Part shown: positions 1 through 64,000 of the stretch, one piece after another | How the letters are laid out: each line of letters opens with the position of its first letter | Position numbering within the stretch: the first letter of the stretch is position 1 | Source of the DNA: Escherichia coli | GTDB lineage: Bacteria > Pseudomonadota > Gammaproteobacteria > Enterobacterales > Enterobacteriaceae | DNA: 64,000 nt | Direction: 5' to 3' (one strand) | NCBI RefSeq assembly: GCF_003334335.1 | Contig: NZ_QOWQ01000007.1 | Program-made: the position numbers and the translations under genes | The notes under the pieces: generated by a model | Database searches by the model: none | The model's input: the letters and a program-made list of their open reading frames with translations, nothing else | Told to the model about the DNA's origin: nothing

Positions 1-572
1 TCGGCCTGCTGGCAGAAGCGTTCCTCGAAAAAAATCCCGGCGCGAAGATCATCCACGATCCACGTCTCTCCTGGAATACCGTTGATGTGGTGACTGCCGC
101 TGGCGGCACGCCGGTGATGTCGAAAACCGGACACGCCTTTATTAAAGAACGTATGCGCAAGGAAGACGCCATCTACGGTGGCGAAATGAGCGCCCACCAT
201 TACTTCCGTGATTTCGCTTACTGCGACAGCGGCATGATCCCGTGGCTGCTGGTCGCCGAACTGGTGTGCCTGAAAGATAAAACGCTGGGCGAACTGGTAC
301 GCGACCGGATGGCGGCGTTTCCGGCAAGCGGTGAGATCAACAGCAAACTGGCGCAACCCGTTGAGGCGATTAACCGCGTGGAACAGCATTTTAGCCGTGA
401 GGCGCTGGCGGTGGATCGCACCGATGGCATCAGCATGACCTTTGCCGACTGGCGCTTTAACCTGCGCACCTCCAATACCGAACCGGTGGTGCGCCTGAAT
501 GTGGAATCGCGCGGTGATGTGCCGCTGATGGAAGCGCGAACGCGAACTCTGCTGACGTTGCTGAACGAGTAA
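1..572 (+). CDS. cpsG: Phosphomannomutase (colanic-acid cluster), 3' portion only; 5' end lies upstream of the window
   Basis: ORF 87..572 translation matches my recollection of the CpsG/ManB C-terminus (...[26 protein letters not shown]); reading frame is open back to the window edge; followed by wcaJ as in the wca cluster. Confidence 0.85.
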
Positions 573-576
573 TGTC

Positions 577-690
577 ATTACTTTCCCCCTCACCCTGACG
601 CTCTACTGCCTGCGGAGAGAAGTGAGCACGGAACTTTCTTCTCCCCCTCGCCCCTTTGGGGAGAGGGCCGGGGTGAGGGGCGAGGCGACA
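577..690. repeat. GC-rich palindromic intergenic element (BoxC/RSA-like); probable hairpin between cpsG and wcaJ
   Basis: Inverted repeats ccccctcaccc (585-595) / ggggtgagggg (670-680) and ccccctcgcccc / ggggcgagg read directly; family name is from memory. Confidence 0.45.
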
Positions 691-707
691 ATAGAACAGG
701 AACAACG

Positions 708-2102
708 ATGACAAATCTAAAAAAGCGCGAGCGAGCGAAAACCAATGCATCGTTAATCTCTATGGTGCAACGCTTTTCAGATATCACCATCATGTTTGCC
801 GGACTATGGCTGGTTTGCGAAGTCAGCGGACTGTCATTCCTCTACATGCACCTGTTGGTGGCGCTGATTACGCTGGTGGTGTTCCAGATGCTGGGCGGCA
901 TCACCGATTTTTATCGCTCATGGCGCGGTGTTCGGGCAGCGACAGAATTTGCCCTGTTGCTACAAAACTGGACCTTAAGCGTGATTTTCAGCGCCGGACT
1001 GGTGGCGTTCAACAATGATTTCGACACGCAACTGAAAATCTGGCTGGCGTGGTATGGGCTGACCAGTATCGGACTGGTGGTTTGCCGTTCATGTATTCGT
1101 ATTGGGGCGGGCTGGCTGCGTAATCATGGCTATAACAAGCGCATGGTCGCCGTAGCGGGGGATTTAGCCGCCGGACAAATGCTGATGGAGAGCTTCCGTA
1201 ATCAGCCGTGGTTAGGGTTTGAAGTGGTGGGGGTTTACCACGACCCGAAACCGGGCGGCGTTTCTAACGACTGGGCGGGCAATCTTCAACAGCTGGTCGA
1301 GGACGCGAAAGCGGGCAAGATTCATAACGTCTATATCGCGATGCAAATGTGCGACGGCGCGCGAGTGAAAAAACTGGTCCATCAATTGGCGGACACCACC
1401 TGTTCGGTGTTGCTGATCCCCGATGTCTTTACCTTCAACATTCTCCATTCACGTCTTGAAGAGATGAACGGCGTTCCGGTGGTGCCGCTTTACGACACGC
1501 CGCTTTCCGGGGTTAACCGCCTGCTCAAACGTGCGGAAGACATTGTGCTGGCGACGCTTATTCTGCTGCTGATCTCCCCGGTGCTGTGCTGTATTGCGCT
1601 GGCGGTGAAACTCAGTTCACCAGGGCCGGTTATTTTCCGCCAGACTCGCTATGGCATGGATGGCAAACCGATCAAAGTGTGGAAGTTCCGTTCGATGAAA
1701 GTGATGGAGAACGACAAAGTGGTGACTCAGGCGACGCAGAACGATCCGCGCGTCACCAAAGTGGGGAACTTTCTGCGCCGCACCTCGCTGGATGAACTGC
1801 CGCAGTTTATCAATGTGCTGACCGGGGGGATGTCGATTGTGGGGCCACGTCCGCACGCAGTAGCGCATAACGAACAGTATCGCCAGCTCATTGAAGGCTA
1901 CATGCTGCGCCATAAAGTGAAACCGGGCATTACTGGCTGGGCGCAGATTAACGGCTGGCGCGGCGAAACCGACACGCTGGAGAAAATGGAAAAACGCGTC
2001 GAGTTCGACCTTGAGTACATCCGCGAATGGAGCGTCTGGTTCGATATCAAAATCGTTTTCCTGACGGTGTTCAAAGGTTTCGTTAACAAAGCGGCATATT
2101 GA
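708..2102 (+). CDS. wcaJ: UDP-glucose:undecaprenyl-phosphate glucose-1-phosphate transferase (colanic acid initiating transferase)
   Basis: 464 aa ORF; C-terminal sugar-transferase domain (PRPHAVAHNEQY...KPGITGWAQING); position after cpsG. Confidence 0.93.
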   Translation: MTNLKKRERAKTNASLISMVQRFSDITIMFAGLWLVCEVSGLSFLYMHLLVALITLVVFQMLGGITDFYRSWRGVRAATEFALLLQNWTLSVIFSAGLVAFNNDFDTQLKIWLAWYGLTSIGLVVCRSCIRIGAGWLRNHGYNKRMVAVAGDLAAGQMLMESFRNQPWLGFEVVGVYHDPKPGGVSNDWAGNLQQLVEDAKAGKIHNVYIAMQMCDGARVKKLVHQLADTTCSVLLIPDVFTFNILHSRLEEMNGVPVVPLYDTPLSGVNRLLKRAEDIVLATLILLLISPVLCCIALAVKLSSPGPVIFRQTRYGMDGKPIKVWKFRSMKVMENDKVVTQATQNDPRVTKVGNFLRRTSLDELPQFINVLTGGMSIVGPRPHAVAHNEQYRQLIEGYMLRHKVKPGITGWAQINGWRGETDTLEKMEKRVEFDLEYIREWSVWFDIKIVFLTVFKGFVNKAAY

Positions 2103-2103
2103 T

Positions 2104-3582
2104 ATGAGCTTACGTGAAAAAACCATCAGCGGCGCGAAGTGGTCGGCGATTGCCACGGTGATCATCATCGGCCTCGGGCTGGTGCAGATGACCGTGCTGG
2201 CGCGGATTATCGACAACCACCAGTTCGGCCTGCTGACTGTGTCGCTGGTGATTATCGCGCTGGCAGATACGCTTTCTGACTTTGGTATCGCTAACTCGAT
2301 TATTCAGCGAAAAGAAATCAGTCACCTTGAACTCACCACGTTGTACTGGCTGAACGTCGGGCTGGGGATCGTGGTGTGCGTGGCGGTGTTTTTGTTGAGT
2401 GATCTCATCGGCGACGTGCTGAATAACCCGGACCTGGCACCGTTGATTAAAACATTGTCGCTGGCGTTTGTGGTGATCCCCCACGGGCAACAGTTCCGCG
2501 CGTTGATGCAGAAGGAGCTGGAGTTCAACAAAATCGGCATGATCGAAACCAGCGCGGTACTGGCGGGCTTCACTTTTACGGTGGTTAGCGCCCATTTCTG
2601 GCCGCTGGCGATGACCGCGATCCTCGGTTATCTGGTCAATAGTGCGGTAAGAACGCTGCTGTTTGGCTACTTTGGTCGCAAAATTTATCGCCCCGGTCTG
2701 CATTTCTCGCTGGCGTCGGTGGCACCGAACTTACGCTTTGGTGCCTGGCTGACGGCGGACAGCATCATCAACTATCTCAATACCAACCTTTCAACGCTGG
2801 TGCTGGCGCGTATTCTCGGCGCGGGCGTGGCAGGGGGATACAACCTGGCGTACAACGTGGCCGTTGTGCCACCGATGAAGCTGAACCCAATCATCACCCG
2901 CGTGTTGTTTCCGGCATTCGCCAAAATTCAGGACGATACCGAAAAGCTGCGCGTTAACTTCTACAAGCTGCTGTCGGTAGTGGGGATTATCAACTTTCCG
3001 GCGCTGCTGGGGCTGATGGTGGTGTCGAATAACTTTGTACCGCTGGTCTTTGGTGAGAAGTGGAACAGCATTATTCCGGTGCTGCAATTGCTGTGTGTGG
3101 TGGGTCTGCTGCGTTCCGTAGGTAACCCGATTGGTTCGCTGCTGATGGCGAAAGCGCGGGTCGATATCAGCTTTAAATTCAACGTATTCAAAACCTTTCT
3201 GTTTATTCCGGCGATTGTTATTGGTGGGCAGATGGCGGGCGCAATTGGCGTCACGCTCGGCTTCCTGTTGGTACAGATTATCAACACCATTCTGAGTTAC
3301 TTCGTGATGATTAAACCGGTTCTTGGTTCCAGTTATCGCCAGTACATCCTGAGTTTGTGGCTGCCGTTTTATCTCTCGTTGCCGACGCTGGTGGTCAGTT
3401 ATGCGCTGGGCATTGTGCTGAAAGGGCAACTGGCGCTGGGGATGCTGCTGGCGGTGCAAATAGCCGCGGGCGTGCTGGCGTTTGTGGTGATGATTGTGCT
3501 GTCGCGCCATCCGCTGGTGGTGGAAGTGAAGCGTCAGTTTTGTCGCAGCGAAAAAATGAAAATGCTTTTACGGGCGGGGTGA
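2104..3582 (+). CDS. wzxC: Colanic acid repeat-unit flippase (Wzx family)
   Basis: 492 aa polytopic membrane protein immediately after wcaJ; length and synteny match K-12 wzxC. Confidence 0.92.
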   Translation: MSLREKTISGAKWSAIATVIIIGLGLVQMTVLARIIDNHQFGLLTVSLVIIALADTLSDFGIANSIIQRKEISHLELTTLYWLNVGLGIVVCVAVFLLSDLIGDVLNNPDLAPLIKTLSLAFVVIPHGQQFRALMQKELEFNKIGMIETSAVLAGFTFTVVSAHFWPLAMTAILGYLVNSAVRTLLFGYFGRKIYRPGLHFSLASVAPNLRFGAWLTADSIINYLNTNLSTLVLARILGAGVAGGYNLAYNVAVVPPMKLNPIITRVLFPAFAKIQDDTEKLRVNFYKLLSVVGIINFPALLGLMVVSNNFVPLVFGEKWNSIIPVLQLLCVVGLLRSVGNPIGSLLMAKARVDISFKFNVFKTFLFIPAIVIGGQMAGAIGVTLGFLLVQIINTILSYFVMIKPVLGSSYRQYILSLWLPFYLSLPTLVVSYALGIVLKGQLALGMLLAVQIAAGVLAFVVMIVLSRHPLVVEVKRQFCRSEKMKMLLRAG

Positions 3583-3610
3583 GTTGCTGTTTTCGGTTCC
3601 GACAACGGTT

Positions 3611-3797
3611 GCCGGATGCGGCGTAAAACGCCTTATCCATCCTACGGTTCCGTGCTCGGGACCTGTAGGCCTGATAAGACGCGTCAGCGTCGCATCAGGC
3701 ACTGAATGCCGGATGCGGCGTGAACGCCTTATCCGGCCTACGGTTCTGTGCTCGGGTCTTGTAGGCCTGATAAGACGCGTCAGCGTCGCATCAGGCA
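3611..3797. repeat. Tandem REP/BIME elements (two ~95 bp units)
   Basis: gccggatgcggcg...cttatcc...gtaggcctgataagacgcgtcagcgtcgcatcaggc occurs twice in tandem, classic REP palindromes; causes an artificial 5' extension of the wcaK ORF in the six-frame track. Confidence 0.85.
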
Positions 3798-3856
3798 AAA
3801 AGCGGCAACGAACAAAACAAACACAGCCCACCTGGCATCAAATTTATGAGGAAAAA

Positions 3857-5137
3857 ATGAAATTACTTATTCTGGGCAACCACACTTGCGGCAATCGTGG
3901 CGACAGCGCCATCCTGCGCGGCTTACTTGATGCCATCAACATCCTCAATCCACACGCCGAAGTGGACGTGATGAGCCGCTATCCGGTCAGTTCTTCCTGG
4001 CTGCTCAACCGCCCGGTAATGGGCGATCCGCTGTTCCTGCAAATGAAACAACACAACAGCGCGGCGGGCGTTGTCGGGCGCGTTAAAAAAGTCCTCCGTC
4101 GCCGCTACCAGCATCAGGTATTGCTCTCACGCGTCACCGACACTGGCAAGCTGCGTAATATCGCCATCGCCCAGGGATTCACCGACTTCGTGCGCCTGCT
4201 GTCAGATTACGACGCCATTATTCAGGTCGGCGGATCGTTTTTTGTCGATCTCTACGGCGTGCCGCAGTTTGAACATGCACTTTGCACGTTTATGGCGAAA
4301 AAGCCGCTGTTTATGATTGGTCACAGCGTCGGTCCCTTCCAGGATGAGCAATTTAACCAACTGGCGAACTACGTTTTTGGTCACTGCGACGCGCTGATCC
4401 TGCGCGAATCGGTCAGCCTTGATCTGATGAAACGCAGCAATATCACTACCGCAAAAGTGGAACATGGCGTCGATACCGCGTGGCTGGTCGATCACCACAC
4501 AGAAGAATTCACCGCCAGCTATGCCGTTCAACATTGGCTGGACGTTGCCGCACAACAGAAAACGGTGGCAATTACCCTGCGCGAACTGGCACCGTTCGAC
4601 AAACGTCTCGGCACCACTCAACAAGCGTATGAAAAAGCCTTTGCCGGGGTGGTCAATCGCATTCTCGACGAAGGCTATCAGGTTATTGCGCTCTCCACCT
4701 GTACGGGCATCGACAGCTATAATAAAGACGACCGCATGGTGGCGCTCAATCTTCGCCAGCACATCAGCGATCCTGCCCGTTACCACGTGGTGATGGATGA
4801 ACTCAACGATCTGGAAATGGGCAAAATTCTCGGAGCCTGTCAACTCACCGTCGGTACGCGTCTGCACTCAGCCATTATCTCGATGAATTTCTCCACTCCG
4901 GCAATTGCCATCAACTACGAACATAAATCCGCCGGGATTATGCAGCAGCTGGGGCTGCCAGAGATGGCGATCGATATCCGTCATTTATTAGATGGCAGCC
5001 TGCAAGCGATGGTTGCGGATACCTTAGGCCAGCTTCCGGCGCTGAACGCACGACTTAGCGAAGCCGTCAGTCGCGAACGTCAGACGGGAATGCAGATGGT
5101 GCAATCTGTGCTTGAGCGCATCGGGGAGGTGAAATGA
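3857..5137 (+). CDS. wcaK: Colanic acid biosynthesis pyruvyl transferase
   Basis: ATG at 3857 (MKLLILGNHTCGNRGDSA...) downstream of the REP elements gives 426 aa; polysaccharide pyruvyl transferase-like; synteny. Confidence 0.9.
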   Translation: MKLLILGNHTCGNRGDSAILRGLLDAINILNPHAEVDVMSRYPVSSSWLLNRPVMGDPLFLQMKQHNSAAGVVGRVKKVLRRRYQHQVLLSRVTDTGKLRNIAIAQGFTDFVRLLSDYDAIIQVGGSFFVDLYGVPQFEHALCTFMAKKPLFMIGHSVGPFQDEQFNQLANYVFGHCDALILRESVSLDLMKRSNITTAKVEHGVDTAWLVDHHTEEFTASYAVQHWLDVAAQQKTVAITLRELAPFDKRLGTTQQAYEKAFAGVVNRILDEGYQVIALSTCTGIDSYNKDDRMVALNLRQHISDPARYHVVMDELNDLEMGKILGACQLTVGTRLHSAIISMNFSTPAIAINYEHKSAGIMQQLGLPEMAIDIRHLLDGSLQAMVADTLGQLPALNARLSEAVSRERQTGMQMVQSVLERIGEVK

Positions 5138-6354
5138 AGGTCGGTTTCTTCTTATTGAAATTTCCGCTGTCGTCAGAAACCTTCGTTCTTAACCAAATCA
5201 CTGCGTTTATTGATATGGGCTTTGAAGTGGAGATTGTCGCGTTGCAAAAAGGCGATACAGAGAACACCCACGCGGCTTGGACGAAATACAACCTTGCTGC
5301 CAGAACCCGCTGGTTACAGGACGAACCTACGGGCAAAGTGGCGAAACTGCGCCACCGCGCCAGCCAGACCTTACGCGGCATTCATCGTAAAAATACCTGG
5401 CAGGCGCTCAACCTCAAACGCTATGGTGCCGAGTCGCGGAACCTGATTTTGTCTGCTATTTGCGGCCAGGTCGCAACCCCGTTTCATGCCGATGTGTTCA
5501 TCGCTCATTTTGGACCTGCGGGGGTAACCGCAGCAAAACTACGGGAACTGGGTGTCATTCGCGGCAAAATTGCCACCATTTTCCACGGCATTGATATCTC
5601 CAGTCGGGAAGTGCTCAACCGCTACACCCCCGAATATCAACAACTGTTTCGCCGTGGCGACCTGATGCTACCGATAAGCGATCTGTGGGCCGGAAGGCTG
5701 CAAAAAATGGGCTGCCCGAGGGAAAAAATCGCCGTATCGCGTATGGGTGTGGACATGACGCGCTTTAGCCCGCGTCCGGTGAAAGCGCCTGCAACGCCGC
5801 TGGAAATCATTTCCGTCGCACGCTTAACCGAGAAAAAAGGCCTGCATGTGGCGATCGAAGCCTGCCGTCAGTTGAAAGAGCAGGGTGTGGCATTTCGCTA
5901 TCGCATCCTCGGCATTGGCCCGTGGGAACGACGCTTGCGCACGCTCATCGAACAATATCAACTGGAAGATGTGGTGGAGATGCCGGGCTTTAAACCGAGC
6001 CATGAAGTGAAGGCGATGCTCGACGACGCGGATGTCTTCCTCCTGCCATCGGTAACGGGCGCGGACGGTGATATGGAAGGTATTCCGGTGGCGCTGATGG
6101 AAGCGATGGCGGTCGGCATTCCGGTGGTTTCTACTCTGCATAGCGGAATACCAGAGCTGGTCGAGGCCGATAAATCCGGCTGGCTGGTGCCTGAGAACGA
6201 TGCTCGCGCACTGGCGCAACGACTGGCGGCGTTTAGCCAACTGGACACTGACGAACTGGCTCCGGTTATCAAACGTGCTCGCGAAAAAGTCGAACACGAT
6301 TTTAACCAGCAGGTGATCAATCGAGAACTCGCCAGCTTGCTGCAAGCTTTATAG
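5134..6354 (+). CDS. wcaL: Colanic acid glycosyltransferase (GT4 family)
   Basis: 406 aa; ATGA start/stop overlap with wcaK; GT4-type C-terminal motifs ([20 protein letters not shown]). Confidence 0.92.
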
Positions 6355-6364
6355 AGGAGAACGC

Positions 6365-7759
6365 ATGCCATTTAAAACACTCTCCCGACGCACCTTCCTG
6401 ACGGCAAGCTCGGCGCTTGCCTTCCTCCATACCCCTTTCGCTCGCGCACTTCCCGCCCGACAAAGCGTTAACATTAACGACTACAACCCACACGACTGGA
6501 TCGCCTCATTTAAACAAGCCTTCAGCGAAGGGCGAACGGTCGTCGTGCCTGCCGGATTGGTTTGTGACAATATCAACACCGGCATCTTCATTCCTCCCGG
6601 CAAAACGTTACACATCCTTGGAAGCCTGCGCGGCAATGGCAGAGGGCGATTTGTCTTACAGGACGGCAGCCAGGTGACAGGGGAGGAGGGCGGCAGTATG
6701 CATAACATCACCCTGGATGTGCGTGGCTCTGACTGCACCATCAAAGGGCTGACGATGAGCGGCTTTGGTCCGGTAACGCAGATTTATATCGGCGGCAAAA
6801 ACAAACGAGTAATGCGTAACCTCTCCATCGATAACCTGACCGTTAGCCACGCTAATTACGCCATCTTACGCCAGGGATTTCATAACCAGATTATCGGTGC
6901 CAACATCACCAACTGTAAATTTAGTGATTTACAGGGCGACGCCATTGAATGGAACGTGGCGATTAACGACCGTGATATTTTGATATCTGACCATGTCATC
7001 GAGCGCATCAACTGTACCAACGGCAAAATCAACTGGGGTATCGGCATAGGCCTTGCGGGAAGTACCTACGATAATAACTACCCGGAAGACCAGGCAGTGA
7101 AAAACTTTGTCGTGGCGAATATCACGGGATCGGATTGTCGGCAGTTGATCCATGTTGAAAATGGTAAACATTTTGTTATTCGTAATATCAAAGCCCGCAA
7201 TATCACGCCGGATTTCAGTAAGAAAGCGGGCATTGATAACGCCACGGTCGCTATTTACGGTTGTGACAATTTCGTGATTGATAATATTGAAATGATTAAT
7301 AGCGCCGGGATGTTAATCGGGTATGGAGTAATTACAGGCAAATATCTCTCGATACCGCAAAATTTCCGAGTGAATAATATTCAACTGGATAATACCCACC
7401 TTGCTTACAAATTGCGCGGTATCCAAATCTCTGCCGGGAATGCCGTCTCCTTTGTGGCACTGACTAACATTGAGGTGAAGCGTGCGTCGCTGGAGTTACA
7501 CAACAAACCGCAACATCTTTTTATGCGTAATATCAAAGTGATGCAGGAATCCTCTGTTGGACCCGCATTGAGCATGAACTTTGACATGCGCAAAGACGTT
7601 CGCGGCGTCTTTATGGCGAAAAAAGAAACCCTGCTATCTCTTGCAAATGTTCATGCGGTGAATGAGAAAGGACAAAGCTCCGTCGATATCGATAGGGTTA
7701 ATCACCATATTGTTAATGTGGAAAAGATTAACTTTAGATTGCCGGAACGGAGAGAGTAG
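6365..7759 (+). CDS. wcaM: Colanic acid biosynthesis protein WcaM (secreted beta-helix-like protein)
   Basis: 464 aa with an N-terminal signal-like segment ([21 protein letters not shown]); last gene of the wca cluster by synteny. Confidence 0.9.
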
Positions 7760-7933
7760 ATTTGCGACCATTCCTGGAAAAATGGAGCCATACTTAGGAA
7801 CAATGCTACTGCAATCCACAACGAAGCGGCGTAACATCACAAGTAATTCAGTAATCAATTCAGGGTAATTGATGCTGGCGAAAAAAATCGAACAAGCTAT
7901 AATTCAGCAACCATTTTACAGGTGGATGAAATA

Positions 7934-8827
7934 ATGACGAATTTAAAAGCAGTTATTCCTGTAGCGGGTCTTGGGATGCATATGTTGCCTGCCACTAAGG
8001 CGATTCCCAAAGAGATGCTACCGATCGTCGACAAGCCAATGATTCAGTACATTGTTGACGAGATTGTGGCTGCAGGGATCAAAGAAATCCTCCTGGTAAC
8101 TCACGCGTCCAAGAACGCGGTCGAAAACCACTTCGACACCTCTTATGAATTAGAATCTCTTCTTGAACTGCGCGTGAAGCGTCAGCTGCTGGCGGAAGTG
8201 CAGTCCATCTGTCCGCCGGGCGTGACCATTATGAACGTGCGTCAGGGCGAACCTTTAGGTTTAGGTCACTCCATTTTGTGTGCGCGGCCTGCCATTGGTG
8301 ACAATCCATTTGTCGTGGTGCTGCCAGACGTTGTGATCGACGACGCCAGCGCCGACCCGCTGCGCTACAACCTTGCTGCCATGATTGCACGATTCAACGA
8401 AACGGGTCGTAGCCAGGTGCTGGCAAAACGTATGCCGGGTGACCTCTCTGAATACTCGGTCATCCAGACCAAAGAACCACTGGACCGTGAAGGTAAAGTC
8501 AGCCGCATTGTTGAATTTATCGAAAAACCGGATCAGCCGCAGACGTTGGACTCAGACATCATGGCCGTTGGTCGCTATGTGCTTTCTGCCGATATTTGGC
8601 CGGAACTTGAACGCACTCAGCCTGGTGCATGGGGGCGTATTCAGCTGACTGATGCCATCGCTGAACTGGCGAAAAAACAGTCCGTTGATGCCATGCTGAT
8701 GACAGGTGACAGCTACGACTGCGGTAAAAAAATGGGCTATATGCAGGCGTTCGTGAAGTATGGGCTGCGCAACCTCAAAGAAGGGGCGAAGTTCCGTAAA
8801 GGCATTGAGAAGCTGTTAAGCGAATAA
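7934..8827 (+). CDS. galF: UTP-glucose-1-phosphate uridylyltransferase paralogue GalF
   Basis: [39 protein letters not shown]; ATG at 7934 gives 297 aa; classic left flank of O-antigen clusters. Confidence 0.95.
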
Positions 8828-9084
8828 TGAAAATCTGACCGGATGTAACGGTTGATAAGAAAATTATAACGGCGGTGAAGATTCGTGGCGAAAGTAATTT
8901 GTTGCGAATATTCCTGCCGTTGTTTTATATAAATAATCAGAATAACAACGAGTTAGCAATAGGATTTTAGTCAAAGTTTTCCAGGATTTTCCTTGTTTCC
9001 AGAGCGGATTGGTAAGACAATTAGCGTTTGAATTTTTCGGGTTTAGCGCGAGTGGGTAACGCTCGTCACATCGTAGGCATGCAT

Positions 9085-9124
9085 GCAGTGCTCTGGTAGC
9101 TGTAAAGCCAGGGGCGGTAGCGTG
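9085..9124 (+). promoter_or_regulatory. JUMPstart element with ops site (RfaH-dependent antitermination signal) upstream of the O-antigen operon
   Basis: ggcggtagcgtg (ops consensus GGCGGTAGnnTG) at 9113-9124 within the galF-wzx leader. Confidence 0.65.
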
Positions 9125-9346
9125 TCCAGTTTTAATAAAAAACGGCAGATAATTATCGGTTATATAGTCAAAACAATAAAAGATATTTATTAAATATTAA
9201 CGGGGTTGGCTTTAGTGATAAAGTGAGGAAGAACTCAGAAAATGAGAGCATATATTAGAAGTTAGCAGTTTACTCAAATTTTAAACATTTATGTTAACAT
9301 ATGTTTCTGATGAAAATTGTGAGTTTGAATCAATTGCAAAATTATC

Positions 9347-10714
9347 ATGCTATCAAAGGACCATAATTTGTCACATATAAATGACCCTAATAAGTTCTGG
9401 CTTAAGTTAATCCCCCCTCAAATTTTATCAAAAATATCCAATTATAATGGATTATTGGCTGCTATCAATAATAGTGGATGGCTTATCTTTGATAAATTAA
9501 TTCGACTGGCTCTTGGGTTTATTGTTAGTGCATGGATTGCGCGATATCTTGGGCCGAATGATTTTGGTATACTAGCATATGTTCTTGCATATTTGGCCTT
9601 TTTTCAAACTATATCTGTTTTAGGTATGGATGGAATCATTGTTAGGGATATAGCGAGAGATAAAGATAAAGCCGGTGAAGTATTAGGAACTGCATTTATA
9701 TTAAGATTAACAGTTGGTTTTATTTGTTGGATATTTTCAATCATTGGGATGATTATATTTAATGGAATCCATGATGAGGTTGTGTATATTACGGCAATTA
9801 CAGGAGGTCTATTATTATTCCAATCCGTCGATACAGTAGATCTTTGGTTTCAGAGTCAAAGTGAAAGCCGGAGGACTGTTATTGCGAAATTGACAGCTTA
9901 CTTATTATCTAGCAGTGTAAAAATAATATTGATATTAAATGAAGCACCATTAATAGCATTCGCAACAATAATGTTATTTGAAACTGTGGTTTCAGCTGTA
10001 GCATTAGTTATTGCTTATAGAAAATATCCTTGTTATCAATCTTGGGTATTCTTAAAACAACGAGCATATAAAATTATTAATGAGTCCTGGCCCTTTATCT
10101 TAAGTGGCCTTTCAATCTCAATATATATGAGAATAGATCAAATCATGATCAAGGAGTTTATGGGGGATTCTGAACTGGGAATATATGCTGCAGTACTACC
10201 TTTTGCAACACTATGGTCGTTTATTCCAATGACACTATCAATAAGCTTGGCACCTTTTGTTGCAAAAACAAAACAAAAAGGGGAAAGAGAATATTGGACC
10301 TGTTTATATACAATCTTTAGAGTGTTTGCAATTATTGCTTGGTTTGTGGCAATACCTATATCACTAATGTCGAATCATATCGTTTCAATACTTTTAGGTG
10401 CTAAATATGAAGCTGGATCTGTGGTTTTATCTATAATGGCATTTGTAAATATTTTTATAAACATGGGCATAGCACAAAGTTTATGGATATTAAATGAAGG
10501 TAAATCTAAAGTTAGCTTGTATAAAACGATGATAGGTGCAGTTGTATGTGTTGCTGCTAACCTTATTTTGATTCCGAAATATGGGCTTATAGGGGCTTCT
10601 GTAAGCGCGTTATTGGCACAATTTACATCATGCATACTAAGCAATTTTCTCATATGCAAAAAAATATTTTATCTACAAGTTAGAAGTTTGTTTTTTATCA
10701 AGATGAAATTTTGA
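9347..10714 (+). CDS. wzx: O-antigen flippase (Wzx, MOP superfamily)
   Basis: 455 aa multi-pass hydrophobic protein; AT-rich coding sequence; first gene after JUMPstart; exact start not verified. Confidence 0.8.
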   Translation: MLSKDHNLSHINDPNKFWLKLIPPQILSKISNYNGLLAAINNSGWLIFDKLIRLALGFIVSAWIARYLGPNDFGILAYVLAYLAFFQTISVLGMDGIIVRDIARDKDKAGEVLGTAFILRLTVGFICWIFSIIGMIIFNGIHDEVVYITAITGGLLLFQSVDTVDLWFQSQSESRRTVIAKLTAYLLSSSVKIILILNEAPLIAFATIMLFETVVSAVALVIAYRKYPCYQSWVFLKQRAYKIINESWPFILSGLSISIYMRIDQIMIKEFMGDSELGIYAAVLPFATLWSFIPMTLSISLAPFVAKTKQKGEREYWTCLYTIFRVFAIIAWFVAIPISLMSNHIVSILLGAKYEAGSVVLSIMAFVNIFINMGIAQSLWILNEGKSKVSLYKTMIGAVVCVAANLILIPKYGLIGASVSALLAQFTSCILSNFLICKKIFYLQVRSLFFIKMKF

Positions 10715-10802
10715 TTAGTGAATAAGATATAGCGTTGCATATTTGTAATGAAATATAAATTAGATTAATCAGTAATATTGTTTTCAAAATAGGGATAATG
10801 CT

Positions 10803-12023
10803 TTGAATATAGTACTTTCGCTACTACTGCTTCTGATAGGGGGGATATCGATTATATGTGCAATAAATAAAAAGCGACCTATGCTTTTAATTCTTGCAGC
10901 CTTCTTTACAGTATATTTGGCGCTACGCCCCGTATTGCTTTCATTGGGCTTATATAATATTTATGCTTACCTCAACCCATCTGTTATCGATTATGACGAA
11001 AGCGCGCTTACGCATTGTATTATATTCACCCTAATATCATATGTATTGTTATTATTTACTTATCATAAAACAAAAAAAAGAATAAAGATTGATAAATCAA
11101 GCAATAATGACGATCAGAGAGAAAGTAATAGTAATTATAATTTTGTTGCATTTATAATTGCTCTATTACTAATCTTTTCAGTTATATTGATACCAATGTA
11201 TGTTTGTTTTGTTTATTTACTGCTGTTGATCTTGTATTATATTATCAAGTATAAAGGAGATGGGCGTAAGCTTAATGTTGTATTATCGGCTCTTTATTAT
11301 ATCTTATTAATTTTATTGCTTTTTTTTATTTCAGATGATCGTCGTGATTGGTTAGTGGCTATAGGTGTTCCTTTATATATATACATATTTGTATACTTAA
11401 AAAGCCTTATTAAGATTTTAATACCCTCAATAGTTTGCCTGCTACTTCTGGTATATATAAGTGTAGCATTCAGGAGCGGAGGTGATATATTTGATTATGA
11501 TGCTGTTAAAAATAGAGCTGAATCAGTAAGTGCAACTCTTACAGTACTTGAAGTAGAAACTGATTTTAGTATTGTATTTGATGATTATTTACTTTTATTT
11601 GACAAAAGATACTCAAGTATTGATTTTTTATACGGGGTGACAATTTTAAAACCTGTCATCTCGATTATCCCAAGAAGTATATTTCCCGACAAGCCAGAAA
11701 CATCTAGTCGACTTTTCCCAAAATATTTTAATAAACAGTTTTATAATGTTGGTGGTAGTGAACCTGTAACATTATTTGGGGAACTATATTGGAATTTTTC
11801 GTATTTGTCTCTCATTGTTTTTATGTTGTTGGGTAATATTATTGCTCTGATTGATAATACATATTTACATAATAGATCTAATTACTTATTCTCAGCATTG
11901 GTATTATCATTAAGCTTAACTGGTTTCCATCTTCTAAGAGGGCCGATTGATTCTTTTTGTTATCTGTATTTATGGTTGATATTGGCTTATCAATTATTGA
12001 ATGTCGTTAAAAAAATTAAATAG
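10803..12023 (+). CDS. wzy: Putative O-antigen polymerase (Wzy)
   Basis: 406 aa, extremely hydrophobic and AT-rich, many predicted TM segments; apparent TTG start at 10803 with an AGGGA Shine-Dalgarno ~6 nt upstream; position next to wzx. Confidence 0.7.
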   Translation: MNIVLSLLLLLIGGISIICAINKKRPMLLILAAFFTVYLALRPVLLSLGLYNIYAYLNPSVIDYDESALTHCIIFTLISYVLLLFTYHKTKKRIKIDKSSNNDDQRESNSNYNFVAFIIALLLIFSVILIPMYVCFVYLLLLILYYIIKYKGDGRKLNVVLSALYYILLILLLFFISDDRRDWLVAIGVPLYIYIFVYLKSLIKILIPSIVCLLLLVYISVAFRSGGDIFDYDAVKNRAESVSATLTVLEVETDFSIVFDDYLLLFDKRYSSIDFLYGVTILKPVISIIPRSIFPDKPETSSRLFPKYFNKQFYNVGGSEPVTLFGELYWNFSYLSLIVFMLLGNIIALIDNTYLHNRSNYLFSALVLSLSLTGFHLLRGPIDSFCYLYLWLILAYQLLNVVKKIK

Positions 12024-12032
12024 GATATTAAG

Positions 12033-12956
12033 ATGAGTAGCAATCTTGCACCAATATGTTTATTTGTGTATAACAGATATGAGCATACAGTACGAACTGT
12101 TGAGGCTTTGAAAAAAAACACACTTGCATCAAAGTCTGAACTTTATATATTTAGTGATGCGTCCAAAGATTCAAAATCTGTAGTTCAGGTACAAAAAGTT
12201 AGAGAGTATGTTGATACAATAAAAGGTTTTAAGAAAATAACAATAATTAAAGCACCAAAAAACATGGGGTTGGCGGAATCAATTATTAGCGGGGTGTCAT
12301 CTGTTATAAAAAAATATGGGCGTGTAATTGTATTTGAAGATGATCTAGTCTCAAGTCCACTGACTCTAGAATACCTCAATATAATGTTAGATAACTATAA
12401 GAATCAAGAAGACGTTATGTCGGTTACTAGCTACTCGTATCCTGAAAAAACATTAGAAATAGATAAATTTTACAATTTCGATAATTATTTTACGGGGAGA
12501 CCATGTTCATGGGGATGGGCAACATGGCAAGATAGGTGGGAGTCTATTCAATGGGAGGGTGATATATATAGAGATTATTTAAAAAACGAAAGCATGCAGA
12601 AGCAATTCATGAAATATTCAGGTGTCGATATTGACCGAATGCTTAAAAAACAATTGGCAGGGCATATTGATTCGTGGGCAGTAAGATTTGTCTTTAATTG
12701 TTTTTTACAGAAAAAATTAGCTTCATACCCGACTAAATCGTATATTACAAATATCGGTTCTGATGGGACAGGTACGCATCGGGGAGTTAATGAAGAATAT
12801 ATAGTGAATTACTCCTTAAATATTAATCTGCCAACAAATTTGCTAAATGATCTATATGTAGATAAGGATATTTGGAAGCAGTTTAATTTATTTGTTAGGA
12901 AAAAATATTTTTTTCGGAGGGCTTTACTGTTTATAAGAAGGAAATTTTATGCTTAA
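12033..12956 (+). CDS. Putative glycosyltransferase, family not recognised
   Basis: 307 aa ORF in the O-antigen cluster; no GT11 fucosyltransferase motif recognised; function inferred from context only. Confidence 0.6.
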   Translation: MSSNLAPICLFVYNRYEHTVRTVEALKKNTLASKSELYIFSDASKDSKSVVQVQKVREYVDTIKGFKKITIIKAPKNMGLAESIISGVSSVIKKYGRVIVFEDDLVSSPLTLEYLNIMLDNYKNQEDVMSVTSYSYPEKTLEIDKFYNFDNYFTGRPCSWGWATWQDRWESIQWEGDIYRDYLKNESMQKQFMKYSGVDIDRMLKKQLAGHIDSWAVRFVFNCFLQKKLASYPTKSYITNIGSDGTGTHRGVNEEYIVNYSLNINLPTNLLNDLYVDKDIWKQFNLFVRKKYFFRRALLFIRRKFYA

Positions 12957-14061
12957 AAAACTATTAAAGAAGTTTTTCATTCGTTATGCGTATAAATCAT
13001 TTAACAAAAGCGGTTCGAAAAAGGCATTATTATCATTTATCGTCCACCCCTATTTTTTCAAAACATTTAAGCATCCGAATATAATTGAGTTAGAATGTAT
13101 AGTGTCTATTTTAGAAAAGATGGGTTACTGTATTACGGTTGTAGATTATCGAAGAAAAAAAATTCATAAAAAATACGATTTAGTGTTGGGGTTTGGGGAT
13201 TGCTTTGAATATGCTATAAATCATAACTATGGCACTAAGTTTATACTTTATTCAACAGGTTTTCCTGCTTTTATTCAAAACCAGAATGCTATCGAAGCAT
13301 TTTTCCGTTTTAAACAAATGTACACTGAAAAACAGAACATTGTATCTGATAAGTATATACGTTTAACTGAAAATGTTTGGCCCAGACAATTAATAGAAAG
13401 TGATGCTATTATCACTATAGGTAATGATTATGTTAAATCATTATATGAACGATTTCACGATAAGATATATTGTATTCCATCTACAGCTTTTAAAATAATA
13501 ACTCAGCAATCTACAACAATAAATTCTATAAAAAAAAATTCATTTTTGTGGTTTGGAGGGAAAGGGTGTATTCACAAGGGACTGGATTTATGTATAGCAG
13601 CAATAGCTGGCACAGAGTATAAGTTATACATAGCAGGTCCTATAGACGATGAAATTTGTATTTTTAATGACATATTGAGTACTTATCCAGATAATTTTGA
13701 GTATCTTGGTTTTCTTTCTGTTAATACTGAAGAATTTTGCGAGGTAGTTGAGCATATCCCATTTTGTATATTGCCGTCATGTAGTGAAGCAATGGCTACC
13801 TCCATTGTGACGCTGGCTAGTAATTTCGGAACGATTCCGTTAATTACAAAGGAATGTGGTTTTGACTTTGATAATGAAATCATAGAAATAAATTCATTAA
13901 CTATTCAATCTGTTAAACAAGCATTATTTAAAGCGTCATTGTTGACTGAAGATGAAATTTATATTAGAAAATCTTCTATCAAAAGAAAATACAGTTCTTA
14001 TCATAGCAATGAATCGTTTTACAGTAAATTTGAATATTCTCTAAAAGAAATACTTAGATAG
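12949..14061 (+). CDS. Putative glycosyltransferase (GT4-like C-terminal half)
   Basis: 370 aa; C-terminal region carries a GT-B-like ...LPSCSEAMATSIVTLASNFGTIPLI... motif; overlaps the upstream ORF by 8 nt. Confidence 0.6.
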   Translation: MLKKLLKKFFIRYAYKSFNKSGSKKALLSFIVHPYFFKTFKHPNIIELECIVSILEKMGYCITVVDYRRKKIHKKYDLVLGFGDCFEYAINHNYGTKFILYSTGFPAFIQNQNAIEAFFRFKQMYTEKQNIVSDKYIRLTENVWPRQLIESDAIITIGNDYVKSLYERFHDKIYCIPSTAFKIITQQSTTINSIKKNSFLWFGGKGCIHKGLDLCIAAIAGTEYKLYIAGPIDDEICIFNDILSTYPDNFEYLGFLSVNTEEFCEVVEHIPFCILPSCSEAMATSIVTLASNFGTIPLITKECGFDFDNEIIEINSLTIQSVKQALFKASLLTEDEIYIRKSSIKRKYSSYHSNESFYSKFEYSLKEILR

Positions 14062-14071
14062 GTAATTAACA

Positions 14072-15082
14072 GTGATCATCTATGATGGAATTATAGAAAA
14101 ATTGCAGTCTGGCGGTGGTGTTACCGTAGTTTTTAATGAAATTGTCTCGAGGTTAACAGAATATAAATATATTAGCTATGACACTTGTTCTAAAATATCG
14201 ATAGCTAGAAACAATATGATAAAACCATCAAGATTTTTGGAACGATATAGAGATTGTGTTATTCCTGATTACAATCCTCAAGATAAGGCTATATTTCATT
14301 CGACTTATTATAGATTACCTCATCATTTGAACATACCAGTCATAACAACAGTTCATGATTTTACCTATGAAAAGTTCGTTGATGGTCCTGCGAAGAAGAT
14401 TCATTCATGGCAAAAAAATAGAGCAATACGTCGGAGTGATATAATCATCTGTGTATCACAAAATACCGCAAATGACTTGATGAGATATTGTCCGGTAAAT
14501 TCCAGTCGTATTCGTGTAATATATAATGGAGTTTCAGATGAATATTATCCTTTACCCGAAATTAATAATGTTGATTCTCAAAAAGTATTGTTTGTAGGGG
14601 CAAGAGGTGGTTATAAAAACTTTGAATTAGCAATAGATGCAGTTTCCTCTGTAGCCGGATTAGAGTTACATATAGTGGGGGGGGGGGATTTAACAACACA
14701 AGAAAAAATAAAATTAGAAAGTAAATTGTCGGGTAGATATTTTTGGTTGGGTAAGCTTACAAATCAAGAGCTAAATATTGCATATAATAGTAGCTATGCG
14801 TTGCTTTATCCATCAAGTTATGAAGGTTTTGGAATCCCAATTATCGAGGCAATGCGTGCTGGTTGTCCAGTTATTGCTGCGAATTCGTCTTCAATACCTG
14901 AAGTTGCTGGCGATGCGGCAATATTAGTGGATGATTTGAATATATCTACTTTTCGCGAAGCCCTATTAAGCATACCAGCATGTCGCAATGAATTGATCTC
15001 CGCAGGTTTCGCACAGTCTAGAAAATTTTCTTGGGAGCGCTGTTTCCAGGAAACGTTATTAGCTTATAATGAATTGCTTTAA
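14072..15082 (+). CDS. Glycosyltransferase family 4
   Basis: 336 aa; [33 protein letters not shown] is a classic GT4 signature; apparent GTG start; contains a G11 homopolymer at 14677-14687. Confidence 0.8.
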
Positions 15083-15099
15083 TGTATAGTGAGATAAAA

Positions 15100-16224
15100 A
15101 TGAGCAAAAAAATCGCATTCCTCACAGGTGTTACTGGTCAAGATGGCTCTTATCTGGCCGAATTTCTTTTGGCTAAAGGTTATGAAGTTCACGGGATTAA
15201 ACGTCGCGCATCTTCTTTTAATACAGAGCGAGTTGATCATATTTATCAAGCACCTCATCATAAAGACCCTAATTTCTTTCTTCATTATGGTGACTTAACA
15301 GATTCATCAAACCTGATACGTCTAATCAAAGAAATCCAACCAAACGAAGTTTATAACCTTGGCGCTCAATCTCATGTAGCGGTTTCATTCGAATCACCTG
15401 AATATACTGCTGACGTTGATGCGATGGGGACTTTACGTCTGTTGGAGGCGATTCGTATTTGTGGGCTAGAGAAAAAAACACGTTTCTATCAGGCATCTAC
15501 TTCTGAACTCTTCGGCTTAGTTCAGGAAATCCCGCAGCGAGAAACAACACCATTCTACCCTCGTTCGCCTTATGCTGTTGCGAAGATGTATGCATACTGG
15601 ATTACTGTAAACTATCGTGAATCCTATGGAATGTACGCCTGTAACGGTATTCTCTTCAACCATGAATCCCCGCGTCGTGGTGAAACATTCGTAACACGTA
15701 AAATCACTCGTGCTATTGCAAATATTTCGCAGGGAATCGAAAAATGTCTCTATCTTGGCAATATGGACTCACTGCGTGACTGGGGACATGCAAAAGATTA
15801 CGTGCGTATGCAGTGGATGATGTTGCAGCAAGATCACCCAGAAGATTTTGTTATTGCAACAGGCAAACAAATTTCCGTACGTGAATTTGTTCGTATGTCC
15901 GCTAAAGAAGTAGGTCTGGAGTTAGAATTCTCCGGACAAGGTGTTGATGAAATAGCAACTGTTGTCAATAAAACATCTGACTGTGCTATTGGTGTAAGTA
16001 TTGGGGATGTGATCGTTCGTGTTGATCCGCGTTATTTTCGTCCTGCAGAAGTTGAAACTCTTCTTGGTGATCCAGCAAAAGCGAAAAAAGTATTGGGTTG
16101 GGAACCAGAGATTACAGTTGAAGAGATGTGTGCAGAAATGGTTGCCAGTGATCTGGCGAAAGCAAAACAGCATGCACTTCTGAAAAGCCATGGTTACGAT
16201 GTTGCAGTTTCTCTGGAGCGGTAA
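15100..16224 (+). CDS. gmd: GDP-mannose 4,6-dehydratase
   Basis: [36 protein letters not shown]... strongly Gmd-like; ATG at 15100. Confidence 0.93.
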
Positions 16225-16227
16225 GGT

Positions 16228-17193
16228 ATGACAAAAAAACGTATCTACGTTGCTGGTCACCGAGGTATGGTTGGCTCTGCTATTTGCCGTCAATTATCAC
16301 TGCGTGATGATATCGAATTAGTGGTCAAAACACACAAAGAACTCGATCTAACCGTACAGAAGGATGTTGATGCATTTTTTGAGCAAGAGAAAATTGATCA
16401 GGTTTATCTTGCTGCGGCTAAAGTTGGTGGCATTTATGCCAACAATACATTTCCGGCAGAATTCATCTATCAGAATCTCATGATTGAGAGTAATATTATT
16501 CATTCAGCTCACAAGGCCGGAATTCAAAAATTACTTTTTTTAGGCTCAAGCTGTATTTATCCTAAATTCGCAGAGCAGCCGATGAACGAGTCTGCGCTTT
16601 TAACGGGCATACTTGAGCCAACTAATGAGCCATACGCAATTGCTAAAATTGCGGGCATAAAATTATGTGAATCTTATAACCGTCAATATGGCCGTGATTA
16701 TCGCAGTGTAATGCCTACTAATCTTTATGGCATAAATGATAATTTCCACCCTGAAAACTCTCATGTTATTCCGGCACTCATGCGTAGATTCCATGAGGCA
16801 AAAGAGAGTGGAGCACCAGAAGTTATTGTCTGGGGAACCGGAACACCGATGCGTGAGTTTTTATATGTTGATGATATGGCTGCCGCATCTGTTCATGTAA
16901 TGGAACTTGACGAAGCAATTTATCAACAAAATACACAGCCTATGTTATCTCATATTAATGTTGGTACGGGTGTAGATTGTTCTATACGTGAAATGGCTGA
17001 AACAATGGCCTCTGTGGTGGGTTATCAAGGTAAAATTGTTTTTGATGTTACTAAACCTGATGGCACTCCGCGTAAACTTATGGACGTTACCCGGCTCAAA
17101 AACTTGGGCTGGCAATATCGCTATAATTTACATGAAGGCTTATCATTAACATATAAATGGTTTATTGAGAATATTAATTCTTTTCGGGGATAG
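16228..17193 (+). CDS. fcl: GDP-L-fucose synthase (GDP-4-keto-6-deoxymannose 3,5-epimerase/4-reductase)
   Basis: 321 aa; [19 protein letters not shown]... N-terminus typical of Fcl/WcaG; follows gmd. Confidence 0.92.
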
Positions 17194-17195
17194 TT

Positions 17196-17657
17196 ATGAA
17201 CAAGAGATTGGAACGTGAGCTATTTAAAACAATAGTTGAGCATACTCCTCTAATCTCGATTGATCTCATAATTAGAAACGATAAAGGAGAGGCGCTGCTG
17301 GGGCAGCGCCTGAATCGCCCAGCACAAAATTATTGGTTTGTGCCAGGAGGGCGAATTTATAAGGATGAGTCATTCGAGGTTGCATTTAAACGGATAACAT
17401 TTGAAGAGTTGGGCGTTAAAATTAGTCTTAATGACGCCTTATTTCTTGGGGTGTATGAACATTTTTACAATGATAATTTTTCTGAAGCAGAATTTTCTAC
17501 ACACTATGTAGTGCATGGATATGAAATCCAACTTAATCCTCAGCAACTTCACCTACCAACGGTCCAGCATAATTCCTACAAGTGGTTTGATGTAGTAACG
17601 TTGCTTAATAGCACTATAGTTCATCAATATACCAAAAATTATTTTATACCAAGGTAA
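17196..17657 (+). CDS. gmm: GDP-mannose mannosyl hydrolase (Nudix)
   Basis: 153 aa Nudix-like protein between fcl and manC, the canonical gmm position. Confidence 0.85.
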   Translation: MNKRLERELFKTIVEHTPLISIDLIIRNDKGEALLGQRLNRPAQNYWFVPGGRIYKDESFEVAFKRITFEELGVKISLNDALFLGVYEHFYNDNFSEAEFSTHYVVHGYEIQLNPQQLHLPTVQHNSYKWFDVVTLLNSTIVHQYTKNYFIPR

Positions 17658-17662
17658 TACAT

Positions 17663-19069
17663 ATGCTACTTCCCGTTGTCATGGCCGGTGGTTCAGGTAC
17701 CAGATTATGGCCTCTTTCACGTACACTTTATCCGAAACAATTTCTGTCTTTAAATAGTCGTTTAACCATGTTGCAAGAGACATTGCGGCGGCTTGACAAG
17801 ATCGAACATAAACCCGCTTTGGTCATTTGTAACGAATCACATCGCTTTATCGTTGCTGAACAATTGCGTAAAGAGGGTTTAAAGCATAGTGGTATTTTGC
17901 TTGAGCCTGTGGGTCGTAATACTGCGCCTGCTGTAGCACTCGCAGCACTTCAGGCTATGGTAACTGGAGATGATCCTATTCTGTTGGTTCTTGCTGCTGA
18001 TCATGAAATCCAGAATGAGGATAATTTCATTGATGCAGTTCTTGCAGCCAAGAATTTTGCAGAGCAGGGTAAGCTTGTTACGTTTGGTATTGTTCCAACA
18101 TCCCCAGAGACTGGCTATGGTTACATTAAGTTAGGTGAATATCTGGATGGAAAAGGTTACAAAGTTGCGGCTTTTGTTGAAAAACCAGAGCTTCACGTAG
18201 CTCAGCGGTATATATCAGATGGCGGTTATCTTTGGAATAGTGGGATGTTTATGTTCAGAGCATCTGTATTTATCGATGAACTGAAAAAATTCCGACCAGA
18301 TATTTTAGCCAGTTGCCAAAGCTCTCTGTCCTCTTCGACACAAGATTTAGATTTTATCCGTCTGGATAACTCTTCATTTTCTTGCTGTCCTGAAGAGTCG
18401 ATTGATTATGCCGTTATGGAAAAAACAGCCGAAGCTGTCGTCGTTCCATTAAATGCGCAATGGAGTGATGTTGGGTCATGGTCTGCATTGTGGGAAATAA
18501 GTTCAAAAGACCAAAGCGGCAATGCCATTCGTGGTGATGTATTGGTTGAAGATGCTACAGATAGTTATCTTTATTCGCAGCATAGACTTATTGGTGCCGT
18601 GGGCGTAAAGGATTTGGTTGTTGTTGAAACGAAAGATGCCGTATTAGTTGCTCATAAAGACAAAGTTCAGCAAGTTAAAAATATTGTCGCTCAACTTAAA
18701 AAAAATAATCGAACAGAATATTTACAGCATCGGGAAATTTTTCGGCCTTGGGGCAGTCATGATACTATAGCTGAAGGGCCGCGCTTTCAAGTGAAACATG
18801 TGATTGTATTACCTGGTCACATTACCGCTAAGCAGATTCATTACCATCGTACTGAGCATTGGATTGTTGTCTCGGGGACAGCTAAAGTTCATCTTGAAGA
18901 TAAGACTTATCTTGTTTCTGAAAATGAATCAACATACATACCTGTTGGTGTTCCACATGCCATTGAAAATCCTGGCAAGATCCCACTCGAAATAATTGAG
19001 GTTAGATCAGGAGTCTACCTTGAAGAGGATGATGTTATAAGAGTTCCTTCTTCTGGAGTAGGATACTAA
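17663..19069 (+). CDS. manC: Mannose-1-phosphate guanylyltransferase
   Basis: 468 aa; N-terminal nucleotidyltransferase motif (VVMAGGSGTRLWPLSR) and C-terminal cupin region. Confidence 0.93.
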   Translation: MLLPVVMAGGSGTRLWPLSRTLYPKQFLSLNSRLTMLQETLRRLDKIEHKPALVICNESHRFIVAEQLRKEGLKHSGILLEPVGRNTAPAVALAALQAMVTGDDPILLVLAADHEIQNEDNFIDAVLAAKNFAEQGKLVTFGIVPTSPETGYGYIKLGEYLDGKGYKVAAFVEKPELHVAQRYISDGGYLWNSGMFMFRASVFIDELKKFRPDILASCQSSLSSSTQDLDFIRLDNSSFSCCPEESIDYAVMEKTAEAVVVPLNAQWSDVGSWSALWEISSKDQSGNAIRGDVLVEDATDSYLYSQHRLIGAVGVKDLVVVETKDAVLVAHKDKVQQVKNIVAQLKKNNRTEYLQHREIFRPWGSHDTIAEGPRFQVKHVIVLPGHITAKQIHYHRTEHWIVVSGTAKVHLEDKTYLVSENESTYIPVGVPHAIENPGKIPLEIIEVRSGVYLEEDDVIRVPSSGVGY

Positions 19070-19815
19070 TGCGAATTTCTATTATCACAGCTACTTATAA
19101 TAGTGAAAAAACTCTCCTTGATACATTACTTTCTCTAGAAAAGCAAACGCATCCAGATATTGAATATATAGTTGTAGATGGAGCATCGAAAGATAATACA
19201 ATTAAGCTGATTAAGAGTAATTGTACAAAAGTTTCAAAAATCATTTGCGAACCCGATAAGGGCATTTATGATGCTCTGAATAAAGGTATTCAAGCAGCTT
19301 CGGGTGATGTTATTGGTTTTTTACATTCTGATGACTTATTTGCTTATGATGATGCTATTGCAGATATAGCAAAAACATTTGAAAGTACAGGATGTGATGC
19401 TATTTATGGCGATTTGGAGTACGTTGCCCAAAATGATACGACTAAACGTATTAGATTATGGAAAAGTGGTTCATTTAGTCGTTTCAAGATGAAAGTGGGT
19501 TGGATGCCGCCACACCCATCATTTTATATGAAACGCGAATGTTATAGTCAGTTTGGTAGTTTTTCTTTAGATTATCGAATATCTGCTGATTATGACTCAT
19601 TATTACGATATATTTTAAAACAACGTATTTCGATAGCATATTTACCAAAAGTCTTAGTGAAGATGCGTGTTGGTGGAATTAGCAATCGTTCAGTATCTTC
19701 AATGGCCAAGAAGTCAATGGAAGACATTCGTATTATGAAACAGAATGGTATTATCTGGCCACTTGCTTTAGCGTATAAAAATATATCCAAACTTCCTCAA
19801 TTTATTAAAAAGTAA
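19069..19815 (+). CDS. Glycosyltransferase family 2
   Basis: 248 aa; MRISIITATYNSEKTLLDTLLSLEKQTHPDIEYIVVDGASKDNT is a typical GT2 N-terminus with DxD-type region. Confidence 0.8.
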   Translation: MRISIITATYNSEKTLLDTLLSLEKQTHPDIEYIVVDGASKDNTIKLIKSNCTKVSKIICEPDKGIYDALNKGIQAASGDVIGFLHSDDLFAYDDAIADIAKTFESTGCDAIYGDLEYVAQNDTTKRIRLWKSGSFSRFKMKVGWMPPHPSFYMKRECYSQFGSFSLDYRISADYDSLLRYILKQRISIAYLPKVLVKMRVGGISNRSVSSMAKKSMEDIRIMKQNGIIWPLALAYKNISKLPQFIKK

Positions 19816-19820
19816 TCATC

Positions 19821-21245
19821 ATGTTAAATGTTAAAAAAATCATTAACGATAGTAATATTGCGTTCGGTACTAGTGGTGCTCGCGGTTTAGTGATCGATTT
19901 TTCCCATGATGTTTGTGCTGCGTTCACTCATGCGTTTCTTTCTGTTATTGATGACAAATACAATTTTAGTAAAGTTGCCTTAGCCATTGATAACCGCCCA
20001 AGTAGTTACGAAATTGCTCAGGCATGCGCGTATGCTATAAAACAACATGGATTCGAGGTTGAATATCATGGTGTAATTCCGACTCCTGCATTAGCTCATT
20101 ATTCGATGCAGAAAAACATTCCCTGCATAATGGTCACAGGGAGTCATATCCCTTTTGATCGTAATGGCTTAAAATTCTACAGACCTGATGGTGAAATCAC
20201 TAAAGAGGATGAGCTCGCAATTATAAATAGTGAGTATACATTTTCGCCTGTAGGTGAATTACCTCATCTTGAAACAAGCACTCAAGGTGCAGACTACTAC
20301 CTCGAACGTTATGTTTCTCTTTTTAATCCCGAGATTTTAAAGGGGAAAAGAATAGGGGTATATGAACATTCTAGTGCGGGACGCGATTTATATGCTCCTC
20401 TTTTTAATCAAATGGGTGCAGAGGTCATTTCCCTCGGTAGGAGTGATGAGTTCGTTCCGATTGATACGGAAGCAGTAAGCGATGAAGATCGTATACTTGC
20501 AAGAGAGTGGTCTAAAAAATATAATCTTGATGCTATTTTCTCAACAGATGGCGATGGTGATCGTCCTTTAGTTGCCGATGAAAATGGTGAATGGTTAAGA
20601 GGCGATATTCTGGGACTACTTACTGCTATTGAACTTAATATCAAGGCGTTGGCTATTCCAGTGAGTTGTAATACAGCAATTGAAGAGTCTAATAAATTTG
20701 CAAGTATACAACGAACGAAAATAGGTTCTCCTTATGTAATTGCAGCATTTGCAGATCTTGCTAAGCAATTTGATTCAGTCGCTGGTTTTGAAGCTAATGG
20801 TGGTTTTCTCCTTGCCTCCGATTTACAAATTAATGGCAAGGAATTAAAATCGTTACCTACACGAGATGCTGTGTTACCAGCATTAATGCTCTTAATAGCT
20901 TCTCGCAATAGTACTATTTCTCAACTGATTAATAATCTTCCTCAGCGATTCACTTGGTCAGATAGAGTTAAAAACCTCCCTTCAGATTCAAGTCAACAAA
21001 TTATAAAAAATGCCATATCGTCACCCAATAATTTCTTTAATAGTTTAGGTTATGAATCATTATCCTGTTCCGCTATTGATGAAACGGATGGTGCAAGATT
21101 TACTTTAAATAATGGTGATATTATACATCTCCGTCCTTCCGGTAATGCTCCAGAACTCCGTTGTTATGCTGAGGCCAGTGATGAAAATCAGGCTAAGCAA
21201 TATGTTACGAATGTGCTGGGAAATATTACCTCTTTGATTTCTTGA
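19821..21245 (+). CDS. manB: Phosphomannomutase / alpha-D-phosphohexomutase of the O-antigen cluster
   Basis: 474 aa; phosphohexomutase active-site-like TGSHIP motif; sequence clearly differs from the cpsG paralogue at the window start. Confidence 0.75.
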   Translation: MLNVKKIINDSNIAFGTSGARGLVIDFSHDVCAAFTHAFLSVIDDKYNFSKVALAIDNRPSSYEIAQACAYAIKQHGFEVEYHGVIPTPALAHYSMQKNIPCIMVTGSHIPFDRNGLKFYRPDGEITKEDELAIINSEYTFSPVGELPHLETSTQGADYYLERYVSLFNPEILKGKRIGVYEHSSAGRDLYAPLFNQMGAEVISLGRSDEFVPIDTEAVSDEDRILAREWSKKYNLDAIFSTDGDGDRPLVADENGEWLRGDILGLLTAIELNIKALAIPVSCNTAIEESNKFASIQRTKIGSPYVIAAFADLAKQFDSVAGFEANGGFLLASDLQINGKELKSLPTRDAVLPALMLLIASRNSTISQLINNLPQRFTWSDRVKNLPSDSSQQIIKNAISSPNNFFNSLGYESLSCSAIDETDGARFTLNNGDIIHLRPSGNAPELRCYAEASDENQAKQYVTNVLGNITSLIS

Positions 21246-21441
21246 TGTTATAGGTTTATCTACGCTTATATGTGTGCGTAGGTTTGATTACACGTAGATG
21301 CCGGTATACAGAATTGAAGAACGGTATTTGTTGCATTAATGAAATTCAGCACTACACACATTCGTGCAACTTGAGATAACATCTCAATCATATTCAAGTC
21401 GCGCATACATCGCGGTGACCACCCCCTGACAGGAGTAAACA

Positions 21442-22848
21442 ATGTCAAAGCAACAGATCGGCGTCGTCGGTATGGCAGTGATGGGGCGCAACCTTGCGCT
21501 CAACATCGAAAGCCGTGGTTATACCGTCTCTATTTTCAACCGTTCCCGTGAAAAGACGGAAGAAGTGATTGCCGAAAATCCAGGCAAGAAACTGGTTCCT
21601 TACTATACGGTGAAAGAGTTTGTTGAATCTCTGGAAACGCCTCGTCGCATCCTGTTAATGGTGAAAGCAGGTGCAGGCACGGATGCTGCTATTGATTCCC
21701 TCAAACCATATCTCGATAAAGGCGACATCATCATTGATGGTGGTAACACCTTCTTCCAGGACACCATCCGTCGTAATCGTGAGCTTTCTGCAGAAGGCTT
21801 TAACTTCATCGGTACCGGTGTCTCCGGCGGTGAAGAAGGTGCGCTGAAAGGTCCTTCCATTATGCCTGGTGGGCAGAAAGAAGCCTATGAGCTGGTTGCT
21901 CCGATCCTGACCAAAATCGCCGCAGTGGCTGAAGACGGTGAGCCATGCGTTACCTATATTGGTGCTGATGGTGCAGGTCACTATGTGAAGATGGTTCACA
22001 ACGGTATTGAATACGGTGATATGCAGCTGATTGCTGAAGCCTATTCTCTGCTTAAAGGTGGCCTGAACCTCACCAACGAAGAACTGGCGCAGACGTTTAC
22101 CGAGTGGAATAACGGTGAACTAAGCAGCTACCTGATCGACATCACCAAAGATATCTTCACCAAAAAAGATGAAGACGGTAACTACCTGGTTGATGTGATT
22201 CTGGATGAAGCAGCAAACAAAGGTACTGGCAAATGGACCAGCCAGAGTGCGCTGGATCTCGGTGAACCGCTGTCGCTTATTACCGAGTCTGTGTTTGCAC
22301 GTTATATCTCTTCTCTGAAAGAGCAGCGTGTTGCCGCATCTAAAGTTCTCTCTGGCCCGCAAGCACAGCCAGCAGGCGACAAGGCTGAGTTCATCGAAAA
22401 AGTTCGCCGTGCGCTGTATCTGGGCAAAATCGTTTCTTACGCTCAGGGCTTCTCTCAGCTACGCGCCGCGTCTGAAGAGTACAACTGGGATCTGAACTAC
22501 GGTGAAATCGCGAAGATTTTCCGTGCTGGCTGCATCATCCGTGCACAGTTCCTGCAGAAAATCACCGATGCATATGCCGAAAATCCGCAGATCGCTAACC
22601 TGCTGCTGGCTCCGTACTTCAAGGAAATTGCCGATGACTACCAGCAGGCGCTGCGCGATGTCGTCGCTTATGCAGTACAGAACGGTATCCCGGTTCCGAC
22701 CTTCGCCGCTGCGGTTGCCTATTACGATAGCTACCGTGCCGCTGTTCTGCCTGCGAACCTGATCCAGGCACAGCGTGACTATTTCGGTGCGCATACTTAT
22801 AAGCGCATTGATAAAGAAGGTGTGTTCCATACTGAATGGCTGGATTAA
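21442..22848 (+). CDS. gnd: 6-phosphogluconate dehydrogenase, decarboxylating
   Basis: 468 aa; [27 protein letters not shown]...; canonical right flank of the O-antigen cluster. Confidence 0.97.
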
Positions 22849-22877
22849 TCTGATTTAAATCAATTAATCAATGCAAG

Positions 22878-22906
22878 GCCCGGAGAAACCCTCCGGGCTT
22901 TTTTAT
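22878..22906 (+). terminator. Rho-independent terminator after gnd
   Basis: gcccggag-aaac-ctccgggc hairpin followed by a T8 run. Confidence 0.75.
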
Positions 22907-23104
22907 TATACAAAGCGGCAGGTTATGGCCTTTTTTTATAATTTATGGTTAAAAAAGCGATATAATACAGAGCCGCACAGCAGGATCGCTGTCTTGACAG
23001 TTCAACCGCATCAGCGTTAAAAATCCCGCAGTACGCAGTAGATGAAGTTGTGGTGGTGGACTAATGACCACTCTAAATGTTTTAACCGGAAGAAGTCAGA
23101 GCTA

Positions 23105-24271
23105 ATGAAAATAACAATTTCAGGAACAGGTTATGTTGGTCTTTCAAATGGTATTCTGATTGCGCAAAACCACGAAGTGGTTGCACTGGATATCGTTCAG
23201 GCCAAAGTTGACATGCTTAACAAGAAGCAGTCACCGATTGTTGATAAGGAGATTGAAGAGTATCTGGCGACTAAAGATCTCAATTTCCGCGCTACGACAG
23301 ATAAGTATGACGCGTATAAAAATGCCGATTACGTTATTATTGCCACACCTACCGATTATGATCCGAAAACAAATTATTTTAATACCTCAAGCGTGGAAGC
23401 GGTCATTCGCGATGTGACAGAAATTAATCCCAACGCGGTAATGGTGATTAAATCTACAATTCCGGTAGGTTTCACCAAATCAATTAAAGAACGTCTGGGT
23501 ATCGATAACCTTATTTTCTCTCCGGAATTTCTCCGTGAAGGTAAAGCCCTTTACGATAATCTCCATCCTTCACGTATTGTCATTGGTGAGCGTTCAGAAC
23601 GCGCAGAACGTTTCGCTGCGTTATTACAGGAAGGAGCGATTAAGCAAAATATCCCGACCCTGTTTACCGACTCCACTGAAGCAGAAGCGATTAAACTTTT
23701 TGCAAACACCTACCTGGCGATGCGCGTGGCGTACTTTAACGAACTGGATAGCTACGCAGAAAGTTTAGGTCTGAATTCCCGTCAAATAATCGAAGGCGTT
23801 TGTCTCGACCCACGAATTGGCAACCATTACAACAATCCGTCGTTTGGTTATGGTGGTTATTGTCTGCCGAAAGATACCAAGCAGTTACTGGCGAACTACC
23901 AGTCTGTGCCGAATAACCTGATTTCGGCAATTGTCGATGCTAACCGCACACGTAAAGACTTTATTGCCGATGCCATTTTGTCACGCAAACCGCAAGTGGT
24001 GGGTATTTATCGTCTGATTATGAAGAGCGGGTCAGATAACTTCCGTGCGTCTTCCATTCAGGGGATTATGAAACGTATCAAGGCGAAAGGCGTTGAAGTG
24101 ATCATCTACGAACCGGTGATGAAAGAAGATTCATTCTTCAACTCTCGCCTGGAACGTGATCTCGCCACCTTCAAACAACAAGCCGACGTCATTATCTCCA
24201 ACCGTATGGCAGAAGAGCTTAGGGATGTGGCAGATAAGGTATACACCCGCGATCTTTTTGGCAGCGACTAA
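23105..24271 (+). CDS. ugd: UDP-glucose 6-dehydrogenase
   Basis: [29 protein letters not shown]...; ATG at 23105 gives 388 aa. Confidence 0.95.
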
Positions 24272-24414
24272 CATCCTGTTATCAGGGCGATTTTCGCCCT
24301 GATTCTCTTATGTTCCCTTTGTAATAATTCATTATTTTTATCATTTATCCTATAGCATTCATGGCGATTATCGCTAAACTATGGCGACTTAAAATTATTT
24401 CGTCCGTTAGGGTA

Positions 24415-25395
24415 ATGATGAGAGTAGAAAATAATAATGTTTCTGGGCAAAACCATGACCCGGAACAGATTGATTTGATTGATTTACTGGTGCAGTTGTG
24501 GCGTGGCAAGATGACAATTATCATCTCTGTCATTGTTGCTATTGCCCTGGCTATAGGGTATCTGGCCGTTGCCAAAGAAAAGTGGACTTCCACAGCTATC
24601 GTTACTCAACCTGATGTGGGGCAAATCGCTGGTTATACCAACGCGATGAATGTGATTTACGGATCGGCTGTACCGAAAGTCTCCGACATTCAGGCTTCAC
24701 TTATCGGACGTTACAGCACTGCATTTTCAGCATTAGCGGAAACGCTGGATAACCAGGAAGAAGCAGAGAAGCTCACCATTGAGCCTACCGTCAAAAATCA
24801 GTCATTACCTTTAGCGGTGTCTTATGTTGGTGAAACACCTGAAGGTGCGCAGAAACAGCTGGCGAAGTATATCCAGCAAGTTGACGACCAGGTAAATGAA
24901 GAACTGGAAAAAGACCTGAAAGACAACATCGCGCTGCGTATGAAAAACTTGCAGGATTCTCTGAAAACTCAGGAAGTAGTTGCGCAGGAGCAGAAAGATC
25001 TGCGTATCCGTCAGATTCAGGAAGCGTTGCAGTATGCGAATCAGGCGCAGGTGACAAAGCCGCAGATTCAGCAGACACAGGACGTAACCCAAGATACTAT
25101 GTTCCTTTTGGGGAGCGAAGCGCTGGAGTCGATGATTAAGCACGAGGCGACTCGTCCGTTGGTGTTCTCATCAAACTACTATCAGACTCGTCAAAACCTG
25201 CTGGATATCGACAATCTTGACGTTGATAAACTTGATATTCATGCTTACCGCTATGTAATGAAACCGACGTTACCTATTCGTCGCGATAGCCCGAAAAAGG
25301 CAATTACCTTGATTCTGGCGGTGCTGCTGGGCGGCATGGTTGGCGCGGGGATTGTGTTGGGGCGTAACGCTCTGCGTAATTACAACGCGAAGTAA
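24415..25395 (+). CDS. wzzB: O-antigen chain-length determinant (Wzz/Cld)
   Basis: MMRVENNNVSGQNHDPEQIDLIDLLVQLWRGK..., two TM segments flanking a coiled-coil-rich periplasmic region; ~326 aa. Confidence 0.92.
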   Translation: MMRVENNNVSGQNHDPEQIDLIDLLVQLWRGKMTIIISVIVAIALAIGYLAVAKEKWTSTAIVTQPDVGQIAGYTNAMNVIYGSAVPKVSDIQASLIGRYSTAFSALAETLDNQEEAEKLTIEPTVKNQSLPLAVSYVGETPEGAQKQLAKYIQQVDDQVNEELEKDLKDNIALRMKNLQDSLKTQEVVAQEQKDLRIRQIQEALQYANQAQVTKPQIQQTQDVTQDTMFLLGSEALESMIKHEATRPLVFSSNYYQTRQNLLDIDNLDVDKLDIHAYRYVMKPTLPIRRDSPKKAITLILAVLLGGMVGAGIVLGRNALRNYNAK

Positions 25396-25417
25396 TCTTT
25401 TCGGTTTTAAAGAAAAT

Positions 25418-25449
25418 GGGCAGGGTGGTGACACCTTGCCCGTTTTTTT
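25418..25449. terminator. Bidirectional terminator between convergent wzzB and hisI
   Basis: gggcagggtggtgacaccttgccc hairpin with a T-run on the plus strand and T-rich sequence on the minus strand. Confidence 0.65.
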
Positions 25450-25490
25450 GCCGGATGCGACAACAAAATCGCATCCGCTTACCCCGCAAC

Positions 25491-26095
25491 TCACTGATGC
25501 CGTTTGCGCAGGTTCTCAATCACCGTCGTTAAATCCAGATCCTGATCCTGCAACAGCACCAGCAGGTGATACATCAAGTCAGATGCCTCGTTGGTCAGCT
25601 CAAAGCGGTCATGTACCGTTGCTGCCAGTGCGGTTTCCACCCCTTCTTCACCCACTTTCTGCGCAATGCGTTTGGTGCCGCTGGCATACAGTTTGGCGGT
25701 GTAGGAGGTTTCCGGGTCGGCTGATTTGCGTTCGGCGAGCAGTTGTTCCAGTTGATACAGAAACAGCCACTGGTGAGCAGTTTCGCCGAAGCAGCTGCTG
25801 GTGCCTTTATGGCAGGTTGGTCCGATAGGATTCGCCAGTACCAGTAGCGTGTCGTTGTCGCAGTCCGGCGCAATATTTACTACGTTGAGGAAATTGCCCG
25901 ACGTTTCGCCTTTGGTCCACAGTCGCTGTTTAGTGCGCGAGAAGAAAGTGACTTTGCCGCTTTCGATGGTTTTGTCTAAGGCTTCCGGGTTCATATAGCC
26001 CAGCATTAACACTTCGCCGGATACCGCGTGTTGCACAATCACCGGCATAAGTCCGTCGGTTTTTTCCCAGTCCAGTTCGCGGCGTTGTTGTTCTG

Positions 26096-26102
<7 letters not shown>
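25491..26102 (-). CDS. hisI: Bifunctional phosphoribosyl-AMP cyclohydrolase / phosphoribosyl-ATP pyrophosphatase
   Basis: 203 aa; last gene of the his operon. Confidence 0.96.
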
Positions 26103-28180
<2,078 letters not shown>

Positions 28181-28181
<1 letters not shown>

Positions 28182-29247
28182 TACAGCACTCCTTTCGACG
28201 AGGGCAGGGTGTCGCCTTCCACGCGGATGGCCTGGCGCAGGGTGCGACCAAAGGCTTTAAAGAGACTCTCAACACGGTGGTGATCGTTTTTACCTTTGGT
28301 TTTCAGGTGTAGCGTCACGCCCATGGTGTATGAGAGCGAACGGAAGAAGTGCTCGATCATTTCGGTGCTGAGATCGCCCACGCGCTGGTAGGTAAACTCG
28401 GCTTTATATTCCAGGTGCGGGCGACCAGAGATATCCAGCGCGCAGCGGGCAAGGCATTCGTCCATCGGCAGTACAAAACCAAAGCGGCAAATACCGCGTT
28501 TGTCGCCAAGAGCAATTTTTAATGCTTCGCCCAGCGCCAGGCCGGTATCTTCGACAGTGTGGTGATCGTCGATATAGAGGTCGCCTTTGACGTTGATTTC
28601 CATGCGGAAACCGCCGTGGGTGGCGATCTGATCCAGCATATGATCAAAGAAGCCAACGCCGGTGTTAATCTTGCTGCCACCTTCGCGATCCAGCCATACC
28701 TGGACGTCAATTTGCGTCTCTTTGGTGTTGCGCACTACATGGGCGTAACGGTCTCGTTTAGTGAGTTGCTCGCCAATCATCGGCCAGTTCAGGATTTCGC
28801 GGTCGTAGCGTAAACCATTAATGCCCATGTTTTCCGCCAGTTGAATGTCGGTCGCGCGATCGCCAATCACATAACTGTTAGCGCGATCCATCGCTTGCTC
28901 AGCCAGATAACGTTCCACCAGTTTTACTTTCGGCTTACGGCAGTCGCACTCATCGGCGGGCAGGTGCGGACAAATCAGCACTTCATCAAACTGTACGCCT
29001 TGCGAGGTGAAGATCTGCATCATCAGGTTGTGCGGGCCATCGAAATCCGCCTGTGGGAAACTTTGTGTTCCCAGACCATCCTGATTAGTGATCATCACCA
29101 GCTTGTAGCCCGCTTTTTGCAGCTTCAGCAGTTCCGGGATCACGCCCGGTTCAAAGGCGAGTTTATCAAAACGGTCCACCTGAAAATCACTCGGCGGTTC
29201 GCTAATCAGGGTTCCATCGCGATCGATAAAAAGATACTTCTGACTCA

Positions 29248-29248
<1 letters not shown>
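28181..29248 (-). CDS. hisB: Bifunctional histidinol-phosphatase / imidazoleglycerol-phosphate dehydratase
   Basis: [19 protein letters not shown]... 355 aa. Confidence 0.96.
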
Positions 29249-31619
<2,371 letters not shown>

Positions 31620-31624
31620 GGCGA

Positions 31625-32524
31625 TCACTCCATCATCTTCTCAATCGGCAGGACCAGAATCGAACTGGCACCCAGCGCTTTCAGTTTTTCCATCGTTTCC
31701 CAGAACAGGGTTTCGCTACTGACCATGTGCATCGCTACGCGTTGTTGGTCACCCGCCAGCGGCAGAATGGTTGGGCGTTCGGCACCTGGCAGCAGGGCGA
31801 TGACTTCATCCAGACGTTCGGTCGGTGCGTGCATCATGATGTATTTTGATTCGCGCGCCTGGATCACACCCTGAATACGGGTCAGCAGTTTGTCGATCAG
31901 TTGCTGTTTGGATTCTTCCATTTCGCCATCGCGCTGGATCAGGCAGGCTTTCGAGCGGTAGATAACTTCGACTTCGCGCAGGCCGTTTGCTTCCAGCGTG
32001 GCACCGGTGGAAACCAGATCGCAAATCGCATCCGCCAGTCCGGCGCGCGGGGCGACTTCAACAGAACCGTTCAGTAAGCAGGATTTAAAAGAGATGCCTT
32101 TCTGGTCGAGATATCGCTTGAGCAGGTGAGGATAAGAGGTGGCGATACGTTTACCGTTTAAGGAGAGCGGGCCGTCCCAGGCTTCATCAACCGGCGTTGC
32201 CAGCGAAAGGCGACAACCGCCGAAATCCAGACGACGCAGGGTAAAGTAGCGTGGATCCTCACCCTGGGCGCGGCGGTTAAGCAGCTCTTCTTCCAGCACG
32301 TTTTCGCCGATAATCCCAAGGTCTACTACGCCATCCATTACCAGACCGGGAATGTCGTCGTCACGTACGCGTAGAATATCAATCGGCATGTTTTCTGCCA
32401 TCGCGATCAGGCGCTGGGTGTGAAGATTGATTTTAATACCACAGCGCGCCAGTAATTCGCGTGAGTCATCACTTAAACGGCCGGATTTCTGCATAGCTAT
32501 GCGTAAACGAGAGTTGTCTGTCAT
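31625..32524 (-). CDS. hisG: ATP phosphoribosyltransferase
   Basis: [20 protein letters not shown]... 299 aa from the internal Met of the ORF. Confidence 0.96.
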
Positions 32525-32571
32525 TTTGTTATTCCTCTTTAAACCTGTCTGAACCGTTATCAACCGCGCAA

Positions 32572-32610
32572 TAAAAAAGCCCCCGGAAGGTGATCTTCCG
32601 GGGGCTTTCT
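32572..32610 (-). terminator. his attenuator (leader terminator hairpin)
   Basis: On the minus strand gcccccggaag...cttccgggggc hairpin followed by a U-run, between hisL and hisG. Confidence 0.85.
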
Positions 32611-32669
32611 CATGCGTTCATGCACCACTGGAAGATCTGAATGTCTTCCAGCACACATCGCCTGAAAGA

Positions 32670-32720
32670 CTAGTCAGGATGATGGTGATGATGGTGGTGT
32701 TTAAATTGAACGCGTGTCAT
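32670..32720 (-). CDS. hisL: his operon leader peptide (MTRVQFKHHHHHHHPD)
   Basis: Reverse complement of 32670-32720 reads ATG ACA CGC GTT CAA TTT AAA CAC CAC CAT CAT CAC CAT CAT CCT GAC TAG; seven consecutive His codons. Confidence 0.95.
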   Translation of the reverse strand: MTRVQFKHHHHHHHPD

Positions 32721-32969
32721 AAAAGTCTCTGTGAATGTTTATTCAACTGATGTCTTTTAACCTAAACCACTTTCACGTTAGAAAGCAAGGGCTTTTTTAT
32801 ATATTTTATGGCGATGGATTTGTTTAATGAATGAGCGGGGAAAGGAGGGGGCTAAGAGGACTGTCCTCTAAGCTGACGGCACCAAAAATAGCGAAGCCTG
32901 GATTTTCGTCTCACTGACAATACCTTGATCTACAAACTAATTAATAAATAGTTAATTAACGCCCATCAT

Positions 32970-32987
32970 TGTACAATGAACTGTACA
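32970..32987 (+). promoter_or_regulatory. yefM-yoeB operator (TGTACA repeats) overlapping the promoter
   Basis: ttgtacaatgaactgtacaa immediately upstream of the yefM RBS (gaggag) and ATG at 33003. Confidence 0.6.
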
Positions 32988-33002
32988 AAAGAGGAGATTG
33001 AC

Positions 33003-33254
33003 ATGCGTACAATTAGCTACAGCGAAGCGCGTCAGAATTTGTCGGCAACAATGATGAAAGCCGTTGAAGATCATGCCCCGATCCTTATTACTCGTCAGAA
33101 TGGAGAGGCTTGTGTTCTGATGTCACTCGAAGAATACAACTCGCTGGAAGAGACGGCTTATCTACTGCGTTCCCCCGCTAACGCCCGGAGATTGATGGAC
33201 TCAATCGATAGCCTGAAATCAGGCAAAGGAACAGAAAAGGACATTATTGAGTGA
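33003..33254 (+). CDS. yefM: Antitoxin YefM (Phd/YefM family)
   Basis: [70 protein letters not shown]...; 83 aa. Confidence 0.95.
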
Positions 33255-33505
33255 AACTAATCTGGTCTGAGGAATCATGGGATGATTATCTGTACTGGCA
33301 GGAAACAGATAAGCGAATTGTTAAAAAGATCAATGAACTTATCAAAGATACCCGCAGAACGCCATTTGAAGGTAAGGGGAAGCCAGAACCCCTGAAACAT
33401 AATTTGTCAGGTTTCTGGTCCCGACGCATTACAGAGGAGCACCGTCTGGTATACGCGGTTACCGACGATTCACTGCTCATTGCAGCATGTCGTTATCATT
33501 ATTGA
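33251..33505 (+). CDS. yoeB: Toxin YoeB (ribosome-dependent mRNA interferase)
   Basis: [70 protein letters not shown]...; 4-nt overlap with yefM. Confidence 0.95.
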
Positions 33506-33587
33506 ACAGATTCATTCATAGAATGAATTGTCAGTTTTGATACGCTAGCGTAGCCTTATAGATCTAAGGTGTATCAGGAGATAACGG

Positions 33588-34412
33588 ATGAAAAAGGTCG
33601 CAATTGTCGGGTTAGGGTGGTTAGGCATGCCGCTGGCGATGTCACTTTCAGCGCGAGGCTGGCAAGTCACCGGGAGTAAAACCACACAAGATGGTGTCGA
33701 AGCGGCCCGAATGAGTGGCATTGATAGCTATCTGCTTCGCATGGAGCCTGAGTTAGTTTGCGATTCTGACGATCTGGATGCCCTGATGGATGTCGATGCG
33801 CTGGTCATTACGCTTCCGGCACGTCGTAGCGGCCCCGGCGATGAGTTCTATTTACAAGCGGTACAAGAGTTAGTGGATAGCGCGCTGGCCCATCGTATTC
33901 CCCGCATTATTTTTACCAGCTCAACATCTGTCTATGGCGACGCGCAAGGCACGGTGAAAGAAACTACCCCGCGTAATCCGGTAACCAACAGTGGACGAGT
34001 ATTAGAAGAACTCGAAGACTGGCTGCACAATTTACCCGGTACTTCGGTCGATATTCTGCGTCTTGCGGGGCTGGTCGGACCGGGACGTCATCCCGGACGC
34101 TTCTTTGCCGGAAAAACCGCGCCTGATGGTGAACATGGTGTTAATTTAGTCCATTTAGAAGATGTTATTGGCGCTATCACTCTGTTGTTACAGGCACCTA
34201 AAGGCGGACACATCTATAATATATGTGCGCCAGCTCACCCTGCGCGTAATGTTTTCTATCCGCAGATGGCCCGTTTACTGGGGCTGGAGCCTCCGCAGTT
34301 CAGAAATAGTCTGGACAGCGGCAAAGGTAAGATTATTGATGGCAGTCGGATTTGTAATGAACTGGGATTTGAATACCAGTATCCCGATCCGCTGGTAATG
34401 CCGCTGGAGTAA
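33588..34412 (+). CDS. yeeZ: NAD(P)-binding Rossmann-fold protein (epimerase/dehydratase-like)
   Basis: 274 aa; MKKVAIVGLGWLGMPLAMSL... nucleotide-binding N-terminus; synteny. Confidence 0.88.
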   Translation: MKKVAIVGLGWLGMPLAMSLSARGWQVTGSKTTQDGVEAARMSGIDSYLLRMEPELVCDSDDLDALMDVDALVITLPARRSGPGDEFYLQAVQELVDSALAHRIPRIIFTSSTSVYGDAQGTVKETTPRNPVTNSGRVLEELEDWLHNLPGTSVDILRLAGLVGPGRHPGRFFAGKTAPDGEHGVNLVHLEDVIGAITLLLQAPKGGHIYNICAPAHPARNVFYPQMARLLGLEPPQFRNSLDSGKGKIIDGSRICNELGFEYQYPDPLVMPLE

Positions 34413-34457
34413 ACGATCACGCCAGCAGGACGCCGCATGCACTGCAAGGGGGCGTGT

Positions 34458-35387
34458 ATGAAACCACTGCTGGATGTGTTGATGATCCTCGATGCCTTAG
34501 AAAAAGAAGGCAGTTTTGCGGCGGCGTCGGCCAAACTCTATAAGACGCCGTCCGCTCTGAGTTACACCGTTCACAAGCTGGAAAGCGACCTTAATATTCA
34601 ATTGCTTGATCGTAGCGGTCACCGCGCTAAATTCACCCGTACCGGAAAAATGTTATTAGAGAAAGGGCGGGAAGTTCTGCATACCGTGCGAGAACTGGAA
34701 AAGCAGGCGATCAAACTGCATGAAGGCTGGGAAAACGAGCTGGTGATTGGCGTGGACGACACGTTTCCTTTTTCTCTGCTTGCGCCACTGATTGAAGCTT
34801 TTTATCAACATCATAGCGTGACGCGCCTGAAGTTTATCAATGGCGTACTCGGTGGTTCCTGGGATGCCCTGACTCAGGGGCGAGCGGATATTATTGTTGG
34901 CGCGATGCATGAGCCACCATCTTCCAGTGAGTTTGGTTTTTCACGGTTGGGCGATCTGGAACAAGTCTTTGCGGTCGCGCCTCATCATCCGTTAGCCCTG
35001 GAAGAAGAGCCGTTAAATCGTCGTATTATTAAGCGATATCGGGCGATTGTGGTGGGGGATACTGCGCAGGCAGGCGCTTCTACGGCCTCACAACTTCTCG
35101 ACGAACAAGAAGCCATTACCGTTTTCGATTTTAAAACCAAGCTGGAGCTGCAAATTAGCGGCCTCGGCTGCGGCTATTTACCCCGTTATCTGGCGCAACG
35201 TTTTCTCGATAGTGGCGCGTTAATCGAGAAGAAAGTGGTCGCCCAAACTCTCTTTGAACCCGTCTGGATTGGCTGGAATGAACAGACCGCAGGGCTTGCC
35301 AGCGGCTGGTGGCGGGATGAAATTTTAGCAAATAGTGCGATCGCCGGTGTTTATGCAAAATCTGATGACGGAAAATCAGCCATTTAA
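34458..35387 (+). CDS. yeeY: LysR-family transcriptional regulator
   Basis: N-terminal HTH (LDALEKEGSFAAASAKLYKTPSALSYTVHKLE); ~309 aa from the internal ATG. Confidence 0.88.
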   Translation: MKPLLDVLMILDALEKEGSFAAASAKLYKTPSALSYTVHKLESDLNIQLLDRSGHRAKFTRTGKMLLEKGREVLHTVRELEKQAIKLHEGWENELVIGVDDTFPFSLLAPLIEAFYQHHSVTRLKFINGVLGGSWDALTQGRADIIVGAMHEPPSSSEFGFSRLGDLEQVFAVAPHHPLALEEEPLNRRIIKRYRAIVVGDTAQAGASTASQLLDEQEAITVFDFKTKLELQISGLGCGYLPRYLAQRFLDSGALIEKKVVAQTLFEPVWIGWNEQTAGLASGWWRDEILANSAIAGVYAKSDDGKSAI

Positions 35388-35653
35388 AGAAAAATTATTA
35401 TGACAAGCCTCTCATTCTCTTGTCATTTCCCCCCCATTTAGGCACAATGCGCCGCTGTCAAAAAATGACTAAAAACCGACGTTTCATCAGCGTCGGTTAT
35501 TTTTTGCTTCAAACCAATCATTCATACCAAGAGGCCGGGCTTCGTACCGGATAGATATTTACTAAAAATCGACAGTTGTTGTCGCTGAGGAATCCAAAAA
35601 AATGGGGCAATTTTTTGCTTACGCGACGGTTATCACCGTAAAGGAGAATGACC

Positions 35654-37012
35654 ATGTCGCATAACGTTACTCCAAACACCTCTCGCGTGGAATTGCGTAA
35701 AACGCTTACGTTAGTTCCGGTTGTAATGATGGGTCTTGCCTATATGCAGCCGATGACGCTGTTTGATACTTTTGGTATCGTTTCAGGCCTCACGGATGGT
35801 CATGTGCCGACAGCCTATGCGTTCGCATTGATTGCGATCCTGTTTACGGCTCTGAGCTACGGGAAGCTGGTTCGCCGCTATCCTTCTGCTGGCTCTGCAT
35901 ATACTTACGCCCAGAAATCCATTAGCCCGACTGTCGGCTTTATGGTGGGTTGGTCTTCTCTGCTCGACTATCTGTTCGCGCCGATGATCAACATTCTGCT
36001 GGCGAAAATCTATTTTGAAGCTCTGGTGCCTTCCATCCCATCGTGGATGTTTGTGGTGGCGCTGGTGGCCTTTATGACCGCCTTTAACCTGCGTAGTCTG
36101 AAATCCGTAGCGAACTTCAACACTGTAATCGTCGTGTTGCAGGTAGTGCTGATTGCGGTGATTCTGGGCATGGTTGTTTATGGCGTATTTGAAGGTGAAG
36201 GCGCTGGTACGCTGGCGAGCACTCGTCCGTTCTGGTCTGGCGATGCGCATGTTATCCCGATGATTACCGGGGCGACAATCCTGTGCTTCTCCTTTACCGG
36301 CTTTGACGGCATCAGCAACCTGTCGGAAGAAACCAAAGATGCAGAGCGCGTGATCCCGCGTGCGATTTTCCTGACCGCGCTGATTGGCGGCATGATCTTC
36401 ATCTTTGCAACTTACTTCCTGCAGCTGTACTTCCCGGATATCTCTCGCTTTAAAGATCCGGATGCGTCACAGCCTGAAATCATGCTGTATGTTGCGGGTA
36501 AAGCGTTCCAGGTTGGCGCGCTGATCTTCTCCACCATTACCGTACTGGCGTCCGGTATGGCGGCGCACGCAGGCGTAGCGCGTCTGATGTACGTAATGGG
36601 TCGTGACGGCGTATTCCCGAAAAGCTTCTTCGGTTATGTACACCCGAAATGGCGTACTCCGGCAATGAACATCATCCTGGTTGGCGCGATTGCCTTGCTG
36701 GCAATCAACTTCGACCTGGTAATGGCTACGGCGCTGATCAACTTTGGTGCGTTGGTGGCGTTCACCTTCGTTAACCTGTCGGTCATCTCGCAGTTCTGGA
36801 TCCGTGAGAAGCGTAACAAGACGCTGAAAGATCACTTCCAGTATCTGTTCCTGCCGATGTGTGGTGCGCTGACCGTTGGTGCGCTGTGGGTTAACCTGGA
36901 AGAAAGCTCAATGGTTCTGGGTCTGATCTGGGCGGCTATCGGTCTGATTTACCTGGCTTGTGTCACCAAGAGCTTCCGTAACCCGGTTCCGCAGTACGAA
37001 GACGTAGCATAA
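35654..37012 (+). CDS. plaP: Putrescine importer (APC family amino acid/polyamine permease)
   Basis: 452 aa, 12-TM APC-type permease; synteny with yeeF/plaP. Confidence 0.9.
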
Positions 37013-37032
37013 TCATCTTTTCTAATAATAAA

Positions 37033-37067
37033 CCGGAGTCGAATGAATATTTGGCTCCGGTTTTTTT
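37033..37067 (+). terminator. Rho-independent terminator after plaP
   Basis: ccggag...ctccgg hairpin followed by a T7 run. Confidence 0.7.
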
Positions 37068-37190
37068 ATTCTTTGTTATCGAAATCCTCATTAATAACCA
37101 TTTGTTCTAATTTAGAGAATTTGGTTATTGGTCTGCATTCCACCAGTCATGAATAATTTCCCTATTAACATTCATCTGGTTAATTAATTT

Positions 37191-38249
37191 ATGTTTTCAA
37201 TGATATTAAGTGGGCTAATTTGTGGTGCTCTGCTGGGATTTGTCATGCAGCGTGGGCGTTTTTGCCTGACAGGTGGTTTTCGCGATATGTATATCGCGAA
37301 AAATAATCGCATGTTTTACGCCTTGCTGATTGCAATTTCGGTACAAAGCGTGGGGGTTTTTGCGTTAATTCAGGCGGGCCTACTGACTTACGAAGCCGGG
37401 GCGTTCCCGTGGCTTGGTACTGTTATAGGTGGGTATATCTTCGGGCTGGGAATTGTTCTGGCGGGTGGATGTGCCACCGGGACCTGGTATCGCGCGGGTG
37501 AGGGATTGATCGGCAGTTGGATCGCGCTTTTCACTTATATGGTGATGAGTGCGGTGATGCGTTCTCCACATGCCAGTGGTTTAAATCAAACCTTGCAGCA
37601 CTACAGTACTGAACATAACTCTATTGCTGAGACTTTTAATTTGTCTGTGTGGCCGTTGGTTACCGTTTTGCTGGTGATAACGCTCTGGGTGGTGATGAAA
37701 GAGTTGAAGAAGCCAAAACTCAAAGTCGCGACCTTACCGCCGCGCCGAACCGGGATCGCTCATATTCTGTTTGAAAAACGCTGGCATCCCTTTGTCACTG
37801 CTGTACTCATCGGTTTGATTGCGCTTTTAGCCTGGCCCCTGAGTGAAGCAACCGGACGCATGTTTGGGTTAGGAATCACTTCCCCAACGGCCAATATTCT
37901 GCAATTTCTGGTCGCGGGTGACGTGAAATACATTAACTGGGGCGTTTTCCTGGTGTTAGGGATCTTCGTGGGGTCATTTATTGCAGCCAAAGCGAGCCGT
38001 GAGTTCCGCGTTCGCGCAGCTGATGCACAAACAACATTACGTAGCGGGTTAGGTGGTGTACTGATGGGCTTCGGTGCCAGTATTGCAGGTGGTTGCTCTA
38101 TCGGTAATGGACTGGTTATGACTGCAATGATGACCTGGCAGGGCTGGATTGGCCTTGTATTTATGATTCTCGGAGTCTGGACTGCGTCCTGGCTTGTGTA
38201 TGTTCGACCGCAGCGTAAGGCGCGACTGGCAACTGCTGCGGCAAATTAA
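37191..38249 (+). CDS. yeeE: Thiosulfate/sulfur-compound transporter (YeeE/YedE family)
   Basis: 352 aa membrane protein with an internal duplicated domain; followed by the TusA-like yeeD. Confidence 0.9.
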   Translation: MFSMILSGLICGALLGFVMQRGRFCLTGGFRDMYIAKNNRMFYALLIAISVQSVGVFALIQAGLLTYEAGAFPWLGTVIGGYIFGLGIVLAGGCATGTWYRAGEGLIGSWIALFTYMVMSAVMRSPHASGLNQTLQHYSTEHNSIAETFNLSVWPLVTVLLVITLWVVMKELKKPKLKVATLPPRRTGIAHILFEKRWHPFVTAVLIGLIALLAWPLSEATGRMFGLGITSPTANILQFLVAGDVKYINWGVFLVLGIFVGSFIAAKASREFRVRAADAQTTLRSGLGGVLMGFGASIAGGCSIGNGLVMTAMMTWQGWIGLVFMILGVWTASWLVYVRPQRKARLATAAAN

Positions 38250-38262
38250 GTAAGGTGTAAAG

Positions 38263-38490
38263 ATGGCGATTAAAAAGCTGGATGTGGTGACGCAGGTCTG
38301 TCCGTTTCCACTCATAGAAGCAAAAGCAGCACTGGCAGAAATGGCCAGCGGCGATGAGTTGGTAATTGAGTTTGATTGCACCCAGGCAACTGAAGCAATC
38401 CCACAGTGGGCGGCAGAAGAAGGACATGCCATCACCGATTATCAGCAGATTGGCGATGCAGCGTGGAGCATCACCGTTCAAAAAGCCTGA
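38263..38490 (+). CDS. yeeD: TusA-like sulfurtransferase
   Basis: 75 aa with a CPFP motif (VCPFPLIEAKAAL). Confidence 0.9.
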   Translation: MAIKKLDVVTQVCPFPLIEAKAALAEMASGDELVIEFDCTQATEAIPQWAAEEGHAITDYQQIGDAAWSITVQKA

Positions 38491-38501
38491 CTCAACATTG
38501 T

Positions 38502-38525
38502 CCTCCGCCGTACCAGCGGCGGAGG
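38502..38525. terminator. GC-rich hairpin between convergent yeeD and sbcB (possible bidirectional terminator)
   Basis: cctccgccg-tacca-gcggcggagg; no strong T-run on either side, so the terminator role is uncertain. Confidence 0.4.
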
Positions 38526-38532
38526 CTTCAAA

Positions 38533-39960
38533 TTAGACGATCTCTTCCGCGTACTGCCAAAGCGCTTTTAACAGCGCCACTTTCTCTTTGTCATCGGCAT
38601 ATTGTTGTGCCAGCATCTGCAATTCATCTGCATAACCCTGTAAAAACTCTGGCGTGAAGACCTGGCGGCGGTGCTCCAGCCAGCGTTGCTGCTCGGCATA
38701 ATCCAGCGTCCCCGGGAAGTTGCGCGCCCGATAATTGAACAACAGCTTTTCAATCCGTTTATCGACAAAAGTGATATCCAGTGCCGGTAAATTACGCGGC
38801 TCGGTTTCCAGCACAATTTTCATTGCTGCACGATCGGCGTCACTGAAAAAGCCGTTATAAAGCTGTGCATCCACGTTATCTGAAGGCGTAAACGGTTCGG
38901 CTTCCGCGAATATCGCCACCACTTTTTCGCGCACTTGCGGATTTTCACGCAGAATTTTCAGGTTATCGAGGCAATGCTGACGATTAATTCCCAGTCGGTC
39001 GGCATCTTCCGGGCGTAGCGTATTCGCCTGGGCCAGCACCGGACATTTATTGATATGCACCAGCTTAACCGGAACGGCGGCGTTATCGCCAAGATCGGTT
39101 TTTGCGGTATATAAACGCTCGCGCAATGTGTCGCTATCCAGTTCCAGTAATGGCGAAATGTCTCCTGCCAAATCCACCATAATTACGGCATTGCGATTTT
39201 CAGGATGCCACGCCAGCGGTGCCACCCAGCTGGTATTGCCGCGCCATGCTCCAAACATTCCGGAAACGTGCACCAGGGGTTTCATCTGCGGAACATCAAT
39301 CAACGCCATCAGTTTGTGTTTATTACGATGGGTAAAGAGATAATCAAACAGGCGTGGCTGACGCGTTTTTACCAGCTTTGCCATCGCAATAGTGGCGTAC
39401 ACATCAGCCATCGCATCGTGGGCGTTGCTATGTTCAATACCATTCGCTTTGGTTAAATGCTCAAGGCGAAAGCTCGGTAGACCGTCATCATTTTCAGGCC
39501 AGTTTATTCCTTCCGGGCGCAGGGCATAACAGGCACGCATAACATCCAACAAATCCCAGCGCGAGTTATCATGCTGCCAGCTCCAGGCGTAAGGATCGTA
39601 GAAATTACGATAAAAAACGTTGCGTGTGACTTCGTCGTCGAAACGCACATTGTTGTAGCCCAGAATACAGGTCTTCGGTACGGTAAAAAGCGAGTGAATA
39701 CGGGCGGCAAACGCGGCTTCGTTTTCTCCTTTCGCCCGTGCTTCCTGCGGGGTAATACCGGTAATTAATACTGCTCCAGGCTGGGGTAAATAGTCATCCG
39801 CGGGCTTGCAGTAAAAGACTTCGGGTTCGCCGATGACATTGAATTCGCTATCGGTGCGAATGGCTGCGAACTGTGCAGGGCGATCTAACGCGGGGTGCGT
39901 GCCAAAGGTTTCGTAATCGTGAAACAAAAAGGTAGATTGTTGCTTACCGTCATTCATCAT
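38533..39960 (-). CDS. sbcB: Exodeoxyribonuclease I
   Basis: MMNDGKQQSTFLFHDYETFGTHPALDRPAQFAAIRTD...; 475 aa from the internal Met. Confidence 0.95.
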   Translation of the reverse strand: MMNDGKQQSTFLFHDYETFGTHPALDRPAQFAAIRTDSEFNVIGEPEVFYCKPADDYLPQPGAVLITGITPQEARAKGENEAAFAARIHSLFTVPKTCILGYNNVRFDDEVTRNVFYRNFYDPYAWSWQHDNSRWDLLDVMRACYALRPEGINWPENDDGLPSFRLEHLTKANGIEHSNAHDAMADVYATIAMAKLVKTRQPRLFDYLFTHRNKHKLMALIDVPQMKPLVHVSGMFGAWRGNTSWVAPLAWHPENRNAVIMVDLAGDISPLLELDSDTLRERLYTAKTDLGDNAAVPVKLVHINKCPVLAQANTLRPEDADRLGINRQHCLDNLKILRENPQVREKVVAIFAEAEPFTPSDNVDAQLYNGFFSDADRAAMKIVLETEPRNLPALDITFVDKRIEKLLFNYRARNFPGTLDYAEQQRWLEHRRQVFTPEFLQGYADELQMLAQQYADDKEKVALLKALWQYAEEIV

Positions 39961-40168
39961 TAGGTTAAATCCGTTATTTCTGCTGTCTGCCAGAGTATCA
40001 AATATCACCGTGCTAATCAGCTTTAGCGCCACAATTTGGCAGCGAGTGGCAACAGATCATGTCAGATAAAAATGAGAGGGTAGTCACATTTTCTTGCACT
40101 TTATTCCAGCCAGTTCATAAGTATTTCCGTAAAAAGAACAGCTATTTGAAACTCCTGAGGGTTTGCTG

Positions 40169-41335
40169 TTGAAACGCCGTCTTATTATTGCTGCTTCTTT
40201 GTTCGTTTTTAACTTATCGTCTGGTTTTGCGGCGGATAACATTCCTTTTTCACCTCAGCCTCCAGAGATTCATGCCGGGTCCTGGGTATTGATGGATTAC
40301 ACCACCGGTCAGATCCTCACCGCGGGTAATGAGCATCAACAGCGCAATCCCGCCAGCCTGACAAAGCTGATGACGGGTTATGTCGTGGATCGCGCTATCG
40401 ATAGTCATCGCATTACGCCAGACGATATTGTCACCGTGGGGCGCGATGCGTGGGCGAAAGATAATCCGGTGTTTGTCGGTTCTTCACTGATGTTTTTGAA
40501 AGAGGGCGATCGCGTATCGGTACGTGATTTAAGCCGTGGTTTAATTGTGGATTCCGGAAATGACGCTTGTGTTGCTCTGGCTGACTATATTGCCGGTGGG
40601 CAACGGCAGTTTGTTGAAATGATGAACAACTATGCCGAGAAGCTGCATCTCAAGGATACGCATTTTGAAACAGTGCATGGTCTGGATGCACCTGGCCAGC
40701 ATAGCTCGGCTTATGATTTAGCTGTGCTTTCTCGCGCTATCATCCACGGCGAGCCCGAGTTTTATCATATGTACAGTGAGAAAAGTCTCACCTGGAACGG
40801 TATCACCCAGCAAAACCGTAACGGGTTGTTGTGGGATAAAACCATGAATGTTGACGGCCTGAAAACGGGTCATACTTCTGGTGCCGGGTTTAATCTCATT
40901 GCTTCGGCTGTAGATGGGCAGCGTCGTCTCATTGCAGTGGTAATGGGGGCTGACAGTGCAAAAGGTCGTGAGGAAGAGGCAAGAAAATTACTGCGTTGGG
41001 GGCAACAAAACTTTACTACGGTGCAAATTTTGCACCGTGGGAAAAAGGTCGGAACGGAACGCATCTGGTATGGCGATAAAGAAAATATCGACCTGGGAAC
41101 GGAACAAGAGTTCTGGATGGTGCTACCGAAAGCCGAAATTCCACATATCAAAGCCAAATATACCCTTGATGGTAAAGAGCTCACCGCGCCAATTAGCGCC
41201 CATCAGCGGGTAGGGGAAATTGAACTTTACGACCGTGATAAACAGGTGGCGCACTGGCCGCTGGTTACCCTGGAATCTGTCGGGGAAGGCGGCATGTTTT
41301 CCCGCCTGAGTGATTATTTCCACCATAAGGCCTGA
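40169..41335 (+). CDS. dacD: D-alanyl-D-alanine carboxypeptidase (PBP6b)
   Basis: Signal peptide, SxxK motif (ASLTK); apparent TTG start at 40169 gives 388 aa. Confidence 0.9.
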   Translation: MKRRLIIAASLFVFNLSSGFAADNIPFSPQPPEIHAGSWVLMDYTTGQILTAGNEHQQRNPASLTKLMTGYVVDRAIDSHRITPDDIVTVGRDAWAKDNPVFVGSSLMFLKEGDRVSVRDLSRGLIVDSGNDACVALADYIAGGQRQFVEMMNNYAEKLHLKDTHFETVHGLDAPGQHSSAYDLAVLSRAIIHGEPEFYHMYSEKSLTWNGITQQNRNGLLWDKTMNVDGLKTGHTSGAGFNLIASAVDGQRRLIAVVMGADSAKGREEEARKLLRWGQQNFTTVQILHRGKKVGTERIWYGDKENIDLGTEQEFWMVLPKAEIPHIKAKYTLDGKELTAPISAHQRVGEIELYDRDKQVAHWPLVTLESVGEGGMFSRLSDYFHHKA

Positions 41336-41419
41336 CCTTTCTTTTGCAGCAGACTGGCAGGAGTGCGAGTCTGCTCGCATAATCAACACTCATTCCTTGT
41401 GGTTTTAATATTGCAACTA

Positions 41420-41439
41420 TACTGTATATAAAAACAGTG
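41420..41439 (+). promoter_or_regulatory. LexA box (SOS operator) in the sbmC promoter
   Basis: tACTGTATATAaAaACAGTg matches the CTGT-N8-ACAG LexA consensus, 15 nt upstream of the sbmC ATG. Confidence 0.8.
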
Positions 41440-41453
41440 TTAATGGAGGCGTC

Positions 41454-41927
41454 ATGAACTACGAGATTAAGCAGGAAGATAAACGTACCGTTGCAGGTTT
41501 CCATCTCGTTGGCCCGTGGGAGCAGACGGTAAAGAAAGGTTTTGAGCAGTTGATGATGTGGGTAGATAACAAAAATATTGTGCCGAAGGAGTGGGTTGCT
41601 GTCTATTACGACAATCCAGATGAAACACCCGCCGAAAAATTACGCTGCGACACCGTCGTGACGGTACCGAATAACTTTACGCTCCCCGAAAACAGTGAGG
41701 GCGTCATTCTGACAGAAATTTCAGGTGGTCAGTATGCGGTTGCGGTGGCTCGTGTAGTCGGTGATGATTTTGCTAAACCTTGGTATCAGTTCTTTAATAG
41801 CCTCTTGCAGGACAGTGCTTATGAAATGTTACCAAAGCCCTGCTTCGAGGTTTATTTGAACAATGGCGCGGAAGATGGGTACTGGGATATCGAAATGTAT
41901 GTTGCGGTGCAGCCAAAACATCACTAA
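41454..41927 (+). CDS. sbmC: DNA gyrase inhibitor (GyrI/SbmC)
   Basis: 157 aa; [37 protein letters not shown]... Confidence 0.93.
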
Positions 41928-42125
41928 TTCATCTCAGGGCGGTGTGTTAACGCGATGACCACTCTTTTTTTTGAAAGCGAAAAGAGTAAGATGCGCCTTT
42001 CAATTTTTTCGCTCCTGCCGGGAAATTACACTGTTCCCGGTTTGTCCGTCGGATAATTCAGAGGCGCGCCTTCTGGCCGACAGATGAGTTATGAGCGCTT
42101 TTAATCTTCATTACGGAGTTTCTGC

Positions 42126-43184
42126 GTGCGTGCCGATAAGTCATTAAGCCCGTTTGAAATCCGGGTATACCGCCATTACCGCATTGTGCATGGTACTCGG
42201 GTCGCGCTGGCATTCCTGCTCACTTTTCTCATTATCCGCCTGTTTACTATCCCGGAAAGTACCTGGCCGCTGGTCACCATGGTGGTGATTATGGGGCCAA
42301 TCTCGTTCTGGGGTAACGTTGTCCCTCGCGCCTTCGAACGTATTGGCGGTACGGTGTTGGGTTCGATATTAGGTCTTATCGCTCTGCAACTGGAGTTAAT
42401 CTCGTTACCGCTGATGTTAGTCTGGTGCGCGGCGGCTATGTTTCTTTGCGGTTGGCTGGCGCTGGGCAAGAAACCGTATCAAGGATTATTGATTGGGGTG
42501 ACGCTGGCAATTGTTGTTGGTTCCCCGACAGGTGAAATTGATACGGCGTTATGGCGAAGCGGCGATGTGATCCTCGGCTCTTTACTGGCAATGTTGTTTA
42601 CCGGTATCTGGCCACAACGGGCGTTCATCCACTGGCGCATTCAACTGGCGAAAAGTCTGACCGAGTATAATCGGGTCTATCAATCTGCATTCTCACCGAA
42701 CTTACTCGAACGCCCACGTCTGGAAAGCCATCTACAAAAACTCCTGACCGATGCCGTGAAAATGCGTGGGCTGATTGCGCCCGCCAGCAAAGAAACCCGT
42801 ATTCCAAAATCGATATATGAAGGTATCCAGACCATTAACCGCAATCTGGTTTGTATGCTGGAGTTGCAAATCAATGCGTACTGGGCCACGCGCCCCAGCC
42901 ATTTCGTGTTATTGAACGCGCAAAAACTTCGTGATACCCAGCACATGATGCAGCAAATACTGCTGAGCCTTGTTCATGCGTTGTACGAAGGTAATCCGCA
43001 GCCGGTTTTTGCCAATACGGAAAAATTGAACGATGCTGTGGAAGAGCTGCGTCAGTTGCTCAATAACCACCATGACCTGAAGGTTGTGGAAACACCAATC
43101 TATGGTTATGTGTGGCTGAACATGGAAACGGCACATCAGCTTGAGTTGCTATCGAATCTGATTTGCCGGGCCTTGCGCAAATAA
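42126..43184 (+). CDS. yeeA: Inner membrane protein YeeA (FUSC-like)
   Basis: 352 aa, GTG start; hydrophobic N-terminal half and soluble C-terminal half; synteny. Confidence 0.85.
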   Translation: MRADKSLSPFEIRVYRHYRIVHGTRVALAFLLTFLIIRLFTIPESTWPLVTMVVIMGPISFWGNVVPRAFERIGGTVLGSILGLIALQLELISLPLMLVWCAAAMFLCGWLALGKKPYQGLLIGVTLAIVVGSPTGEIDTALWRSGDVILGSLLAMLFTGIWPQRAFIHWRIQLAKSLTEYNRVYQSAFSPNLLERPRLESHLQKLLTDAVKMRGLIAPASKETRIPKSIYEGIQTINRNLVCMLELQINAYWATRPSHFVLLNAQKLRDTQHMMQQILLSLVHALYEGNPQPVFANTEKLNDAVEELRQLLNNHHDLKVVETPIYGYVWLNMETAHQLELLSNLICRALRK

Positions 43185-43355
43185 TTCCTGAACTTCAGAA
43201 TCATCTTGCTGCTGCTTCGATTCAGCAAGGATAAAGGGTATGATAGTGAAAAGGGATAAAAGCATTGTCATCTGCGGCAGCTATGAGTAATGTTGGCCCT
43301 AACGAATAGCGGTTGCTTAAACGAATCCGACTCTCACATTATCAGGGGTATAAAA

Positions 43356-43685
43356 ATGGAAACTACCAAGCCTTCATTCCAGGACGTACTGGAATTTGTT
43401 CGTCTGTTCCGTCGTAAGAACAAACTGCAACGTGAAATTCAGGACGTTGAGAAAAAGATCCGTGACAACCAGAAGCGCGTCCTGCTGTTGGACAACCTGA
43501 GCGATTACATCAAGCCGGGGATGAGCGTTGAAGCAATCCAGGGCATCATCGCCAGCATGAAAGGTGACTATGAAGATCGTGTTGACGATTACATCATCAA
43601 AAATGCCGAGCTCTCCAAAGAACGCCGTGATATCTCCAAAAAGCTGAAAGCTATGGGCGAAATGAAAAACGGCGAAGCGAAGTAA
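43356..43685 (+). CDS. yeeX: UPF0265/DUF496 family protein
   Basis: [41 protein letters not shown]... 109 aa from the internal ATG. Confidence 0.88.
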
Positions 43686-43699
43686 TTCCTGTTTTATTC

Positions 43700-43740
43700 A
43701 ATGAGGGTTGCCCGGCAACCCTCATTGCTCATTGATTCTT
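43700..43740 (+). terminator. Hairpin terminator after yeeX
   Basis: aatgagggttgcc-cgg-caaccctcatt hairpin followed by T-rich sequence. Confidence 0.5.
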
Positions 43741-43785
43741 TTCTGTGTATCAAAGTCATCATTCCCATCTGATAACCTGTCGAAA

Positions 43786-44061
43786 TTAGCGACAGACTTC
43801 TTCTATATGCAGCAAGGCAAAAAGTTCTGCAACTCTATTGTTATTAACCGCACTGGTTACTAACACGTTGTGCGCTCCAGCTTCCCGTAACCAACATTTC
43901 ACCAAAGATATTTGTTCCATGTTGGCTAAATCTGCTTTGGTTACTACTCCAATGACCGGGCGATTCATTGACGAGGTAAAGCCTGGCGAAAAAGGTGACC
44001 ACGGTGCGTCCGCATTAAGCACCAGCGCGATAATGTCTGCTTCGCAGGCACTGACCAACAA
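43786..44061 (-). pseudogene. yoeF: EutP/PduV-family GTPase, C-terminal fragment (yoeF-like remnant); N-terminal P-loop part missing
   Basis: 91 aa ORF with ...[12 protein letters not shown]... typical of EutP/PduV C-terminal halves; no P-loop-encoding sequence found upstream in any frame. Confidence 0.55.
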
Positions 44062-44420
44062 TGCACTGTAGAGGCTGCGGTTTTATCGGTGAGGAGTGGC
44101 AGCAAGATTTCCAGCCTCTTGATGGTGGGCCTGTGCAATCGTTATCAGATGCGTATAGCGATTATTCAGTGCTGCTATTGATAGCAGCTGAAAGCGAGAT
44201 ATCCGTACCAGAATGGCTCGCTCATTCTGAGGGAACGACGGTAATTTTGATTGCAGAACACAATGCCCGTTTGCTGACTGGTCCGGCTGGTGGGGCTGTA
44301 GCATTAATCCATTATCTGAATGAAATCTGTCATTCCAGAGAAACCGCTAGCAATGACGCATTTTGTCGGACGTTAACACGAGGAAGTCTGGCTATTCCGC
44401 AATGCCATCTTCTTTCGTAA
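44061..44420 (+). CDS. Hypothetical 119 aa ORF at the CP4-44 empty site; may be non-coding
   Basis: Only the open reading frame itself; no recognisable domain or convincing RBS. Confidence 0.2.
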
Positions 44421-44553
44421 TGGATTGAGAATGCTGGATTTTTAATTATATTACGCGCAGTATTAATCGCGTAAATGTTTTGCGGTCAGCAACGGTGGGG
44501 GATCCATTGTTCTGTTCAATGAATACCATCATACAATTGAATCAGGAGTCGGT

Positions 44554-45099
44554 ATGATGATTTTGGTGACGGGGGGCGCACGGAGCGGGAAGAGTCGCCA
44601 TGCAGAGGCGCTTATTGGGGACTCTTCACAGGTTCTGTATATCGCCACCTCACAAATCCTTGATGATGAGATGGCTGCACGGATAGAACATCATCGGCAA
44701 GGCCGCCCGGCGCACTGGCGCACGGTGGAGCGTTGGCAACATCTTGATGAATTAATTCATGCAGACATTAACCCGCATGAGGCTGTGTTGCTGGAATGCG
44801 TTACCACCATGGTGACTAATCTGTTGTTTGATTATGGCGGCGATAAAGACCCTAATGAATGGGATTATCAGGCGATGGAACAGGCGATTAATGCTGAGAT
44901 TCAGTCGTTGATTGCTGCCTGCCAACGTTGTCCCGCAAAGGTTGTATTAGTGACTAACGAAGTGGGAATGGGGATTGTGCCGGAGAGTCGTCTGGCACGA
45001 CATTTTCGTGATATTGCCGGGCGGGTAAATCAGCAGCTGGCCGCTGCGGCAAATGAAGTATGGCTGGTGGTTTCGGGTATTGGAGTAAAAATCAAATGA
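44554..45099 (+). CDS. cobU: Adenosylcobinamide kinase / adenosylcobinamide-phosphate guanylyltransferase
   Basis: 181 aa; P-loop [18 protein letters not shown]. Confidence 0.95.
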
Positions 45100-45839
45100 G
45101 TAAATTATTTTGGGCGATGCTCTCTTTTATTACGCGTCTGCCTGTACCGCGTCGCTGGTCCCAGGGACTGGATTTCGAGCATTATTCTCGCGGTATTATT
45201 ACTTTTCCTTTAATTGGATTATTGCTTGGCGCGATTAGCGGGCTGGTCTTCATGGTGCTGCAGGCATGGTGTGGCGTACCACTGGCGGCACTGTTTAGCG
45301 TACTTGTGCTGGCGCTGATGACCGGGGGATTCCACCTGGACGGCCTCGCCGATACCTGTGATGGCGTATTTTCTGCACGTAGCCGCGATCGCATGTTGGA
45401 AATCATGCGTGATAGCCGTTTAGGCACCCACGGCGGTCTGGCATTGATTTTTGTTGTACTGGCAAAGATTCTGGTATTAAGCGAGTTGGCTCTGCGTGGC
45501 GAACCGATCCTTGCATCGCTGGCGGCAGCATGTGCGGTCAGCCGCGGGACTGCCGCATTATTGATGTATCGTCATCGTTATGCCCGGGAAGAAGGGCTTG
45601 GCAATGTGTTCATTGGCAAAATTGATGGGCGACAAACCTGCGTCACACTCGGCTTAGCCGCTATTTTTGCTGCCGTATTATTGCCTGGTATGCATGGTGT
45701 GGCTGCTATGGTGGTGACGATGGTGGCGATTTTCATCCTCGGTCAGCTTCTCAAACGTACGCTGGGCGGGCAAACCGGCGATACGCTGGGAGCTGCTATA
45801 GAGCTTGGTGAACTGGTCTTCCTGCTGGCACTGCTATAA
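45096..45839 (+). CDS. cobS: Adenosylcobinamide-GDP ribazoletransferase (cobalamin synthase)
   Basis: [18 protein letters not shown]...; 247 aa membrane protein; ATGA overlap with cobU. Confidence 0.93.
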
Positions 45840-45850
45840 AGAGACGTGAC

Positions 45851-46930
45851 ATGCAAACACTTGCCGATTTACTGAATACGATCCCTGCCATCGATCCTGC
45901 CGCTATGTCGCGTGCACAACGGCATATCGACGGGTTACTCAAACCTGTTGGTAGCCTGGGAAGGCTGGAGGCGCTTGCCATACAACTGGCAGGAATGCCG
46001 GGGTTGAATGGCGTTCCGCATGTGGGCAAAAAAGCGGTACTGGTCATGTGTGCCGATCACGGCGTCTGGGAGGAAGGGGTCGCTATTTCCCCAAAAGAAG
46101 TGACAGCCATTCAGGCTGAAAATATGACCCGCGGAACAACCGGCGTGTATGTGCTGGCAGCACAAGCGGGCGCTAACGTCCACGTAATTGATGTTGGTAT
46201 TGATACTGCTGAGCCTATCCCCGGGCTTATCAACATGCGTGTTGCTCGAGGTAGTGGCAATATTGCTTCAGCTCCGGCAATGAGTCGCCATCAGGCTGAA
46301 AAGTTGCTTTTGGACGTCATATGTTATACGCGGGAGCTGGCAAAAAACGGTGTTACGCTGTTTGGTGTAGGTGAACTGGGGATGGCAAACACGACACCGG
46401 CCGCAGCAATAGTCAGCACAATCACTGGCCGGGATCCTGAAGAAGTGGTTGGGATTGGCGCAAACCTGCCGACAGATAAACTGGCTAATAAAATTGATGT
46501 TGTGCGCCGGGCGATTACGTTGAATCAACCAAATCCTCAGGATGGCGTTGATGTCCTGGCAAAAGTGGGTGGATTTGATTTGGTCGGAATGGCTGGCGTG
46601 ATGTTAGGCGCTGCTTCCTGCGGTTTACCCGTGTTGCTGGATGGATTTCTTTCTTATGCTGCCGCGCTCGCAGCCTGCCAGATGTCTCCTGCAATCAAAC
46701 CGTATCTCATTCCTTCTCACCTGTCGGCAGAAAAAGGGGCGCGTATTGCGCTGTCGCATTTGGGGCTGGAGCCTTATCTCAATATGGAGATGCGTTTAGG
46801 TGAGGGGAGTGGCGCAGCTCTGGCGATGCCCATCATCGAAGCTGCCTGTGCGATATATAACAACATGGGCGAACTTGCTGCCAGTAATATTGTTCTACCG
46901 GGGAATACGACTTCTGATTTGAACAGTTAA
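45851..46930 (+). CDS. cobT: Nicotinate-nucleotide--dimethylbenzimidazole phosphoribosyltransferase
   Basis: 359 aa; [32 protein letters not shown]... Confidence 0.95.
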
Positions 46931-46991
46931 AAACGAAAAGTCTGATAAAAGCTATACTTAACGGATAGCTTTCGCGACTTAGGAAAGGGAC

Positions 46992-47918
46992 ATGATGCGT
47001 CGTGTAAATATTCTTTGCTCATTTGCTCTGCTTTTTGCCAGCCATACTAGCCTGGCGGTAACTTATCCATTACCTCCAGAGGGTAGCCGTTTAGTGGGGC
47101 AGTCGTATACTGTAACTGTTCCTGATCACAATACCCAGCCGCTGGAGACTTTTGCCGCACAAAACGGGCAAGGGTTAAGTAACATGCTGGAAGCGAACCC
47201 GGGTGCTGATGTTTTCTTGCCGAAGTCTGGCTCGCAACTTACCATTCCGCAGCAACTGATTTTGCCCGCCACTGTTCGTAAAGGGATTGTGGTTAACGTC
47301 GCTGAGATGCGTCTTTATTACTACCCGCCAGACAGTAATACTGTGGAAGTCTTTCCTATTGGTATCGGCCAGGCTGGGCGAGAAACCCCGCGTAACTGGG
47401 TGACTACCGTTGAACGTAAACAAGAAGCTCCAACCTGGACGCCAACGCCGAACACTCGGCGCGAATATGCGAAACGAGGGGAGAGTTTGCCCGCATTTGT
47501 TCCTGCGGGTCCCGATAATCCCATGGGGCTGTACGCGATTTATATTGGCAGGTTGTATGCCATCCATGGTACCAATGCCAATTTTGGTATTGGGCTCCGG
47601 GTAAGTCAGGGCTGTATTCGTCTGCGCAATGACGATATCAAATATCTGTTTGATAATGTTCCTGTTGGAACGCGTGTGCAAATTATCGACCAGCCAGTAA
47701 AATACACCACTGAACCAGATGGCTCGAACTGGCTGGAAGTTCATGAGCCGCTGTCGCGCAATCGTGCAGAATATGAGTCTGACCGAAAAGTACCATTGCC
47801 GGTAACCCCATCTTTGCGGGCGTTTATCAACGGGCAAGAAGTTGATGTAAATCGCGCAAATGCTGCGTTGCAACGTCGATCGGGAATGCCTGTGAATATC
47901 AACCGTAACGGATTTTGA
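46992..47918 (+). CDS. ldtA: L,D-transpeptidase (ErfK/LdtA)
   Basis: Signal peptide plus YkuD-type L,D-transpeptidase domain (...[20 protein letters not shown]...). Confidence 0.92.
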
Positions 47919-48003
47919 CATTCAAAACGTCTGGTTTTTCGGTCTGTGTAAGCATTACGTCATGCAAAACTGGTTGTTTCGAATCATACAAATCATAATT
48001 TTC

Positions 48004-48030
48004 TTCTCATATGCGCATCTCTTATGAGCA
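48004..48030 (+). promoter_or_regulatory. Imperfect inverted repeat TtCTCATATG-N7-CTTATGAGCA upstream of the SorC-family regulator gene (candidate operator)
   Basis: Read directly; half-site resembles the TGCTCAT palindromes at 53066-53204. Confidence 0.35.
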
Positions 48031-48079
48031 TAATCGTTATACTCTTCTGATTTATACATGTTTGCTGATGACATGATCA

Positions 48080-49057
48080 ATGGAAAAGAGAATGACGAAA
48101 CAGAAAAAAAACAGCCGCTGGCAGGGTTACGATCCTCGCTACATATACTCGCTCGTGGTCAGACGTTATTTTGCGGATATGAAAACCAAGATTGAGATTG
48201 CAGAGGAGCTTGGCGTTTCCCGCTTTAAAGTTGCCAGATTGATCGATGAGGCGATCGAACAGGATTACGTGAGGTTTATCTTCCCTAAGCAGCAAGCGAT
48301 GGATGAAGAAATCGCCAGTAATTTACGGAAAAAATTTCATCTGGAAGATGCAATTGTTCTTTCAGTTGCTGAATCCTGGACGACGCAAGAAGAACTCAAT
48401 CACAAATTGGGTGAAGTCACCGCTGAATATCTTATGCAATCTCTTCATGAAGGTATGAAAGTGGGGATCGCCTGGGGGCGTGTATTATCAAGCACGGTCA
48501 GTAAGTTGAGCAAGTTGCCTCCTTTAGACGTTGTGCAGTTATCTGGCGTACATCCGGGGATTGAGTTCAGTCAAGGGCCAATAGATCTTATTCATAAGAT
48601 CGCTGCCATTTCGCAGGGAAAAGCGCACCCAATGTACGTGCCGATGTGGGTCGATGACGAAGAGCTTGCTGCCAGACTGGCAGGTGATCCTGCGGTATTA
48701 GATACACAGCAATATTACTCACAGTTGGATGTGGTTATCACCGGGATAGGTGACTGGAAATCAGGTTCTTCAAGCTTGTGTAAAATATTTCCGGATACCT
48801 GGTGCGAAGCGTTGTTTCAACAAGATATCGCTGCGGATGTGTGTATCTCGTTGGTCAACAGGGAAGGGAAGATTCTTCATAGTCCTATTGAACGTCTGGG
48901 ATTTGGCATTTCGACGGATCAACTACAAAAAGCCAAAAAAGTGATTGGTGTCGCTGGAGGAGAAGAAAAATATGAAGGCATCCTTGCTTCGCTGAAATCC
49001 GGACTTTTGAATGTCTTAATTACTGATTTTGATACGGCCATTAAACTTCTGGATTAA
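48080..49057 (+). CDS. SorC/DeoR-type transcriptional regulator (N-terminal HTH, C-terminal sugar-phosphate-binding domain)
   Basis: 325 aa; HTH region IEIAEELGVSRFKVARLIDEA followed by a SorC-like effector domain; start could also be the ATG at 48092. Confidence 0.8.
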   Translation: MEKRMTKQKKNSRWQGYDPRYIYSLVVRRYFADMKTKIEIAEELGVSRFKVARLIDEAIEQDYVRFIFPKQQAMDEEIASNLRKKFHLEDAIVLSVAESWTTQEELNHKLGEVTAEYLMQSLHEGMKVGIAWGRVLSSTVSKLSKLPPLDVVQLSGVHPGIEFSQGPIDLIHKIAAISQGKAHPMYVPMWVDDEELAARLAGDPAVLDTQQYYSQLDVVITGIGDWKSGSSSLCKIFPDTWCEALFQQDIAADVCISLVNREGKILHSPIERLGFGISTDQLQKAKKVIGVAGGEEKYEGILASLKSGLLNVLITDFDTAIKLLD

Positions 49058-49075
49058 TAGCCATATCAGTGAAGA

Positions 49076-49106
49076 AAGGGCAGTACCGCTGATTCTGCCC
49101 TTTTAA
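49076..49106. terminator. Bidirectional terminator between the convergent regulator gene and the PTS operon
   Basis: gggcag-taccgctgatt-ctgccc hairpin followed by tttt. Confidence 0.6.
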
Positions 49107-49108
49107 TT

Positions 49109-49567
49109 TCAGGATGCTTCGAGCGTATCCTCTACATATTTAGCCACGCGCGTTGCAGGTAAATTGCGGCAAGTCTCAACAAAGGCGTTATCCTGAAACA
49201 GTGTGAATAAACGACGCAATATCGACATATGTTGATCACTGGTGGCAAATGCCAGGTTAAACATAATGCTACAATCAACTGTTAAATCAGCATCTTCCAT
49301 TTGCCCGAAAGTGACATCATTGGCGAAACGAACAATACTGATACTGTTGACATTTACCAGCGTGTAATCGGCATGGGGAATGGCGATACCCTGACCGTTT
49401 GCCATCATTAGTCCTGTCGGATAGCTTTTTTCACGTTTCAGACAGGCGTCAATGTATTCTGCAGTGATATAGCCTTTTTCCAATAATTGCGTACCAGCAA
49501 AGGTGATCGCCGTTTGATAGTCACTGATGCTGTTATCAACATCATTCACCAGAATTTCAAATTTCAT
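49109..49567 (-). CDS. PTS enzyme IIA component (galactitol-family PTS)
   Basis: 152 aa; phosphorylatable His context GQGIAIPHADYTL typical of PTS EIIA type 2. Confidence 0.85.
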   Translation of the reverse strand: MKFEILVNDVDNSISDYQTAITFAGTQLLEKGYITAEYIDACLKREKSYPTGLMMANGQGIAIPHADYTLVNVNSISIVRFANDVTFGQMEDADLTVDCSIMFNLAFATSDQHMSILRRLFTLFQDNAFVETCRNLPATRVAKYVEDTLEAS

Positions 49568-49577
49568 TGCACACCTG

Positions 49578-49862
49578 TTATTTCAACATCTCTTCTTTAA
49601 CTGCAGCGAAAATCTCATCTTCGCCCAGACCAGTCAGTAATCCAGCGCCAACGATGACACGAGTAGTAATGGCCGGGTTATCGAGTTTGGTCGATGAAAC
49701 CACCAGGTCATAGCTGTTGAAGGTATCGCTGGTGCATGCCATTAACGAAGATTTATCGACTTGCGCTTCAATTTTCTCTTCTTTCAGGAAGTCCTGCAGT
49801 ACAGAGACCATGATGGAAGATGAGGCAATTCCGTTTCCGCAAACTACTAAGATTTTTTTCAT
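49578..49862 (-). CDS. PTS enzyme IIB component (GatB-like)
   Basis: 94 aa; MKKILVVCGNGIASSSIM with the active-site Cys near the N-terminus. Confidence 0.85.
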   Translation of the reverse strand: MKKILVVCGNGIASSSIMVSVLQDFLKEEKIEAQVDKSSLMACTSDTFNSYDLVVSSTKLDNPAITTRVIVGAGLLTGLGEDEIFAAVKEEMLK

Positions 49863-49885
49863 TTGATTATTCCTCTGTAAAAGAT

Positions 49886-51256
49886 TTAAAGCGCTTTTTC
49901 CAAATCCGTTTCAATCTGGCGACGTGATTTTTGTTTAATTAAGTATCCAATAGATAACAAAAGGATACCTGCCATCAAATAGCCAATGATTCCAACATGG
50001 CTCAGGGCGGCAAACAGACCAGTAAATGGATTCGCTGACGGGTTAAGTGAAGAGTACATTACGCTGGCATCCGGGTTTGTACCAAATTTCTGGAAGACTT
50101 CGTTGGTAGCCGGTGCCATCCACGACGCAATATACAGACCACCACCGAACAATATGATCGAGGTCACCCAGGTGCGAATAATGTTGCCATTAAAAACAGG
50201 TACCATGCAGGCAATGAAAAACACAAACTGAGAGAGGTCACCCAGTGGCATAACGCGGTTGCCGGGCAAGATCACGGCGAGGATCACAATCACCGGGATC
50301 AGCAATAATGCAGGGGCGATAACTGATGGATGGCCCACAATCAGAGCAGTGTCCATACCAACAGTGATTTGACGATCCGGGAACCGTTTGACCAGTTTTT
50401 TGCGTGCTACGTTGGAAAGCGGAACAAGTCCTTCCATCATGATAGAGGTCATACGTGGTAACAGAAGCATGACCGCAGCCAGATACATCCCTAACTGTAG
50501 GCTGGCGATTATGGTGTGGTATGGGGATTTCCAGCCATAACCACAAAAGCCCAATAAAATACCAATAATAAAACCAACCATAGTTGGATCGCCGAGAATG
50601 CCAAACCGTTTCTGAATAGTTTCGGCGGTCACATTCAGATTACGGAAGCCTGGGATGCGATCATAAATCCAGTTGAATGGATAAGCGAAAAGTAAGTAGG
50701 TATTGGCAACCGGGTGAGAGATCGCAACACCTTTTGGCAGGTTAAAGAATTTTTCGTTATTTTTAGCACCAAGATCGGCAGCGATCAGCGCCCAGACATG
50801 GAATAGCGCGGCGGTCAATGCGCCATACAGGAAGCTACCAGAATAGACGCCAACAATTGCCCCCATTGACGCATTTTGATGAAGATTGAAGACATCAACG
50901 TTAACACAGTCAGTCAGGCGGGCGACCAGCATTGCAATATTTACCGCAACACAGAGGGGAATAATGATAGCGCCCATGCTGGAGCCAAATCCCATAACCG
51001 CAGTCGCTGCGCCACCAACATCGATGGCACTGAGCGAGGAACCTGTTGCTTCTGCTAATCCGGTGACTGCCGGTTGCATTTTTTCCAGCATCAGTTTGAT
51101 GGTCATGGTTAACGCAATGAAACCAATGCCGACTTTGATGGCAGACGAGATACATTCTGAAAGAGGACGGCCAAGTATCTTCATCAGTACCAGAAAGATG
51201 ACCGGGATAAATATAAAATTTCCCAGATCGTTTATAAATTGCGTGATCAGTTCCAT
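49886..51256 (-). CDS. PTS enzyme IIC permease (GatC/SgcC family)
   Basis: 456 aa; shares blocks with GatC as I recall it (IGIGF, VNVDVFN, IQKRFG, MEGLVP, LIVGHPSV, PGNRVMPLGDL). Confidence 0.85.
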   Translation of the reverse strand: MELITQFINDLGNFIFIPVIFLVLMKILGRPLSECISSAIKVGIGFIALTMTIKLMLEKMQPAVTGLAEATGSSLSAIDVGGAATAVMGFGSSMGAIIIPLCVAVNIAMLVARLTDCVNVDVFNLHQNASMGAIVGVYSGSFLYGALTAALFHVWALIAADLGAKNNEKFFNLPKGVAISHPVANTYLLFAYPFNWIYDRIPGFRNLNVTAETIQKRFGILGDPTMVGFIIGILLGFCGYGWKSPYHTIIASLQLGMYLAAVMLLLPRMTSIMMEGLVPLSNVARKKLVKRFPDRQITVGMDTALIVGHPSVIAPALLLIPVIVILAVILPGNRVMPLGDLSQFVFFIACMVPVFNGNIIRTWVTSIILFGGGLYIASWMAPATNEVFQKFGTNPDASVMYSSLNPSANPFTGLFAALSHVGIIGYLMAGILLLSIGYLIKQKSRRQIETDLEKAL

Positions 51257-51259
51257 ACA

Positions 51260-51796
51260 TTAACCCTCAGATTTTTCATCATCTGGTCGGAAACCCATAT
51301 TCCAGCGTACATCAGCGGGCTTAACCAGCAATGCATTATCGTTACGTTCAGCTTCTAGCAAGTTCTTTTTAGAATTTTCTCTGGCGGTGGTGAAGTCGAA
51401 TGGGTTATCCAACCATGCATCGACAATCATTTTGCTGTATTCGAGATCGTTGACCCGGCAACCCAGTCCAATAACTTGTGCGTTATTGCTGAGTCGCGCC
51501 CGCTTTGCGGAGTAGGGGTTAGTAACCGCAACGGCTCTTATGCCCCAGTGTTTGTTGATCTGACAAGTAAAGCCAATGCCAGTCCCACAAATGTAAATTC
51601 CCAGACGGCACTCATCGCGTTGAATAATGCCTGCCATTTCGTCGGCCAGACGCGCGAAGTTATTGACACCTTGTTCCTTACATGTGACGGGATCGTACAC
51701 GATCTCCATGTTTTTCTCTTCTATGAGGTATTTTTTTATCTCCTCTTTACGTGCAAAACCTACATCATCGCTTGCGATAGCAATCTTTGTTTTCAT
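51260..51796 (-). CDS. RpiB/LacA/LacB-family sugar-phosphate isomerase (ribose-5-P isomerase B / allose-6-P isomerase-like) with a C-terminal extension
   Basis: 178 aa; IYICGTGIGFTCQINK...IRAVAVTNPYSAKRARLSNNAQVIGLGCRV...KMIVDAWL aligns with E. coli RpiB blocks from memory; ~30 extra C-terminal residues. Confidence 0.8.
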   Translation of the reverse strand: MKTKIAIASDDVGFARKEEIKKYLIEEKNMEIVYDPVTCKEQGVNNFARLADEMAGIIQRDECRLGIYICGTGIGFTCQINKHWGIRAVAVTNPYSAKRARLSNNAQVIGLGCRVNDLEYSKMIVDAWLDNPFDFTTARENSKKNLLEAERNDNALLVKPADVRWNMGFRPDDEKSEG

Positions 51797-52144
51797 TTCA
51801 TTTTGCCTGTCGTTAAGTAACTAAAGCCAAGTATGCTGTTGGTAAATATTGGTTGTCAATTGAGATCTGAATCACAAAATTTATAACTAATTGATTTTAA
51901 TGGTATTAAAAACCAATAAAAACAAATAAAAAATAAATTAAGCCAATTGAGACAAATTGGGATTGTACAGTGGCGTTGTAATGAATAATAAAAACTCATT
52001 TATTATCAATCGGATATATGGTTTTTGAACTGTTGTCTTTATTGGGTTTATTTGTACTTTCCACTGTTAGTGTTTGTTTTTGTTTGCATCATCTGTGCTA
52101 TGCTTGGCGTTTTCTAAGATGGGTAATAGATTTCAGGAGGAAGG

Positions 52145-52900
52145 ATGTATCTGGTTGATGAAAGGCGAAAGTTAATACTTGAAGACTTAATGTCGGCAGG
52201 TACGGTCTATGTCAGTGATCTTGCACGAAAGTATGAAGTAACGTATGAGACCATCAGGAAAGATTTGACCCATCTTGAACAAAAAGGGCTGCTGATCAAA
52301 AGCCATGGTGGGGCGACTTTAAAGCAAAGGGCTATAGAGCATCCCTTTCAGGTCAGGGAAAAAGAAAATAACTCTTATAAGAAGGCGATAGCTCGTAAAG
52401 CGCTTGATTTCATTCCGCCTAATAGTTCGATGATTATCGGTACGGGCAGTACCACTTTTGAGCTGGCTAACCTGTTATGTATGAAGTCTGGGTTTAAAAT
52501 CTTCACAGATTCGCTCCCCGTTGCCAGTGTGTTGATTGAATCTGACAACCAGGTTTTTCTCTTTGGCGGCGAACTGCGTAGAAAGAGTTCCTCAGTGTTT
52601 GGGGGGTGGGCGGTATCTATGATCAACGATATACATGTTGATCTCTGTTTTATTGGAACCGACGGCTTTAGTAACATGACTGGTCCATCGACGCCTTCTT
52701 CTTCTGATGCGTTTTTGGATCGTACGATAATTTCGCACTCAGACAAAAAATATATCCTCGGTGATTACACCAAGTTTGAGCGCAGCAGTTTATTTAAGAT
52801 CTGCGACTGGTCGGAGATCACCGCCCTTATAACCAACGATCATGCCGACAAAGAGGGGATTGCCGAAGTCGCAAAATACACGTCAGTAATAACCTGTTAG
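52145..52900 (+). CDS. DeoR-family transcriptional regulator
   Basis: 251 aa; N-terminal HTH (RRKLILEDLMSAGTVYVSDLARKYEVTYETIRKDLTHLEQKGLL) and DeoR C-terminal sugar-phosphate sensor domain. Confidence 0.85.
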   Translation: MYLVDERRKLILEDLMSAGTVYVSDLARKYEVTYETIRKDLTHLEQKGLLIKSHGGATLKQRAIEHPFQVREKENNSYKKAIARKALDFIPPNSSMIIGTGSTTFELANLLCMKSGFKIFTDSLPVASVLIESDNQVFLFGGELRRKSSSVFGGWAVSMINDIHVDLCFIGTDGFSNMTGPSTPSSSDAFLDRTIISHSDKKYILGDYTKFERSSLFKICDWSEITALITNDHADKEGIAEVAKYTSVITC

Positions 52901-53065
52901 AACTCACTACGACACGCCTTCTCCCTTCGAATCAGCTTTGCCAAATGTAATCATTTCCCAATTATCAAGTGAGCATCCATGGCGATGCTTGCTTAGCGCC
53001 CTCTATTGAATACATCCTCTGCCTATTGCCAGTTTCAGTTACTTTTTTGCGAAGAAATCACGATT

Positions 53066-53204
53066 TGCTCATATGAGCATAAATACTGACGCCATTATGT
53101 GCTTTTTTGTGATCTGGATTTAATTTCTCAGATCTCGTTATTTATCCACAGGATCGTTGTGCTATAACTGCTCATATGAATATTGTTCAATGCTCATGTG
53201 AGCA
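53066..53204 (+). promoter_or_regulatory. Promoter/operator region of the second PTS operon with three copies of a TGCTCAT-type palindrome
   Basis: TGCTCATATGAGCA (53066-53079, perfect palindrome), TGCTCATATGAA (53169-53180), TGCTCATGTGAGCA (53191-53204), the last one ~10 nt upstream of the RBS. Confidence 0.5.
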
Positions 53205-53227
53205 TTTTTGGGTGAGGGGGAAAGGAT

Positions 53228-53671
53228 ATGATATCGATCAGTGTTGCCGATGGTGCGGGACTGCAGAATTACGATGCCGTGCTTGAGCATATTTTTAACA
53301 CGCACCGTACAACGAATACGGTGAAAGAGAGCTGGCTCAATGCTATGCGTAAACGCGAAGCGGAATATCCGACAGGAATAGAACTGGAAGGTTATTCTAT
53401 CGCTATACCACACTGTGATAGTGAACATGCGAATCAACCTGCTATTTATATCATCCGTCTGCCAGACGCAATACCTGTGAACAGGGCTGATGAAGATGGA
53501 ATATTGTGGGTCAGACTCGTCGTTAATCTTATTGTTACGGATCCTGCTGACCAGCTTCGATTGTTAAAGTCATTATTTAACCATCTCCAAAATGAAGAAT
53601 TTTACCAAAACTTACTGACACTTCCCGTCGATGATGCAAAAGCACTTTTTGTATCCAAAATAATCCAATAG
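53228..53671 (+). CDS. PTS enzyme IIA component (GatA-like)
   Basis: 147 aa; EYPTGIELEGYSIAIPHCDSEHA parallels the GatA active-site region. Confidence 0.85.
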   Translation: MISISVADGAGLQNYDAVLEHIFNTHRTTNTVKESWLNAMRKREAEYPTGIELEGYSIAIPHCDSEHANQPAIYIIRLPDAIPVNRADEDGILWVRLVVNLIVTDPADQLRLLKSLFNHLQNEEFYQNLLTLPVDDAKALFVSKIIQ

Positions 53672-53689
53672 TAAAAACTGGAGTTTATT

Positions 53690-53983
53690 ATGATTAATAT
53701 TCTTGTTGCTTGTGGTAGCGGTGTCGCTACCTCTACGCTTGCTGCTGATGAAGTGAAGTCAGTATGTGCTGAATATGGTATTACGGCATTTAAAATCAAC
53801 AAATGCAGTATGGCTGAACTTTCTTCTGAGATGGCTCATGCAGATATTGTACTCACAACTAATAACTATAAAGGTGATATTGGGAAACCACATATGAGCG
53901 TTGCAGGTTTTGTAACGGGCATTAATGAAGGAGCATTACGCAAGAAATTAGGAGAGTTATTAACTGAATTAGCAAATAGCTAA
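53690..53983 (+). CDS. PTS enzyme IIB component (GatB-like)
   Basis: 97 aa; MINILVACGSGVATSTLAADEVK with the active-site Cys. Confidence 0.87.
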   Translation: MINILVACGSGVATSTLAADEVKSVCAEYGITAFKINKCSMAELSSEMAHADIVLTTNNYKGDIGKPHMSVAGFVTGINEGALRKKLGELLTELANS

Positions 53984-54003
53984 ACCTGACAGGAATAATA
54001 AAA

Positions 54004-55257
54004 ATGGAAATGTTGAAAAATTTAATGGAAACAATCACCGGAATGGGGGCAACTGCAATACTGCCGCTGGTGATATTTATTTTAGGTCTGGTGTTCAGAA
54101 TGAAACCAGGTGCCGCAATCAAGTCGGGCATCACAGTCGGTATTGGTTTTATTGGTTTAGGTCTGGTTGTTGGTTTATTAAATAGTTCATTACAGCCAGC
54201 TATTGAGTATTACTCAAAAGTAGGTAGTGGTTTTACGGTTGCAGATATTGGTTGGCCAGCAGTCGGTGCTGCTGCATGGGTGGCACCTTTTGCCGCATTA
54301 GTGATACCAGTTGGCATCGTACTTAACCTGATTCTGGTGCGTCTGAAATTAACCAAAACGTTAAATGTTGATATCTGGAACTATATGCATTTTTTAGTTC
54401 CGGGCGCTCTGGCATATTTTGTGTTCGATAGTTTTATCATCGGCTTCTCTGTCGCGGTGGCTTTGAGTATTGCGGCTCTGTTTATTGGCGATTTGATTGC
54501 TCCCAGATGGCAAAAATATTATGGACTCGAGGGAACAACCTGTACCACGATGATTCATATCGGCTGGACTCTACCGTTCGCTTGGGTAGTAAATAAAATC
54601 ATTGATTACATCCCAGGGTTAAATAAGTTAGATGTTGACTTAAACAGTGTGCAAAAACGCCTGGGTGTCTTTGGTGAACCTGCAATTATCGGTGTTATCG
54701 TTGGCGCATTACTCGGAGTTTTAACGAAACAGGCAATTACCACAATTGTTCCCATGGCGATGGGGGCTGCTGGCGTCATGGTGTTGTTACCAAAAGTTGT
54801 TGGTGTGCTGATGGAAGGTCTTAACCCAATAGGGAAAAGTGCCAAAGAAATCATGCAAAAACAGATGGGTAAAGATGCTGAATTAAACATCGGTATGGAT
54901 TGTGCTCTAGCGTTGGGGGATCCGGCGACGGTCACCGTGACAGTAATTACCATTCCTTTAACCATGCTATGTGCTCTGGTATTGCCTGATATTAAGATCT
55001 TCCCAATTGGCGTATTGATGTCAATTATTTATATGACCACCATGACCGTAATGGCGAGCAACGGTAACGTGATTCGTTCGATTATCTCGACCTTGTTATT
55101 CTGCGTTGTAGTGATGTATTTAGGCGGTTATGTCGCACCAGGGGCAACGCAATTTTTAGCTGGAGCCGGTGTAGGCTTGCAAGGACAAGGTACTGATTTT
55201 GTATTAACCGGCCCGTGGGAAATTTTAACCTATTGGTTGAGTACCGTATTACATTGA
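54004..55257 (+). CDS. PTS enzyme IIC permease (GatC/SgcC family)
   Basis: 417 aa; VGIGFIGLGLVVGLL, LNVDIWN, VQKRLGVFGEPAIIGV, MEGLNPIG blocks. Confidence 0.87.
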   Translation: MEMLKNLMETITGMGATAILPLVIFILGLVFRMKPGAAIKSGITVGIGFIGLGLVVGLLNSSLQPAIEYYSKVGSGFTVADIGWPAVGAAAWVAPFAALVIPVGIVLNLILVRLKLTKTLNVDIWNYMHFLVPGALAYFVFDSFIIGFSVAVALSIAALFIGDLIAPRWQKYYGLEGTTCTTMIHIGWTLPFAWVVNKIIDYIPGLNKLDVDLNSVQKRLGVFGEPAIIGVIVGALLGVLTKQAITTIVPMAMGAAGVMVLLPKVVGVLMEGLNPIGKSAKEIMQKQMGKDAELNIGMDCALALGDPATVTVTVITIPLTMLCALVLPDIKIFPIGVLMSIIYMTTMTVMASNGNVIRSIISTLLFCVVVMYLGGYVAPGATQFLAGAGVGLQGQGTDFVLTGPWEILTYWLSTVLH

Positions 55258-55279
55258 TTTAATAATCTGGAGTTTTAAC

Positions 55280-55924
55280 ATGGCAAAAATATTACCTTCT
55301 ATATTTGGCGCGGATATTTTACGCCTGAAAGATGAAATTCATTTTCTGGAAGAGGAACAAACCGAAATATTGCACGTTGATTTAATGGATGGCACATACG
55401 TCAGTAATATAGCCTTTGGCCCAAATCAAATTGCAGCAATGAAAAAAGCCAGTTCGATGATCTTTGACGTGCACATGATGCTGGCAAAACCTGAGCGACA
55501 TATTGATGATGTAATCAATACCGGGGCGGAGATGATTTCTGTACATTATGAATCGACGCCACATGTACATTATATTATTCAAAAAATCAAAAAAGCGGGT
55601 CGCAAAGCAGGTGTAGTGCTTAACCCTGGGACACCTGAATCTGTCATCGAGTATTTATTAGATGATATTGATTATATATTGTTAATGACAATTAACCCCG
55701 GGCAACCAGGCCAGACATTTATTCACAAAAGTCTGGAGAAAATCCGTAATGCCAAAAAAATGATATCTGGTAGAGATATTCAAATTGAAGTGGATGGTGG
55801 CGTTAATCTTGATAATGTAAAACAAGTTAAAGAAGCAGGGGCTGACCTTATTGTTGTTGGTGGTGCCTTATTTAACAAACAGCCTCGTGAAAGTTATCAG
55901 GCATTAAAAATCGCTGTTCAGTGA
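55280..55924 (+). CDS. Ribulose-phosphate 3-epimerase family enzyme (AlsE/SgcE-like ketose-phosphate 3-epimerase)
   Basis: 214 aa; HVDLMDG metal-binding motif and overall Rpe-like layout. Confidence 0.82.
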   Translation: MAKILPSIFGADILRLKDEIHFLEEEQTEILHVDLMDGTYVSNIAFGPNQIAAMKKASSMIFDVHMMLAKPERHIDDVINTGAEMISVHYESTPHVHYIIQKIKKAGRKAGVVLNPGTPESVIEYLLDDIDYILLMTINPGQPGQTFIHKSLEKIRNAKKMISGRDIQIEVDGGVNLDNVKQVKEAGADLIVVGGALFNKQPRESYQALKIAVQ

Positions 55925-56021
55925 TCACAATCTAAAAATTTCACATCCAGTTAAGTGAGGTTTTCGATTTCATATCGGGAGGAAAACCTCAGCTAAAAAA
56001 TGTCTTTAATGGAGAAAAGTA

Positions 56022-56774
56022 ATGAGTAATTTTGCAGGTAAAGTGGTTTTAGTTACCGGAGGTGCTCACGGTATTGGCAAAGGGATAGCTAAACAATTTG
56101 CTGATCGTGGCGCACATACTGTTATTGTTGACTATAACGAAGAGAACGGCAAGGCCACTGCAGCAGAGTTAACTTTTGGTGAAGTTAAATCGTTGTTTAT
56201 TAAAACAGATGTCTCCGATCCACAGGCATTAGTGGATGTACGGGAAAAGGTATTTGCTACCTTTGGTCGCATTGATGTGTTGATATTAAATGCCGGTGTG
56301 GCATTTGCCAATAAAGTTAACAATATTTCTTTTGAGGAATGGAATAAGACTATCGCAATTAACTTATCGGGATTATTTAATACCGTTAAGGCGTTTTATG
56401 ATGATTTCCTGACAAATAAGGGATCTATTGTTTATATCTCATCGGGATCAGCACTTTCGGGGACTGGGGGCGGTGTGAGTTATCCTGCCAGTAAAGCGGG
56501 AGGCGAAGGATTGATTCGTGGTCTGGCAAAAGAGTTAGGACCAAAAGGCGTCAATGTTAATGCGATTGCTCCCCGCTTAATAGACACCGGAGAGATGATG
56601 CGGGTCAACTATCCAACACAAGCCGATTTAGACGCTGTCCTGGAAAAAATACCCGTCCGTCGTCTGGGGACTATCGATGATGTGGCTAACCTGGCAATAT
56701 TTTTGGCAGATAAAGATAACTCTTATATTCAGGGACAAACCATTTTAATGGATGGTGGCCGGACTATTGCTTAA
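56022..56774 (+). CDS. Short-chain dehydrogenase/reductase (SDR); candidate polyol-phosphate or sugar-phosphate dehydrogenase
   Basis: 250 aa; TGGAHGIGKG cofactor motif, catalytic YxxxK (YPASK), NAG motif. Confidence 0.85.
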   Translation: MSNFAGKVVLVTGGAHGIGKGIAKQFADRGAHTVIVDYNEENGKATAAELTFGEVKSLFIKTDVSDPQALVDVREKVFATFGRIDVLILNAGVAFANKVNNISFEEWNKTIAINLSGLFNTVKAFYDDFLTNKGSIVYISSGSALSGTGGGVSYPASKAGGEGLIRGLAKELGPKGVNVNAIAPRLIDTGEMMRVNYPTQADLDAVLEKIPVRRLGTIDDVANLAIFLADKDNSYIQGQTILMDGGRTIA

Positions 56775-56789
56775 AAAGGGAGAGAAAAA

Positions 56790-64000: not shown

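Follow-up and report, generated by a model that had tools for sequence, protein, structure and literature searches.

The two GC-rich palindromic elements found in the wca (colanic acid) operon of Escherichia coli are copies of enterobacterial intergenic repeats already known, which have settled in two permissive gaps: a BoxC pair between cpsG and wcaJ (element 1) and a REP/BIME cluster between wzxC and wcaK (element 2). With a probability of about 0.8, both are primarily tolerated passenger repeats that have modest RNA-hairpin effects at most. Both are dispensable; they are missing or copy-variable among strains with the same genes, and missing in many genera.

The window, i.e. the whole stretch of 64,000 nt that was analysed, represents the E. 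coli wca operon, which is under JUMPStart-RfaH antitermination (PMC9976346). The following genes were assigned by 100%-identical RefSeq matches and by alignment to MG1655:

ends at 572: cpsG
708-2102: wcaJ
2104-3582: wzxC
3857-5137: wcaK

A preliminary description had proposed two families of GC-rich palindromic repeats between these genes, one BoxC/RSA-like and one REP/BIME. Both families are present in the two gaps, and the assignment was borne out by an exact TMECO consensus in element 1 and by exact Y and Z2 matches in element 2.

Anatomy of the two elements

Element 1 consists of the following features:

573-707, plus strand: cpsG-wcaJ intergenic region, 135-nt 'long' allele (flanking coding sequences from identical RefSeq matches)
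585-622, minus strand: decayed inverted TMECO partner, type-A-like (alignment to type-A TMECO)
623-644, plus strand: spacer of the head-to-head composite, TGAGCACGGAACTTTCTTCTCC (from the sequence)
626-681, plus strand: dispersed BoxC core of 56 nt, pyrimidine-rich leader plus TMECO (distant blastn)
645-680, plus strand: intact 36-nt BoxC/PIT/TMECO motif, type B, with one mismatched triplet (consensus match)

The intact motif reads CCCTCGCCCC-TTT-GGGGAGAGGG-CCG-GGGTGAGGGG and belongs to type B because of its CCG loop. The published TMECO consensus CCCTCNCCC-N3-6-GGGNGAGGG-N3-GGGNGAGGG, whose three blocks permit two fold-backs, was matched exactly at 645-679, while 100 shuffles of the window gave 0 matches. 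Element 1 thereby fits the TMECO family of Bachellier, of Hoyne and Maher and of Holder et al. 2015 (PMC4666352). Letter for letter, positions 645-680 are identical to MG1655 TMECO no. 3 (Table 1, PMC4666352), which is also intergenic (yagA-yagE), and to L005. Direct reading of the sequence places the triplex-capable G-rich strand of the motif on the non-template strand of the operon.

The reverse complement of the partner aligned best with type-A TMECO, in a degenerate form with TCA for TTA (AGAGCGTCAGGGTGAGGGG versus AGAGGGTTAGGGTGAGGGG), and an equal score was reached in 0 of 2000 shuffles. Unlike in the known TMECO pair, this partner is decayed, as its third block (CCCCTCACCC) alone is intact and blocks 1 and 2 are degenerate. 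Together the two copies form a head-to-head pair with an inverted repeat at 586-604 and 662-680, and show the inverted pairing of type A (TTA loop) with type B (CCG loop) that marks BoxC/PIT/TMECO elements. The same head-to-head architecture with a type-A-like copy is found at lldD-trmL of MG1655 (no. 17+18), where the spacer has 59 nt versus about 22 nt in element 1. A related spacer (GCACSGAGC...TCTTTTC) occurs in Enterobacter (L006), in Lelliottia (L016) and at the yagA-yagE locus of K-12.

Among the matches of the distant blastn search, those to non-orthologous places in E. coli covered positions 54-109 of the query, corresponding to 626-681 of the window, and nothing of element 1 beyond this 56-nt core recurred elsewhere in E. 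coli genomes. The core was found at 28,083 places in 4,611 E. coli genomes (median 6 per genome), with the annotation 'none' under the matches. RSA repeats have about 150 bp and a few copies per genome, and an RSA-like nature of element 1 is not supported. BoxC has been described with 56 bp and 22-32 copies (PMC2267715). K-12 has no BoxC between cpsG and wcaJ, which leaves this copy outside the set of 23 from K-12, and it was not found by gene name in the supplements of PMC4666352. Element 1 also differs in lying inside a long operon, at a place that is occupied by a simple hairpin in most strains. Its RNA fold was calculated with -59 kcal/mol (z = -3.8); the Watson-Crick DNA fold is unremarkable by itself (z = -1.25).

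For element 2 and its surroundings, the following features were found:

3583-3856, plus strand: wzxC-wcaK intergenic region, 274 nt (MG1655 alignment)
3584-3856, plus strand: artefactual prolongation of the wcaK ORF on its 5' side, from TTG 3584 across the REPs (ORF listing)
3602-3607, plus strand: ACAACG, left copy of a short direct repeat bracketing the BIME (right copy GCAACG at 3805-3810)
3610-3797, plus strand: BIME-2-type cluster of two tandem 96-nt units (each Y, 19-nt linker, Z2, 7-nt linker)
3611-3645, plus strand: REP or palindromic unit, Y variant (extra A in the loop; CCAT replaces CCGG)
3665-3700, minus strand: inverted REP, Z2 (exact 36-nt match, counterpart of the Z2 unit of REP325)
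3708-3741, plus strand: REP, Y (exact 34-nt match)
3761-3796, minus strand: inverted REP, Z2 (exact 36-nt match)

Chance would give none of these four REP units, which follow the order Y(+), 19 nt, Z2(-), 7 nt, Y(+), 19 nt, Z2(-). A BIME-2 is marked by palindromic units, each some 35 nt long and of type Y or Z2, that have a conserved GTAG/CTAC end, follow one another in alternating orientation, are joined by linkers of two kinds in turn and vary in number; all these traits were found here. Tandem Repeats Finder (TRF) reported 3610-3797 with a period of 96, 1.9 copies and 92% matches, and the copies of direct-repeat family D1 are 93% identical. According to Gilson and Bachellier, a Z1 unit and an IHF-binding L motif reportedly define BIME-1 (RIP/RIB), while BIME-2 lacks both. 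Element 2 lacks them as well: no Z1 match was retained in the unit scan, and the IHF consensus WATCAANNNNTTR was absent from 3583-3856 in the motif scan. The RNA fold of element 2 reached -136.6 kcal/mol (z = -10.3). The bracketing repeat ACAACG/GCAACG may mark the junction of a deletion, or else be a repeat like those at target sites. The gap is 98% identical to that of MG1655, which has 275 nt and whose cluster of four REPs is the ortholog of element 2.

The unit of element 2 aligns to the units of REP325 (yjdM-yjdN; naRNA4, RF02564), which have been described as Y and Z2 (PMC4550694). In both clusters, Y and Z2 units of opposite orientation take turns within tandem repeats roughly 100 nt long, and both are located between two co-transcribed genes. 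They differ in unit number (six in REP325 versus two), in the head-to-head linker (13 nt in REP325 versus 7 nt) and in the RfaH dependence of the operon with element 2. Element 2 is also oriented opposite to REP325, and therefore the above-threshold naRNA4 match at 3668-3738 is antisense to the operon: the minus strand scored 79.7 bits, and the operon sense strand with 55.4 bits stayed below the gathering score of 59.5. Element 2 shares sequence with the naRNA4 family, and annotators should take this Rfam match as a generic antisense REP match.

As had been noted before, the REP element fuses artificially with the wcaK frame, and a TTG-start ORF of 517 aa (3584-5137) crosses the REPs in that frame. 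The true start is ATG 3857. RefSeq and MG1655 have the equivalent ATG as wcaK start, and it stays the same in strains whose gap has anything from 0 to 10 REPs or is unrelated. For annotators, the 517-aa ORF is an artefact.

Variation among strains and genera

Repeat copy number, for which a comparison between strains had been suggested, varies at the REP cluster, and the cpsG-wcaJ gap exists as a long and a short allele. Of 5,426 complete E. coli genomes, about 509-510 carried the 135-nt long allele. Among the 4,850 genomes with the locus, all but these approximately 510 have a 54-nt gap with a simple hairpin, and K-12 MG1655 is one of them. The BoxC pair thus replaces the short GC-rich hairpin that most E. 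coli, Citrobacter and Salmonella have at the same spot. The long allele is almost constant (0-1 difference in 135 nt), while its flanks differ by 1.6-3.7%, and this near-invariance could mean constraint rather than youth. Polymorphism between strains is known also from the published TMECO loci.

In the wzxC-wcaK gap, the sampled strains had 0, 2, 4, 6, 8 or 10 REPs, or BoxC instead (strain MLI121, L037). The REP-free allele reads ...TTCCGGCAACGAAC... (L034). Other genera have 19-45 nt without a repeat, often about 20 nt and unstructured, or BoxC pairs. REP-number variation at this place is already published: Iguchi et al. 2011 (PMC3158064) reported REP indels with 2 versus 4 REPs at wcaK-wzxC, which is the same phenomenon. 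The present data extend the allele series to 0, 2, 4, 6, 8 and 10 REPs plus the BoxC gap.

Such variability may point to a role of the elements as DNA, with BIME-2 as putative gyrase, Pol I or HU site, BoxC as transient intrastrand triplex, and both as recombination or indel hotspots promoting the exchange of O-antigen and colanic-acid genes. We regard this as possible but doubtful. Compared with control gaps, TMECO loci show more rearrangement, and their paired sites collapse to hairpins (PMC4666352); at wcaK-wzxC, recombination junctions and REP indels fall together (PMC3158064), and both gaps studied here are highly polymorphic, long and short alleles of the cpsG-wcaJ gap being shuffled across flanking haplotypes. 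The position of the G-rich strand of the intact TMECO as non-template strand speaks for a role as DNA as well, but an oligonucleotide of the identical type formed a triplex in vitro and none was found in vivo by DMS footprinting (PMC4666352). Also, the model of nucleoid compaction by REP325 and HU was not reproduced (preprint 10.64898/2026.03.23.713779), and the polymorphism may reflect the instability of the repeats themselves, without a benefit for the cell. For tolerated passengers, structural polymorphism would be the main demonstrable effect, with units probably gained and lost by slippage or recombination and allele exchange by recombination presumably adding to it.

The hairpin upstream of wcaJ

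A survey of 30 cpsG-wcaJ gaps revealed a GC-rich hairpin just upstream of wcaJ in 29 of 29 usable gaps (27 representatives of other species, K-12 and the window); L013, in which BoxC-like blocks are visible, was left out due to a misassigned gap boundary. No relation in sequence exists among the stems, which are not alignable (CCCTTACCC/GGGTAAGGG, CCCTCTCCC/GGGAGAGGG, GCCCTCTC/GAGAGGGC, CTCTTATCCAGCC/GGCTGGATAAGAG, CCAGGGCCGAC/GTCGGCCCTGG, or BoxC pairs), and most z-scores were between -2 and -8.

Against neutral passengers, a hairpin present throughout suggests that the structure is selected. The GC-rich hairpin directly after cpsG, 15-30 nt before the wcaJ start, would then be an RNA element serving as decay barrier or processing site, with the sugar-nucleotide genes on one side and wcaJ, wzxC and later genes on the other, and the BoxC pair would be one interchangeable filler. 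This explanation is somewhat less probable than a role as DNA. It draws on the constant presence of a hairpin with unrelated stems, and on the contrast to the wzxC-wcaK gap with its often unstructured 20 nt or so. However, many of the simple hairpins resemble inner or outer arms of BoxC remnants, and the pattern could therefore be decay of old elements, the published 'palindrome effect' (PMC4666352). Moreover, some genera rich in TM motifs have BoxC in both gaps, and K-12 expression shows a drop of just 0.33 log2 at the cpsG-wcaJ junction.

More generally, the Enterobacteriaceae might maintain, through turnover of its sequence, a GC-rich stem-loop at a distance of 15-30 nt before wcaJ, with BoxC head-to-head pairs repeatedly occupying this slot or collapsing into it. 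We consider this unlikely, although the E. coli long allele fits the idea of a slot, as it is near-invariant and the roughly 400 nt next to it on either side match K-12 without a difference.

Expression across the elements

The proposal that the elements act as stabilisers or partial terminators and set the expression of the distal wca genes fared less well than the assignment of the families: it is weakly suggested by the analogy to REP325, and is opposed by the lack of a U-tract and of an induction step between wzxC and wcaK. After both elements a U-tract is absent, the last REP being followed by AAAAAG, and the terminator scan gave no terminator-like site inside either element. The two elements are therefore not terminators. 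In array data of MG1655, which give fold-inductions at gene resolution in K-12 and not absolute coverage, the Rcs-induced log2 ratios were 4.45 for both wzxC and wcaK, without a step across the BIME (PMC3599342). The same array, from K-12 and thus a strain without the BoxC pair, showed a change from 5.15 for cpsG to 4.82 for wcaJ, which forms part of a gradual fall in the ratios along the operon (PMC3599342).

Active regulatory punctuation is improbable. Here, both repeats would be functional intercistronic elements that lend substantial stability to upstream segments, bring about partial termination, or do both, and so fix the stoichiometry of the distal wca genes. The best precedent is REP325, likewise a Y/Z2 cluster, which stabilises the upstream yjdM mRNA, acts as a partly Rho-dependent attenuator of yjdN and shifts the ratio of upstream to downstream expression about 35-fold in its own operon (preprint 10.64898/2026.03.23.713779). 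However, the BIME is oriented opposite to REP325 with respect to transcription. REP hairpins also shield Rho-dependent 3' ends from exonucleases (PMC6061677), the predicted RNA structures of both elements are very stable, and the A/C-rich, G-poor tail (C/G = 1.4) in which the untranslated 274-nt gap ends could load Rho, whose action should be suppressed by RfaH antitermination. For PIT/BoxC elements, the summary given in PMC4666352 lists negative results for promoter and terminator activity. The classical intercistronic stabilisers malE-malF and hisJ-hisQ (Newbury 1987, Stern 1988), so far as they are recounted in PMC3158064 and PMC6061677, resemble element 2 in having REP hairpins between genes of the same operon, 3' of the stop codon; unlike these, the BIME shows flat array data in MG1655. 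The variable or missing repeats in strains with the same genes argue against regulation, too. Another point is the distance of the first REP (3611), which starts 28 nt past the wzxC stop codon. Liang et al. 2015 are said to have found that REPs lower translation only if they lie no more than about 15 nt from the stop codon.

Intrinsic terminators marking operon boundaries, or a REP-encoded N-terminal extension of WcaK, are refuted: strong hairpins and the open frame 3584-5137 would suit them, but there is neither a U-tract nor a terminator-like site, downstream genes are co-induced, and the wcaK start is constant whatever the number of REPs.

As tolerated passengers, both elements would be co-transcribed in the RfaH-antiterminated operon and would form very stable RNA hairpins. 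The RNA-level effects that we infer by analogy are at most those of modest barriers to 3'-to-5' exonucleases or of weak Rho-dependent attenuators, which might slightly shift the cpsG/wcaJ and wzxC/wcaK transcript ratios in a strain-specific manner. The effect of the BIME on wca expression may be larger than modest, which would count against passengers.

If the repeats tune wca expression, differences between strains in REP number (0 to 10) or in the BoxC allele could be one cause of unequal colanic-acid output, which would arise without a change in coding sequence or promoter. Both gaps are length-polymorphic markers in the recombination-prone colanic-acid/O-antigen region. For biology at large the finding has little significance. 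If a stem-loop is indeed kept upstream of wcaJ, it would be a functional RNA setting the ratio of the sugar-nucleotide genes to wcaJ, wzxC and later genes, and pre-existing hairpins may be the places where BoxC elements arise or into which they are copied. The conserved hairpin before wcaJ is a small lead on the balance of transcript segments in a 20-gene polysaccharide operon.

Repeat-bearing gaps in the distal colanic-acid operon

Over its first 8 kb, the window covers the distal part of the colanic-acid (wca/cps) operon of E. coli, on the plus strand. Genes were assigned by 100%-identical RefSeq matches and alignment to MG1655, and by these names wcaL and wcaM also lie within this portion. 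Structured repeats had been described beforehand in the cpsG-wcaJ and wzxC-wcaK gaps; they are present at both positions, far above chance expectation. The earlier BoxC and REP/BIME labels also hold, given an exact match to the consensus of the triplex-motif repeat TMECO (also termed BoxC or PIT) and alternating REP units of types Y and Z2, while no support was found for the RSA label.

Features of the distal colanic-acid operon in the window
570-572, plus strand, stop codon at the 3' end of cpsG
573-707, cpsG-wcaJ gap, 135 nt
708-2102, plus strand, wcaJ
2104-3582, plus strand, wzxC
3583-3856, wzxC-wcaK gap, 274 nt
3611-3645, plus strand, REP Y unit
3665-3700, minus strand, REP Z2 unit
3708-3741, plus strand, REP Y unit
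3761-3796, minus strand, REP Z2 unit
3857-5137, plus strand, wcaK

An open reading frame with a TTG start (3584-5137) crosses the REPs in the wcaK frame. As the preliminary description had assumed, this fusion is an artefact: wcaK starts at ATG 3857, and an N-terminal coding extension of WcaK through the REPs was ruled out by the equivalent ATG start in MG1655. The MG1655 RefSeq feature table gives no repeat features for either gap. Further along the window, a JUMPstart RNA element (Rfam RF01707, 60 bits) was detected at 9086-9124 (plus strand), about 1.3 kb downstream of wcaM and at the expected start of the O-antigen gene cluster. Other Rfam matches were the histidine operon leader (RF00514, 131.6 bits; 32571-32694, minus strand), the sRNA STnc240 (RF02074, 68.2 bits; 35433-35507, plus strand) and three tRNA-Asn (GTT) genes with equal scores within 4.3 kb (57409-57484 and 59817-59892, minus strand; 61641-61716, plus strand).

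A head-to-head BoxC pair between cpsG and wcaJ

The cpsG-wcaJ gap contains inverted arms at 586-604 and 662-680, and its RNA has a predicted folding energy of -59 kcal/mol (z = -3.8). The published TMECO consensus was matched exactly at 645-679, and 100 shuffled versions of the window gave no match. Positions 645-680 (36 nt, CCCTCGCCCCTTTGGGGAGAGGGCCGGGGTGAGGGG) are identical at every base to MG1655 TMECO no. 3 (PMC4666352), a type B element with one mismatched triplet (Holder et al. 2015, PMC4666352), the identity of which was verified in the K-12 yagA-yagE gap. Distant blastn hits in 5,426 complete E. coli genomes showed that the portion recurring elsewhere comprises exactly 56 nt (626-681), with nothing dispersed beyond it; the classical BoxC length is 56 bp (PMC2267715). 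This core was found at a median of six detectable places per genome, all intergenic and unannotated. A decayed inverted copy makes up the left half of the gap: the reverse complement of this half, AGAGCGTCAGGGTGAGGGG, aligns to the type-A motif AGAGGGTTAGGGTGAGGGG, and none of 2000 shuffles scored equally well. With an intact type-B copy and a decayed inverted type-A-like copy, the two elements in the gap thus form a head-to-head A-like/B pair. The same layout occurs in MG1655 between lldD and trmL, and such pairing has been reported for five K-12 sites (Holder et al., PMC4666352). No Rfam model matched this gap (E <= 1 over 1-8000; gathering threshold over the whole window), and a gene-name search of the supplements of PMC4666352 gave no entry for cpsG, wcaJ or wcaK.

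The 135-nt gap is present in about 510 genomes (~9% of all 5,426 and ~10.5% of the 4,850 with the locus), while in the other sampled genomes, including K-12, O157:H7 and UPEC 536, the gap measures 54 nt and contains one hairpin, CCCTTACCC-N6-GGGTAAGGG. The short allele is near-identical in Citrobacter koseri, C. sedlakii, C. amalonaticus and Salmonella arizonae, which suggests that it is ancestral for the Escherichia/Citrobacter/S. arizonae clade and that the long allele was probably derived within Escherichia; this polarisation is based on 28 species representatives, without E. albertii, E. fergusonii and S. enterica enterica. The long allele is almost invariant (0-1 difference per 135 nt in four strains), while the flanks of these strains differ by 1.6-3.7%. 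The flanks of the window are closest to those of MG1655, a short-allele strain, with no SNP in 177-576 and 695-1056. A near-invariant allele on divergent flanks, together with the K-12-like flanks of the window, therefore indicates that recombination has moved the alleles between haplotypes, in agreement with the recombination activity known around the O-antigen region and the instability reported for TMECO loci (PMC4666352). Compared with K-12 (L001), the window is identical over the ~400 nt flanking the gap to either side, although the gap alleles differ (135 vs. 54 nt), and diverges by ~3% outside this tract.

The cpsG-wcaJ gap was also surveyed in 28 Enterobacteriaceae species representatives (L006-L033, one of them E. 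coli E69), K-12 and the window. Automatic boundaries were wrong at three loci due to frame detection (L013, L023 and L024); the hairpins of L023 and L024 were evident in the sequence and L013 was excluded because of its misassigned gap boundary, leaving 29 usable gaps of 30. All 29 have a GC-rich hairpin that directly follows cpsG and is separated by 15-30 nt from the conserved wcaJ AACAGGAACAACG-ATG. Either the stems bear no sequence relation from gap to gap, or BoxC pairs in head-to-head arrangement occupy the gap. The hairpin could represent a selected stem-loop, for example a decay barrier or processing site, i.e. a conserved structural slot; it could equally result from repeated decay of BoxC pairs, the published 'palindrome effect' (PMC4666352). 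In the divergent E. coli lineage E69 (L012), the long allele occurs as a 127-nt version, in which an 8-nt deletion between GAGG repeats truncates the third TMECO block; thereby the triplex motif is lost and the hairpins are kept.

A REP cluster of variable size between wzxC and wcaK

The wzxC-wcaK gap contains a 96-nt tandem repeat (1.9 copies, 92% matches) and folds as RNA with -136.6 kcal/mol (z = -10.3). Its units alternate in the order Y(+), 19-nt linker, Z2(-), 7-nt linker, and the cluster, which is 98% identical to its MG1655 orthologue, is of the BIME-2 type; a BIME-1/RIP identity was rejected because the IHF consensus is absent. The units align with those of REP325, which consists of Y-l-Z2 repeats (PMC4550694), but the orientation relative to transcription is inverse. 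The only Rfam model matching either gap (E <= 1 over 1-8000; gathering threshold over the whole window) was naRNA4, built from REP325, with 79.7 bits on the minus strand and 55.4 bits on the operon sense strand (gathering score 59.5). This strand bias follows from the inverted cluster orientation, and the match is a REP match and no evidence for a naRNA gene.

The comparison of repeat copy numbers between strains, proposed in the preliminary description, revealed variation at both sites: 135 vs. 54 nt at cpsG-wcaJ, and zero to ten REPs at wzxC-wcaK. In the sampled E. coli, wzxC-wcaK gaps of 72 nt have no REP, 145 nt one Y and a truncated Z2, 179 nt two REPs (O157:H7), 274 nt four, 371 nt six, 468 nt eight (ST131) and 564-565 nt ten (ETEC H10407). 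E. coli MLI121 (L037, 301-461) has an unrelated 161-nt gap with a reverse BoxC in place of the REPs. Both kinds of element have long been known, and variation between two and four REPs at wcaK-wzxC was already documented, with REP indels tied to recombination junctions (Iguchi et al. 2011, PMC3158064). In other genera the gap comprises 19-45 nt and is repeat-free, except for BoxC pairs in Lelliottia, Enterobacter and RIT714 and a single BoxC-like motif in Huaxiibacter (L016, L021, L025 and L029), and one REP-like palindrome in S. arizonae. Therefore, the REP cluster was inserted into a permissive gap rather than inherited with the ancestral operon, and either repeat family can colonise this gap. 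The BIME is bracketed by a direct repeat (ACAACG, 3602-3607; GCAACG, 3805-3810), which is present as a single copy in a REP-free allele (L034) and may mark either the junction of a slippage deletion or a target-like duplication.

Possible effects on wca transcription and the locus

A role of the repeats as partial terminators, as previously suggested, is weakly supported. A U-tract is absent after either element, a promoter and terminator scan returned no site in either of them, and PIT/BoxC elements were negative for promoter and terminator activity, with no triplex found in vivo (PMC4666352). The wca operon is a single 21-gene unit under JUMPStart-RfaH antitermination (PMC9976346), which should blunt Rho-dependent attenuation. 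MG1655 has the BIME between wzxC and wcaK as in the window, but lacks the BoxC pair. Upon Rcs induction by colicin M in this strain, log2 ratios were 5.10 for cpsB, 5.15 for cpsG, 4.82 for wcaJ, 4.45 for wzxC, 4.45 for wcaK, 3.63 for wcaL and 2.71 for wcaM (PMC3599342). Induction thus falls gradually along the operon, and no step appears across the four REPs (4.45 vs. 4.45), which, by the refuting condition set in the preliminary description, speaks against a marked effect, these values being fold-changes at gene resolution from K-12 without the BoxC pair.

Within the operon that contains it, REP325 acts strongly both as a stabiliser and as an attenuator (preprint 10.64898/2026.03.23.713779), and REP hairpins define the protected 3' ends of Rho-terminated transcripts (PMC6061677), so that a modest, context-dependent RNA effect of the elements is still plausible. 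The proposed regulatory role is plausible, has weak support and is in part contradicted by the K-12 induction data. In conclusion, the two elements are transcribed and folded passenger repeats; what regulatory effect they may have is small and specific to the strain, and polymorphism of the locus is their clearest consequence.

Follow-up and report, generated by a model that had tools for sequence, protein, structure and literature searches.

Which surface polysaccharide is encoded by the AT-rich genes between galF and gnd in this E. coli genome, and does it correspond to an O-group that has already been named? At this position, the window (the whole stretch of 64,000 nucleotides analyzed here) contains 11 genes on the plus strand (9347-21245). 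We consider it likely that these genes represent an intact Wzx/Wzy-dependent O-antigen operon of mosaic structure, which would direct the synthesis of an L-fucose-containing pentasaccharide and which most likely is an undescribed O-genotype.

An intact Wzx/Wzy-type cluster between galF and gnd

The cluster was delimited from a program-made list of open reading frames. All 11 genes are co-directional and tightly packed or overlapping, in the order wzx, wzy, gtA, gtB, gtC, gmd, fcl, gmm, manC, wfeY (a GT2 gene) and manB, and all 11 reading frames are intact in the window. The upstream flank is galF (7922/7934-8827), which passed the TIGR01105 model at 685 bits, and the downstream flank is gnd (21442-22848), which passed at 770-774 bits. 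The cluster is located 3' of a JUMPstart/ops element on the plus strand (9086-9124), which matched Rfam RF01707 with 60 bits as compared to a gathering score of 35, and in which the canonical ops-containing sequence cagtgctctggtagctgtaaagccaggggcggtagcgtg is legible. Such elements are sites of RfaH-dependent antitermination. A scan of the cluster found promoter-like and terminator-like sites at chance level (53 versus 56.9 expected and 11 versus 7.6 expected, respectively), which is consistent with a single operon and otherwise uninformative. The GC content of the cluster is 0.32-0.39, whereas that of the genes on either side is about 0.52-0.54. By segment, it is 0.29-0.35 across wzx to gtC and 0.33-0.42 across gmd to manB, as compared to 0.52 in galF, 0.505 in gnd and about 0.54-0.55 in the colanic-acid genes. 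Thus, the AT-rich cluster that a sequence-only reading of this DNA had placed between JUMPstart and gnd is confirmed.

None of the 11 products carried the domains of an ABC transporter (wzm/wzt), nor a Bac_transf or other initiating-transferase domain, in the NCBIfam and Pfam matches. With a MOP-type flippase and a candidate polymerase present, this result agrees with the earlier classification as a Wzx/Wzy-type cluster, and also with initiation by WecA, since the cluster itself has no initiating transferase. None of the six proteins compared to the PADLOC defence-system models (the four glycosyltransferases, ManB and Wzy) gave a match, which gives no reason to assign these genes a function outside polysaccharide synthesis.

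The wzx gene (9347-10714, plus strand) encodes the predicted O-unit flippase, with NCBIfam MOP-flippase matches, the Pfam domains Polysacc_synt and Polysacc_synt_3 and approximately 12 hydrophobic segments. Translation may start at ATG 9347 (455 aa) or at TTG 9368 (448 aa), and PGAP uses either, depending on the genome. The wzy gene (10803-12023, plus strand, TTG start) encodes a polytopic membrane protein of 406 aa, as judged from its sequence, with no Pfam match among the precomputed records. Its match to the repeat-unit polymerase model TIGR04370 is below the cutoff (E=1.3e-5, 24.4 bits as compared to 40) and is collinear with model positions 198-392 of 396. The protein shares 61% identity with a protein annotated as "oligosaccharide repeat unit polymerase" in Citrobacter and 34% with an "O-antigen polymerase" from Pseudoalteromonas, and it is the sole candidate polymerase among the products of the cluster. 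Based on the below-cutoff model match, the topology and the position of the gene, Wzy is the predicted O-antigen polymerase. Comparison of genomes identified a polymorphic homopolymer at the 3' end of wzy (12009-12015, plus strand), with A7 in the window and in Korean and Canadian genomes and A6 in strain LR-29-1, where the C-terminus changes from ...VVKKIK to ...VVKKLNRILR. Both forms were seen on many contigs among the members listed, the 406 aa protein being found on at least 21+47 contigs and a 410 aa protein on 18.

Four glycosyltransferases

The sequence-only reading had counted four glycosyltransferases, and all four were tested because two of them were weakly supported at first. The product of gtA (12033-12956, plus strand, 307 aa) is a predicted GT-A-fold enzyme of the GT2/GNT-I-like type with an EDD motif in the segment ...VIVFEDDL.... 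It matched Pfam Glycos_transf_2 at 4.9e-7, and the majority of its at least 6,971 relatives contain PF00535 and/or PF03071. The product of gtC (14072-15082, plus strand, GTG start, 336 aa) is a GT4-family glycosyltransferase with 22 NCBIfam GT4-type matches and precomputed Pfam matches to Glyco_transf_4 and Glycos_transf_1.

The gtB product (12949-14061, plus strand, 370 aa) gave no significant Pfam match when searched alone, which raised the question of whether it is a transferase at all. Its family of 1,471 representatives answers this, since Glycos_transf_1 was matched by 52 of 68 sampled members and the family profile matched the C-terminal domain of GlgA at 2e-6. The AlphaFold model (pLDDT 95.3, pTM 0.92) gave Foldseek matches down to E=3e-11, the best of which were to SenB, TarM, BshA, PimA and HepE. 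Thus, the combined evidence from family, profile and fold rules out that gtB does not encode a transferase and identifies it as a diverged GT-B-fold glycosyltransferase. Direct sequence searches of the PDB gave no significant match for either gtA or gtB.

The fourth transferase is encoded between manC and manB (19069-19815, plus strand, 248 aa). It matched GT2 structures at 8e-22 and is 91.9% identical to the glycosyltransferase between manC and manB in the O41 reference strain NCTC9041, and 98.8-99.6% identical to the copies in two other E. coli clusters, L002 and L003. In the CAZy classification GT2 enzymes are inverting, so that GDP-beta-L-Fuc as donor should yield an alpha-fucoside. This agrees with the published assignment of WfeY, whose gene has the same position and whose product has the same length (248 aa), to the linkage alpha-L-Fuc-(1->3)-D-GlcNAc, based on co-occurrence of gene and linkage across serogroups (PMC10606467). 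The enzyme previously described simply as GT2 is thus of the known WfeY type. Orthology combined with the literature linkage makes the reducing end of the unit predictable: the protein is a predicted alpha-1,3-L-fucosyltransferase acting on GlcNAc-PP-undecaprenol, and the first linkage of the unit is predicted to be alpha-L-Fuc-(1->3)-GlcNAc.

A probably complete GDP-L-fucose pathway, shared with other clusters

Three of the pathway enzymes passed curated equivalog models: Gmd (15100-16224) matched TIGR01472 with 587 bits (cutoff 415), Fcl (16228-17193) matched NF047922 with 548.5 bits (cutoff 500) and ManC (17663-19069) matched TIGR01479 with 738 bits (cutoff 373). The Nudix hydrolase Gmm (17196-17657), a GDP-mannose mannosyl hydrolase, matched NF011963 with 205 bits (cutoff 146). 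All of these genes are on the plus strand. The sequences show ManC, Gmd and Fcl to be orthologues of the enzymes that convert mannose-1-phosphate to GDP-L-fucose. Replacement of Fcl by another reductase, which had been named as an outcome that would overturn the assignment to fucose, does not apply, as the protein passed the GDP-L-fucose synthase model and retains S107, C109, Y136, K140 and H179 relative to the colanic-acid Fcl.

The manB gene (19821-21245, plus strand) belongs to the phosphohexomutase superfamily, with precomputed Pfam matches to PGM_PMM_I to IV. Its best NCBIfam match was to the archaeal GlmM type (172 bits, below the cutoff of 439), and no equivalog model was passed. The role as a phosphomannomutase is inferred from the context and from published annotation (PMC10606467). 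The gene is not a copy of cpsG, to which its product is only 20.5% identical.

A second, colanic-acid set had also been predicted for this strain. The window itself begins inside cpsG, and the full set (gmd, fcl, gmm, cpsB and cpsG) upstream of it was confirmed in the near-identical genome LR-29-1. The two sets encode the same pathway chemistry and are separated by approximately 15-20 kb, but their products are only 80% (Gmd), 73% (Fcl), 50% (Gmm), 59% (ManC) and 20.5% (ManB) identical, and their GC contents differ as described above. Judging from these differences, the two sets are not recent duplicates.

The pathway had been described as private to the cluster. The route is indeed complete, with ManB as its putative phosphomannomutase, but the segment from mid-gmd to manB recurs with 99.2-99.7% identity in O-antigen clusters that are otherwise unrelated, among them L002 and L003 at 99.2-99.6%. 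In comparison to these two clusters, no homology was observed before position ~15095, whereas identity is approximately 80% at 15125-15327 and 96-100% from 15343 onwards, placing a recombination breakpoint inside gmd (at about 15327-15343). L002 and L003 additionally contain O-acetyltransferases, and L003 also rmlBDAC, all of which are missing from the cluster in the window. O102 was considered as a candidate for strain Ecol_517, which carries L002, and was dropped because O102 is absent from the published list of wfeY-bearing groups.

In contrast to the shared cassette, the 5' block is rare: of 5,426 complete E. coli genomes, only 3 contain it. The Wzy proteins fall into a single 90% cluster of 50 sequences, and the gene cluster is present on about 100-200 public contigs. 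From the alignments, we conclude that the cluster has a mosaic structure, in which a rare, serotype-specific 5' block is combined with a fucose/WfeY cassette that is exchanged by recombination between different O-antigen clusters of E. coli.

Relation to named O-groups

The closest named relative is O41, which carries the same 3' cassette (gmd-fcl-gmm-manC-wfeY-manB) at the same locus with 94.9% nucleotide identity. O41 also provides the closest E. coli relatives of Wzx (49% identity) and of gtA (38% identity, to the glycosyltransferase adjoining wzx). However, the 5' block of O41 is arranged as wzx-GT-GT-wzy-GT-hypothetical rather than wzx-wzy-GT-GT-GT, contains no detectable counterpart of Wzy or gtB and only a weak match to gtC (29% over 126 aa). 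These differences identify the cluster as a different O type from O41. The other wfeY-bearing groups, O36, O156, O159, O168 and the novel-serogroup strain SD2019180 (PMC10606467), have a glycosyltransferase between manC and manB and GDP-fucose genes as in the window, but their wzx, wzy and other glycosyltransferase genes are unrelated.

Searches at blastn sensitivity of the 5,426 complete genomes, including NCTC reference strains, identified no near-identical wzx or wzy of a named O-group (O1-O188). Outside the three carrier genomes, the nearest match was to the O41 wzx, which aligned to 21% of the query at about 65% nucleotide identity. No curated Wzx or Wzy name was found among the 15 listed of the 36-50 members per protein cluster, all of which had pipeline names and UniParc-only identifiers, whereas the positive control O41 yielded the curated name "O41 family O-antigen polymerase" and a UniProtKB entry. 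The strain names and accessions LR-29-1, AP027515, Z1323HEC0462 and 38M23CPO015 were not found in the searchable literature, and a paper on ETEC OgN types makes no mention of gmd, fcl or manC. The view of the sequence-only reading that no serogroup can be assigned therefore still holds for the genomes and protein clusters searched. As no O-group named in these sources matched, the cluster is probably an undescribed O-genotype, a conclusion drawn from genome and protein-name searches rather than from formal typing.

It is unlikely that the cluster instead belongs to an O-group or provisional genotype that already has a name (a rare classical group, or an OgN or OX type) and is missing from the collections searched. 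Names were seen for only a part of each protein cluster, PGAP leaves some known types unnamed (the Wzy of L002 carries the name "O-antigen ligase family protein"), and with about 100-200 public contigs the cluster may already have been recorded in large surveys. Against this stand the rarity and distance of the matches in complete genomes, the contrast between the pipeline names and the curated name of the O41 control, and the absence of the carrier strains from the literature.

A counterpart in Citrobacter

An identical set of 11 genes, all orthologous and in the same order, is located between galF and gnd in Citrobacter GCA_950098555.1. The amino acid identities are 65% for Wzx, 61% for Wzy, 64% for gtA, 63% for gtB and 67% for gtC, and 92% for Gmd, 81% for Fcl, 70% for Gmm, 86% for ManC, 83% for WfeY and 73% for ManB. 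The nucleotide identity is only 68-81%, suggesting that the two clusters share a distant ancestor or were transferred long ago, and were not exchanged recently. The O-unit of this strain is very likely the same or nearly so. A paper on Citrobacter serotyping makes no mention of fcl or gmd. We conclude that whole clusters move between E. coli chromosomal backgrounds as well as between genera. On balance, we lean slightly towards a more specific description, namely an undescribed serogroup with a Citrobacter-like architecture, which circulates on three continents in a small fraction of isolates from the human gut and whose repeat begins with Fuc-alpha-1,3-GlcNAc, corresponding to the fucosylated core of host glycans of the Lewis type.

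Proposed synthesis of the O-unit

In the proposed pathway, the operon would be read through from the JUMPstart element, and ManB, ManC, Gmd and Fcl would supply GDP-L-fucose. WecA, encoded elsewhere, would load GlcNAc-1-P onto undecaprenyl phosphate, and the WfeY-type enzyme would then join alpha-L-Fuc to O-3 of GlcNAc. The gtA, gtB and gtC products would add one sugar each, using UDP-Glc, UDP-Gal, UDP-GlcNAc, UDP-GlcA, GDP-Man or GDP-Fuc as donors. These donors are expected to come from housekeeping pools because the cluster contains no other sugar pathway. The pentasaccharide unit would be flipped by Wzx and polymerized by Wzy, and WzzB and WaaL would complete the O-antigen. In most Wzx/Wzy clusters the sugars of the unit outnumber the glycosyltransferases by one (PMC10606467), although exceptions exist. 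The surface repeat very probably contains five sugars, including L-fucose.

We give limited, but not negligible, weight to a more complex unit, with direct use of GDP-mannose, a second fucose, two residues added by one transferase or a non-stoichiometric side branch. ManB and ManC provide GDP-Man besides GDP-Fuc, and the size and branching of O-units vary widely across E. coli (PMC7685785). Furthermore, the best characterized relatives of gtA, gtB and gtC are at most 38% identical, for which reason their specificities are not assignable. The simple five-sugar unit is favored by the sugars-minus-one rule and by the four transferases all being single-domain proteins of ordinary size.

It is very improbable that the strain, despite carrying the cluster, makes no O-antigen from it and has a rough phenotype, as is reported for some E. 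coli type strains with complete clusters. O34, O89 and O144 are rough despite full gene sets (PMC7685785), and both the A6/A7 polymorphism in wzy and the split or frameshifted gtB of some isolates point in the same direction; the split gtB suggests that the full unit is not made by every carrier. However, in the window the JUMPstart element and every reading frame are intact, carriers isolated on three continents show 98-100% conservation of the cluster, and the frames have been kept at 61-92% identity in Citrobacter. This conservation, together with the preserved Citrobacter reading frames, indicates purifying selection and supports an expressed O-antigen.

Implications

The cluster is an ordinary E. 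coli O-antigen cluster, a new example of a well-known kind of system, and does not challenge the current understanding of such systems. In sequence-based serotyping its carriers will be O-untypeable or mis-typed, and its wzx and wzy genes would serve as specific typing markers. The cluster also provides an example of O-antigen diversification in which a cassette of sugar-pathway genes and the first transferase is joined, through one crossover in gmd, to different serotype-specific blocks.

Gene content and composition of the O-antigen cluster

The ORF list of the window displays 11 tightly packed ORFs in one direction at 9347-21245 (wzx, wzy, gtA, gtB, gtC, gmd, fcl, gmm, manC, gtD and manB). 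The cluster is preceded by galF (7922/7934-8827) and followed by gnd (21442-22848), both of which passed their curated models. A JUMPstart element was identified between galF and the first ORF at 9086-9124 (Rfam, 60 bits; gathering score 35), and its canonical ops-containing sequence is readable in the window. The per-gene GC content is 0.30-0.35 in the first five genes of the cluster and 0.33-0.42 in the last six, as compared to 0.52 for galF, 0.505 for gnd and approximately 0.54 for the colanic-acid genes. The ORF list, the Rfam match and the GC values thus confirmed the AT-rich O-antigen cluster between JUMPstart and gnd described in the sequence-only reading, the overall interpretation of which is supported. 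The cluster is a new member of a class of loci that is already very well understood.

The four glycosyltransferases

The earlier proposal of an O-unit of about five sugars depends on the presence of four glycosyltransferases, and each of them was therefore tested separately. The product of gtC (14072-15082) is a typical GT4 enzyme, and that of gtD (19069-19815) is a GT2 enzyme that matched solved GT2 structures at 8e-22. For gtA (12033-12956), the match to the GT2 Pfam domain (Glycos_transf_2) was significant but modest (4.9e-7). In a large-database search, at least 6,971 relatives of equal length were recovered. GT2 and/or GNT-I Pfam domains are present in most of them, and the closest named relatives include proteins from Citrobacter amalonaticus and Aeromonas veronii. 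By its relatives, gtA is assigned as a GT-A-fold transferase.

The product of gtB (12949-14061) showed no significant Pfam match and no sequence match in PDB; family, profile and fold identify it as a GT-B-type transferase. Its family comprises 1,471 representative sequences, Glycos_transf_1 was matched by 52 of the 68 members sampled, and the family profile matched glycogen synthase in its C-terminal domain (2e-6). The AlphaFold model was confident (pLDDT 95.3, pTM 0.92), and its best structural matches were all GT-B sugar transferases (SenB, TarM, BshA, PimA and HepE); 213 matches reached E<=0.001. Taken together, the evidence for gtA to gtD shows that all four are real transferases, as originally read. 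Some isolates carry gtB in two fragments of 171 and 215 amino acids (P0025 and P0026, four contigs each); these are natural frameshift variants, for which a truncated or altered O-unit is expected.

The GDP-L-fucose pathway, Wzx and Wzy

Four sugar-pathway products scored above the curated NCBIfam cutoffs: Gmd (587 bits, cutoff 415), Fcl (548.5 bits, cutoff 500), Gmm (205 bits, cutoff 146) and ManC (738 bits, cutoff 373). Fcl is 73% identical to its colanic-acid paralogue in LR-29-1, a near-identical genome, and the alignment showed that S107, C109, Y136, K140 and H179 are all kept, the roles of which we take to be those in E. coli GDP-fucose synthase. With this score and with the catalytic residues kept, there is no indication that another reductase replaces Fcl, and the proposed fucose pathway stands. 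The manB product belongs to the phosphohexomutase superfamily but passed no equivalog model, the best being that of an archaeal GlmM-type phosphohexomutase (172 bits, cutoff 439); we infer its substrate, and hence the phosphomannomutase role, from the gene context.

Wzx matched MOP-flippase models in NCBIfam and Polysacc_synt in Pfam. Wzy contains several hydrophobic segments and showed no Pfam match; its match to the repeat-unit polymerase model of NCBIfam was collinear but below the cutoff, and its relatives are called polymerases by public sources. Wzy is the sole candidate within the cluster, and we accept it as the probable polymerase; this is the weakest of the assignments.

Predicted start of the O-unit

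A wfeY gene located between manC and manB is common to E. coli O36, O41, O156, O159, O168 and a strain of a novel serogroup, which also have in common the linkage alpha-L-Fuc-(1->3)-D-GlcNAc, assigned to wfeY (PMC10606467). The gene has also been named in O156 (PMC5359238). The O41 reference strain NCTC9041 encodes a GT2 protein of 248 amino acids at the manC-manB position, to which gtD is 91.9% identical; its counterparts in two further cluster types are 98.8-99.6% identical to gtD. On these identities, gtD is assigned as WfeY. Since GT2 enzymes act with inversion at the anomeric centre, GDP-beta-L-fucose would yield an alpha-fucoside, in agreement with the linkage assigned to WfeY. The published correlation thus predicts alpha-L-Fuc-(1->3)-GlcNAc at the reducing end, formed by the WfeY-type gtD. 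The 11 genes of the cluster include neither gne nor any further sugar-pathway gene. GlcNAc, placed by WecA, is therefore the expected first sugar, and the remaining three residues would be drawn from housekeeping nucleotide-sugar pools. The predicted O-unit is a pentasaccharide with GlcNAc and L-Fuc; GalNAc is not expected, as gne is absent, and neither is O-acetylation by cluster-encoded enzymes.

Mosaic structure and transfer

The same 3' genes were found in two unrelated E. coli clusters, one with two acetyltransferases (L002) and one with rmlBDAC (L003). The junction alignment of these loci with the window showed no homology up to approximately 15095, an identity of about 80% within 15125-15327 and one of 96-100% from 15343 onwards, which places a breakpoint about 230-245 bp inside gmd. 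Identities to window 15343-21245 were 99.20% for L002, 99.63% for L003, 99.71% for the Canadian carrier (L005), 97.65% for the Korean genome with this cluster type (L004), 94.88% for O41 (L011) and 73.1% for Citrobacter (L006). These values across clusters show that the fucose/WfeY cassette is exchanged among E. coli O-antigen clusters; contrary to the earlier proposal, the pathway is not private to this cluster. The cassette also seems to be a frequent target of IS elements. An IS1 is located between manB and gnd in Ecol_517 (L002, 15235-15932), and the gmd-manB match is interrupted by IS903B, IS3 or IS5 in three further genomes.

The Canadian genome is 99.4-100% identical to the window across 8847-21347, whereas identity falls to 93-97.6% in wcaM/galF and to approximately 96% in gnd. 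In the alignment to window 6347-24253, the sharp steps at approximately 8847 and 21350-21850 delimit a transferred O-antigen segment. The identities show that the cluster as a whole has moved from one chromosomal background to another.

Citrobacter counterpart and colanic-acid paralogues

On a Citrobacter contig (GCA_950098555.1, L006), the galF-gnd interval contains the same 11 genes in unchanged order, and each of the products is orthologous to that of the E. coli cluster at 61-92% identity. This points to an O-antigen form that is old and shared, and not to one that was transferred recently. O-antigen forms common to E. coli and related genera are well known (PMC7685785).

The other gmd/fcl/manC/manB set, which the sequence-only reading ascribed to colanic acid, was located in LR-29-1 at 15-20 kb upstream of the O-antigen cluster, where it comprises gmd, fcl, gmm, cpsB and cpsG; the window itself starts inside cpsG. 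Besides Fcl, the identities between the two sets were 80% for gmd, 50% for gmm, 59% for cpsB/manC and 20.5% for cpsG/manB. At this level of identity, the two sets are considered diverged paralogues. A naRNA4 (REP-derived nucleoid-associated RNA; Rfam, 79.7 bits) was identified in the wzxC-wcaK gap of the colanic-acid cluster at 3668-3738 (-).

Comparison with LR-29-1

The window represents a very close relative of LR-29-1 in another assembly, differing by about a dozen SNPs, one homopolymer and a small difference near 61.8 kb. The homopolymer is located at the 3' end of wzy (12009-12015). The window and the Korean and Canadian genomes have A7, giving a Wzy of 406 amino acids that ends in ...VVKKIK, whereas LR-29-1 has A6, giving 410 amino acids that end in ...VVKKLNRILR and overlap the start of gtA. 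Each form is present on many public contigs. Between O127 and O90, a three-residue difference at the Wzy end accompanies a change of the polymerisation linkage (PMC7685785), and by analogy the A6/A7 polymorphism may not be neutral. The difference at 61799-61807 is a small cluster of changes that probably reflects a short indel. It lies immediately downstream of the third of three tRNA-Asn genes (57412-57484, 59820-59892 and 61641-61713). The 11 or so remaining differences over 64 kb are isolated SNPs.

Other features in the window were a truncated remnant of an EutP/PduV-family microcompartment gene between tmaR and cobU (approximately 43786-44082, -), which is annotated as a pseudogene in LR-29-1, and ordinary backbone elements: the yefM-yoeB toxin-antitoxin pair (33003-33505), the his leader (32571-32694) and the STnc240 sRNA (35433-35507).

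Distribution and serogroup

Of 5,426 complete E. coli genomes, three contain the whole cluster. Each is that of a human isolate, the origins being Ecuador (LR-29-1, GCF_036495745.1; 100% identity), Canada (38M23CPO015; 99.8%) and Korea (Z1323HEC0462; 98.0%). For the wzx-to-gtC half, megablast against complete E. coli genomes gave no match beyond these carriers, and the nearest match by sensitive blastn was the O41 wzx, with approximately 65% identity along 21% of the query. Wzy formed a single 90% cluster of 50 sequences in a collection of 5.8 billion proteins, the next relative being a Citrobacter protein at 61%.

The listed cluster members of Wzx, Wzy and gtB have pipeline names ("flippase", "hypothetical protein") and UniParc identifiers only. 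As a control, the O41 Wzy in the same collection is named "O41 family O-antigen polymerase", with a UniProtKB entry "O-antigen polymerase". The names of the carrier strains were not found in the searchable literature. Together, these results suggest that the cluster is probably not among the reference-sequenced classical O-groups; we consider it possible but unlikely that a typing database lists it under a provisional label. The results are thus evidence that the O-antigen type is rare and unnamed, the relevance of which lies mainly in serotyping.

Follow-up and report, generated by a model that had tools for sequence, protein, structure and literature searches.

The window analyzed here, a stretch of 64,000 nucleotides from Escherichia coli, contains an uninterrupted run of eleven G residues (G11) inside a glycosyltransferase gene of an O-antigen cluster. 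The question raised by this locus is whether the run is a phase-variation switch, as had been proposed in an earlier note on this DNA, an inherited accident of codon choice, a product of sequencing error or a site of recoding. The evidence collected below favored an inherited accident with consequences: the G11 tract is probably the main slipped-strand frameshift hotspot of a rare O-antigen cluster, passed on with the cluster, originating from codon choice and acting like a contingency locus that purifying selection holds in the ON state.

Results

The G11 Tract Lies in a GT4 Gene of an O-Antigen Cluster

The gene carrying the tract and the elements of the cluster needed to place it were located in the window as follows.

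9113, upstream of the O-antigen operon: ops element GGCGGTAG
9368..21245, + strand: Wzx/Wzy-type O-antigen operon (RefSeq annotation of L001-L003)
14072..15082, + strand: GT4-family glycosyltransferase gene, 336 aa, GTG start (open reading frame; RefSeq "glycosyltransferase family 4 protein", WP_087895188.1)
14822..14848, + strand: EX7E motif E251-x7-E259 of the C-terminal donor-binding domain, inside Glycos_transf_1 and downstream of the tract

The genes of the operon were arranged in the order wzx, wzy, GT, GT1, GT4, gmd, fcl, gmm, manC, GT2, manB, and the GT4 gene was the third glycosyltransferase gene of the galF-gnd O-antigen cluster in all three matching complete genomes. In the RefSeq annotation of these three genomes all of the components of a Wzx/Wzy cluster were found, namely the galF-gnd location, wzx, wzy, glycosyltransferase genes and sugar-nucleotide genes. 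The NCBIfam matches of wzx and wzy to a flippase and a repeat-unit polymerase were weak and stayed below the curated cut-offs. Neither the E. coli O-antigen review nor the family libraries allowed an O serogroup to be assigned.

The product of the gene showed the two-domain architecture of GT4 enzymes (GT-B fold, retaining), with an N-terminal Glyco_transf_4 domain (PF13439, residues 78-157, 2.4e-16) and a C-terminal Glycos_transf_1 domain (PF00534, residues 166-301, 1.2e-23). The EX7E motif expected in this family was also present, and both E251 and E259 were invariant across 28 homologues. The nearest solved relatives by sequence in the PDB were likewise GT4 enzymes (MshA-like, GlgM and WbnH of E. 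coli O86). The enzyme is probably an alpha-mannosyltransferase, to judge solely from the names of its homologues, some of which are called "mannosyltransferase" in some sources; the gene is also located near gmd-fcl-gmm-manC-manB. RefSeq annotation and Pfam thus agreed with the earlier note that the gene carrying the tract is of the GT4 family and belongs to an O-antigen cluster.

The Tract Is in Frame and Has No Counterpart in the Window

The tract and the codons it occupies were the following.

14677..14687, + strand: G11 homopolymeric tract (C11 on the - strand), slipped-strand hotspot
14675..14689, + strand: codons GTG GGG GGG GGG GAT, encoding V202-G203-G204-G205-D206, with a family-invariant Gly-Gly-Gly

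Together with its flanks the tract reads ...CATATAGT GGGGGGGGGGG ATTTAAC..., the eleven G residues at 14677-14687 being uninterrupted. The description from which this analysis started was borne out in that the run stands at these positions within an AT-rich coding sequence (35% GC for the GT4 gene) and that it is in frame (ON), the translation of the open reading frame giving the peptide HIVGGGDL. An uninterrupted G11 inside an open reading frame, at codons 202-206, is the kind of repeat on which contingency loci of the simple-sequence type are built. The literature searched yielded no earlier account of poly-G within the O-antigen clusters of E. coli.

A census of the homopolymers in the 64-kb window showed how isolated this run is. 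There were 24 runs of G5 and four of G6, none of G7 to G10 and one of G11, which was the sole G run longer than six; the longest run of any other base was A9. The probability that V-G-G-G-D would be spelled as G11, given the peptide and the codon usage of the cluster, was between ~7e-4 and 3e-3. Two readings can draw on these figures. One is an evolved contingency locus, in which the tract would be kept by second-order selection for reversible ON/OFF switching of the O-antigen and escape from O-specific phages or antibody. We consider this unlikely, and the avoidance of GGG elsewhere in the gene (1 of the 17 Gly codons outside the tract) is a point in its favor. The other is a neutral codon accident with no meaningful hypermutability, any shorter tracts being homopolymer miscalls of sequencing or assembly. 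This was judged very unlikely, for reasons given with the variants below, although the codon accident itself is easily accommodated: a probability of ~1e-3 is non-negligible among thousands of GT4 genes with the same motif (5,396 matches), and one homologue has a G9.

G11 Is Found in Independent Assemblies

The cluster was rare, since only 3 of 5,426 complete E. coli genomes matched the window. G11 was present in all three, which came from three countries. In the complete chromosomes of LR-29-1 (Ecuador) and 38M23CPO015 (Canada) the gene was 100% identical to that of the window, and in Z1323HEC0462 (South Korea), where it was 98.7% identical with 13 substitutions, the tract was still G11. A DNA-pattern scan of metagenomes, in which the flanks were searched for with 7-15 intervening bases allowed, found a single contig (L100), and this was G11 too. 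Furthermore, at least 177 contigs, drawn from NCBI, ENA and Logan, encoded the full-length 336-aa protein or a close allele by exact-sequence look-up, a figure that counts contigs and not independent isolates, as these sources may share runs and the counts varied between look-ups. The assemblies carrying the gene numbered roughly 190 in all. Because independent assemblies agreed, an artefact was ruled out for the G11 of the window, and the suspicion of a homopolymer sequencing error voiced in the earlier note did not hold up.

Changes in Tract Length Are Predicted to Truncate the Enzyme

The products of tracts from G8 to G14 were computed in silico, and each was then searched for by exact-sequence look-up among ~15 billion proteins. 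Two stop codons terminated all of the out-of-frame products.

14691..14693, + strand: TAA reached after a -1 slip (G10, 206 aa; also G13, 207 aa) in the in-silico variants
14722..14724, + strand: TAA reached after a +1 slip (G12, 217 aa) or a -2 slip (G9, 216 aa)

With G11 the product has 336 aa. A -1 change brings a TAA in frame one codon past the run, with the stop at codon 207. The lengths G8 (335 aa) and G14 (337 aa) are in frame, and no out-of-frame product retains the EX7E motif or the C-terminal portion of the donor-binding domain. The number of repeats therefore decides in silico between a full-length and a truncated protein, as in the frame switch of a contingency locus. The expectation that a change of one base in either direction would truncate the enzyme about 200 codons in was right in substance, with the lengths corrected to 206 aa (-1) and 217 aa (+1).

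A run of GGG GGG GGG also permits re-pairing of tRNA-Gly in any frame, and RNA polymerase slips on homopolymers, mainly on A/T runs of at least 9. The tract could on these grounds be taken for a recoding site, at which transcriptional slippage or ribosomal frameshifting would give an alternative product or partial out-of-frame expression. This was the least credible of the readings considered, and hardly to be entertained: the zero frame with G11 already encodes the full-length enzyme, so that no shift is needed, the shifted frames stop within 1-12 codons and add no alternative domain, and homologues do without the G run. A programmed frameshift or transcriptional-slippage site was consequently rejected, the family-typical protein being read in the zero frame.

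Contracted Alleles Occur in Public Assemblies

Four tract lengths were found in public assemblies, G11, G10, G9 and G8, and the locus is thus polymorphic in repeat number. The G10 product was present for both alleles, the G9 product on two contigs, and the G8 product was also present, while the products of G12, G13 and G14 were absent among the ~15 billion proteins by exact look-up. About 92% of the contigs were ON, the only changes of length seen were contractions, and the OFF alleles were stably inherited within lineages. The comparison across related isolates proposed in the earlier note had accordingly a positive outcome, truncating G10 and G9 alleles being present in metagenome assemblies as well as in several independent lineages. 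For an evolved switch this outcome is a mixed one. The presence of OFF variants in nature, metagenome assemblies included, speaks for it, whereas the predominance of ON, the clonal character of the OFF alleles and the lack of any expansion or OFF-to-ON reversal among the public alleles examined speak against it.

The sequencing runs from which the variant contigs derive include SRR21939904, ERR15835687, SRR1122540, DRR848884 and ERR4221163, besides ERZ metagenomes; GCA_002462895.1 and the strain of SRR21939904 are among the G10 isolates. The variant contigs were then aligned to the window and a SNP matrix was computed over 9 kb. Three backgrounds were distinguished in this matrix, differing by up to ~2.4% across the cluster: background A (the window, L001 and L005), background B (L003, L015 and a sub-lineage in which L004 equals L006 and L014 is one SNP off) and background C (L002 and L010). 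Illumina and nanopore pipelines both tend to shorten long homopolymers, and all of the variants went in that direction, a caveat that applies to every tract length reported here.

In background A, the contigs L005 and L007 differed from the window only by G10 and by an A6 tract, which was also found in the G11 genome L001. In background C, G10 was the sole private indel of L010 and L012. The sub-lineage of background B was more complex. L004 and L009 carried G10 and had both lost the same 4,043 bp (9562-13604, from wzx to GT1), with an identical deletion junction that was checked; L006 and L008 carried G10 and an A9-to-A8 change at 13530, and their contigs stopped in an IS1 terminus at 12506; and L014 carried G9 and an IS1 terminus at ~13683. 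The IS1 identity of these termini was confirmed. Also in background B, L015 had G8 and no other private indel. The L015 assembly consists of one contig of 4.76 Mb and was probably built from long reads, and its G8 may be a long-read artefact; the in-frame G8 could be either such an artefact or a further contraction that restored the frame. L011 and L013, each with 2-7 other shortened homopolymers, were discounted as noisy. After dropping these two, at least four independent contractions were counted in the three backgrounds. Three of the variant contigs (L005, L008 and L010) were metagenome assemblies, all of them G10, showing that OFF alleles were assembled with no culture step involved.

These data bear directly on the reading of short tracts as miscalls. 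It accounts for L011 and L013, which are artefacts by their further shortened homopolymers, it suits the G8 of a probably long-read genome, and the uniform direction of the changes is the usual one of homopolymer error. Nevertheless, the G tract was the only private indel over 3-20 kb in L005, L007, L010 and L012, and three of these loci (L005, L007 and L010) extended far enough to cover the A9 and A8 runs, which were intact in each. G10 moreover recurred in several separately sequenced samples per lineage, and random read error is disfavored because the same tract state was assembled from separate samples of one lineage. In the sub-lineage of background B, G10 and G9 co-segregated with the identical deletion junction of L004 and L009 and with the IS1 ends. 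Most of the ~177 G11 contigs, finally, came from the same kinds of pipelines. The claim that all short variants are artefactual was therefore rejected for most of them, which are sole private indels in clean contigs, recurrent, or co-segregating with structural lesions.

The A9 run of GT1, the neighboring gene, served as a control. It had changed in a single variant lineage, the A8 product being found on 4 contigs, all belonging to the IS1 sub-lineage, and the full-length GT1 protein on 103 contigs; no A10 product was found in the look-up. An inactivation with G11 intact was also observed, a 5-bp AGAGA duplication at 12201 in L103-L105. As other routes of inactivation occur with G11 intact, the tract is not the sole hotspot of the cluster.

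One Contracted Sub-Lineage Carries Further Lesions

The members of the background B sub-lineage, L004, L006 (with L008 and L009) and L014, were 0-1 SNP apart over 9 kb and had a contracted tract in common, yet they carried three different upstream lesions, the ~4-kb deletion and two IS1 insertions. By parsimony, the contraction of the tract would have preceded the upstream lesions. A block at a late glycosyltransferase in a pathway that depends on undecaprenyl phosphate is known to trap the carrier and to impair growth, and mutations in earlier steps are selected (reviewed in PMC12826051; Shigella flexneri, PMC11218652). The additional lesions fit positive selection for suppressors, and they equally fit relaxed selection and decay after a first hit. 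On either reading, they resemble the outcome of decay or of selected suppressors more than that of a freely switching locus. The OFF state in a Wzx/Wzy pathway is thus not free or clean, which argues against a locus shaped as a switch. A late glycosyltransferase would be a poor site for a clean one on account of this cost (PMC11218652, PMC12826051), unlike the LOS genes of Haemophilus and Neisseria, and the irreversible lesions added by this sub-lineage (deletion and IS1) point the same way.

The Glycines Are Invariant, the Tract Is Probably Derived

G203, G204 and G205 were invariant in 28 homologues of 54-98% identity, the nearest relatives outside E. coli, at 64-70% identity, being from Aeromonas, Edwardsiella, Citrobacter amalonaticus and Plesiomonas. 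At the DNA level the four closest homologues read GTT GGT GGT GGA, GTT GGC GGT GGA or GTT GGT GGT GGT, with a G run of 2. Among the matches listed, 84 homologue loci, mostly distant, were compared: in 83 of them the G run was at most 6, the exception being Yersinia nurmii with G9, and the motif codons over the same 84 loci were GGA (48), GGT (45), GGC (41) and GGG (27). The tract as such was kept in all of the E. coli alleles seen and missing in the four nearest homologues from other genera. An origin of the tract ancestral to the enzyme family was rejected, and because the nearest homologues spell the Gly-Gly-Gly with interrupted codons, G11 would be derived rather than ancestral, a run produced in the E. 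coli cluster by synonymous choices over a constrained motif and hence an accident of codon choice.

Two findings had been named in advance as speaking against a switch, namely homologues with interrupted codons and a single fixed length of the tract. The first was obtained for the nearest homologues, which belong to other genera, and the second was not, since length variants exist. The interrupted codons of these homologues weigh against an evolved contingency locus. The retention of an uninterrupted tract in three backgrounds up to ~2.4% apart across the cluster could be cited in its support; however, only 4 synonymous sites can break the tract, and at ~1-2% divergence ~0.2 such substitutions are expected (an estimate from the SNP matrix), so that retention is what chance alone would give. 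Reading selection from it is consequently unsupportable.

Discussion

On sequence evidence, the G11 tract is a true hotspot that yields heritable variants in nature, variants that are predicted to be O-antigen-off. The mechanism we propose would start during replication, with misalignment of the nascent or the template strand within the G run. Loss of one G would give G10, with a TAA in frame one codon after the tract and a stop after residue 206. The C-terminal donor-binding part with its EX7E motif would be removed, the O-unit would not be completed and the O-antigen would be lost or truncated, so that G10 strains would be rough or O-antigen-negative. On the chromosome, slippage would be expected to proceed far above the rate of base substitution and mostly as contraction, and a +1 slip would restore G11. 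The OFF cells would pay the cost of dead-end undecaprenyl-linked intermediates, and this could explain the differing upstream knock-outs in the G10 sub-lineage.

In E. coli with functional MMR, one-base loops are efficiently repaired, and the chromosomal rate of slippage could be far below the plasmid figure for pgtA given below. The length of the tract is nevertheless within the range where instability is expected. Indel rates in E. coli climb exponentially with run length, and G:C runs of 8 bp, a length that G11 exceeds, are already outliers in K-12 (PMC8510543).

The closest known parallel in design is pgtA, the pilin galactosyltransferase gene of Neisseria gonorrhoeae, in which 11 G are ON and 10 or 12 G lead to premature termination (PMC2193922). 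On a plasmid in E. coli XL1-Blue, pgtA gave variants in both directions at ~1e-2, and G10 was found in each of the four ON-to-OFF variants sequenced (PMC2193922). Both are glycosyltransferase genes with an intragenic poly-G that is ON at G11 and OFF at G10, and this identity with a proven phase switch that slips both ways in E. coli is a further argument for an evolved switch. In both cases, relatives without the tract have an interrupted sequence: pgtA alleles or homologues of this kind are G-rich in an interrupted form and constitutive. The two systems differ in that pgtA belongs to Neisseria and acts on a protein O-glycan, whereas here the target is an Und-PP-linked O-unit. The gonococcal tract is, moreover, present or absent between strains, with ON and OFF both common, in contrast to the E. 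coli alleles, which all carry the tract and are ~92% ON. Slippage has been demonstrated experimentally for pgtA, while the E. coli gene is known from its sequence.

A second comparison is offered by wbeL (A8) and manA (A9) of Vibrio cholerae O1, in which contraction leads to loss or alteration of the O-antigen and to escape from phages at a fitness cost (PMC3441752). As here, the genes concerned serve O-antigen synthesis in a gammaproteobacterium, and nearly all strains keep the coding homopolymer in frame, with one-base contractions in rare isolates. The pattern of a conserved ON tract with a few OFF isolates is therefore compatible with an evolved switch, as wbeL and manA show (PMC3441752). 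These tracts are, however, poly-A of 8-9 in enzymes of precursor and tetronate pathways, unlike a poly-G of 11 in a repeat-unit glycosyltransferase. For V. cholerae, reversion of manA, the phenotype and the phage selection were all shown by experiment, although at one of the two loci reversion proved difficult to demonstrate (PMC3441752); phenotype and reversion in the present case are predictions from the genomes.

Within E. coli, a reversible A7-to-A6 frameshift in kpsC of the K96 group 3 capsule was attributed to "rare slipped-strand mispairing", and its reversion was shown (PMC13410964). The resemblance lies in slippage at a coding homopolymer of an E. coli surface-polysaccharide gene, in the occurrence of the variant in natural genomes and in parallel IS insertions, and the differences lie in the much shorter tract (A7), in the capsular rather than O-antigen function and in the experimental proof of reversion for kpsC. 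The classical contingency loci for LOS and LPS are those of Haemophilus (lic, lgtC), Neisseria (lgtA/C/G) and Campylobacter (wlaN and cgtA, with poly-G). The E. coli gene shares with them a simple-sequence repeat in the open reading frame of a glycosyltransferase and a surface glycan that depends on the frame. The genomes in question have many such loci, several of them lack mismatch repair or tolerate a weak one, their tract lengths vary and both ON and OFF are common; their glycans are built directly on lipid A-core, so that undecaprenyl phosphate is not trapped in the OFF state. In the present case, by contrast, the tract is a solitary one, the species is MMR-proficient and the pathway is of the Wzx/Wzy type.

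The phase-variation switch originally suggested for this locus was hence only partly supported. The tract, its frame and the truncating length variants are real, whereas the changes were contractions only, the OFF alleles were clonal and no reversal was seen. Nothing shows that the locus was shaped for switching. In its most explicit form, a selectively maintained and reversible switch with O-antigen loss at ~1e-4 to 1e-2 per generation, an OFF state that is transient or accompanied by upstream suppressors owing to the trapping of undecaprenyl phosphate, and G8 as a frame-restoring escape, the proposal appears doubtful. An accidental hotspot, inherited with the cluster and kept ON by purifying selection, remains our preferred reading.

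The O-antigen is the main serotyping marker of E. coli, a phage receptor and a target of antibodies, and its loss is usually put down to IS insertions, deletions and random point mutations. A coding G11 predicts which gene of this O-group is the first to fail, and homopolymer calls at this site need care. Where isolates of this O-group are rough or O-untypeable, or pseudogenes are called in them, the tract could be the explanation. The G10 sub-lineage with its three upstream knock-outs provides a natural data set for the model of Und-P sequestration in the wild. Should switching at the tract prove reversible at a useful rate, the locus would join the rare cases in which an E. coli O-antigen varies in phase by slipped-strand mispairing. 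Were the tract a maintained switch, it would represent a contingency locus in the style of Neisseria and Campylobacter in a mismatch-repair-proficient enterobacterium, and the cost of dead-end O-units could be read from it as from a natural experiment.

Other lesions and polymorphisms in the O-antigen cluster

The strains of background B in which the G11 tract of the GT4 glycosyltransferase gene (window 14677-14687) is shortened to G10 or G9 also carried lesions further upstream in the cluster:

window 9561/13605 (L004 9533/9534; L009 467/468): 4,043-bp deletion, with an identical junction in L004 and L009
window 12506, first glycosyltransferase gene: junction with an IS1 terminal repeat at the contig end (L006 1-29, L008 1-54)
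window ~13683, GT1 gene: junction with an IS1 terminal repeat at the contig end (L014 1-23)

Across the deletion the start of wzx is joined with the end of GT1; wzy, the first glycosyltransferase gene and the greater part of GT1 are lost, and no microhomology was found at the junction; both strains carrying it were also G10. The IS1-bearing strains were close relatives, with G10 or G9, and, since their contigs terminate in the IS1 terminal repeat at one position in L006 and L008 and at another in L014, the assembled ends indicate two separate IS1 insertions.

Frameshifts were also observed outside the G tract, at three further sites in the coding sequences:

window 12201, first glycosyltransferase gene (12033-12956): 5-bp AGAGA tandem duplication in L103, L104 and L105
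window 13530-13538, GT1 gene (12949-14061): A9 coding homopolymer, from contig alignment and product look-up
window 12009-12015, 3' end of wzy (10803-12023): A7/A6 length polymorphism, from contig alignment

The AGAGA duplication shifted the frame of the first glycosyltransferase in these three metagenome contigs, and G11 was unchanged in the two that extended to the tract (L103 and L104), the second of which had an additional C-to-A substitution directly past it. The A9 run of GT1 was a second homopolymer in coding sequence for which a natural frameshift allele exists: A8, which yields a product of 215 aa, was detected on four contigs, every one in the IS1/G10 sub-lineage, and the same look-up returned no A10 product. 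At the end of wzy, A7 (the window and the complete genomes L002 and L003) gave a Wzy of 406 aa, and A6 (LR-29-1, L005 and L007) one of 410 aa with altered final residues, which runs into the following gene. Over 25 kb, the window and LR-29-1 differed by no other indel.

Two other G runs were found at the site of the tract. The in-frame G8 of L015 (GCA_045618425.1), carried on a 4.76-Mb contig with an otherwise intact cluster, encodes V-G-G-D and lacks one invariant glycine of Gly-Gly-Gly; it could be either a further contraction restoring the frame or a long-read homopolymer miscall. The GT4 homologue of Yersinia nurmii CIP110231T (57% identical) had a G9 run at the same motif (GTG GTG GGG GGG GGC), the sole other long G run among the 84 homologue loci listed.

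Outside the genes, two elements were located:

window 23020-23033, between gnd and ugd: two tandem copies of the 7-mer CGCAGTA
window 9113, galF-wzx intergenic region: ops element GGCGGTAG

The 7-mer was duplicated in the window and LR-29-1, and present as a single copy in L002, L003, L004, L006, L010, L014 and L015. The ops element presumably makes antitermination of the operon dependent on RfaH, which, we assume, would make a premature stop within the GT4 gene less polar.

Follow-up and report, generated by a model that had tools for sequence, protein, structure and literature searches.

The window analysed here, a stretch of 64,000 nucleotides from Escherichia coli, contains the 3' end of the colanic-acid gene cpsG and, in the O-antigen cluster, a second gene, manB, that codes for another member of the phosphohexomutase superfamily. 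The presence of both genes raised the question of whether manB is a copy of cpsG, to which branch of the superfamily its product belongs, and on which sugar phosphate the product acts. At a probability of roughly 0.88, the product of manB is a functional phosphomannomutase belonging to the ManB branch, and the gene ends a horizontally acquired, low-GC cassette, where we infer the enzymatic activity, the working of the operon and the direction in which the cassette was transferred. This type of ManB is already known, by a RefSeq annotation, a solved homologue, a subfamily recognised in CDD and its presence in several named serogroups.

The cpsG gene is represented by its last 189 codons and the stop codon (3..572, plus strand), with a translation ending in LLTLLNE. 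These first 572 bases of the window are identical to cpsG of E. coli LR-29-1 (NZ_AP027515.1), a strain with 99.96-99.99% identity to the window, from which full-length CpsG (456 amino acids) and the complete colanic-acid genes were taken. The cpsG stop codon is followed by wcaJ, wzxC, wcaK, wcaL, wcaM and galF, and then by a JUMPstart element (9086..9124, plus strand), which heads the O-antigen operon and scores 60 bits with Rfam RF01707, for which the gathering score is 35. Beyond JUMPstart, the order is the O-antigen cluster, gnd, ugd, wzzB and the his operon. On the same strand, manB starts 19.2 kb from the cpsG stop codon, so that the layout described in the earlier note, with a second mutase 19 kb downstream of the cpsG 3' end, was found.

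Several other features were identified in the window. An naRNA4 element (79.7 bits) is located on the minus strand at 3668-3738, near the wzxC/wcaK junction, and the small RNA STnc240 (68.2 bits) on the plus strand at 35433-35507, downstream of yeeY; both Rfam scores are above the gathering score. Three tRNA-Asn genes are present at 57409-57484, 59817-59892 and 61641-61716, and between ldtA and the first of them lies an accessory island for sugar utilisation (about 48100-57400), which contains two regulators, rpe, hxlB and two PTS systems. A fragment of an EutP/PduV pseudogene is present at about 43786-44082.

Within the O-antigen cluster, a serogroup-specific part was delimited at 9347..15082 (plus strand) by the open reading frames, the RefSeq annotation of the near-identical strain and a GC content of 0.29-0.34. 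It consists of wzx (9347-10714), a wzy candidate (10803-12023) and three glycosyltransferase genes (12033-12956, 12949-14061 and 14072-15082), all on the plus strand. The wzx and wzy products matched none of the serogroup-specific NCBIfam models, and RefSeq names them only "flippase" and "hypothetical protein". No part of the O84 cluster is similar to the wzy candidate, and the serogroup-specific half of the cluster in the window may represent an unnamed O type. This half seems to be rare, as the wzy candidate was identified in only three of 5426 complete E. coli genomes. Near the 3' end of the wzy candidate, an extra A at 12009, compared to LR-29-1, makes the reading frame end at 12023 instead of at the equivalent of 12036; this may reflect true variation or an error in the sequencing of a homopolymer.

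The second half of the cluster is a GDP-fucose module on the plus strand. RefSeq annotates gmd (15100..16224), fcl for GDP-L-fucose synthase (16228..17193) and gmm for GDP-mannose mannosyl hydrolase (17196..17657), with 80%, 73% and 50% amino acid identity to the colanic-acid Gmd, Fcl and Gmm, respectively. The following manC gene (17663..19069) codes for a bifunctional mannose-1-phosphate guanylyltransferase/mannose-6-phosphate isomerase, which reaches 737.6 bits with TIGR01479 at a cut-off of 373 and is 59% identical to CpsB. Between manC and manB, a WcaE-like GT2 glycosyltransferase of 248 amino acids is encoded (19069..19815; 29% identity to WcaE), for which the best NCBIfam match is wcaE with 71.8 bits, below the cut-off. 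The housekeeping gene gnd (21442..22848, plus strand; RefSeq annotation) ends the block common to serogroups.

The manB gene (19821..21245, plus strand) starts with an ATG located 5 nt past the GT2 stop codon and preceded by a weak Shine-Dalgarno sequence, and codes for a protein of 474 amino acids of the 4HJH type, named phosphomannomutase in RefSeq (WP_087895191.1). A search of the region from 8.8 to 23 kb for promoters and terminators gave promoter-like sites at a frequency not above that of shuffled sequence, and reported no terminator-like site in the interval from manB to gnd. Pfam identified the four phosphohexomutase domains I-IV in order in the product (PF02878, PF02879, PF02880 and PF00408; E 7e-23 to 1e-5), and therefore the reading frame is not a chance one. 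The earlier note had described an AT-rich gene for a 474-residue mutase with a TGSHIP motif, and this description holds, since the reading frame is intact, has a GC content of 38% and codes for all four domains and every catalytic loop.

The phosphoserine loop of ManB is TGSHIP (residues 106-111, with Ser108; VTGSHIP spans 105-111), the Mg2+ loop is DGDGDR (243-248, with D243, D245 and D247), the sugar-binding loop is GFEANGG (322-328, with E324 and N326), and the phosphate-binding loop of domain IV is RPSGNAPELR (438-447, with R438, S440, N442 and R447). S108, H109, D243, D245, D247, R248, E324, N326, R438, S440, N442 and R447 do not vary among 27 diverse members of the family, whose identity to ManB is only 39-78%. 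The loops align with those of CpsG, GlmM, Pgm and an archaeal PGM/PMM, and their signature is distinct. The bifunctional PMM/PGM enzymes of the CpsG/AlgC/Xanthomonas PGM type (NCBIfam NF007088; CDD cd03089) have the superfamily, the four-domain layout, the reaction chemistry and the step in the GDP-mannose pathway in common with ManB; in contrast, their loops read TASHNP, GGEMSAH and RTSNTEP, compared to TGSHIP, GFEANGG and RPSGNAPE in ManB.

For ManB, a role in mannose metabolism is supported by context and by genetics, with the activity itself being predicted. In Brucella, manBcore mutants are rough, and the structure with the PDB code 4HJH, a relative of ManB, served the authors of that work as structural model for manBcore (PMC7762576). 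In the window, manC is located 752 bp upstream of manB in the same operon. The genomic context of homologues was analysed for the best 80 of at least 588 matches, with one genome per species, homologues 46-69% identical to ManB and a bias towards Gammaproteobacteria. Among these 80 loci, manC was found within 8 kb in 52 (65%) and adjacent on the same strand at less than 300 bp in 37 (46%); where both flanks were complete, 36 of 48 loci contained manC. Gmd was identified in 29 and Fcl in 26 of the same best 80 loci, and a GalF-like gene, similar to UDP-glucose pyrophosphorylase, in only two. No manC was present within 8 kb in 28 of them, and some homologues are solitary genes. Of six homologue contexts viewed individually, two had manC nearby and three had none, and in one the contig was too short. 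In the clusters of the E. coli O17/O44/O73/O77/O106 family and of O141, manC is followed by a manB of the same class in the absence of gmd and fcl, so that GDP-mannose is the only product of the pathway there.

On the basis of the established chemistry of the family, phospho-Ser108 would hand its phosphate to mannose-6-phosphate, and the mannose-1,6-bisphosphate formed would reorient within the active site and give its 6-phosphate back to the serine, while D243, D245 and D247 would hold Mg2+. The resulting mannose-1-phosphate would be converted to GDP-mannose by the neighbouring ManC, and Gmd and Fcl from the same operon would then produce GDP-L-fucose for the O-unit. Synthesis of the O-antigen would thereby be independent of the separately regulated colanic-acid cpsG.

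In the literature searched, no enzyme assay was found for any member of the ManB clade. The altered loops (SHIP, EANGG and SGNAPE) leave some room for a tentative and rather unlikely proposal, namely that the clade differs from the bifunctional CpsG/AlgC enzymes in its specificity or its need for an activator, for example, by being strictly specific for mannose. If this were true, a distinct specificity of ManB could explain why mobile GDP-mannose cassettes retain manB in hosts that already contain cpsG.

ManB probably has some additional activity on glucose phosphates, because the homologue 4HJH was crystallised with glucose-6-phosphate, as given in a figure legend of PMC7762576. A stronger version of this idea would be that ManB is mainly a phosphoglucomutase, or a glucose-1,6-bisphosphate synthase that aids other mutases, and that the mannose label is historical. 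The ligand in 4HJH is consistent with this version, as are the solitary homologues without manC and the recent demonstration that the phosphohexomutase subfamily cd05800 makes glucose-1,6-bisphosphate (PMC9426568). However, the CDD table in the same publication lists ManB (cd03088, phosphomannomutase) apart from cd05800 and also from the PMM/PGM subfamily cd03089, and it is presumably cd03088 to which the ManB described here is assigned. The linkage to manC in the best 80 of at least 588 matches, compared to the near absence of UDP-glucose pyrophosphorylase-like genes from the same loci, also argues against a mainly glucose-directed enzyme, as does the fact that E. coli already contains pgm. 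We consider a main function in glucose phosphate conversion improbable, and a phosphomannomutase with a side activity the preferred reading.

The nearest solved structure to ManB by far is 4HJH (E 4e-109), with 43.6% identity over 459 amino acids. It was deposited as a phosphomannomutase and is a paralogue of ManBcore BMEII0899 from Brucella melitensis (PMC7762576), where the structure is cited as unpublished; no publication describing it was found in the literature searched, only PMC7762576 citing the structure. The 4HJH protein carries the same signatures as ManB (FGTSGxRG, TGSHIP, DGDxDRP, GFEANGG and SGNAPELRCY), although it is of alphaproteobacterial origin and comes from another genomic setting. 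With a solved homologue at 44% identity, the fold of ManB is taken as fixed. The clade is large, with 590 clusters at the 50% identity level obtained at E 1e-30 or better among 1.84 billion representatives, and phosphomannomutase is the name of every named homologue with 62-78% identity, these being from Enterobacter, Lelliottia, Photobacterium, Vibrio and Aeromonas. A PMM/PGM from a Laminaria metagenome (PMC9537760) was considered as a relevant relative and set aside, being of the AlgC type (TGSHNP).

A phylogenetic placement, which the earlier note had proposed as a check, was obtained by a distance-based neighbour-joining tree with bootstrapping and a small set of outgroups, E. coli CpsG, GlmM and Pgm and the archaeal 9DU5, where 4HJH and 9DU5 were included only with their aligned regions. 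ManB, the ManB of the O17 group, 4HJH and 25 representatives formed one clade in 100 of 100 bootstraps, with GlmM, CpsG, Pgm and 9DU5 outside. As judged from its sequence, ManB belongs to a separate branch of the superfamily, distinct from CpsG/AlgC, GlmM and Pgm.

The position of GlmM in this comparison deserves attention, since a GlmM-like phosphoglucosamine mutase could supply glucosamine-1-phosphate for an amino sugar of the O-unit. GlmM is the nearest E. coli paralogue of ManB, with 25.3% identity and 83 bits compared to 42 bits for CpsG, and it is the sister group of the ManB clade in 62 of 100 bootstraps, which is weak support. The top NCBIfam matches of ManB are also GlmM models, Arch_GlmM (TIGR03990) with 171.9 bits and glmM (TIGR01455) with 101 bits. 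These scores, however, fall well short of the curated cut-offs (439 and 447.55, respectively), and no NCBIfam equivalog model attains its cut-off with ManB; the PMM/PGM model NF007088 gives 66.8 bits at a cut-off of 618. GlmM is excluded from the ManB clade in all 100 bootstraps and has different loops (SHNP and GAENSGH compared to SHIP and GFEANGG in ManB), and the neighbours of manB are manC, gmd and fcl, with no amino-sugar genes. A phosphoglucosamine mutase is thus very improbable. The earlier note had left the specificity of the mutase open among mannose, glucose and glucosamine phosphates, and this was overstated in view of the wide failure of the GlmM models, the 4HJH clade and the linkage to manC; the part of it that stands is a possible side activity on glucose phosphates in vitro.

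In the direct comparison with the resident gene, ManB and full-length CpsG were 20.5% identical over 429 amino acids (BLASTP, E 2e-8). On the nucleotide level, blastn with a word size of 7 gave no match between manB and cpsG, and the longest exact run common to both genes is 9 nt. The base composition also differs, with a GC content of 0.382 and a GC3 of 0.251 for manB compared to 0.551 and 0.637 for cpsG. The nearest solved relatives of CpsG are the PMM/PGM structures from Xanthomonas and of AlgC from Pseudomonas, with 569 and 193 bits. The pairwise alignment with full-length CpsG had likewise been proposed in the earlier note, which described manB as divergent and not as a near-copy of cpsG; the low amino acid identity, the lack of any blastn match and the separate clade bear this out, and high nucleotide identity is absent. 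That manB instead arose long ago by duplication of the resident cpsG, with strong divergence and a drift in base composition since then, as the common superfamily and the location 19 kb apart on the same strand could suggest, has a negligible likelihood and is refuted by the clade test in the neighbour-joining tree, since ManB is less similar to CpsG than CpsG is to GlmM (25.9%), 4HJH is absent from the structure matches of CpsG at E 1e-10 or better, and homologues of ManB with 60-73% identity are found in Vibrio, Photobacterium, Aeromonas and Enterobacter.

For the ManB-branch phosphomannomutase, an origin outside the colanic-acid locus is also indicated by the module as a whole. The GC3 of the module genes is 0.25-0.34 compared to 0.62-0.69 for the colanic-acid genes, and the order gmd-fcl-gmm-manC-GT2-manB is the same in Vibrio ezurae, Grimontia hollisae, Aeromonas bestiarum and Halomonas cerina. 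In these four species, the GT2 homologue between manC and manB is 52-58% identical to the one in the window. Because this position in the cassette is conserved, the GT2 protein (19069-19815) is a candidate for a fucosyltransferase travelling with the GDP-fucose genes. The earlier claim that the second GDP-sugar pathway was imported with the O-antigen cluster, and not duplicated from the colanic-acid genes, agrees with the low GC3 and the conserved cassette order. Gmd, Fcl, ManC and Gmm each have an ordinary, diverged counterpart encoded among the colanic-acid genes (50-80% amino acid identity), and ManB stands out with 20.5%; because ManB belongs to a different clade while the others have merely diverged, the case for import is stronger than the one made before. 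The manB gene would thus be the last gene of a horizontally acquired low-GC cassette, with the direction of transfer likewise a matter of interpretation, and this cassette would have been reused in several kinds of E. coli O-antigen cluster, in each case at the end next to gnd.

Among 5426 complete E. coli genomes, 187 contain manB beside gnd at 90% nucleotide identity or more, in at least five types of O-antigen cluster. A further 146 of these genomes match manB only at 60-80% identity, which gives 333 in total. The segment 15091-22868, from the start of gmd to the end of gnd, is 96.1% identical to the O84 locus over 7780 bp, and the similarity is lost sharply upstream of gmd. The same manB adjoins gnd in O36, O141 and an unnamed cluster. 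In O84, O36 and O141, manB is 90.7-99.5% identical to that of the window on the nucleotide level and always located directly upstream of gnd, and the manB of the O17/O44/O73/O77/O106 family is of the same class, with 59.8% amino acid identity. In contrast, the O84, O36, O141 and O17-family clusters are unrelated to the 5' half of the cluster in the window, with its wzx, wzy and three glycosyltransferase genes. This suggests, from the pattern of identity along these loci, that one gnd-proximal module has been reused repeatedly.

The separate origin of manB also has consequences for recombination between the two loci. Deletions between manB and cpsG were reported for the O14 type strain (PMC7685785) and for REL606, and 23-kb manB-cpsG deletions for 8 of 12 LTEE populations (bioRxiv 10.64898/2026.06.14.732165, also for REL606). 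A second gene copy resembling cpsG is common in E. coli: a search with cpsG found 5707 places in 4673 genomes, two of them in O157:H7, which contains a second, cpsG-like copy where the strain of the window has the ManB-branch gene. It had been proposed that the divergence of the two mutase genes limits homologous recombination between the O-antigen and the colanic-acid locus, and for manB and cpsG this is the case. For gmd it is not: the O-antigen and colanic-acid copies retain 75.7-75.9% identity over about 760 nt (15108-15864), with an exact run of 44 nt, and apart from this stretch the GDP-fucose module has no appreciable similarity to the colanic-acid genes on the nucleotide level. Since these copies are still similar, the protection from recombination is not absolute.

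Beyond bookkeeping, the significance is small, since both types of manB and their annotation are already present in public databases. For E. coli, the comparison means that the O-antigen clusters contain two kinds of manB that are not interchangeable, a cpsG-like one and one of the ManB branch. A cpsG-like manB can recombine with cpsG, by which the whole O-antigen region is deleted, whereas the ManB-branch gene cannot. This is of relevance to how stable the O-antigen locus is genetically and to typing schemes based on manB or on sequence close to gnd.

Follow-up and report, generated by a model that had tools for sequence, protein, structure and literature searches.

The chromosomal yefM-yoeB operon of Escherichia coli has been described in detail at its promoter. 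Kedzierska et al. (PMC1802561) used primer extension to locate the transcription start in vivo, relative to which the yefM ATG is at +21 and a second, alternative ATG at −7, and obtained YefM and YefM-YoeB footprints on a long (L) repeat, 5'-TCATTGTACAATGA-3', plus a short (S) repeat that has a TGTACA core in common with L and lies 12 bp from it, centre to centre. A follow-up from 2020 (PMC7730913) gave a −35 sequence TaGttA, a 17-bp linker, a −10 sequence TAcAAT and G as the start base. On the protein side, roles have been assigned to residues of YoeB, including those of general base for Glu46 and general acid for His83 (PMC3814384), and the Lon dependence of YoeB as well as its activation at 42°C are summarised in PMC7167474, where yefM-yoeB is reported to be without fitness effect at 42°C. 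The benefit of chromosomal copies is still debated in the literature, and a published view holds that chromosomal toxin-antitoxin (TA) systems of type II belong to the accessory genome. A passage of PMC7167474, citing Fiedoruk 2015 and Ramisetty and Santhosh 2016, already describes TA content as differing among E. coli strains, including EDL933.

The locus studied here lies in a 64-kb stretch of E. coli DNA that was analysed at its full length (hereafter the window). The observed region runs from 32970, the first base of the first of two TGTACA hexamers, to 33505, the last base of the yoeB stop codon. It is almost certainly the chromosomal type II toxin-antitoxin operon yefM-yoeB of E. coli, intact and presumably functional, and the pair is thus an already known, ordinary feature. 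Its elements are the following.

32949..32954, + strand: −35 hexamer TAGTTA of the yefM-yoeB promoter (pyy), read directly, the −35 box of PMC7730913
17 bp from −35 to −10: linker, read directly, as in PMC7730913
32966..32979, no strand: L (long) operator palindrome TCATTGTACAATGA, primary YefM site, perfect at 14/14 positions, the DNase I-protected L repeat of PMC1802561
32972..32977, + strand: −10 hexamer TACAAT, within the L palindrome, read directly
32982..32987, no strand: S (short) operator repeat TGTACA, its centre 12 bp from that of L, surrounding the transcription start
32983, + strand: transcription start (+1), a G, from the published numbering mapped onto the window (yefM ATG = +21, PMC1802561; start base G, PMC7730913)
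32992..32996, + strand: Shine-Dalgarno sequence AGGAG, with a 6-nt gap to the yefM ATG at 33003, read directly
33003..33254, + strand: yefM, Phd/YefM-family antitoxin and predicted autorepressor, 83 aa, from ATG 33003 to TGA 33254, read directly
33251..33505, + strand: yoeB, predicted ribosome-dependent mRNA endoribonuclease toxin, 84 aa, from a GTG start to TGA 33505, read directly

As in other type II toxin-antitoxin operons, the antitoxin gene (252 nt) lies upstream of the toxin gene (255 nt) on the + strand, both proteins are small and the two genes overlap. The 4-nt overlap announced by the first-pass annotation was read directly as GTGA at 33251..33254. Both frames are open, as had also been claimed, and their products match the chains of PDB entry 2A6Q from end to end (100% identity, YefM with chain A and YoeB with chain E); the YoeB sequence is also present in the ribosome complexes 4V8X, 6OTR, 6OXA and 6OXI. 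The profiles place YefM in the Phd/YefM antitoxin family (NCBIfam equivalog NF008499, 186.6 bits for a cutoff of 121, profile positions 1-83 of 83; Pfam PF02604, 7e-28) and YoeB, above the curated threshold and at full length, in the YoeB/Txe toxin family (NCBIfam TIGR02116, 132.8 bits for a cutoff of 51.8; Pfam PF06769, 3.1e-43; profile positions 1-80 of 80 in both). RefSeq calls yefM and yoeB with exactly these coordinates on identical DNA in thousands of E. coli genomes. Taken together, the crystal structure, the two equivalogs, the two Pfam families and the RefSeq annotation bear out the earlier description of the locus as a textbook yefM-yoeB pair. Inactivating substitutions in YoeB, which that description had proposed to look for, are not found in the translation: Glu46, Arg59, Arg65, His83 and Tyr84 are all there.

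The DNA of the locus is equally ordinary, the 661 bases from 32900 to 33560 matching many complete E. coli genomes at 100% identity and K-12 at 99.2%. The alignment to K-12 yefM-yoeB that had been suggested as a check returned identical proteins and eight single-base differences in 911 aligned bases. Four of these are intergenic (32813, 32870, 32877 and 32963), and the other four, three in yefM and one in yoeB, are synonymous third-position changes. The operator repeats and the promoter hexamers are free of differences. The only one in the promoter region, a C for T at 32963 (position −20), is located in the spacer, 3 bp outside the L palindrome, and the C allele is found at 100% identity in many natural isolates. 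That every coding change relative to K-12 is synonymous indicates purifying selection and not decay.

When the data of PMC1802561 and PMC7730913 were mapped onto the window, every published promoter, operator and ribosome-binding-site element was found with the correct spacing. The TGTACA hexamers at 32970..32975, which form the core of the L palindrome, and at 32982..32987 fall precisely on the −10 box and the start of transcription. The two repeats just upstream of yefM that had been taken for its operator are thus, base for base, the published operator (PMC1802561, PMC7730913). Single TGTACA hexamers are not enriched in the 64-kb window (12 found, 12.9 expected), and no second pair with a 6-bp spacer exists in the 64 kb, not even with one mismatch tolerated (0.09 such pairs expected). 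At the sequence level, L covers the −10 box and S covers the start as in the footprinted K-12 operator, an arrangement that points to autorepression of yefM-yoeB in this strain. The promoter was placed via the published mapping (PMC1802561, PMC7730913); a consensus promoter scan missed it, the −35 box matching at only 3/6 positions. By analogy with txe, an antisense promoter was sought in yoeB, and the single consensus-like minus-strand site of that region (33345..33317) was dropped, 2.1 such sites being expected there by chance. A second close TGTACA pair (55540..55545 and 55564..55569, 24 bp start to start) was seen inside a PTS/sugar island of the window and is probably due to chance, given the 12 hexamers present.

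The location next to the his leader, also claimed by the first-pass annotation, stands as well: the His leader (Rfam RF00514, 131.6 bits) occupies 32571..32694 on the minus strand, and hisL (32670..32720) and yefM are divergent, their start codons being separated by 282 bp. On either side the pair borders directly on core genes, namely hisL plus hisG and yeeZ plus yeeY. Among complete genomes, LR-29-1 is the closest; it runs colinear with the window and is 100% identical over 39001..64000; an apparent 6.2-kb length difference between the two was discarded as a BLAST artefact that had joined the paralogous gmd/fcl/manC/manB genes of the colanic-acid and O-antigen clusters. The layout of the window around the operon is as follows.

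up to about 7760: colanic-acid genes, by colinearity with LR-29-1
3668..3738, − strand: naRNA4 (REP-derived), Rfam match above the gathering score, between wzxC and wcaK
about 7935..8828: galF
9086..9124, + strand: JUMPstart, Rfam match above the gathering score, ahead of the O-antigen cluster
about 9369..21245: rare O-antigen cluster
after the O-antigen cluster: gnd, ugd and wzzB
about 25491..32524, − strand: his operon, ~7 kb
from 33003 onward: yefM-yoeB, yeeZ and yeeY
35433..35507, + strand: sRNA STnc240, Rfam match above the gathering score, between yeeY and yoeI/plaP

Several other traits of the window were noted in passing. The O-antigen cluster is rare, since a coverage of 80% or more of positions 1..25000 is reached by only 3 of the 5426 complete E. 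coli genomes, and it has a gmd-fcl-gmm-manC-manB set of its own, to which the upstream colanic-acid copies are paralogous. By colinearity with LR-29-1, the stretch at about 43786..44420 has nothing more than a 119-aa hypothetical ORF and a truncated EutP/PduV-family pseudogene; the CP4-44 prophage, which in the K-12 layout lies between yeeX (tmaR) and cobU, is absent. An island of ~9.3 kb (about 48092..57350), which we take to be missing from K-12, lies between ldtA and the tRNA-Asn gene at 57412..57484; its genes are for two PTS systems (galactitol-type IIA, IIB and IIC), RpiB/LacA, rpe, an SDR oxidoreductase, hxlB and two regulators. Three tRNA-Asn genes with identical scores begin at 57412, 59820 and 61641.

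Looking at the distribution of the locus among complete E. coli genomes, we found that it comes in two forms. The edges of the TA cassette were obtained by alignment with O157:H7 and direct comparison.

32859..33507, + strand: cassette-specific DNA, ~650 bp

The cassette is present in 4212 of the 5426 genomes (~78%). In some 1200, O157:H7 among them, the match is limited to the 50 bases downstream of yoeB. In O157:H7, the DNA from 32859 to about 33507 is swapped for an unrelated segment of ~205-217 bp (2291..2507 of the comparison locus), with hisL, yeeZ and yeeY intact; this alternative segment contains the REP-like sequence GCCGGATGCGGCGTGAATGCCTTATC and is found at full length in 1197 genomes (~22%). 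The locus is therefore essentially biallelic, the two alleles accounting for 5409 of the 5426 genomes. We looked for a remnant of the yefM promoter and operator in the O157 segment: the best local alignment fell on the operator region, with a score of 16, which was reached by 48 of 500 shuffles, and when the alignment was restricted post hoc to the non-coding part, the score was still reached by 10 of 500 shuffles and was not significant. The idea of a cassette remnant in the O157 allele was thus rejected, as shuffled sequences reach the same score. The hairpin at the left cassette edge (AGAGGAC-T-GTCCTCT, 32855..32869) folds no better than shuffled sequence, and the hairpins at the two edges were dropped as recombination or terminator signals, with z between −1.1 and −1.25 and the right one common to both alleles.

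Outside this chromosomal site, yefM-yoeB cassettes with 74-86% DNA identity were found on large, mostly IncF-type plasmids of Salmonella (pIncFII.1), Citrobacter (an IncF plasmid), E. marmotae (pEM148), Enterobacter cloacae (an IncF plasmid) and Pantoea (pEuc2), where they adjoin traT/traD, type III secretion chaperone genes, gsp genes or an IS110 transposase. In these five homologues, YoeB is 80-95% identical and its catalytic residues are invariant. The L palindrome is conserved at 14/14 positions in four of the five, and the sequence further upstream cannot be aligned; the S repeat is looser (AGTACA, TGAACA or TGTATT), with the GTACA half kept in 3/5. Homology stops exactly at the yoeB stop codon. 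Since L is kept, the flanks are unrelated and the homology ends at this codon, the conserved and exchangeable unit is the promoter/operator together with both genes. These sharp borders of plasmid homology, along with the allele counts, agree with the view of chromosomal type II TA systems as part of the accessory genome. A scan of species-representative genomes for the exact operator returned five loci, in E. whittamii, three Pectobacterium and one Rhodobacteraceae MAG, and no E. coli among the matches. In the E. whittamii locus (2060..2993), YefM and YoeB are identical to those of the window and occupy the same site between the His leader and yeeZ, and the cassette at the his-yeeZ site thus extends beyond E. 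coli sensu stricto. No His leader was found next to the operator in the two of the three Pectobacterium loci that were examined.

Three readings of the locus other than an intact, ordinary TA operon were considered. According to the ORF track, yefM would start at ATG 32976 and encode a longer protein of 92 aa. Such an ORF does exist, open and in frame both in the window and in E. whittamii, and an older proposal of the equivalent start codon is mentioned in PMC1802561. Its ATG, however, lies inside the L palindrome, of which it forms part of the right arm, and overlaps the −10 box; it corresponds to position −7, upstream of both the primer-extension start and the −3 start mapped in vitro, and overexpression of yefM including this codon gave a product starting at +21 (PMC1802561). 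It also lacks a Shine-Dalgarno sequence, whereas AGGAG is found 6 nt ahead of ATG 33003, and the short form is the one used by RefSeq and covered by the NF008499 profile (1-83 of 83). Among the five plasmid homologues, the N-terminal extension is out of frame in two and without start codon in one. Because ATG 32976 lies upstream of the mapped starts, the product begins at +21 and the extension is broken in some homologues, the 92-aa reading is extremely improbable, in line with the doubt already expressed about this ORF, and the 83-aa yefM starting at 33003 is well founded as the right one for this strain. It could also be argued that the pair is a decaying remnant which merely looks intact, its expression or toxicity being lost in this strain. 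The cassette is indeed dispensable, being missing from 22% of E. coli genomes, and chromosomal TA decay is known in some E. coli lineages, an example being ccdO157, cited in a passage of PMC7167474. Nevertheless, not a single amino acid differs from the K-12 proteins, which are active in experiments, the four differences in coding DNA all fall on third positions and are synonymous, and promoter hexamers, operator repeats and ribosome-binding site are the same as in K-12, so that we give decay hardly any credit compared with an intact operon.

The last reading goes back to the remark that TA modules next to accessory regions can stabilise neighbouring DNA, and would make the module an addiction or stabilisation element that guards the O-antigen, colanic-acid and his region from deletion. 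Axe-Txe, a plasmid-borne member of the family, stabilises replicons. Close relatives of yefM-yoeB reside on large IncF-type plasmids, for which a stabilisation role, as on replicons, is plausible, and the window does hold a rare O-antigen cluster (at least 80% of 1..25000 is covered in only 3/5426 genomes). In contrast, the immediate neighbours of the chromosomal pair are the core genes hisL, hisG, yeeZ and yeeY; the nearest hypervariable DNA, the O-antigen cluster, has its end at about 21245, which leaves ~11.7 kb to the operator, with gnd, ugd, wzzB and the whole his operon, essential for biosynthesis, in between; and 1197 of 5426 genomes are without the cassette yet have hisL, yeeZ and yeeY intact. 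Moreover, the two alleles show that the 650-bp cassette itself is replaceable through homologous recombination in its flanks. To our knowledge, no experiment shows stabilisation by the chromosomal yefM-yoeB copy. We therefore did not retain the remark: with core genes as flanks, the O-antigen cluster beyond the ~7-kb his operon, and his and yeeZ flanks kept in the 1197 cassette-free genomes, a guardian function is very unlikely, and yefM-yoeB should not be taken to mark or guard the O-antigen region nearby.

Coming back to yefM-yoeB as an intact TA operon, we examined the 82 bp between yoeB and yeeZ (33506..33587) and detected no intrinsic terminator on the + strand. The only hairpin in this gap, ATTCATTC-ATA-GAATGAAT at 33510..33528, is AT-rich, has a z of −1.25 relative to shuffled sequence and belongs to the flank common to cassette-free strains. 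As no convincing terminator precedes yeeZ, read-through from the TA promoter would be possible, and one may speculate, with a low probability of being right, that the yefM-yoeB transcript extends into yeeZ and that the TA cassette thereby rewires yeeZ in a strain-dependent manner. If this were true, the SDR oxidoreductase gene yeeZ would be partly under YefM-YoeB autorepression and under Lon- or heat-triggered derepression in ~78% of E. coli, and free of TA control in the ~22% with the REP-like allele. The main value of the result lies in correct annotation, that is, an intact and well-characterised TA module in this strain with a yefM of 83 aa.

The way in which the operon would work can be drawn from K-12, where the steps are established for identical proteins and an identical operator; we infer them for this strain. 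A single sigma-70 promoter with a weak −35 and a good −10 (TAGTTA, 17 bp, TACAAT) would start transcription at G 32983, and yefM and yoeB would be translated from one mRNA, with the GTGA overlap suggesting translational coupling. A YefM dimer is expected to bind one YoeB and to hold its catalytic site inactive. YefM alone and, more avidly, the YefM2-YoeB complex would occupy L over the −10 box first and then S at the transcription start, which would sterically exclude RNA polymerase and repress the operon. Upon Lon overproduction or at 42°C, YefM would be degraded by Lon (PMC7167474), and free YoeB would enter the A site of the 70S ribosome and cut the mRNA behind the second nucleotide of the codon in that site, Glu46 acting as general base and His83 as general acid (PMC3814384). 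Given the identity to the YefM2-YoeB crystal complex 2A6Q and the literature in PMC7167474, YoeB of this strain is probably neutralised by direct contact with labile YefM, a Lon substrate, and, when free, it should cause ribosome-dependent mRNA cleavage and growth arrest.

Compared with known systems, the operon is closest to K-12 yefM-yoeB (b2017/b4539; 2A6Q), with which it shares the protein sequences, the gene order, the 4-nt overlap, the −35 and −10 sequences, the L and S repeats with their spacing, the ribosome-binding site and the location between hisL and yeeZ, and from which it differs by eight single bases in 911, none of them in the operator repeats or promoter hexamers. The plasmid-borne cassettes of Enterobacterales have the same architecture, overlap and gene lengths (252/255 nt), with L over the promoter, but differ by a DNA identity of 74-86%, a degenerate S repeat and wholly different flanks. 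Axe-Txe of the Enterococcus faecium plasmid pRUM is a homologous antitoxin/toxin pair whose TGTACA cores are likewise 12 bp apart; however, the L repeat of pRUM is found within the promoter spacer, its −10 sequence is only partly overlapped by S, repression is less strong and there are extra promoters, pat2 and internal ones (PMC7730913). More distantly, YoeB has its fold and the cleavage of mRNA in the ribosomal A site in common with the mRNA interferases of the RelBE/RelE superfamily, although its match to the NCBIfam RelE/StbE profile is weak (23 bits, below cutoff). Within this superfamily, YoeB keeps the canonical Glu/His acid-base pair and has a weak ribosome-independent activity (PMC3814384), and the antitoxin of the window, unlike that of RelBE, belongs to the Phd/YefM family (PF02604) and not to the RelB family.

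Follow-up and report, generated by a model that had tools for sequence, protein, structure and literature searches.

The presence of the pdu genes varies among Escherichia coli strains, and their gain and loss by recombination have already been described (PMC9997745). In Salmonella bongori, the cob-pdu block has been lost at the corresponding locus, leaving only fragments of the terminal genes (PMC3158058). The intergenic site between cobU and yeeX (tmaR) of E. coli is also a recognized location of genomic islands, PAI-cobU having been described in strains CFT073, 536, UTI89, and others (PMC7545054). According to the annotation of K-12, CP4-44 is located at 2066020 to 2078748 between cobU and tmaR, contains IS5H and IS2F, and is bordered by yoeF, which abuts tmaR. 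A sequence-only reading of the DNA studied here had correctly stated that K-12 carries CP4-44 and an IS5 copy between yeeX and cobU.

We analyzed a 64,000-nucleotide stretch of E. coli DNA (the window) in which tmaR and cobU lie close together (Table 1). The end of tmaR and the start of cobU define a gap of exactly 868 bp, in agreement with the ~870 bp first noted. This gap occupies the same intergenic site as PAI-cobU and CP4-44, but alleles with these islands carry 13 to 43 kb of island DNA, whereas the window carries none. Unlike the scar of S. bongori, which retains fragments of cobT and pduX and has lost cobUST, the window retains cobUST, and its fragments are those of pduV and of a cbiG-derived open reading frame (cbiG'). 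Also closely related is the pdu+ locus of E. coli strains E24377A, JNE170426, and GN05505, which has the same flanks and two ends collinear with the two halves of the gap (~98.8% identity). In comparison to this locus, 17,254 bp are absent from the window, comprising pduV codons 1 to 49, pduU to pduA, pduF, pocR, the cobalamin riboswitch, and cbiG' codons 1 to 33/34. The gap is therefore an ordinary gene-loss scar. Its remnants and the variability of pdu are already known, and RefSeq already labels both remnants in strains with this allele.

Table 1. Features of the tmaR-cobU region (window positions unless stated otherwise)
Feature	Coordinates	Strand	Remarks
yeeA	42126-43184	+	Left of tmaR
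tmaR (= yeeX)	43356-43685	+	Left flank of the gap; annotated as tmaR at the same coordinates in strain 1506
Hairpin	43699-43727		Perfect 13-bp stem, 3-nt loop; self-inverted blast match
3' pduV remnant	43786-44084	-	Codons 50-147 and stop; N-terminal 49 codons deleted
280-bp segment absent from K-12-type alleles	43969-44248		CP4-44/PAI-cobU island there instead
119-aa ORF, chimera made by the deletion	44061-44420	+	ATG and first 7 codons antisense to pduV; rest is cbiG remnant in its original frame
Deletion junction	44080-44087		GTTTT (44080-44084), then ATC here versus GTT in pdu+ alleles
cbiG-derived remnant	44085-44420	+	Codons 34-145 and stop; parent is the 145-aa ORF between riboswitch and cobU
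Conserved spacer upstream of cobU	44421-44553	+	133 bp
cobU	44554-45099	+	Followed by cobS and cobT, also +
cobU, cobS, cobT, intact	44554-46930	+	Right flank of the gap
STnc230 (locus extracts)	4465-4548 (E. albertii); 4461-4544 and 4464-4547 (two other Escherichia)	-	
Intact cbiG' ORF (locus extracts)	19904-20341 (JNE170426); 6001-6435 (three other Escherichia)		

The sequence of the window is 100% identical to that of strain ECZP248 over positions 34000 to 44600 and 99.97% identical to that of strain 1506 from 39912 to 64000. TmaR (109 residues) does not differ from the TmaR protein of pdu+ E. coli (100% identity), and the CobU, CobS, and CobT products display 99.2 to 99.6% identity to their pdu+ counterparts. 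Two other variable regions were observed in the surroundings of the gap. Approximately 9.3 kb separate ldtA from a tRNA-Asn gene (window positions ~48090 to 57350), a region that encodes two PTS systems, rpe, hxlB, an SDR oxidoreductase, and two regulators, according to the annotation of strain 1506; in K-12, asnV immediately follows ldtA. Upstream of dacD, strain 1506 carries an ~40-kb prophage with a GtrA/glycosyltransferase O-antigen modification module. Window positions 1 to 39911 lack this prophage and contain the ordinary sbcB-plaP-dacD backbone instead.

In pdu+ strain JNE170426, the locus consists of tmaR, the pdu genes on the opposite strand (in the order pduV, U, T, S, Q, P, O, N, M, L, K, J, H, G, E, D, C, B, and A from the tmaR side), pduF, pocR, a cobalamin riboswitch (Rfam match, 107 bits), an ORF of 145 codons annotated as a hypothetical protein, and cobUST. 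E24377A and GN05505 have the same layout. Blast analyses revealed that window positions 43200 to 44084 align with positions 1867 to 2751 of the JNE170426 locus extract and that window positions 44080 to 45200 align with positions 20001 to 21121, in both cases with 98.8% identity. The alignments have 5 bp in common, GTTTT, which is present at both parental positions (extract positions 2747 to 2751 and 20001 to 20005) and only once in the window. Both parental sequences are known, a short identical run is found at the break points, and the two pdu+ segments explain every base of the gap, leaving no island-derived sequence. Since the matches to the two ends of the pdu+ locus meet in GTTTT, the gap is best explained by a microhomology-mediated deletion of 17,254 bp. 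We infer with high confidence that it is the nonfunctional scar of one such illegitimate event in a pdu+ E. coli ancestor.

The five deletion alleles that were aligned all have ATC after GTTTT, and this junction-specific triplet argues for a single origin. It differs at two positions from the GTT of the three pdu+ references. Filler bases or later mutations may thus be present at the exact break; alternatively, the sampled genomes may not include the true parental haplotype. Among alleles that share this junction, the divergence of the flanks reaches 6%, and the flanks have polymorphisms in common with different pdu+ alleles. This divergence may reflect age or later recombination with pdu+ alleles; we read it as probable recombination.

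The ancestor would have carried, in this order, tmaR, pduV back to pduA, pduF, pocR, the cobalamin riboswitch, the 145-codon cbiG-derived ORF, and cobUST. The deletion would have joined pduV codon 50 to approximately codon 34 of the cbiG-derived ORF at GTTTT. It would have removed the whole propanediol pathway, the activator PocR, the facilitator PduF, and the B12 riboswitch together with the upstream promoter region. The resulting head-to-head join would by chance have generated an open frame of 119 codons starting in antisense pduV. As a structure, the gap would do nothing; it would record a loss.

Comparison of the fragment next to tmaR with protein families corroborated the proposal that it is the C-terminal part of an EutP/PduV-type GTPase related to yoeF and encoded by the minus strand. 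The 98 residues encoded by positions 43786 to 44082 matched profile positions 49 to 140 (of 142) of TIGR02528 (EutP/PduV; E = 2.3e-26), and the fragment was 95% identical to residues 50 to 147 of the intact PduV of pdu+ E. coli (E = 2e-68). The match scored 92.7 bits, below the full-length cutoff of 138.35 bits, in comparison to 186.3 bits for the intact PduV of the pdu+ strain. The fragment lacks the N-terminal nucleotide-binding (P-loop) segment of the EutP/PduV family, which we take to lie in PduV residues 1 to 49. The missing N-terminal half, which the sequence-only reading had proposed to look for elsewhere in the genome, was sought with tblastn, and no match to these residues was obtained in the entire 64-kb window. 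RefSeq marks the fragment as "incomplete; missing N-terminus."

The hairpin located between the convergent tmaR and pduV is likely to be a shared transcript-end structure. Folding of RNA from positions 43680 to 43760 gave -23.3 kcal/mol (z = -4.5). A simple terminator scan did not call this hairpin, which has no U-run directly after it. Scanning positions 42000 to 46000 against Rfam (E ≤ 1) detected no riboswitch or other family in the gap, indicating that no riboswitch or small RNA remnant survived in it.

To establish the polarity of the change, one genome per GTDB species was scanned with TmaR as the query, and the loci were annotated by tblastn. In E. albertii, E. whittamii, and the GTDB representative of E. 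coli (E69), pduV is located ~100 bp from tmaR, at variance with the suggestion that the compact junction is the ancestral state. The distance is ~2.2 kb in Citrobacter, Salmonella arizonae/diarizonae, Pseudocitrobacter, and Phytobacter. In S. arizonae, the space between pduV and tmaR encodes propionate kinase PduW (874 bits) and a 300-residue ORF at the position expected for pduX, and the order pduV-pduW-pduX next to tmaR was found in Citrobacter and Salmonella. Since the Escherichia pdu operon ends at pduV beside tmaR, pduW and the ORF at the pduX position are lacking at the Escherichia locus. In E. albertii, E. marmotae, and Escherichia sp. E4736, pocR, the riboswitch, an ORF of 144 codons, and cobU and/or cobS are present in the same order as in pdu+ E. 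coli. The sharing of the tmaR-pduV and pocR-riboswitch-ORF-cob arrangements with other Escherichia species indicates that the pdu+ state is ancestral and that the window is derived. Thus, the ancestor of the genus was pdu+ and retained only the cbiG' ORF of its cbi genes. In Kluyvera, Trabulsiella, and Kosakonia cowanii, cobUST directly follows tmaR, with a gap of 100 to 200 bp.

The survey provided several additional observations. In some Kosakonia genomes and in Pseudocitrobacter faecalis, a cbiG homolog was found ~7.6 kb downstream of tmaR, and no pdu gene was detected in the flank. Across genera, the pattern is that of a cbi-pdu block inserted between tmaR and cobU. At the E. albertii locus, cobS was called, with no cobU or cobT, and the riboswitch and the 144-codon ORF are intact (extract positions 6435 to 6958 and beyond 7701); the salvage genes of this species may be decaying at the locus. 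In three Escherichia species, Rfam identified the enterobacterial small RNA STnc230 between pduF and pocR, and the deletion seen in the window also removed this feature.

To determine the distribution of the alleles, 5,426 complete E. coli genomes were searched by megablast with the gap as the query. Most genomes matched the gap in two separate places, and the match was contiguous in 202 of the 5,426. The exact junction of the window was present in 181 genomes (3.3%) and pduC in 642 (11.8%). The K-12-type boundary between pduV' and the island was found in 4,171 genomes (76.9%), and the K-12-type boundary between cbiG' and an IS4-family remnant was found in 3,729 (68.7%). On the cobU side, the B2 strain IMT5155 shares the boundary of K-12, an observation that fits with CP4-44 and the PAI-cobU of extraintestinal pathogenic (ExPEC) strains being versions of one old replacement.

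Other scars were also found. In EM22-18-53, an independent scar joins the equivalents of window positions 43962 and 44366, with a 7-bp overlap and a gap of 458 bp. Escherichia sp. MOD1-EC7003 has a different junction (44064 joined to 44279). Approximately 130 bp inside cobU are apparently missing from this strain. Escherichia sp. E1V33 has a 36-bp scrap of pduP between the remnants, and strain LR-33 has also lost cobUST. The independent scars of several strains indicate that loss of pdu at this locus is recurrent. Together with the description of PAI-cobU (PMC7545054), these rearrangements substantiate the remark that the region is a recombination hotspot.

We considered the possibility that the compact junction is an empty precursor into which an island of the CP4-44/PAI-cobU type was later inserted. 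The island of K-12 does sit between the same two remnants, at a locus known to receive islands (PMC7545054). The cobU-side boundary of K-12 abuts an IS4-family transposase remnant, and the K-12 state would be reached if an island inserted close to the junction and IS activity then trimmed 115 bp from pduV' and 169 bp from cbiG'. However, comparison of the region from 43200 to 45200 revealed that K-12 matches the window only over positions 43200 to 43968 and 44249 to 45200. The flanks of the island are not contiguous in the window, since they are separated by 280 bp, the window extending 115 bp further into pduV and 169 bp further into cbiG' than K-12 does. In K-12, these bases are replaced with 12,688 bp of island DNA. 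The same end points (gap query positions 283 and 564) were observed in most of the 5,426 genomes. The absence of this segment from K-12 indicates that the window is neither the K-12 site minus its prophage nor a scar of prophage loss.

The features of an attachment site were not found either. Alignment with K-12, which had been proposed as a means to define the att core, revealed no contiguous core, homology stopping at 43968 and resuming at 44249. The tRNA scan of positions 42000 to 48000 detected no tRNA gene, and the ends of the K-12 island share no direct repeat beyond chance (one common 7-mer, with ~1.4 expected). The notion of an unoccupied attachment site therefore found no support.

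Sequence divergence pointed in the same direction. Over window positions 44249 to 44365, identity was 83 to 84% with the island-type alleles (K-12 and IMT5155) and 96 to 98% with all pdu+ and deletion alleles. A foreign origin of the cbiG' tail of K-12 was envisaged based on its 83% identity and dropped, since much of the difference is accounted for by a 9-bp in-frame deletion and ~8% of private substitutions in the island-type tail. Near the junction, the window is in contrast 99 to 100% identical to an extant pdu+ allele. This suggests that the island allele may belong to an older lineage than the window allele; direct descent of the island allele from a pdu+ allele would be equally possible. 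Insertion into a preexisting compact junction is thus improbable.

The same comparison clarified the nature of yoeF. K-12 yoeF contains the same 3' remnant of pduV as the window, with the same orientation and at the same distance (~100 bp) from the tmaR stop codon. It retains the last 183 bp of pduV, versus 297 bp in the window, and K-12 has 12.7 kb of CP4-44 in place of part of the cbiG' remnant of the window. In the K-12 protein (YoeF; b4538; extract positions 16576 to 16932), the last 61 codons originate from pduV and the first 58 from the end of the CP4-44 island. Since the 183 bp of pduV are fused to 174 bp of island-end DNA, YoeF is itself encoded by a chimeric ORF.

On the cobU side, the 119-residue plus-strand ORF reported by the sequence-only reading does exist, but the statement that it has no recognizable features did not hold. 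Its residues 8 to 119 are a cbiG remnant, corresponding to residues 34 to 145 of the 145-residue parental ORF (95% identity; E = 5e-80). CbiG is a cobalt-precorrin-5A hydrolase. The parental ORF matched the N-terminal third of CbiG (NF004463; positions 1 to 125 of 351; E = 1.6e-19), with no match to the middle or C-terminal domains, and the shortened ORF of the window matched this profile weakly (E = 1.5e-4). The scores were 70.3 and 21.1 bits, respectively, for a full-length cutoff of 546. A Pfam scan of the parental ORF gave no match, and identification relied on NCBIfam instead. The homolog search performed with the parental ORF retrieved Escherichia and Shigella proteins only and did not reach full-length CbiG, while tblastn located a homolog at the cbiG position of the cbi operons of Kosakonia and Pseudocitrobacter (38 to 41% identity).

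Four species, E. coli, E. albertii, E. marmotae, and Escherichia sp. E4736, have the intact ORF, of 144 to 145 codons, between the riboswitch and cobU. In the five sequences that represent them, the start codon of the ORF is conserved, and so is a ribosome-binding site of the GGAG type. No frameshift or stop codon was observed despite at least 163 substitutions over the tree, whereas the frame stayed open in only ~1% of the runs of a random-substitution simulation. The between-species dN/dS ratios were 0.27 to 0.43, versus 0.02 to 0.14 for pocR, pduF, cobS, and cobU. We tentatively consider, as a possibility less likely than its alternatives, that selection maintains the intact ORF, because it encodes a small protein or because its translation as a leader lets riboswitch-controlled transcripts reach cobUST. 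If this were true, the window allele would be a natural knockout uncoupling cobUST from B12 and PocR control.

The conservation of the parent, together with a frame that is open in all five deletion alleles, could be taken to indicate that the 119-residue ORF is a genuine expressed gene for a shortened CbiG N-domain protein. Several lines of evidence make this very unlikely. The ORF lacks the best-conserved N-terminal 33 residues of its parent, the native start codon, and the GGAG-type ribosome-binding site, and inspection of the sequence preceding position 44061 identified no Shine-Dalgarno-like motif. Its own start codon is not conserved, ATG being replaced by GAG in two of the five alleles with the same junction. 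The pN/pS ratio of the ORF among deletion alleles was 0.71, in a range of 0.21 to 0.71 across E. coli alleles that is based on thin sampling (8 to 72 summed pairwise differences per class). Finally, the last 57 codons of the cbiG-derived ORF are all that ~77% of E. coli strains keep.

The last explanation, according to which the gap is the scar of an excised or deleted CP4-44-like prophage or island, draws only on the general plasticity of the site, as illustrated by the further deletion of an island-type allele in LR-33, and is hardly credible, since the 280-bp segment is absent from island-bearing alleles and could not be regenerated by removal of the island and since the gap contains no island-derived sequence.

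Returning to the deletion of 17,254 bp in a pdu+ ancestor, we examined the DNA left between the cbiG remnant and cobU. Among eight alleles, 4 of the 133 positions of this spacer (3.0%) were polymorphic, versus 12% for the pduV remnant and 8.7% for the cbiG remnant, a three- to fourfold difference. The spacer is also retained in K-12, and the promoter scan located in it the sole sigma-70-like site of the region (positions 44425 to 44452; TTGAGA-16-TATATT). The spacer is therefore likely to comprise the predicted proximal promoter and 5' untranslated region of cobUST. In the window, cobUST would presumably be transcribed only from this conserved region upstream of cobU and would no longer be controlled by B12 or PocR.

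A strain with this allele lacks the Pdu pathway, PduF, PocR, and the riboswitch and is predicted not to use 1,2-propanediol, while the cobUST genes for salvage of cobinamide to cobalamin are kept. These results correct a misreading of the cobU-yeeX region of K-12, the "prophage site" being the grave of a pdu/cbi locus and yoeF a pduV remnant. The locus offers a clean, datable series of independent gene-loss alleles: besides the pdu+ state and the deletion described here, it comprises replacement by the island and three or more further scars. These alleles could be useful as a marker for following recombination and tracing lineages in Escherichia.

Follow-up and report, generated by a model that had tools for sequence, protein, structure and literature searches.

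Which regulator serves which transport operon is the question raised by a 64,000-nt stretch of Escherichia coli DNA (the window) in which two Gat-family PTS modules lie next to one another with a SorC-type and a DeoR-type regulator gene. The original prediction assigned the SorC-type protein to the RpiB-led operon (module 1) and the DeoR-type protein to module 2. Comparison of homologous loci indicates that the pairing is most likely the reverse, DeoR with module 1 and SorC with module 2, an assignment of regulators to operators based on synteny and co-occurrence.

A two-module island between ldtA and asnV

All five ORFs of 48080–51796 were confirmed and match the RefSeq/PGAP annotation of a 100%-identical E. 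coli genome (Table 1). This segment is E. coli chromosome and makes up the left half of a ~9.46-kb carbohydrate island (47895–57354) that was acquired horizontally, comprises two modules and is flanked by the ldtA 3′ end and tRNA-Asn (asnV). Its borders were set against an island-free E. coli site (L074), to which the sequence is homologous up to 47894 and again from 57355. According to the GC profile, GC content is about 0.39–0.45 in the island versus about 0.50 in the flanks, and 282 of 5426 complete E. coli genomes (~5%) carry the island. The border separates ldtA from its own terminator, and none is predicted between ldtA and sorC.

Several features of the original prediction hold: the minus-strand order isomerase–IIC–IIB–IIA, a convergent SorC-type gene on the plus strand, and two distinct Gat-family PTS modules with one regulator each. 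The isomerase, as claimed, is first in the operon, a position it occupies in every homologous locus examined. Start codon 48092 of sorC is used by PGAP and by 321-aa homologues and is preceded by a Shine-Dalgarno-like AAGAG; no such sequence precedes the alternative start at 48080. In the 51-bp gap between sorC and EIIA, a hairpin that folds in both orientations (plus, −15.9 kcal/mol, z −3.3; minus, −14.6 kcal/mol, z −3.7) is predicted to separate the convergent genes transcriptionally, and its homologue in other loci sits 3′ of EIIA.

Table 1. Coordinates of genes and control elements, given as positions in the window.
Feature	Position	Strand	Remarks
Degenerate TGCTCAnnTGAGCA copy	48004-48017	+	2 mismatches; 88 bp upstream of sorC
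SorC-family regulator (sorC)	48092-49057 (alternative upstream ATG 48080)	+	HTH + sugar-binding domain
Bidirectional terminator-like hairpin	49074-49104	both	between convergent sorC and EIIA; U-rich tails
Module 1 EIIA (PTS_EIIA_2)	49109-49567	-	39-76% identity to cassette IIA1
Module 1 EIIB (PTS_IIB)	49578-49862	-	66-92% identity to cassette IIB1
Module 1 EIIC, Gat family	49886-51256	-	TIGR00827 EIIC-GAT 350 bits, E 1e-104
RpiB/LacA/LacB-family isomerase	51260-51796	-	178 aa; first gene of module 1 operon
Predicted module 1 promoter, TTGACA-18-CATACT	51830-51859	-	best match in region, 10/12
CRP-like site TGTGATTCAGATCTCA	51861-51876	-	abuts -35 hexamer on upstream side
A/T-rich 10-bp-phased repeats, AAACCAATAAAAACAAAT-like	51905-51957		divergent intergenic region; families D1, D2
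DeoR/GlpR-family regulator	52145-52900	+	divergent from RpiB-led operon
Module 2 control region	52962-53204	+	four TGCTCAnnTGAGCA copies
TGCTCAnnTGAGCA copies in module 2 control region	52962, 53066, 53169, 53191	+	2 mismatches, perfect, 2 mismatches, perfect
Extended -10-like element TGTGCTATAAC	53158-53168	+	conserved
Module 2 EIIA (IIA2)	53228-53671	+	Gat family
Module 2 EIIB	53690-53983	+	Gat family
Module 2 EIIC	54004-55257	+	Gat family
Rpe-family epimerase	55280-55924	+	rpe TIGR01163 235 bits vs cut-off 212.6
SDR dehydrogenase	56022-56774	+	generic SDR
HxlB-like SIS isomerase (SIS2)	56790-57350	+	TIGR03127 209 bits vs 160
Old ldtA/asnV bidirectional terminator	~57368-57396		
tRNA-Asn (asnV)	57409-57484	-	3′ end toward island

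Regulator pairing and candidate operators

An RpiB-led operon with a divergent DeoR orthologue was found in 14/14 other loci from Firmicutes and Proteobacteria, four of which contain neither SorC nor module 2. The cassette DeoR / RpiB-like–IIC–IIB–IIA–SIS is present in L. plantarum, S. gallolyticus, Orbus and V. cholerae as well as at two more loci. The E. coli DeoR-type protein, which among NCBIfam models comes closest to AgaR (171 bits, below cut-off), is 54–88% identical to the divergent cassette DeoR of five loci, and module 1 EIIC is 78–95% identical to cassette IIC1, L. plantarum and S. gallolyticus included. For its part, sorC immediately precedes module 2 in the same orientation, with module 1 absent, in eight species (Izhakiella, Erwinia typographi, Pseudocitrobacter, Brenneria, two Pantoea, Erwinia sp. 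and UBA5654), and it is placed likewise in V. cholerae, where module 1 is downstream. SorC with module 1 alone was seen in none of the loci examined. The L. plantarum module 2, to which the E. coli module 2 IIB and IIC are 61–69% identical, has a PRD-type regulator. From these associations we infer that the DeoR-type protein is a repressor of module 1 and the SorC-type protein a repressor of module 2.

Motif positions are consistent with this pairing. The spacer of the predicted module 1 promoter holds a CCAAY-N5-CCAAY direct repeat, and promoter and repeat alike are conserved between E. coli and loci as distant as that of L. plantarum; each enterobacterial locus has a single match to TTGACANCCAAYNNNNNCCAAY, which in every case lies at this promoter. 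We consider the repeat a candidate DeoR operator and the A/T-rich phased repeats further candidates; a block, TTTATTTGTTTTTATTGG, is also conserved across loci in the divergent intergenic region. The CRP-like site, which we take as a match to the TGTGA-N6-TCACA consensus, is kept in proteobacterial loci and missing in Firmicutes, and its distance from the predicted −35 hexamer is unusual.

The TGCTCAnnTGAGCA palindrome is present in 3–4 copies upstream of IIA2 in all SorC-containing loci, at about −290, −170, −60 and −46 from the IIA2 start (16 loci), and is missing from five loci without SorC, L. plantarum among them. It was not found in the RpiB–DeoR intergenic region (51797–52144), which had been put forward as a region to test for SorC binding; the SorC-tracking copies instead precede IIA2 and, in weak form, sorC. 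Weak copies likewise precede sorC in V. cholerae, Erwinia typographi and Brenneria, and the one in E. coli is a possible autoregulation site. Over the whole window, 6 matches with ≤2 mismatches were observed versus 3.0 expected, which is not significant alone; the operator argument rests on clustering (5/6 matches lie upstream of IIA2 or sorC) and on conservation across species.

The originally proposed assignment, with SorC controlling the RpiB-led module 1 and DeoR the downstream module 2, does agree with the local map: sorC is the regulator closest to the module 1 3′ end in E. coli, and module 2 directly follows the DeoR gene in the same orientation, with no intrinsic terminator predicted before IIA2. 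It is nonetheless highly improbable, given the divergent DeoR at every other module 1 (four times where module 2 is lacking), the eight species in which SorC accompanies module 2 alone, the failure to find it with module 1 alone, and the absence of the SorC-linked palindrome from the module 1 promoter region. The missing terminator also means that read-through from the DeoR promoter could couple the modules, and since both regulators are always present together in composite loci, cross-regulation may occur there. Both proteins might have acted on both modules since the fusion, forming one unit for a sugar and its polyol in which, for example, DeoR-controlled read-through drives module 2 and SorC provides a second gate. 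The stability of the composite layout (E. coli, Klebsiella, Citrobacter, Pectobacterium, Providencia and Enterobacter) fits such integration, as does repeated loss of SIS1, the 6-phospho-3-hexuloisomerase-like gene that usually ends module 1, which suggests joint use of the modules. However, the module 2 promoter/operator block is intact and equally conserved in composite and simple loci, no conserved CCAAY repeat array lies upstream of IIA2, and the module 1 promoter has no TGCTCAnnTGAGCA palindrome, and we regard integration as unlikely.

That sorC is an orphan passenger in E. coli, transcribed only by ldtA read-through or silent and without control over the island, would be in line with loss of the ldtA terminator at the island border, with none predicted before sorC, and with an upstream region that holds only degenerate palindromes and no strong promoter match. 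Against this, the gene is intact, is 73–84% identical to orthologues across many genera, belongs to a cluster of ~800 member sequences, and is matched in E. coli by two perfect palindromes among the candidate operators upstream of IIA2; we give the idea very little credence.

Proposed origin and function

We place a probability of roughly three in four on a reading that combines a two-module island, swapped regulators, inverted cassette insertion and SIS1 loss. The analysis directly showed which genes are present, their orthology, the synteny statistics, where the motifs lie and that the tail is conserved; the motif–binder pairs, repression, the cause of SIS1 loss and the pathway are our interpretation of these results. 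Module 1 is a cassette of a DeoR-type regulator gene and divergent RpiB-like isomerase, EIIC, EIIB and EIIA genes, common to Firmicutes and Proteobacteria (70–95% protein identity). On this reading, DeoR would repress it via the CCAAY direct repeats and the upstream A/T-rich repeats, with the CRP-like site added in Proteobacteria. SorC's ancestral partner would be module 2 (EIIA, EIIB, EIIC, Rpe-like epimerase, SDR and hexuloisomerase-like SIS), repressed through binding to the 3–4 palindromes that flank or overlap its promoter. The module 1 cassette probably inserted, inverted, immediately 3′ of the sorC stop codon in an ancestor of the enterobacterial loci; such an event between sorC and its operon would have made sorC and module 1 convergent and aimed the DeoR gene into module 2. 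Given the pairings, the convergent layout looks like a rearrangement scar rather than regulatory design.

Pectobacterium, K. oxytoca and Citrobacter retain an intact SIS1, K. pneumoniae plasmids carry a remnant, and the gene is missing from E. coli, Entomohabitans, Enterobacter wuhouensis and Providencia. The E. coli copy would have been deleted later, leaving the bidirectional hairpin alone, likely because its module 2 paralogue (50–55% identity) performs the same reaction; both pathways would then converge on one intermediate. Module 1 would import and phosphorylate a sugar, from which two isomerases would produce a central metabolite, and module 2 would import a polyol, the phosphate of which would undergo oxidation, epimerisation and isomerisation. 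Because both modules ancestrally end in paralogous 6-phospho-3-hexuloisomerase-like genes, they plausibly handle related substrates, as had been suggested.

Relation to known systems and the isomerase tail

The island is an ordinary-looking, uncharacterised sugar/polyol uptake system. The E. coli gat operon (gatYZABCD and GatR), founding member of the Gat PTS family (TC 4.A.5), likewise has separate EIIA, EIIB and EIIC (PF00359, PF02302, PF03611) and a DeoR/GlpR-type repressor. Unlike gat, the island lacks the galactitol-1-phosphate dehydrogenase GatD and the tagatose-bisphosphate aldolase GatYZ, its operon begins with an isomerase, and its EIIC proteins score 350 and 321 bits where the galactitol-specific cut-off is 542; galactitol is an improbable substrate. 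The E. coli sgc cluster (sgcR, sgcE, sgcA, sgcQ, sgcC, sgcB, sgcX), likewise uncharacterised, combines a Gat-family PTS, an Rpe-like enzyme of the ribulose-phosphate-3-epimerase family and a DeoR-type regulator, as the island does, but is not known to have the island's SDR, hexuloisomerase-like and RpiB-like families. The island epimerase scores 117 bits against NCBIfam PRK08005 (ribulose-phosphate 3-epimerase family protein; cut-off 376). A Listeria monocytogenes pentitol (D-arabitol) locus, lmo2659-2668, reportedly described by Kentache et al. in 2016, is presumably a Gat-family PTS with RpiB, Rpe and polyol-phosphate dehydrogenases, all families with counterparts in the island; it differs in having a transketolase and Zn-dependent dehydrogenases and is not known to have a hexuloisomerase-like gene. 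As at that locus, the regulator of L. plantarum module 2 is of the PRD type. SIS1 (189 bits) passes the HxlB equivalog-domain cut-off as SIS2 does, recalling B. subtilis hxlAB of the RuMP pathway, but the island has no hexulose-phosphate synthase and its context is PTS sugar catabolism, not formaldehyde fixation.

The SorC-type protein scores below cut-off with the NCBIfam models for B. subtilis DeoR (131 bits, cut-off 420) and LsrR (81 bits, cut-off 486). Its homologues contain PF04198, and it shares with family members (K. pneumoniae SorC, B. subtilis DeoR, CggR, LsrR, Brucella EryD) an N-terminal HTH plus this sugar-(phosphate)-binding domain, a location at a sugar catabolic operon and palindromic candidate operators that overlap a promoter. 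It differs in that a whole inserted operon parts the E. coli gene from its putative target.

The isomerase passes TIGR00689 (99.7 bits, cut-off 88.3) and falls below the RpiB equivalog cut-off (103.8 versus 138.65). Its AF2 model (pLDDT 93.9) has E. coli RpiB/AlsB (PDB 2vvr, 1nn4) as best Foldseek match, with the same fold (TM 0.93 on target, 35% identity); the catalytic Cys-Gly-Thr is retained as C70/T72, but where E. coli RpiB has H10 and H99, the isomerase has D11 and S103. Sequence alignment with RpiB (149 aa) ends at isomerase residue 134 and structural alignment spans ~154 columns; 22–29 extra C-terminal residues have no counterpart in RpiB. This extension, noted in the original prediction, is real: 20 homologues (63–90% identity) conserve it, with K159, P160, W165, N166, M167, G168 and F169 invariant, and only the last 7–9 residues (RPDDEKSEG) vary. 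A frameshift artefact as its origin was rejected on the same conservation. The motif KPxxVxWNMGF, whose WNMGF part has no counterpart among solved structures, defines a distinct, uncharacterised RpiB subfamily. The isomerase also has an LSNNAQII motif in common with Brucella melitensis RpiB (PDB 5ifz), which we take to be the EryI of Barbier et al. 2014.

Gene content of the two modules

Both the ORF list and the annotation of the identical RefSeq record agree with the earlier gene calls. The predicted order of module 1, in which an RpiB-like isomerase gene leads a minus-strand PTS operon and a SorC-type regulator gene (sorC) converges on it, is confirmed. The module 1 EIIC aligns to positions 2-401 of the 407-position EIIC-GAT profile TIGR00827 (350.6 bits, E 1e-104), and PF03611 is found on its orthologues. 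Together with separate EIIB (PF02302) and EIIA (PF00359) genes beside it, recognized as ORFs and by Pfam labels on orthologues, this places the system in the Gat-family PTS (TC 4.A.5). The translations contain an N-terminal Cys motif, ILVVCGNG, in IIB and an IAIPH motif in IIA, which we take to hold the phospho-acceptor residues. All three components fall short of the galactitol-specific GatABC equivalogs (EIIC, 350.6 vs 542.2; IIA, 81.2 vs 139; IIB, 20.1 vs 95), and neither GatD nor GatYZ is found among the annotated genes of the island. The locus adds an unstudied example to the well-known PTS sugar or polyol catabolic islands with DeoR-type and SorC-type repressors. A search of the literature on this gene combination, on asnV islands and on erythritol PTSs returned no functional study and a single gene list, that of the Pantoea ananatis OVR-A locus, which includes module 2 with sorC and gives no functional data (PMC5817063).

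Positions of genes and candidate signals in the window and, where a locus is named, in compared loci
Feature	Position	Strand	Evidence or remark
SorC-type "sugar-binding transcriptional regulator"	48080 or 48092-49057	+	ORF list, RefSeq
Hairpin between sorC and EIIA	49074-49104	+ and -	in 51-bp gap
EIIA, module 1	49109-49567	-	ORF list, RefSeq
EIIB, module 1	49578-49862	-	ORF list, RefSeq
EIIC, module 1, Gat family	49886-51256	-	NCBIfam EIIC-GAT
RpiB/LacA/LacB-family isomerase	51260-51796	-	NCBIfam family profile
Module 1 promoter match TTGACA-18-CATACT	51859-51830	-	best in area
DeoR-type regulator	52145-52900	+	right of module 1
Palindrome TGCTCAnnTGAGCA	52962		two mismatches
Palindrome TGCTCAnnTGAGCA	53066		perfect
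Palindrome TGCTCAnnTGAGCA	53169		two mismatches
Palindrome TGCTCAnnTGAGCA	53191		perfect
Degenerate TGCTCAnnTGAGCA copy	88 bp upstream of sorC
Module 2: EIIA (IIA2), EIIB, EIIC, Rpe-family epimerase, SDR dehydrogenase, HxlB-like SIS isomerase	53228-57350	+
Old ldtA/asnV bidirectional terminator	57368-57396		now 3′ of hxlB-like gene
tRNA-Asn	57409-57484		after module 2
EIIA/SIS hairpin with T tract, locus L002	10672-10749
EIIA/SIS hairpin with T tract, locus L009	8152-8205
EIIA/SIS hairpin with T tract, locus L010	10693-10772
EIIA/SIS hairpin with T tract, locus L011 (V. cholerae)	11131-11193
EIIA/SIS hairpin with T tract, locus L025	5770-5825

Regulators and their modules

The original prediction assigned the SorC-type regulator to module 1 and the DeoR-type regulator to module 2. 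Two regulated modules are indeed present, and their pairing with the regulators is most likely the reverse: by synteny, the DeoR gene tracks module 1 and sorC tracks module 2. The sorC product combines PF04198, precomputed on all close homologues, with an N-terminal HTH, and its residues 28-324 align to models of B. subtilis DeoR and LsrR. The second regulator belongs to the DeoR/GlpR family by Pfam labels on its orthologues (HTH_DeoR, PF08220; DeoRC, PF00455) and matches the AgaR, SrlR and GlpR models over their full length, in each case below the equivalog cut-off.

Contexts of module 1, taken from contigs that encode homologues of the isomerase, reveal a six-gene cassette composed of a DeoR-family gene, a divergent RpiB-like gene, and genes for EIIC, EIIB, EIIA and a SIS protein. 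It is found in Lactiplantibacillus plantarum, Streptococcus gallolyticus, Orbus, V. cholerae and two further proteobacterial contigs, with 54-88% identity to the E. coli DeoR protein and 78-95% to its EIIC, and four of the cassette loci lack both a SorC-type gene and module 2. The cassette has moved between Firmicutes and Proteobacteria at 70-95% protein identity. For the contexts of sorC, aligned SorC orthologues served as the query against a single genome from each species, and all thirteen island proteins were mapped onto the returned loci. In eight species (Izhakiella, Erwinia typographi, Pseudocitrobacter, Brenneria roseae, two Pantoea, an Erwinia sp. and an uncultured enterobacterium), module 1 is absent and module 2 is immediately preceded, on the same strand, by a SorC orthologue of 71-82% identity; the same scan returned 0 loci in which SorC accompanies module 1 alone. 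V. cholerae carries SorC and module 2 followed by the full DeoR/module 1 cassette, the layout seen in E. coli is shared by Klebsiella, Pectobacterium, Entomohabitans, Enterobacter, Citrobacter and Providencia, and module 2 of L. plantarum is headed by a PRD-type regulator rather than by SorC. The simplest history would be insertion of the DeoR/module 1 cassette, in inverted orientation, between sorC and its operon. An insertion of this kind can place 4 kb between a repressor gene and its operon, and assignment of a regulator to the nearest gene can therefore mislead. The pairing matters in practice, as the DNA fragments initially proposed for gel shifts are probably the wrong ones.

The candidate operators follow the same division. 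We aligned the 330 bp preceding IIA2 in 15 loci, some with SorC next to module 2 and some with SorC displaced, and found 3-4 copies of the palindrome TGCTCAnnTGAGCA together with TGTGCTATAAC, a conserved element similar to an extended -10. Across 16 loci the palindromes lie at about -290, -170, -60 and -46 from the IIA2 start, and the RpiB-DeoR intergenic region contains none in these 16 loci; none was found in five SorC-less loci either, including the region upstream of L. plantarum module 2. Beyond the copies in the table, the sole further match across the 64 kb is at 33474. The two proximal palindromes come directly after the -10-like element, a placement as would be expected for a repressor. 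At module 1, the spacer of the promoter match contains a CCAAY-N5-CCAAY direct repeat that is kept from E. coli to Firmicutes; promoter and repeat together occur exactly once per enterobacterial locus, and A/T-rich repeats with 10-bp phasing lie upstream. A CRP-like TGTGA-N6-TCTCA site is present in the RpiB-DeoR intergenic region in Proteobacteria only. From these co-occurrences we infer that the palindromes would be sites for SorC and the module 1 motifs sites for DeoR. Synteny and the conserved palindromes likewise suggest that SorC may bind operators at its own operon and respond to a sugar phosphate of that operon. A search of the long intergenic regions for riboswitches and known RNA elements with Rfam gave only tRNA and one sub-threshold match.

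More distant relatives of sorC are found in other settings. A paralogue with 42% identity, beside a second SorC-like gene, heads a Cedecea sp. locus (L045, 8865-17374) that encodes a KpsF/GutQ-like SIS protein, an FGGY (XylB-like) kinase, a ribose-type ABC transporter and a short Rpe-like protein; loci L032, L033 and L035-L039 are similar. The locus seems to be an analogue of module 2 based on a kinase and an ABC transporter, and it names no substrate.

Isomerases and a candidate pathway

The RpiB-like protein belongs to the RpiB/LacA/LacB family (PF02502; TIGR00689, 99.7 vs 88.3), and its C70-G71-T72, invariant in 20 homologues, corresponds to C66-G67-T68 of E. coli RpiB. It scores below the equivalog cut-offs for RpiB proper (TIGR01120, 103.8 vs 138.65), LacB (best 65.4 vs 234), LacA (best 53.3 vs 164) and D-erythrulose-4-phosphate isomerase (DerI/EryI, NF051858, 99.7 vs 240), and therefore represents an uncharacterised subfamily. 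The ring-opening H99 of E. coli RpiB is replaced by S103 and H10 by D11, both invariant or nearly so in the subfamily, and the gene is single in every locus, as opposed to the adjacent paralogues that encode the heteromeric LacA/LacB pair.

The C-terminal extension noted earlier is genuine and absent from E. coli RpiB. It is retained by homologues from many phyla (63-90% identity; 172-178 aa), which rejects a frameshift artefact; K159, P160, W165, N166, M167, G168 and F169 are invariant, and the last 7-9 residues alone vary. In the AlphaFold model (pLDDT 93.9), the usual RpiB fold continues to a helix at 140-156 and is followed by a confidently placed extended segment. Structurally it is matched best by E. 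coli RpiB, which aligns over about 154 columns and has nothing equivalent to the tail. Equating the tail with the C-terminal extension of LacB is not supported, since LacB superimposes far less well than RpiB structures (rmsd 4.6, 25% identity) and the LacB equivalog scores lie far under their cut-offs. The tailed subfamily (KPxxVxWNMGF) offers a clean target for enzymology.

Each module can also carry its own hexuloisomerase-like SIS gene. That of module 1 (SIS1) is intact in Pectobacterium, K. oxytoca, Citrobacter and V. cholerae, reduced to a 109-codon remnant on K. pneumoniae plasmids, and absent from E. coli, Entomohabitans, Enterobacter wuhouensis and Providencia. SIS1 shares 50-55% identity with the module 2 gene (SIS2), and both exceed the 6-phospho-3-hexuloisomerase cut-off. 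Because SIS1 is lost only where module 2 is present, the two enzymes may be interchangeable, which in turn suggests that the modules converge on one intermediate. The proposal that the two systems handle related substrates is thus probably right. E. coli SIS2 is not a relocated SIS1: it is 62% identical to L. plantarum SIS2 as against 42-55% to the SIS1 proteins, and every locus with module 2 has a SIS gene belonging to that module. Nor is this a RuMP pathway of HxlA plus HxlB, as the HxlB-like gene passes its cut-off and the island has no HxlA-like gene, the TIM-barrel gene scoring 235 bits with rpe and only 34 bits with HxlA. In V. cholerae (L011, 6189-6983), the module 2 SIS gene is followed by a gene for a HAD-family (Hydrolase_3/S6PP) phosphatase, which may relieve sugar-phosphate stress.

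The best fit to these enzyme chemistries, a speculative one, is a tetrose/tetritol pathway, in which the island would provide a PTS-dependent route for four-carbon sugars and polyols ending at D-erythrose 4-phosphate; we give it about one chance in eight. Module 1 would take up and phosphorylate a tetrulose such as L-erythrulose, a breakdown product of ascorbate. Its SIS enzyme would shift the carbonyl from C3 to C2, yielding D-erythrulose 4-phosphate, and the tailed RpiB-like enzyme would convert this to erythrose 4-phosphate. In module 2, uptake of erythritol or threitol would be followed by oxidation of the phosphate ester by the SDR, inversion of the center beside the keto group by the Rpe-like enzyme, and isomerization by SIS to the same intermediate. 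Such a scheme would parallel the Brucella EryB/EryC/EryH/EryI pathway without homology to it, and where module 2 stands alone it would require an RpiB from another locus. It is favored by the absence of the ring-opening histidine from the isomerase and by the motif LSNNAQII, which is shared, as a resemblance only, with Brucella melitensis RpiB (5ifz), presumably EryI. Hexose-level routes for module 1, for example allose to psicose-6-P to F6P, seem less likely and were not adopted, since known chemistry gives a hexuloisomerase no way to complete that sequence; only at the tetrose level do the two isomerase chemistries suffice by themselves. In Rouxiella silvae (L027, 8821-9873), module 2 is rearranged, with sorC between a SIS gene and a gene for a GatD-like Zn-dependent dehydrogenase that stands in place of the SDR. 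This looks like non-orthologous replacement of the dehydrogenase step and would fit a polyol-phosphate dehydrogenase in module 2.

Transcript ends, island borders and distribution

The hairpin in the gap between sorC and EIIA has folding energies of -15.9 kcal/mol (+) and -14.6 kcal/mol (-), z-scores of -3.3 and -3.7, respectively, and U-rich tails, and resembles a terminator that acts in both directions. A similar hairpin lies 3′ of EIIA, ahead of the SIS gene, in most other loci from Firmicutes and Proteobacteria. It is kept as a feature and not as a sequence, which suggests partial termination or separate expression of SIS. No terminator is predicted in the ldtA-sorC or DeoR-IIA2 junctions, and read-through is therefore possible at both. 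At the former, this is because the terminator of ldtA now sits past the hxlB-like gene.

Homology to the island-free E. coli site stops at 47894 and restarts at 57355, defining an island of about 9.46 kb with a GC content of 0.39-0.45 as compared with about 0.50 in the flanks. The left border falls inside the 3′ end of ldtA (47895-47918) and alters the last LdtA residues: the protein ends in ...MPVQISSGSRQMF in island-free E. coli and in a different sequence in the window. The right border is 54 bp from the tRNA-Asn 3′ end, the location expected of a tRNA-associated island. A classical integrase-mediated island at tRNA-Asn is nonetheless rejected, as the 12 ORFs of the island all encode PTS components, enzymes or regulators, with no integrase among them, and comparison of the junctions with the island-free site revealed neither flanking direct repeats nor a duplicated tRNA 3′ end. 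To the left of the island, a truncated EutP/PduV-family pseudogene and a 119-codon hypothetical ORF just upstream of cobU (43786-44420) look like the remnant of a microcompartment operon.

The segment 47900-52200 is 100% identical to E. coli strain EC416 and has matches in 282 of 5426 complete E. coli genomes, chromosomal every time. In K. pneumoniae, the two-module arrangement resides on 190-220-kb plasmids (loci L012-L014; matches H17-H20) with about 79% nucleotide identity, adjoining IS21-family and DDE transposase genes; the copy in LR134207 is decayed, with its EIIC, RpiB-like and DeoR genes split. The island is strain-variable metabolic equipment, carried by about 5% of complete E. coli genomes and by large K. 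pneumoniae plasmids and included in the Pantoea ananatis OVR-A locus, and strong conservation of the cassette suggests that it serves a genuine nutritional niche in the gut or on plants. Three tRNA-Asn genes occur within 4.3 kb to the right of the island (57409-61716; starts at 57409, 59817 and 61641). Directly after the third, GC content falls to 0.36-0.40 (region 61500-63500), and a further tRNA-Asn-associated island may have its edge here.
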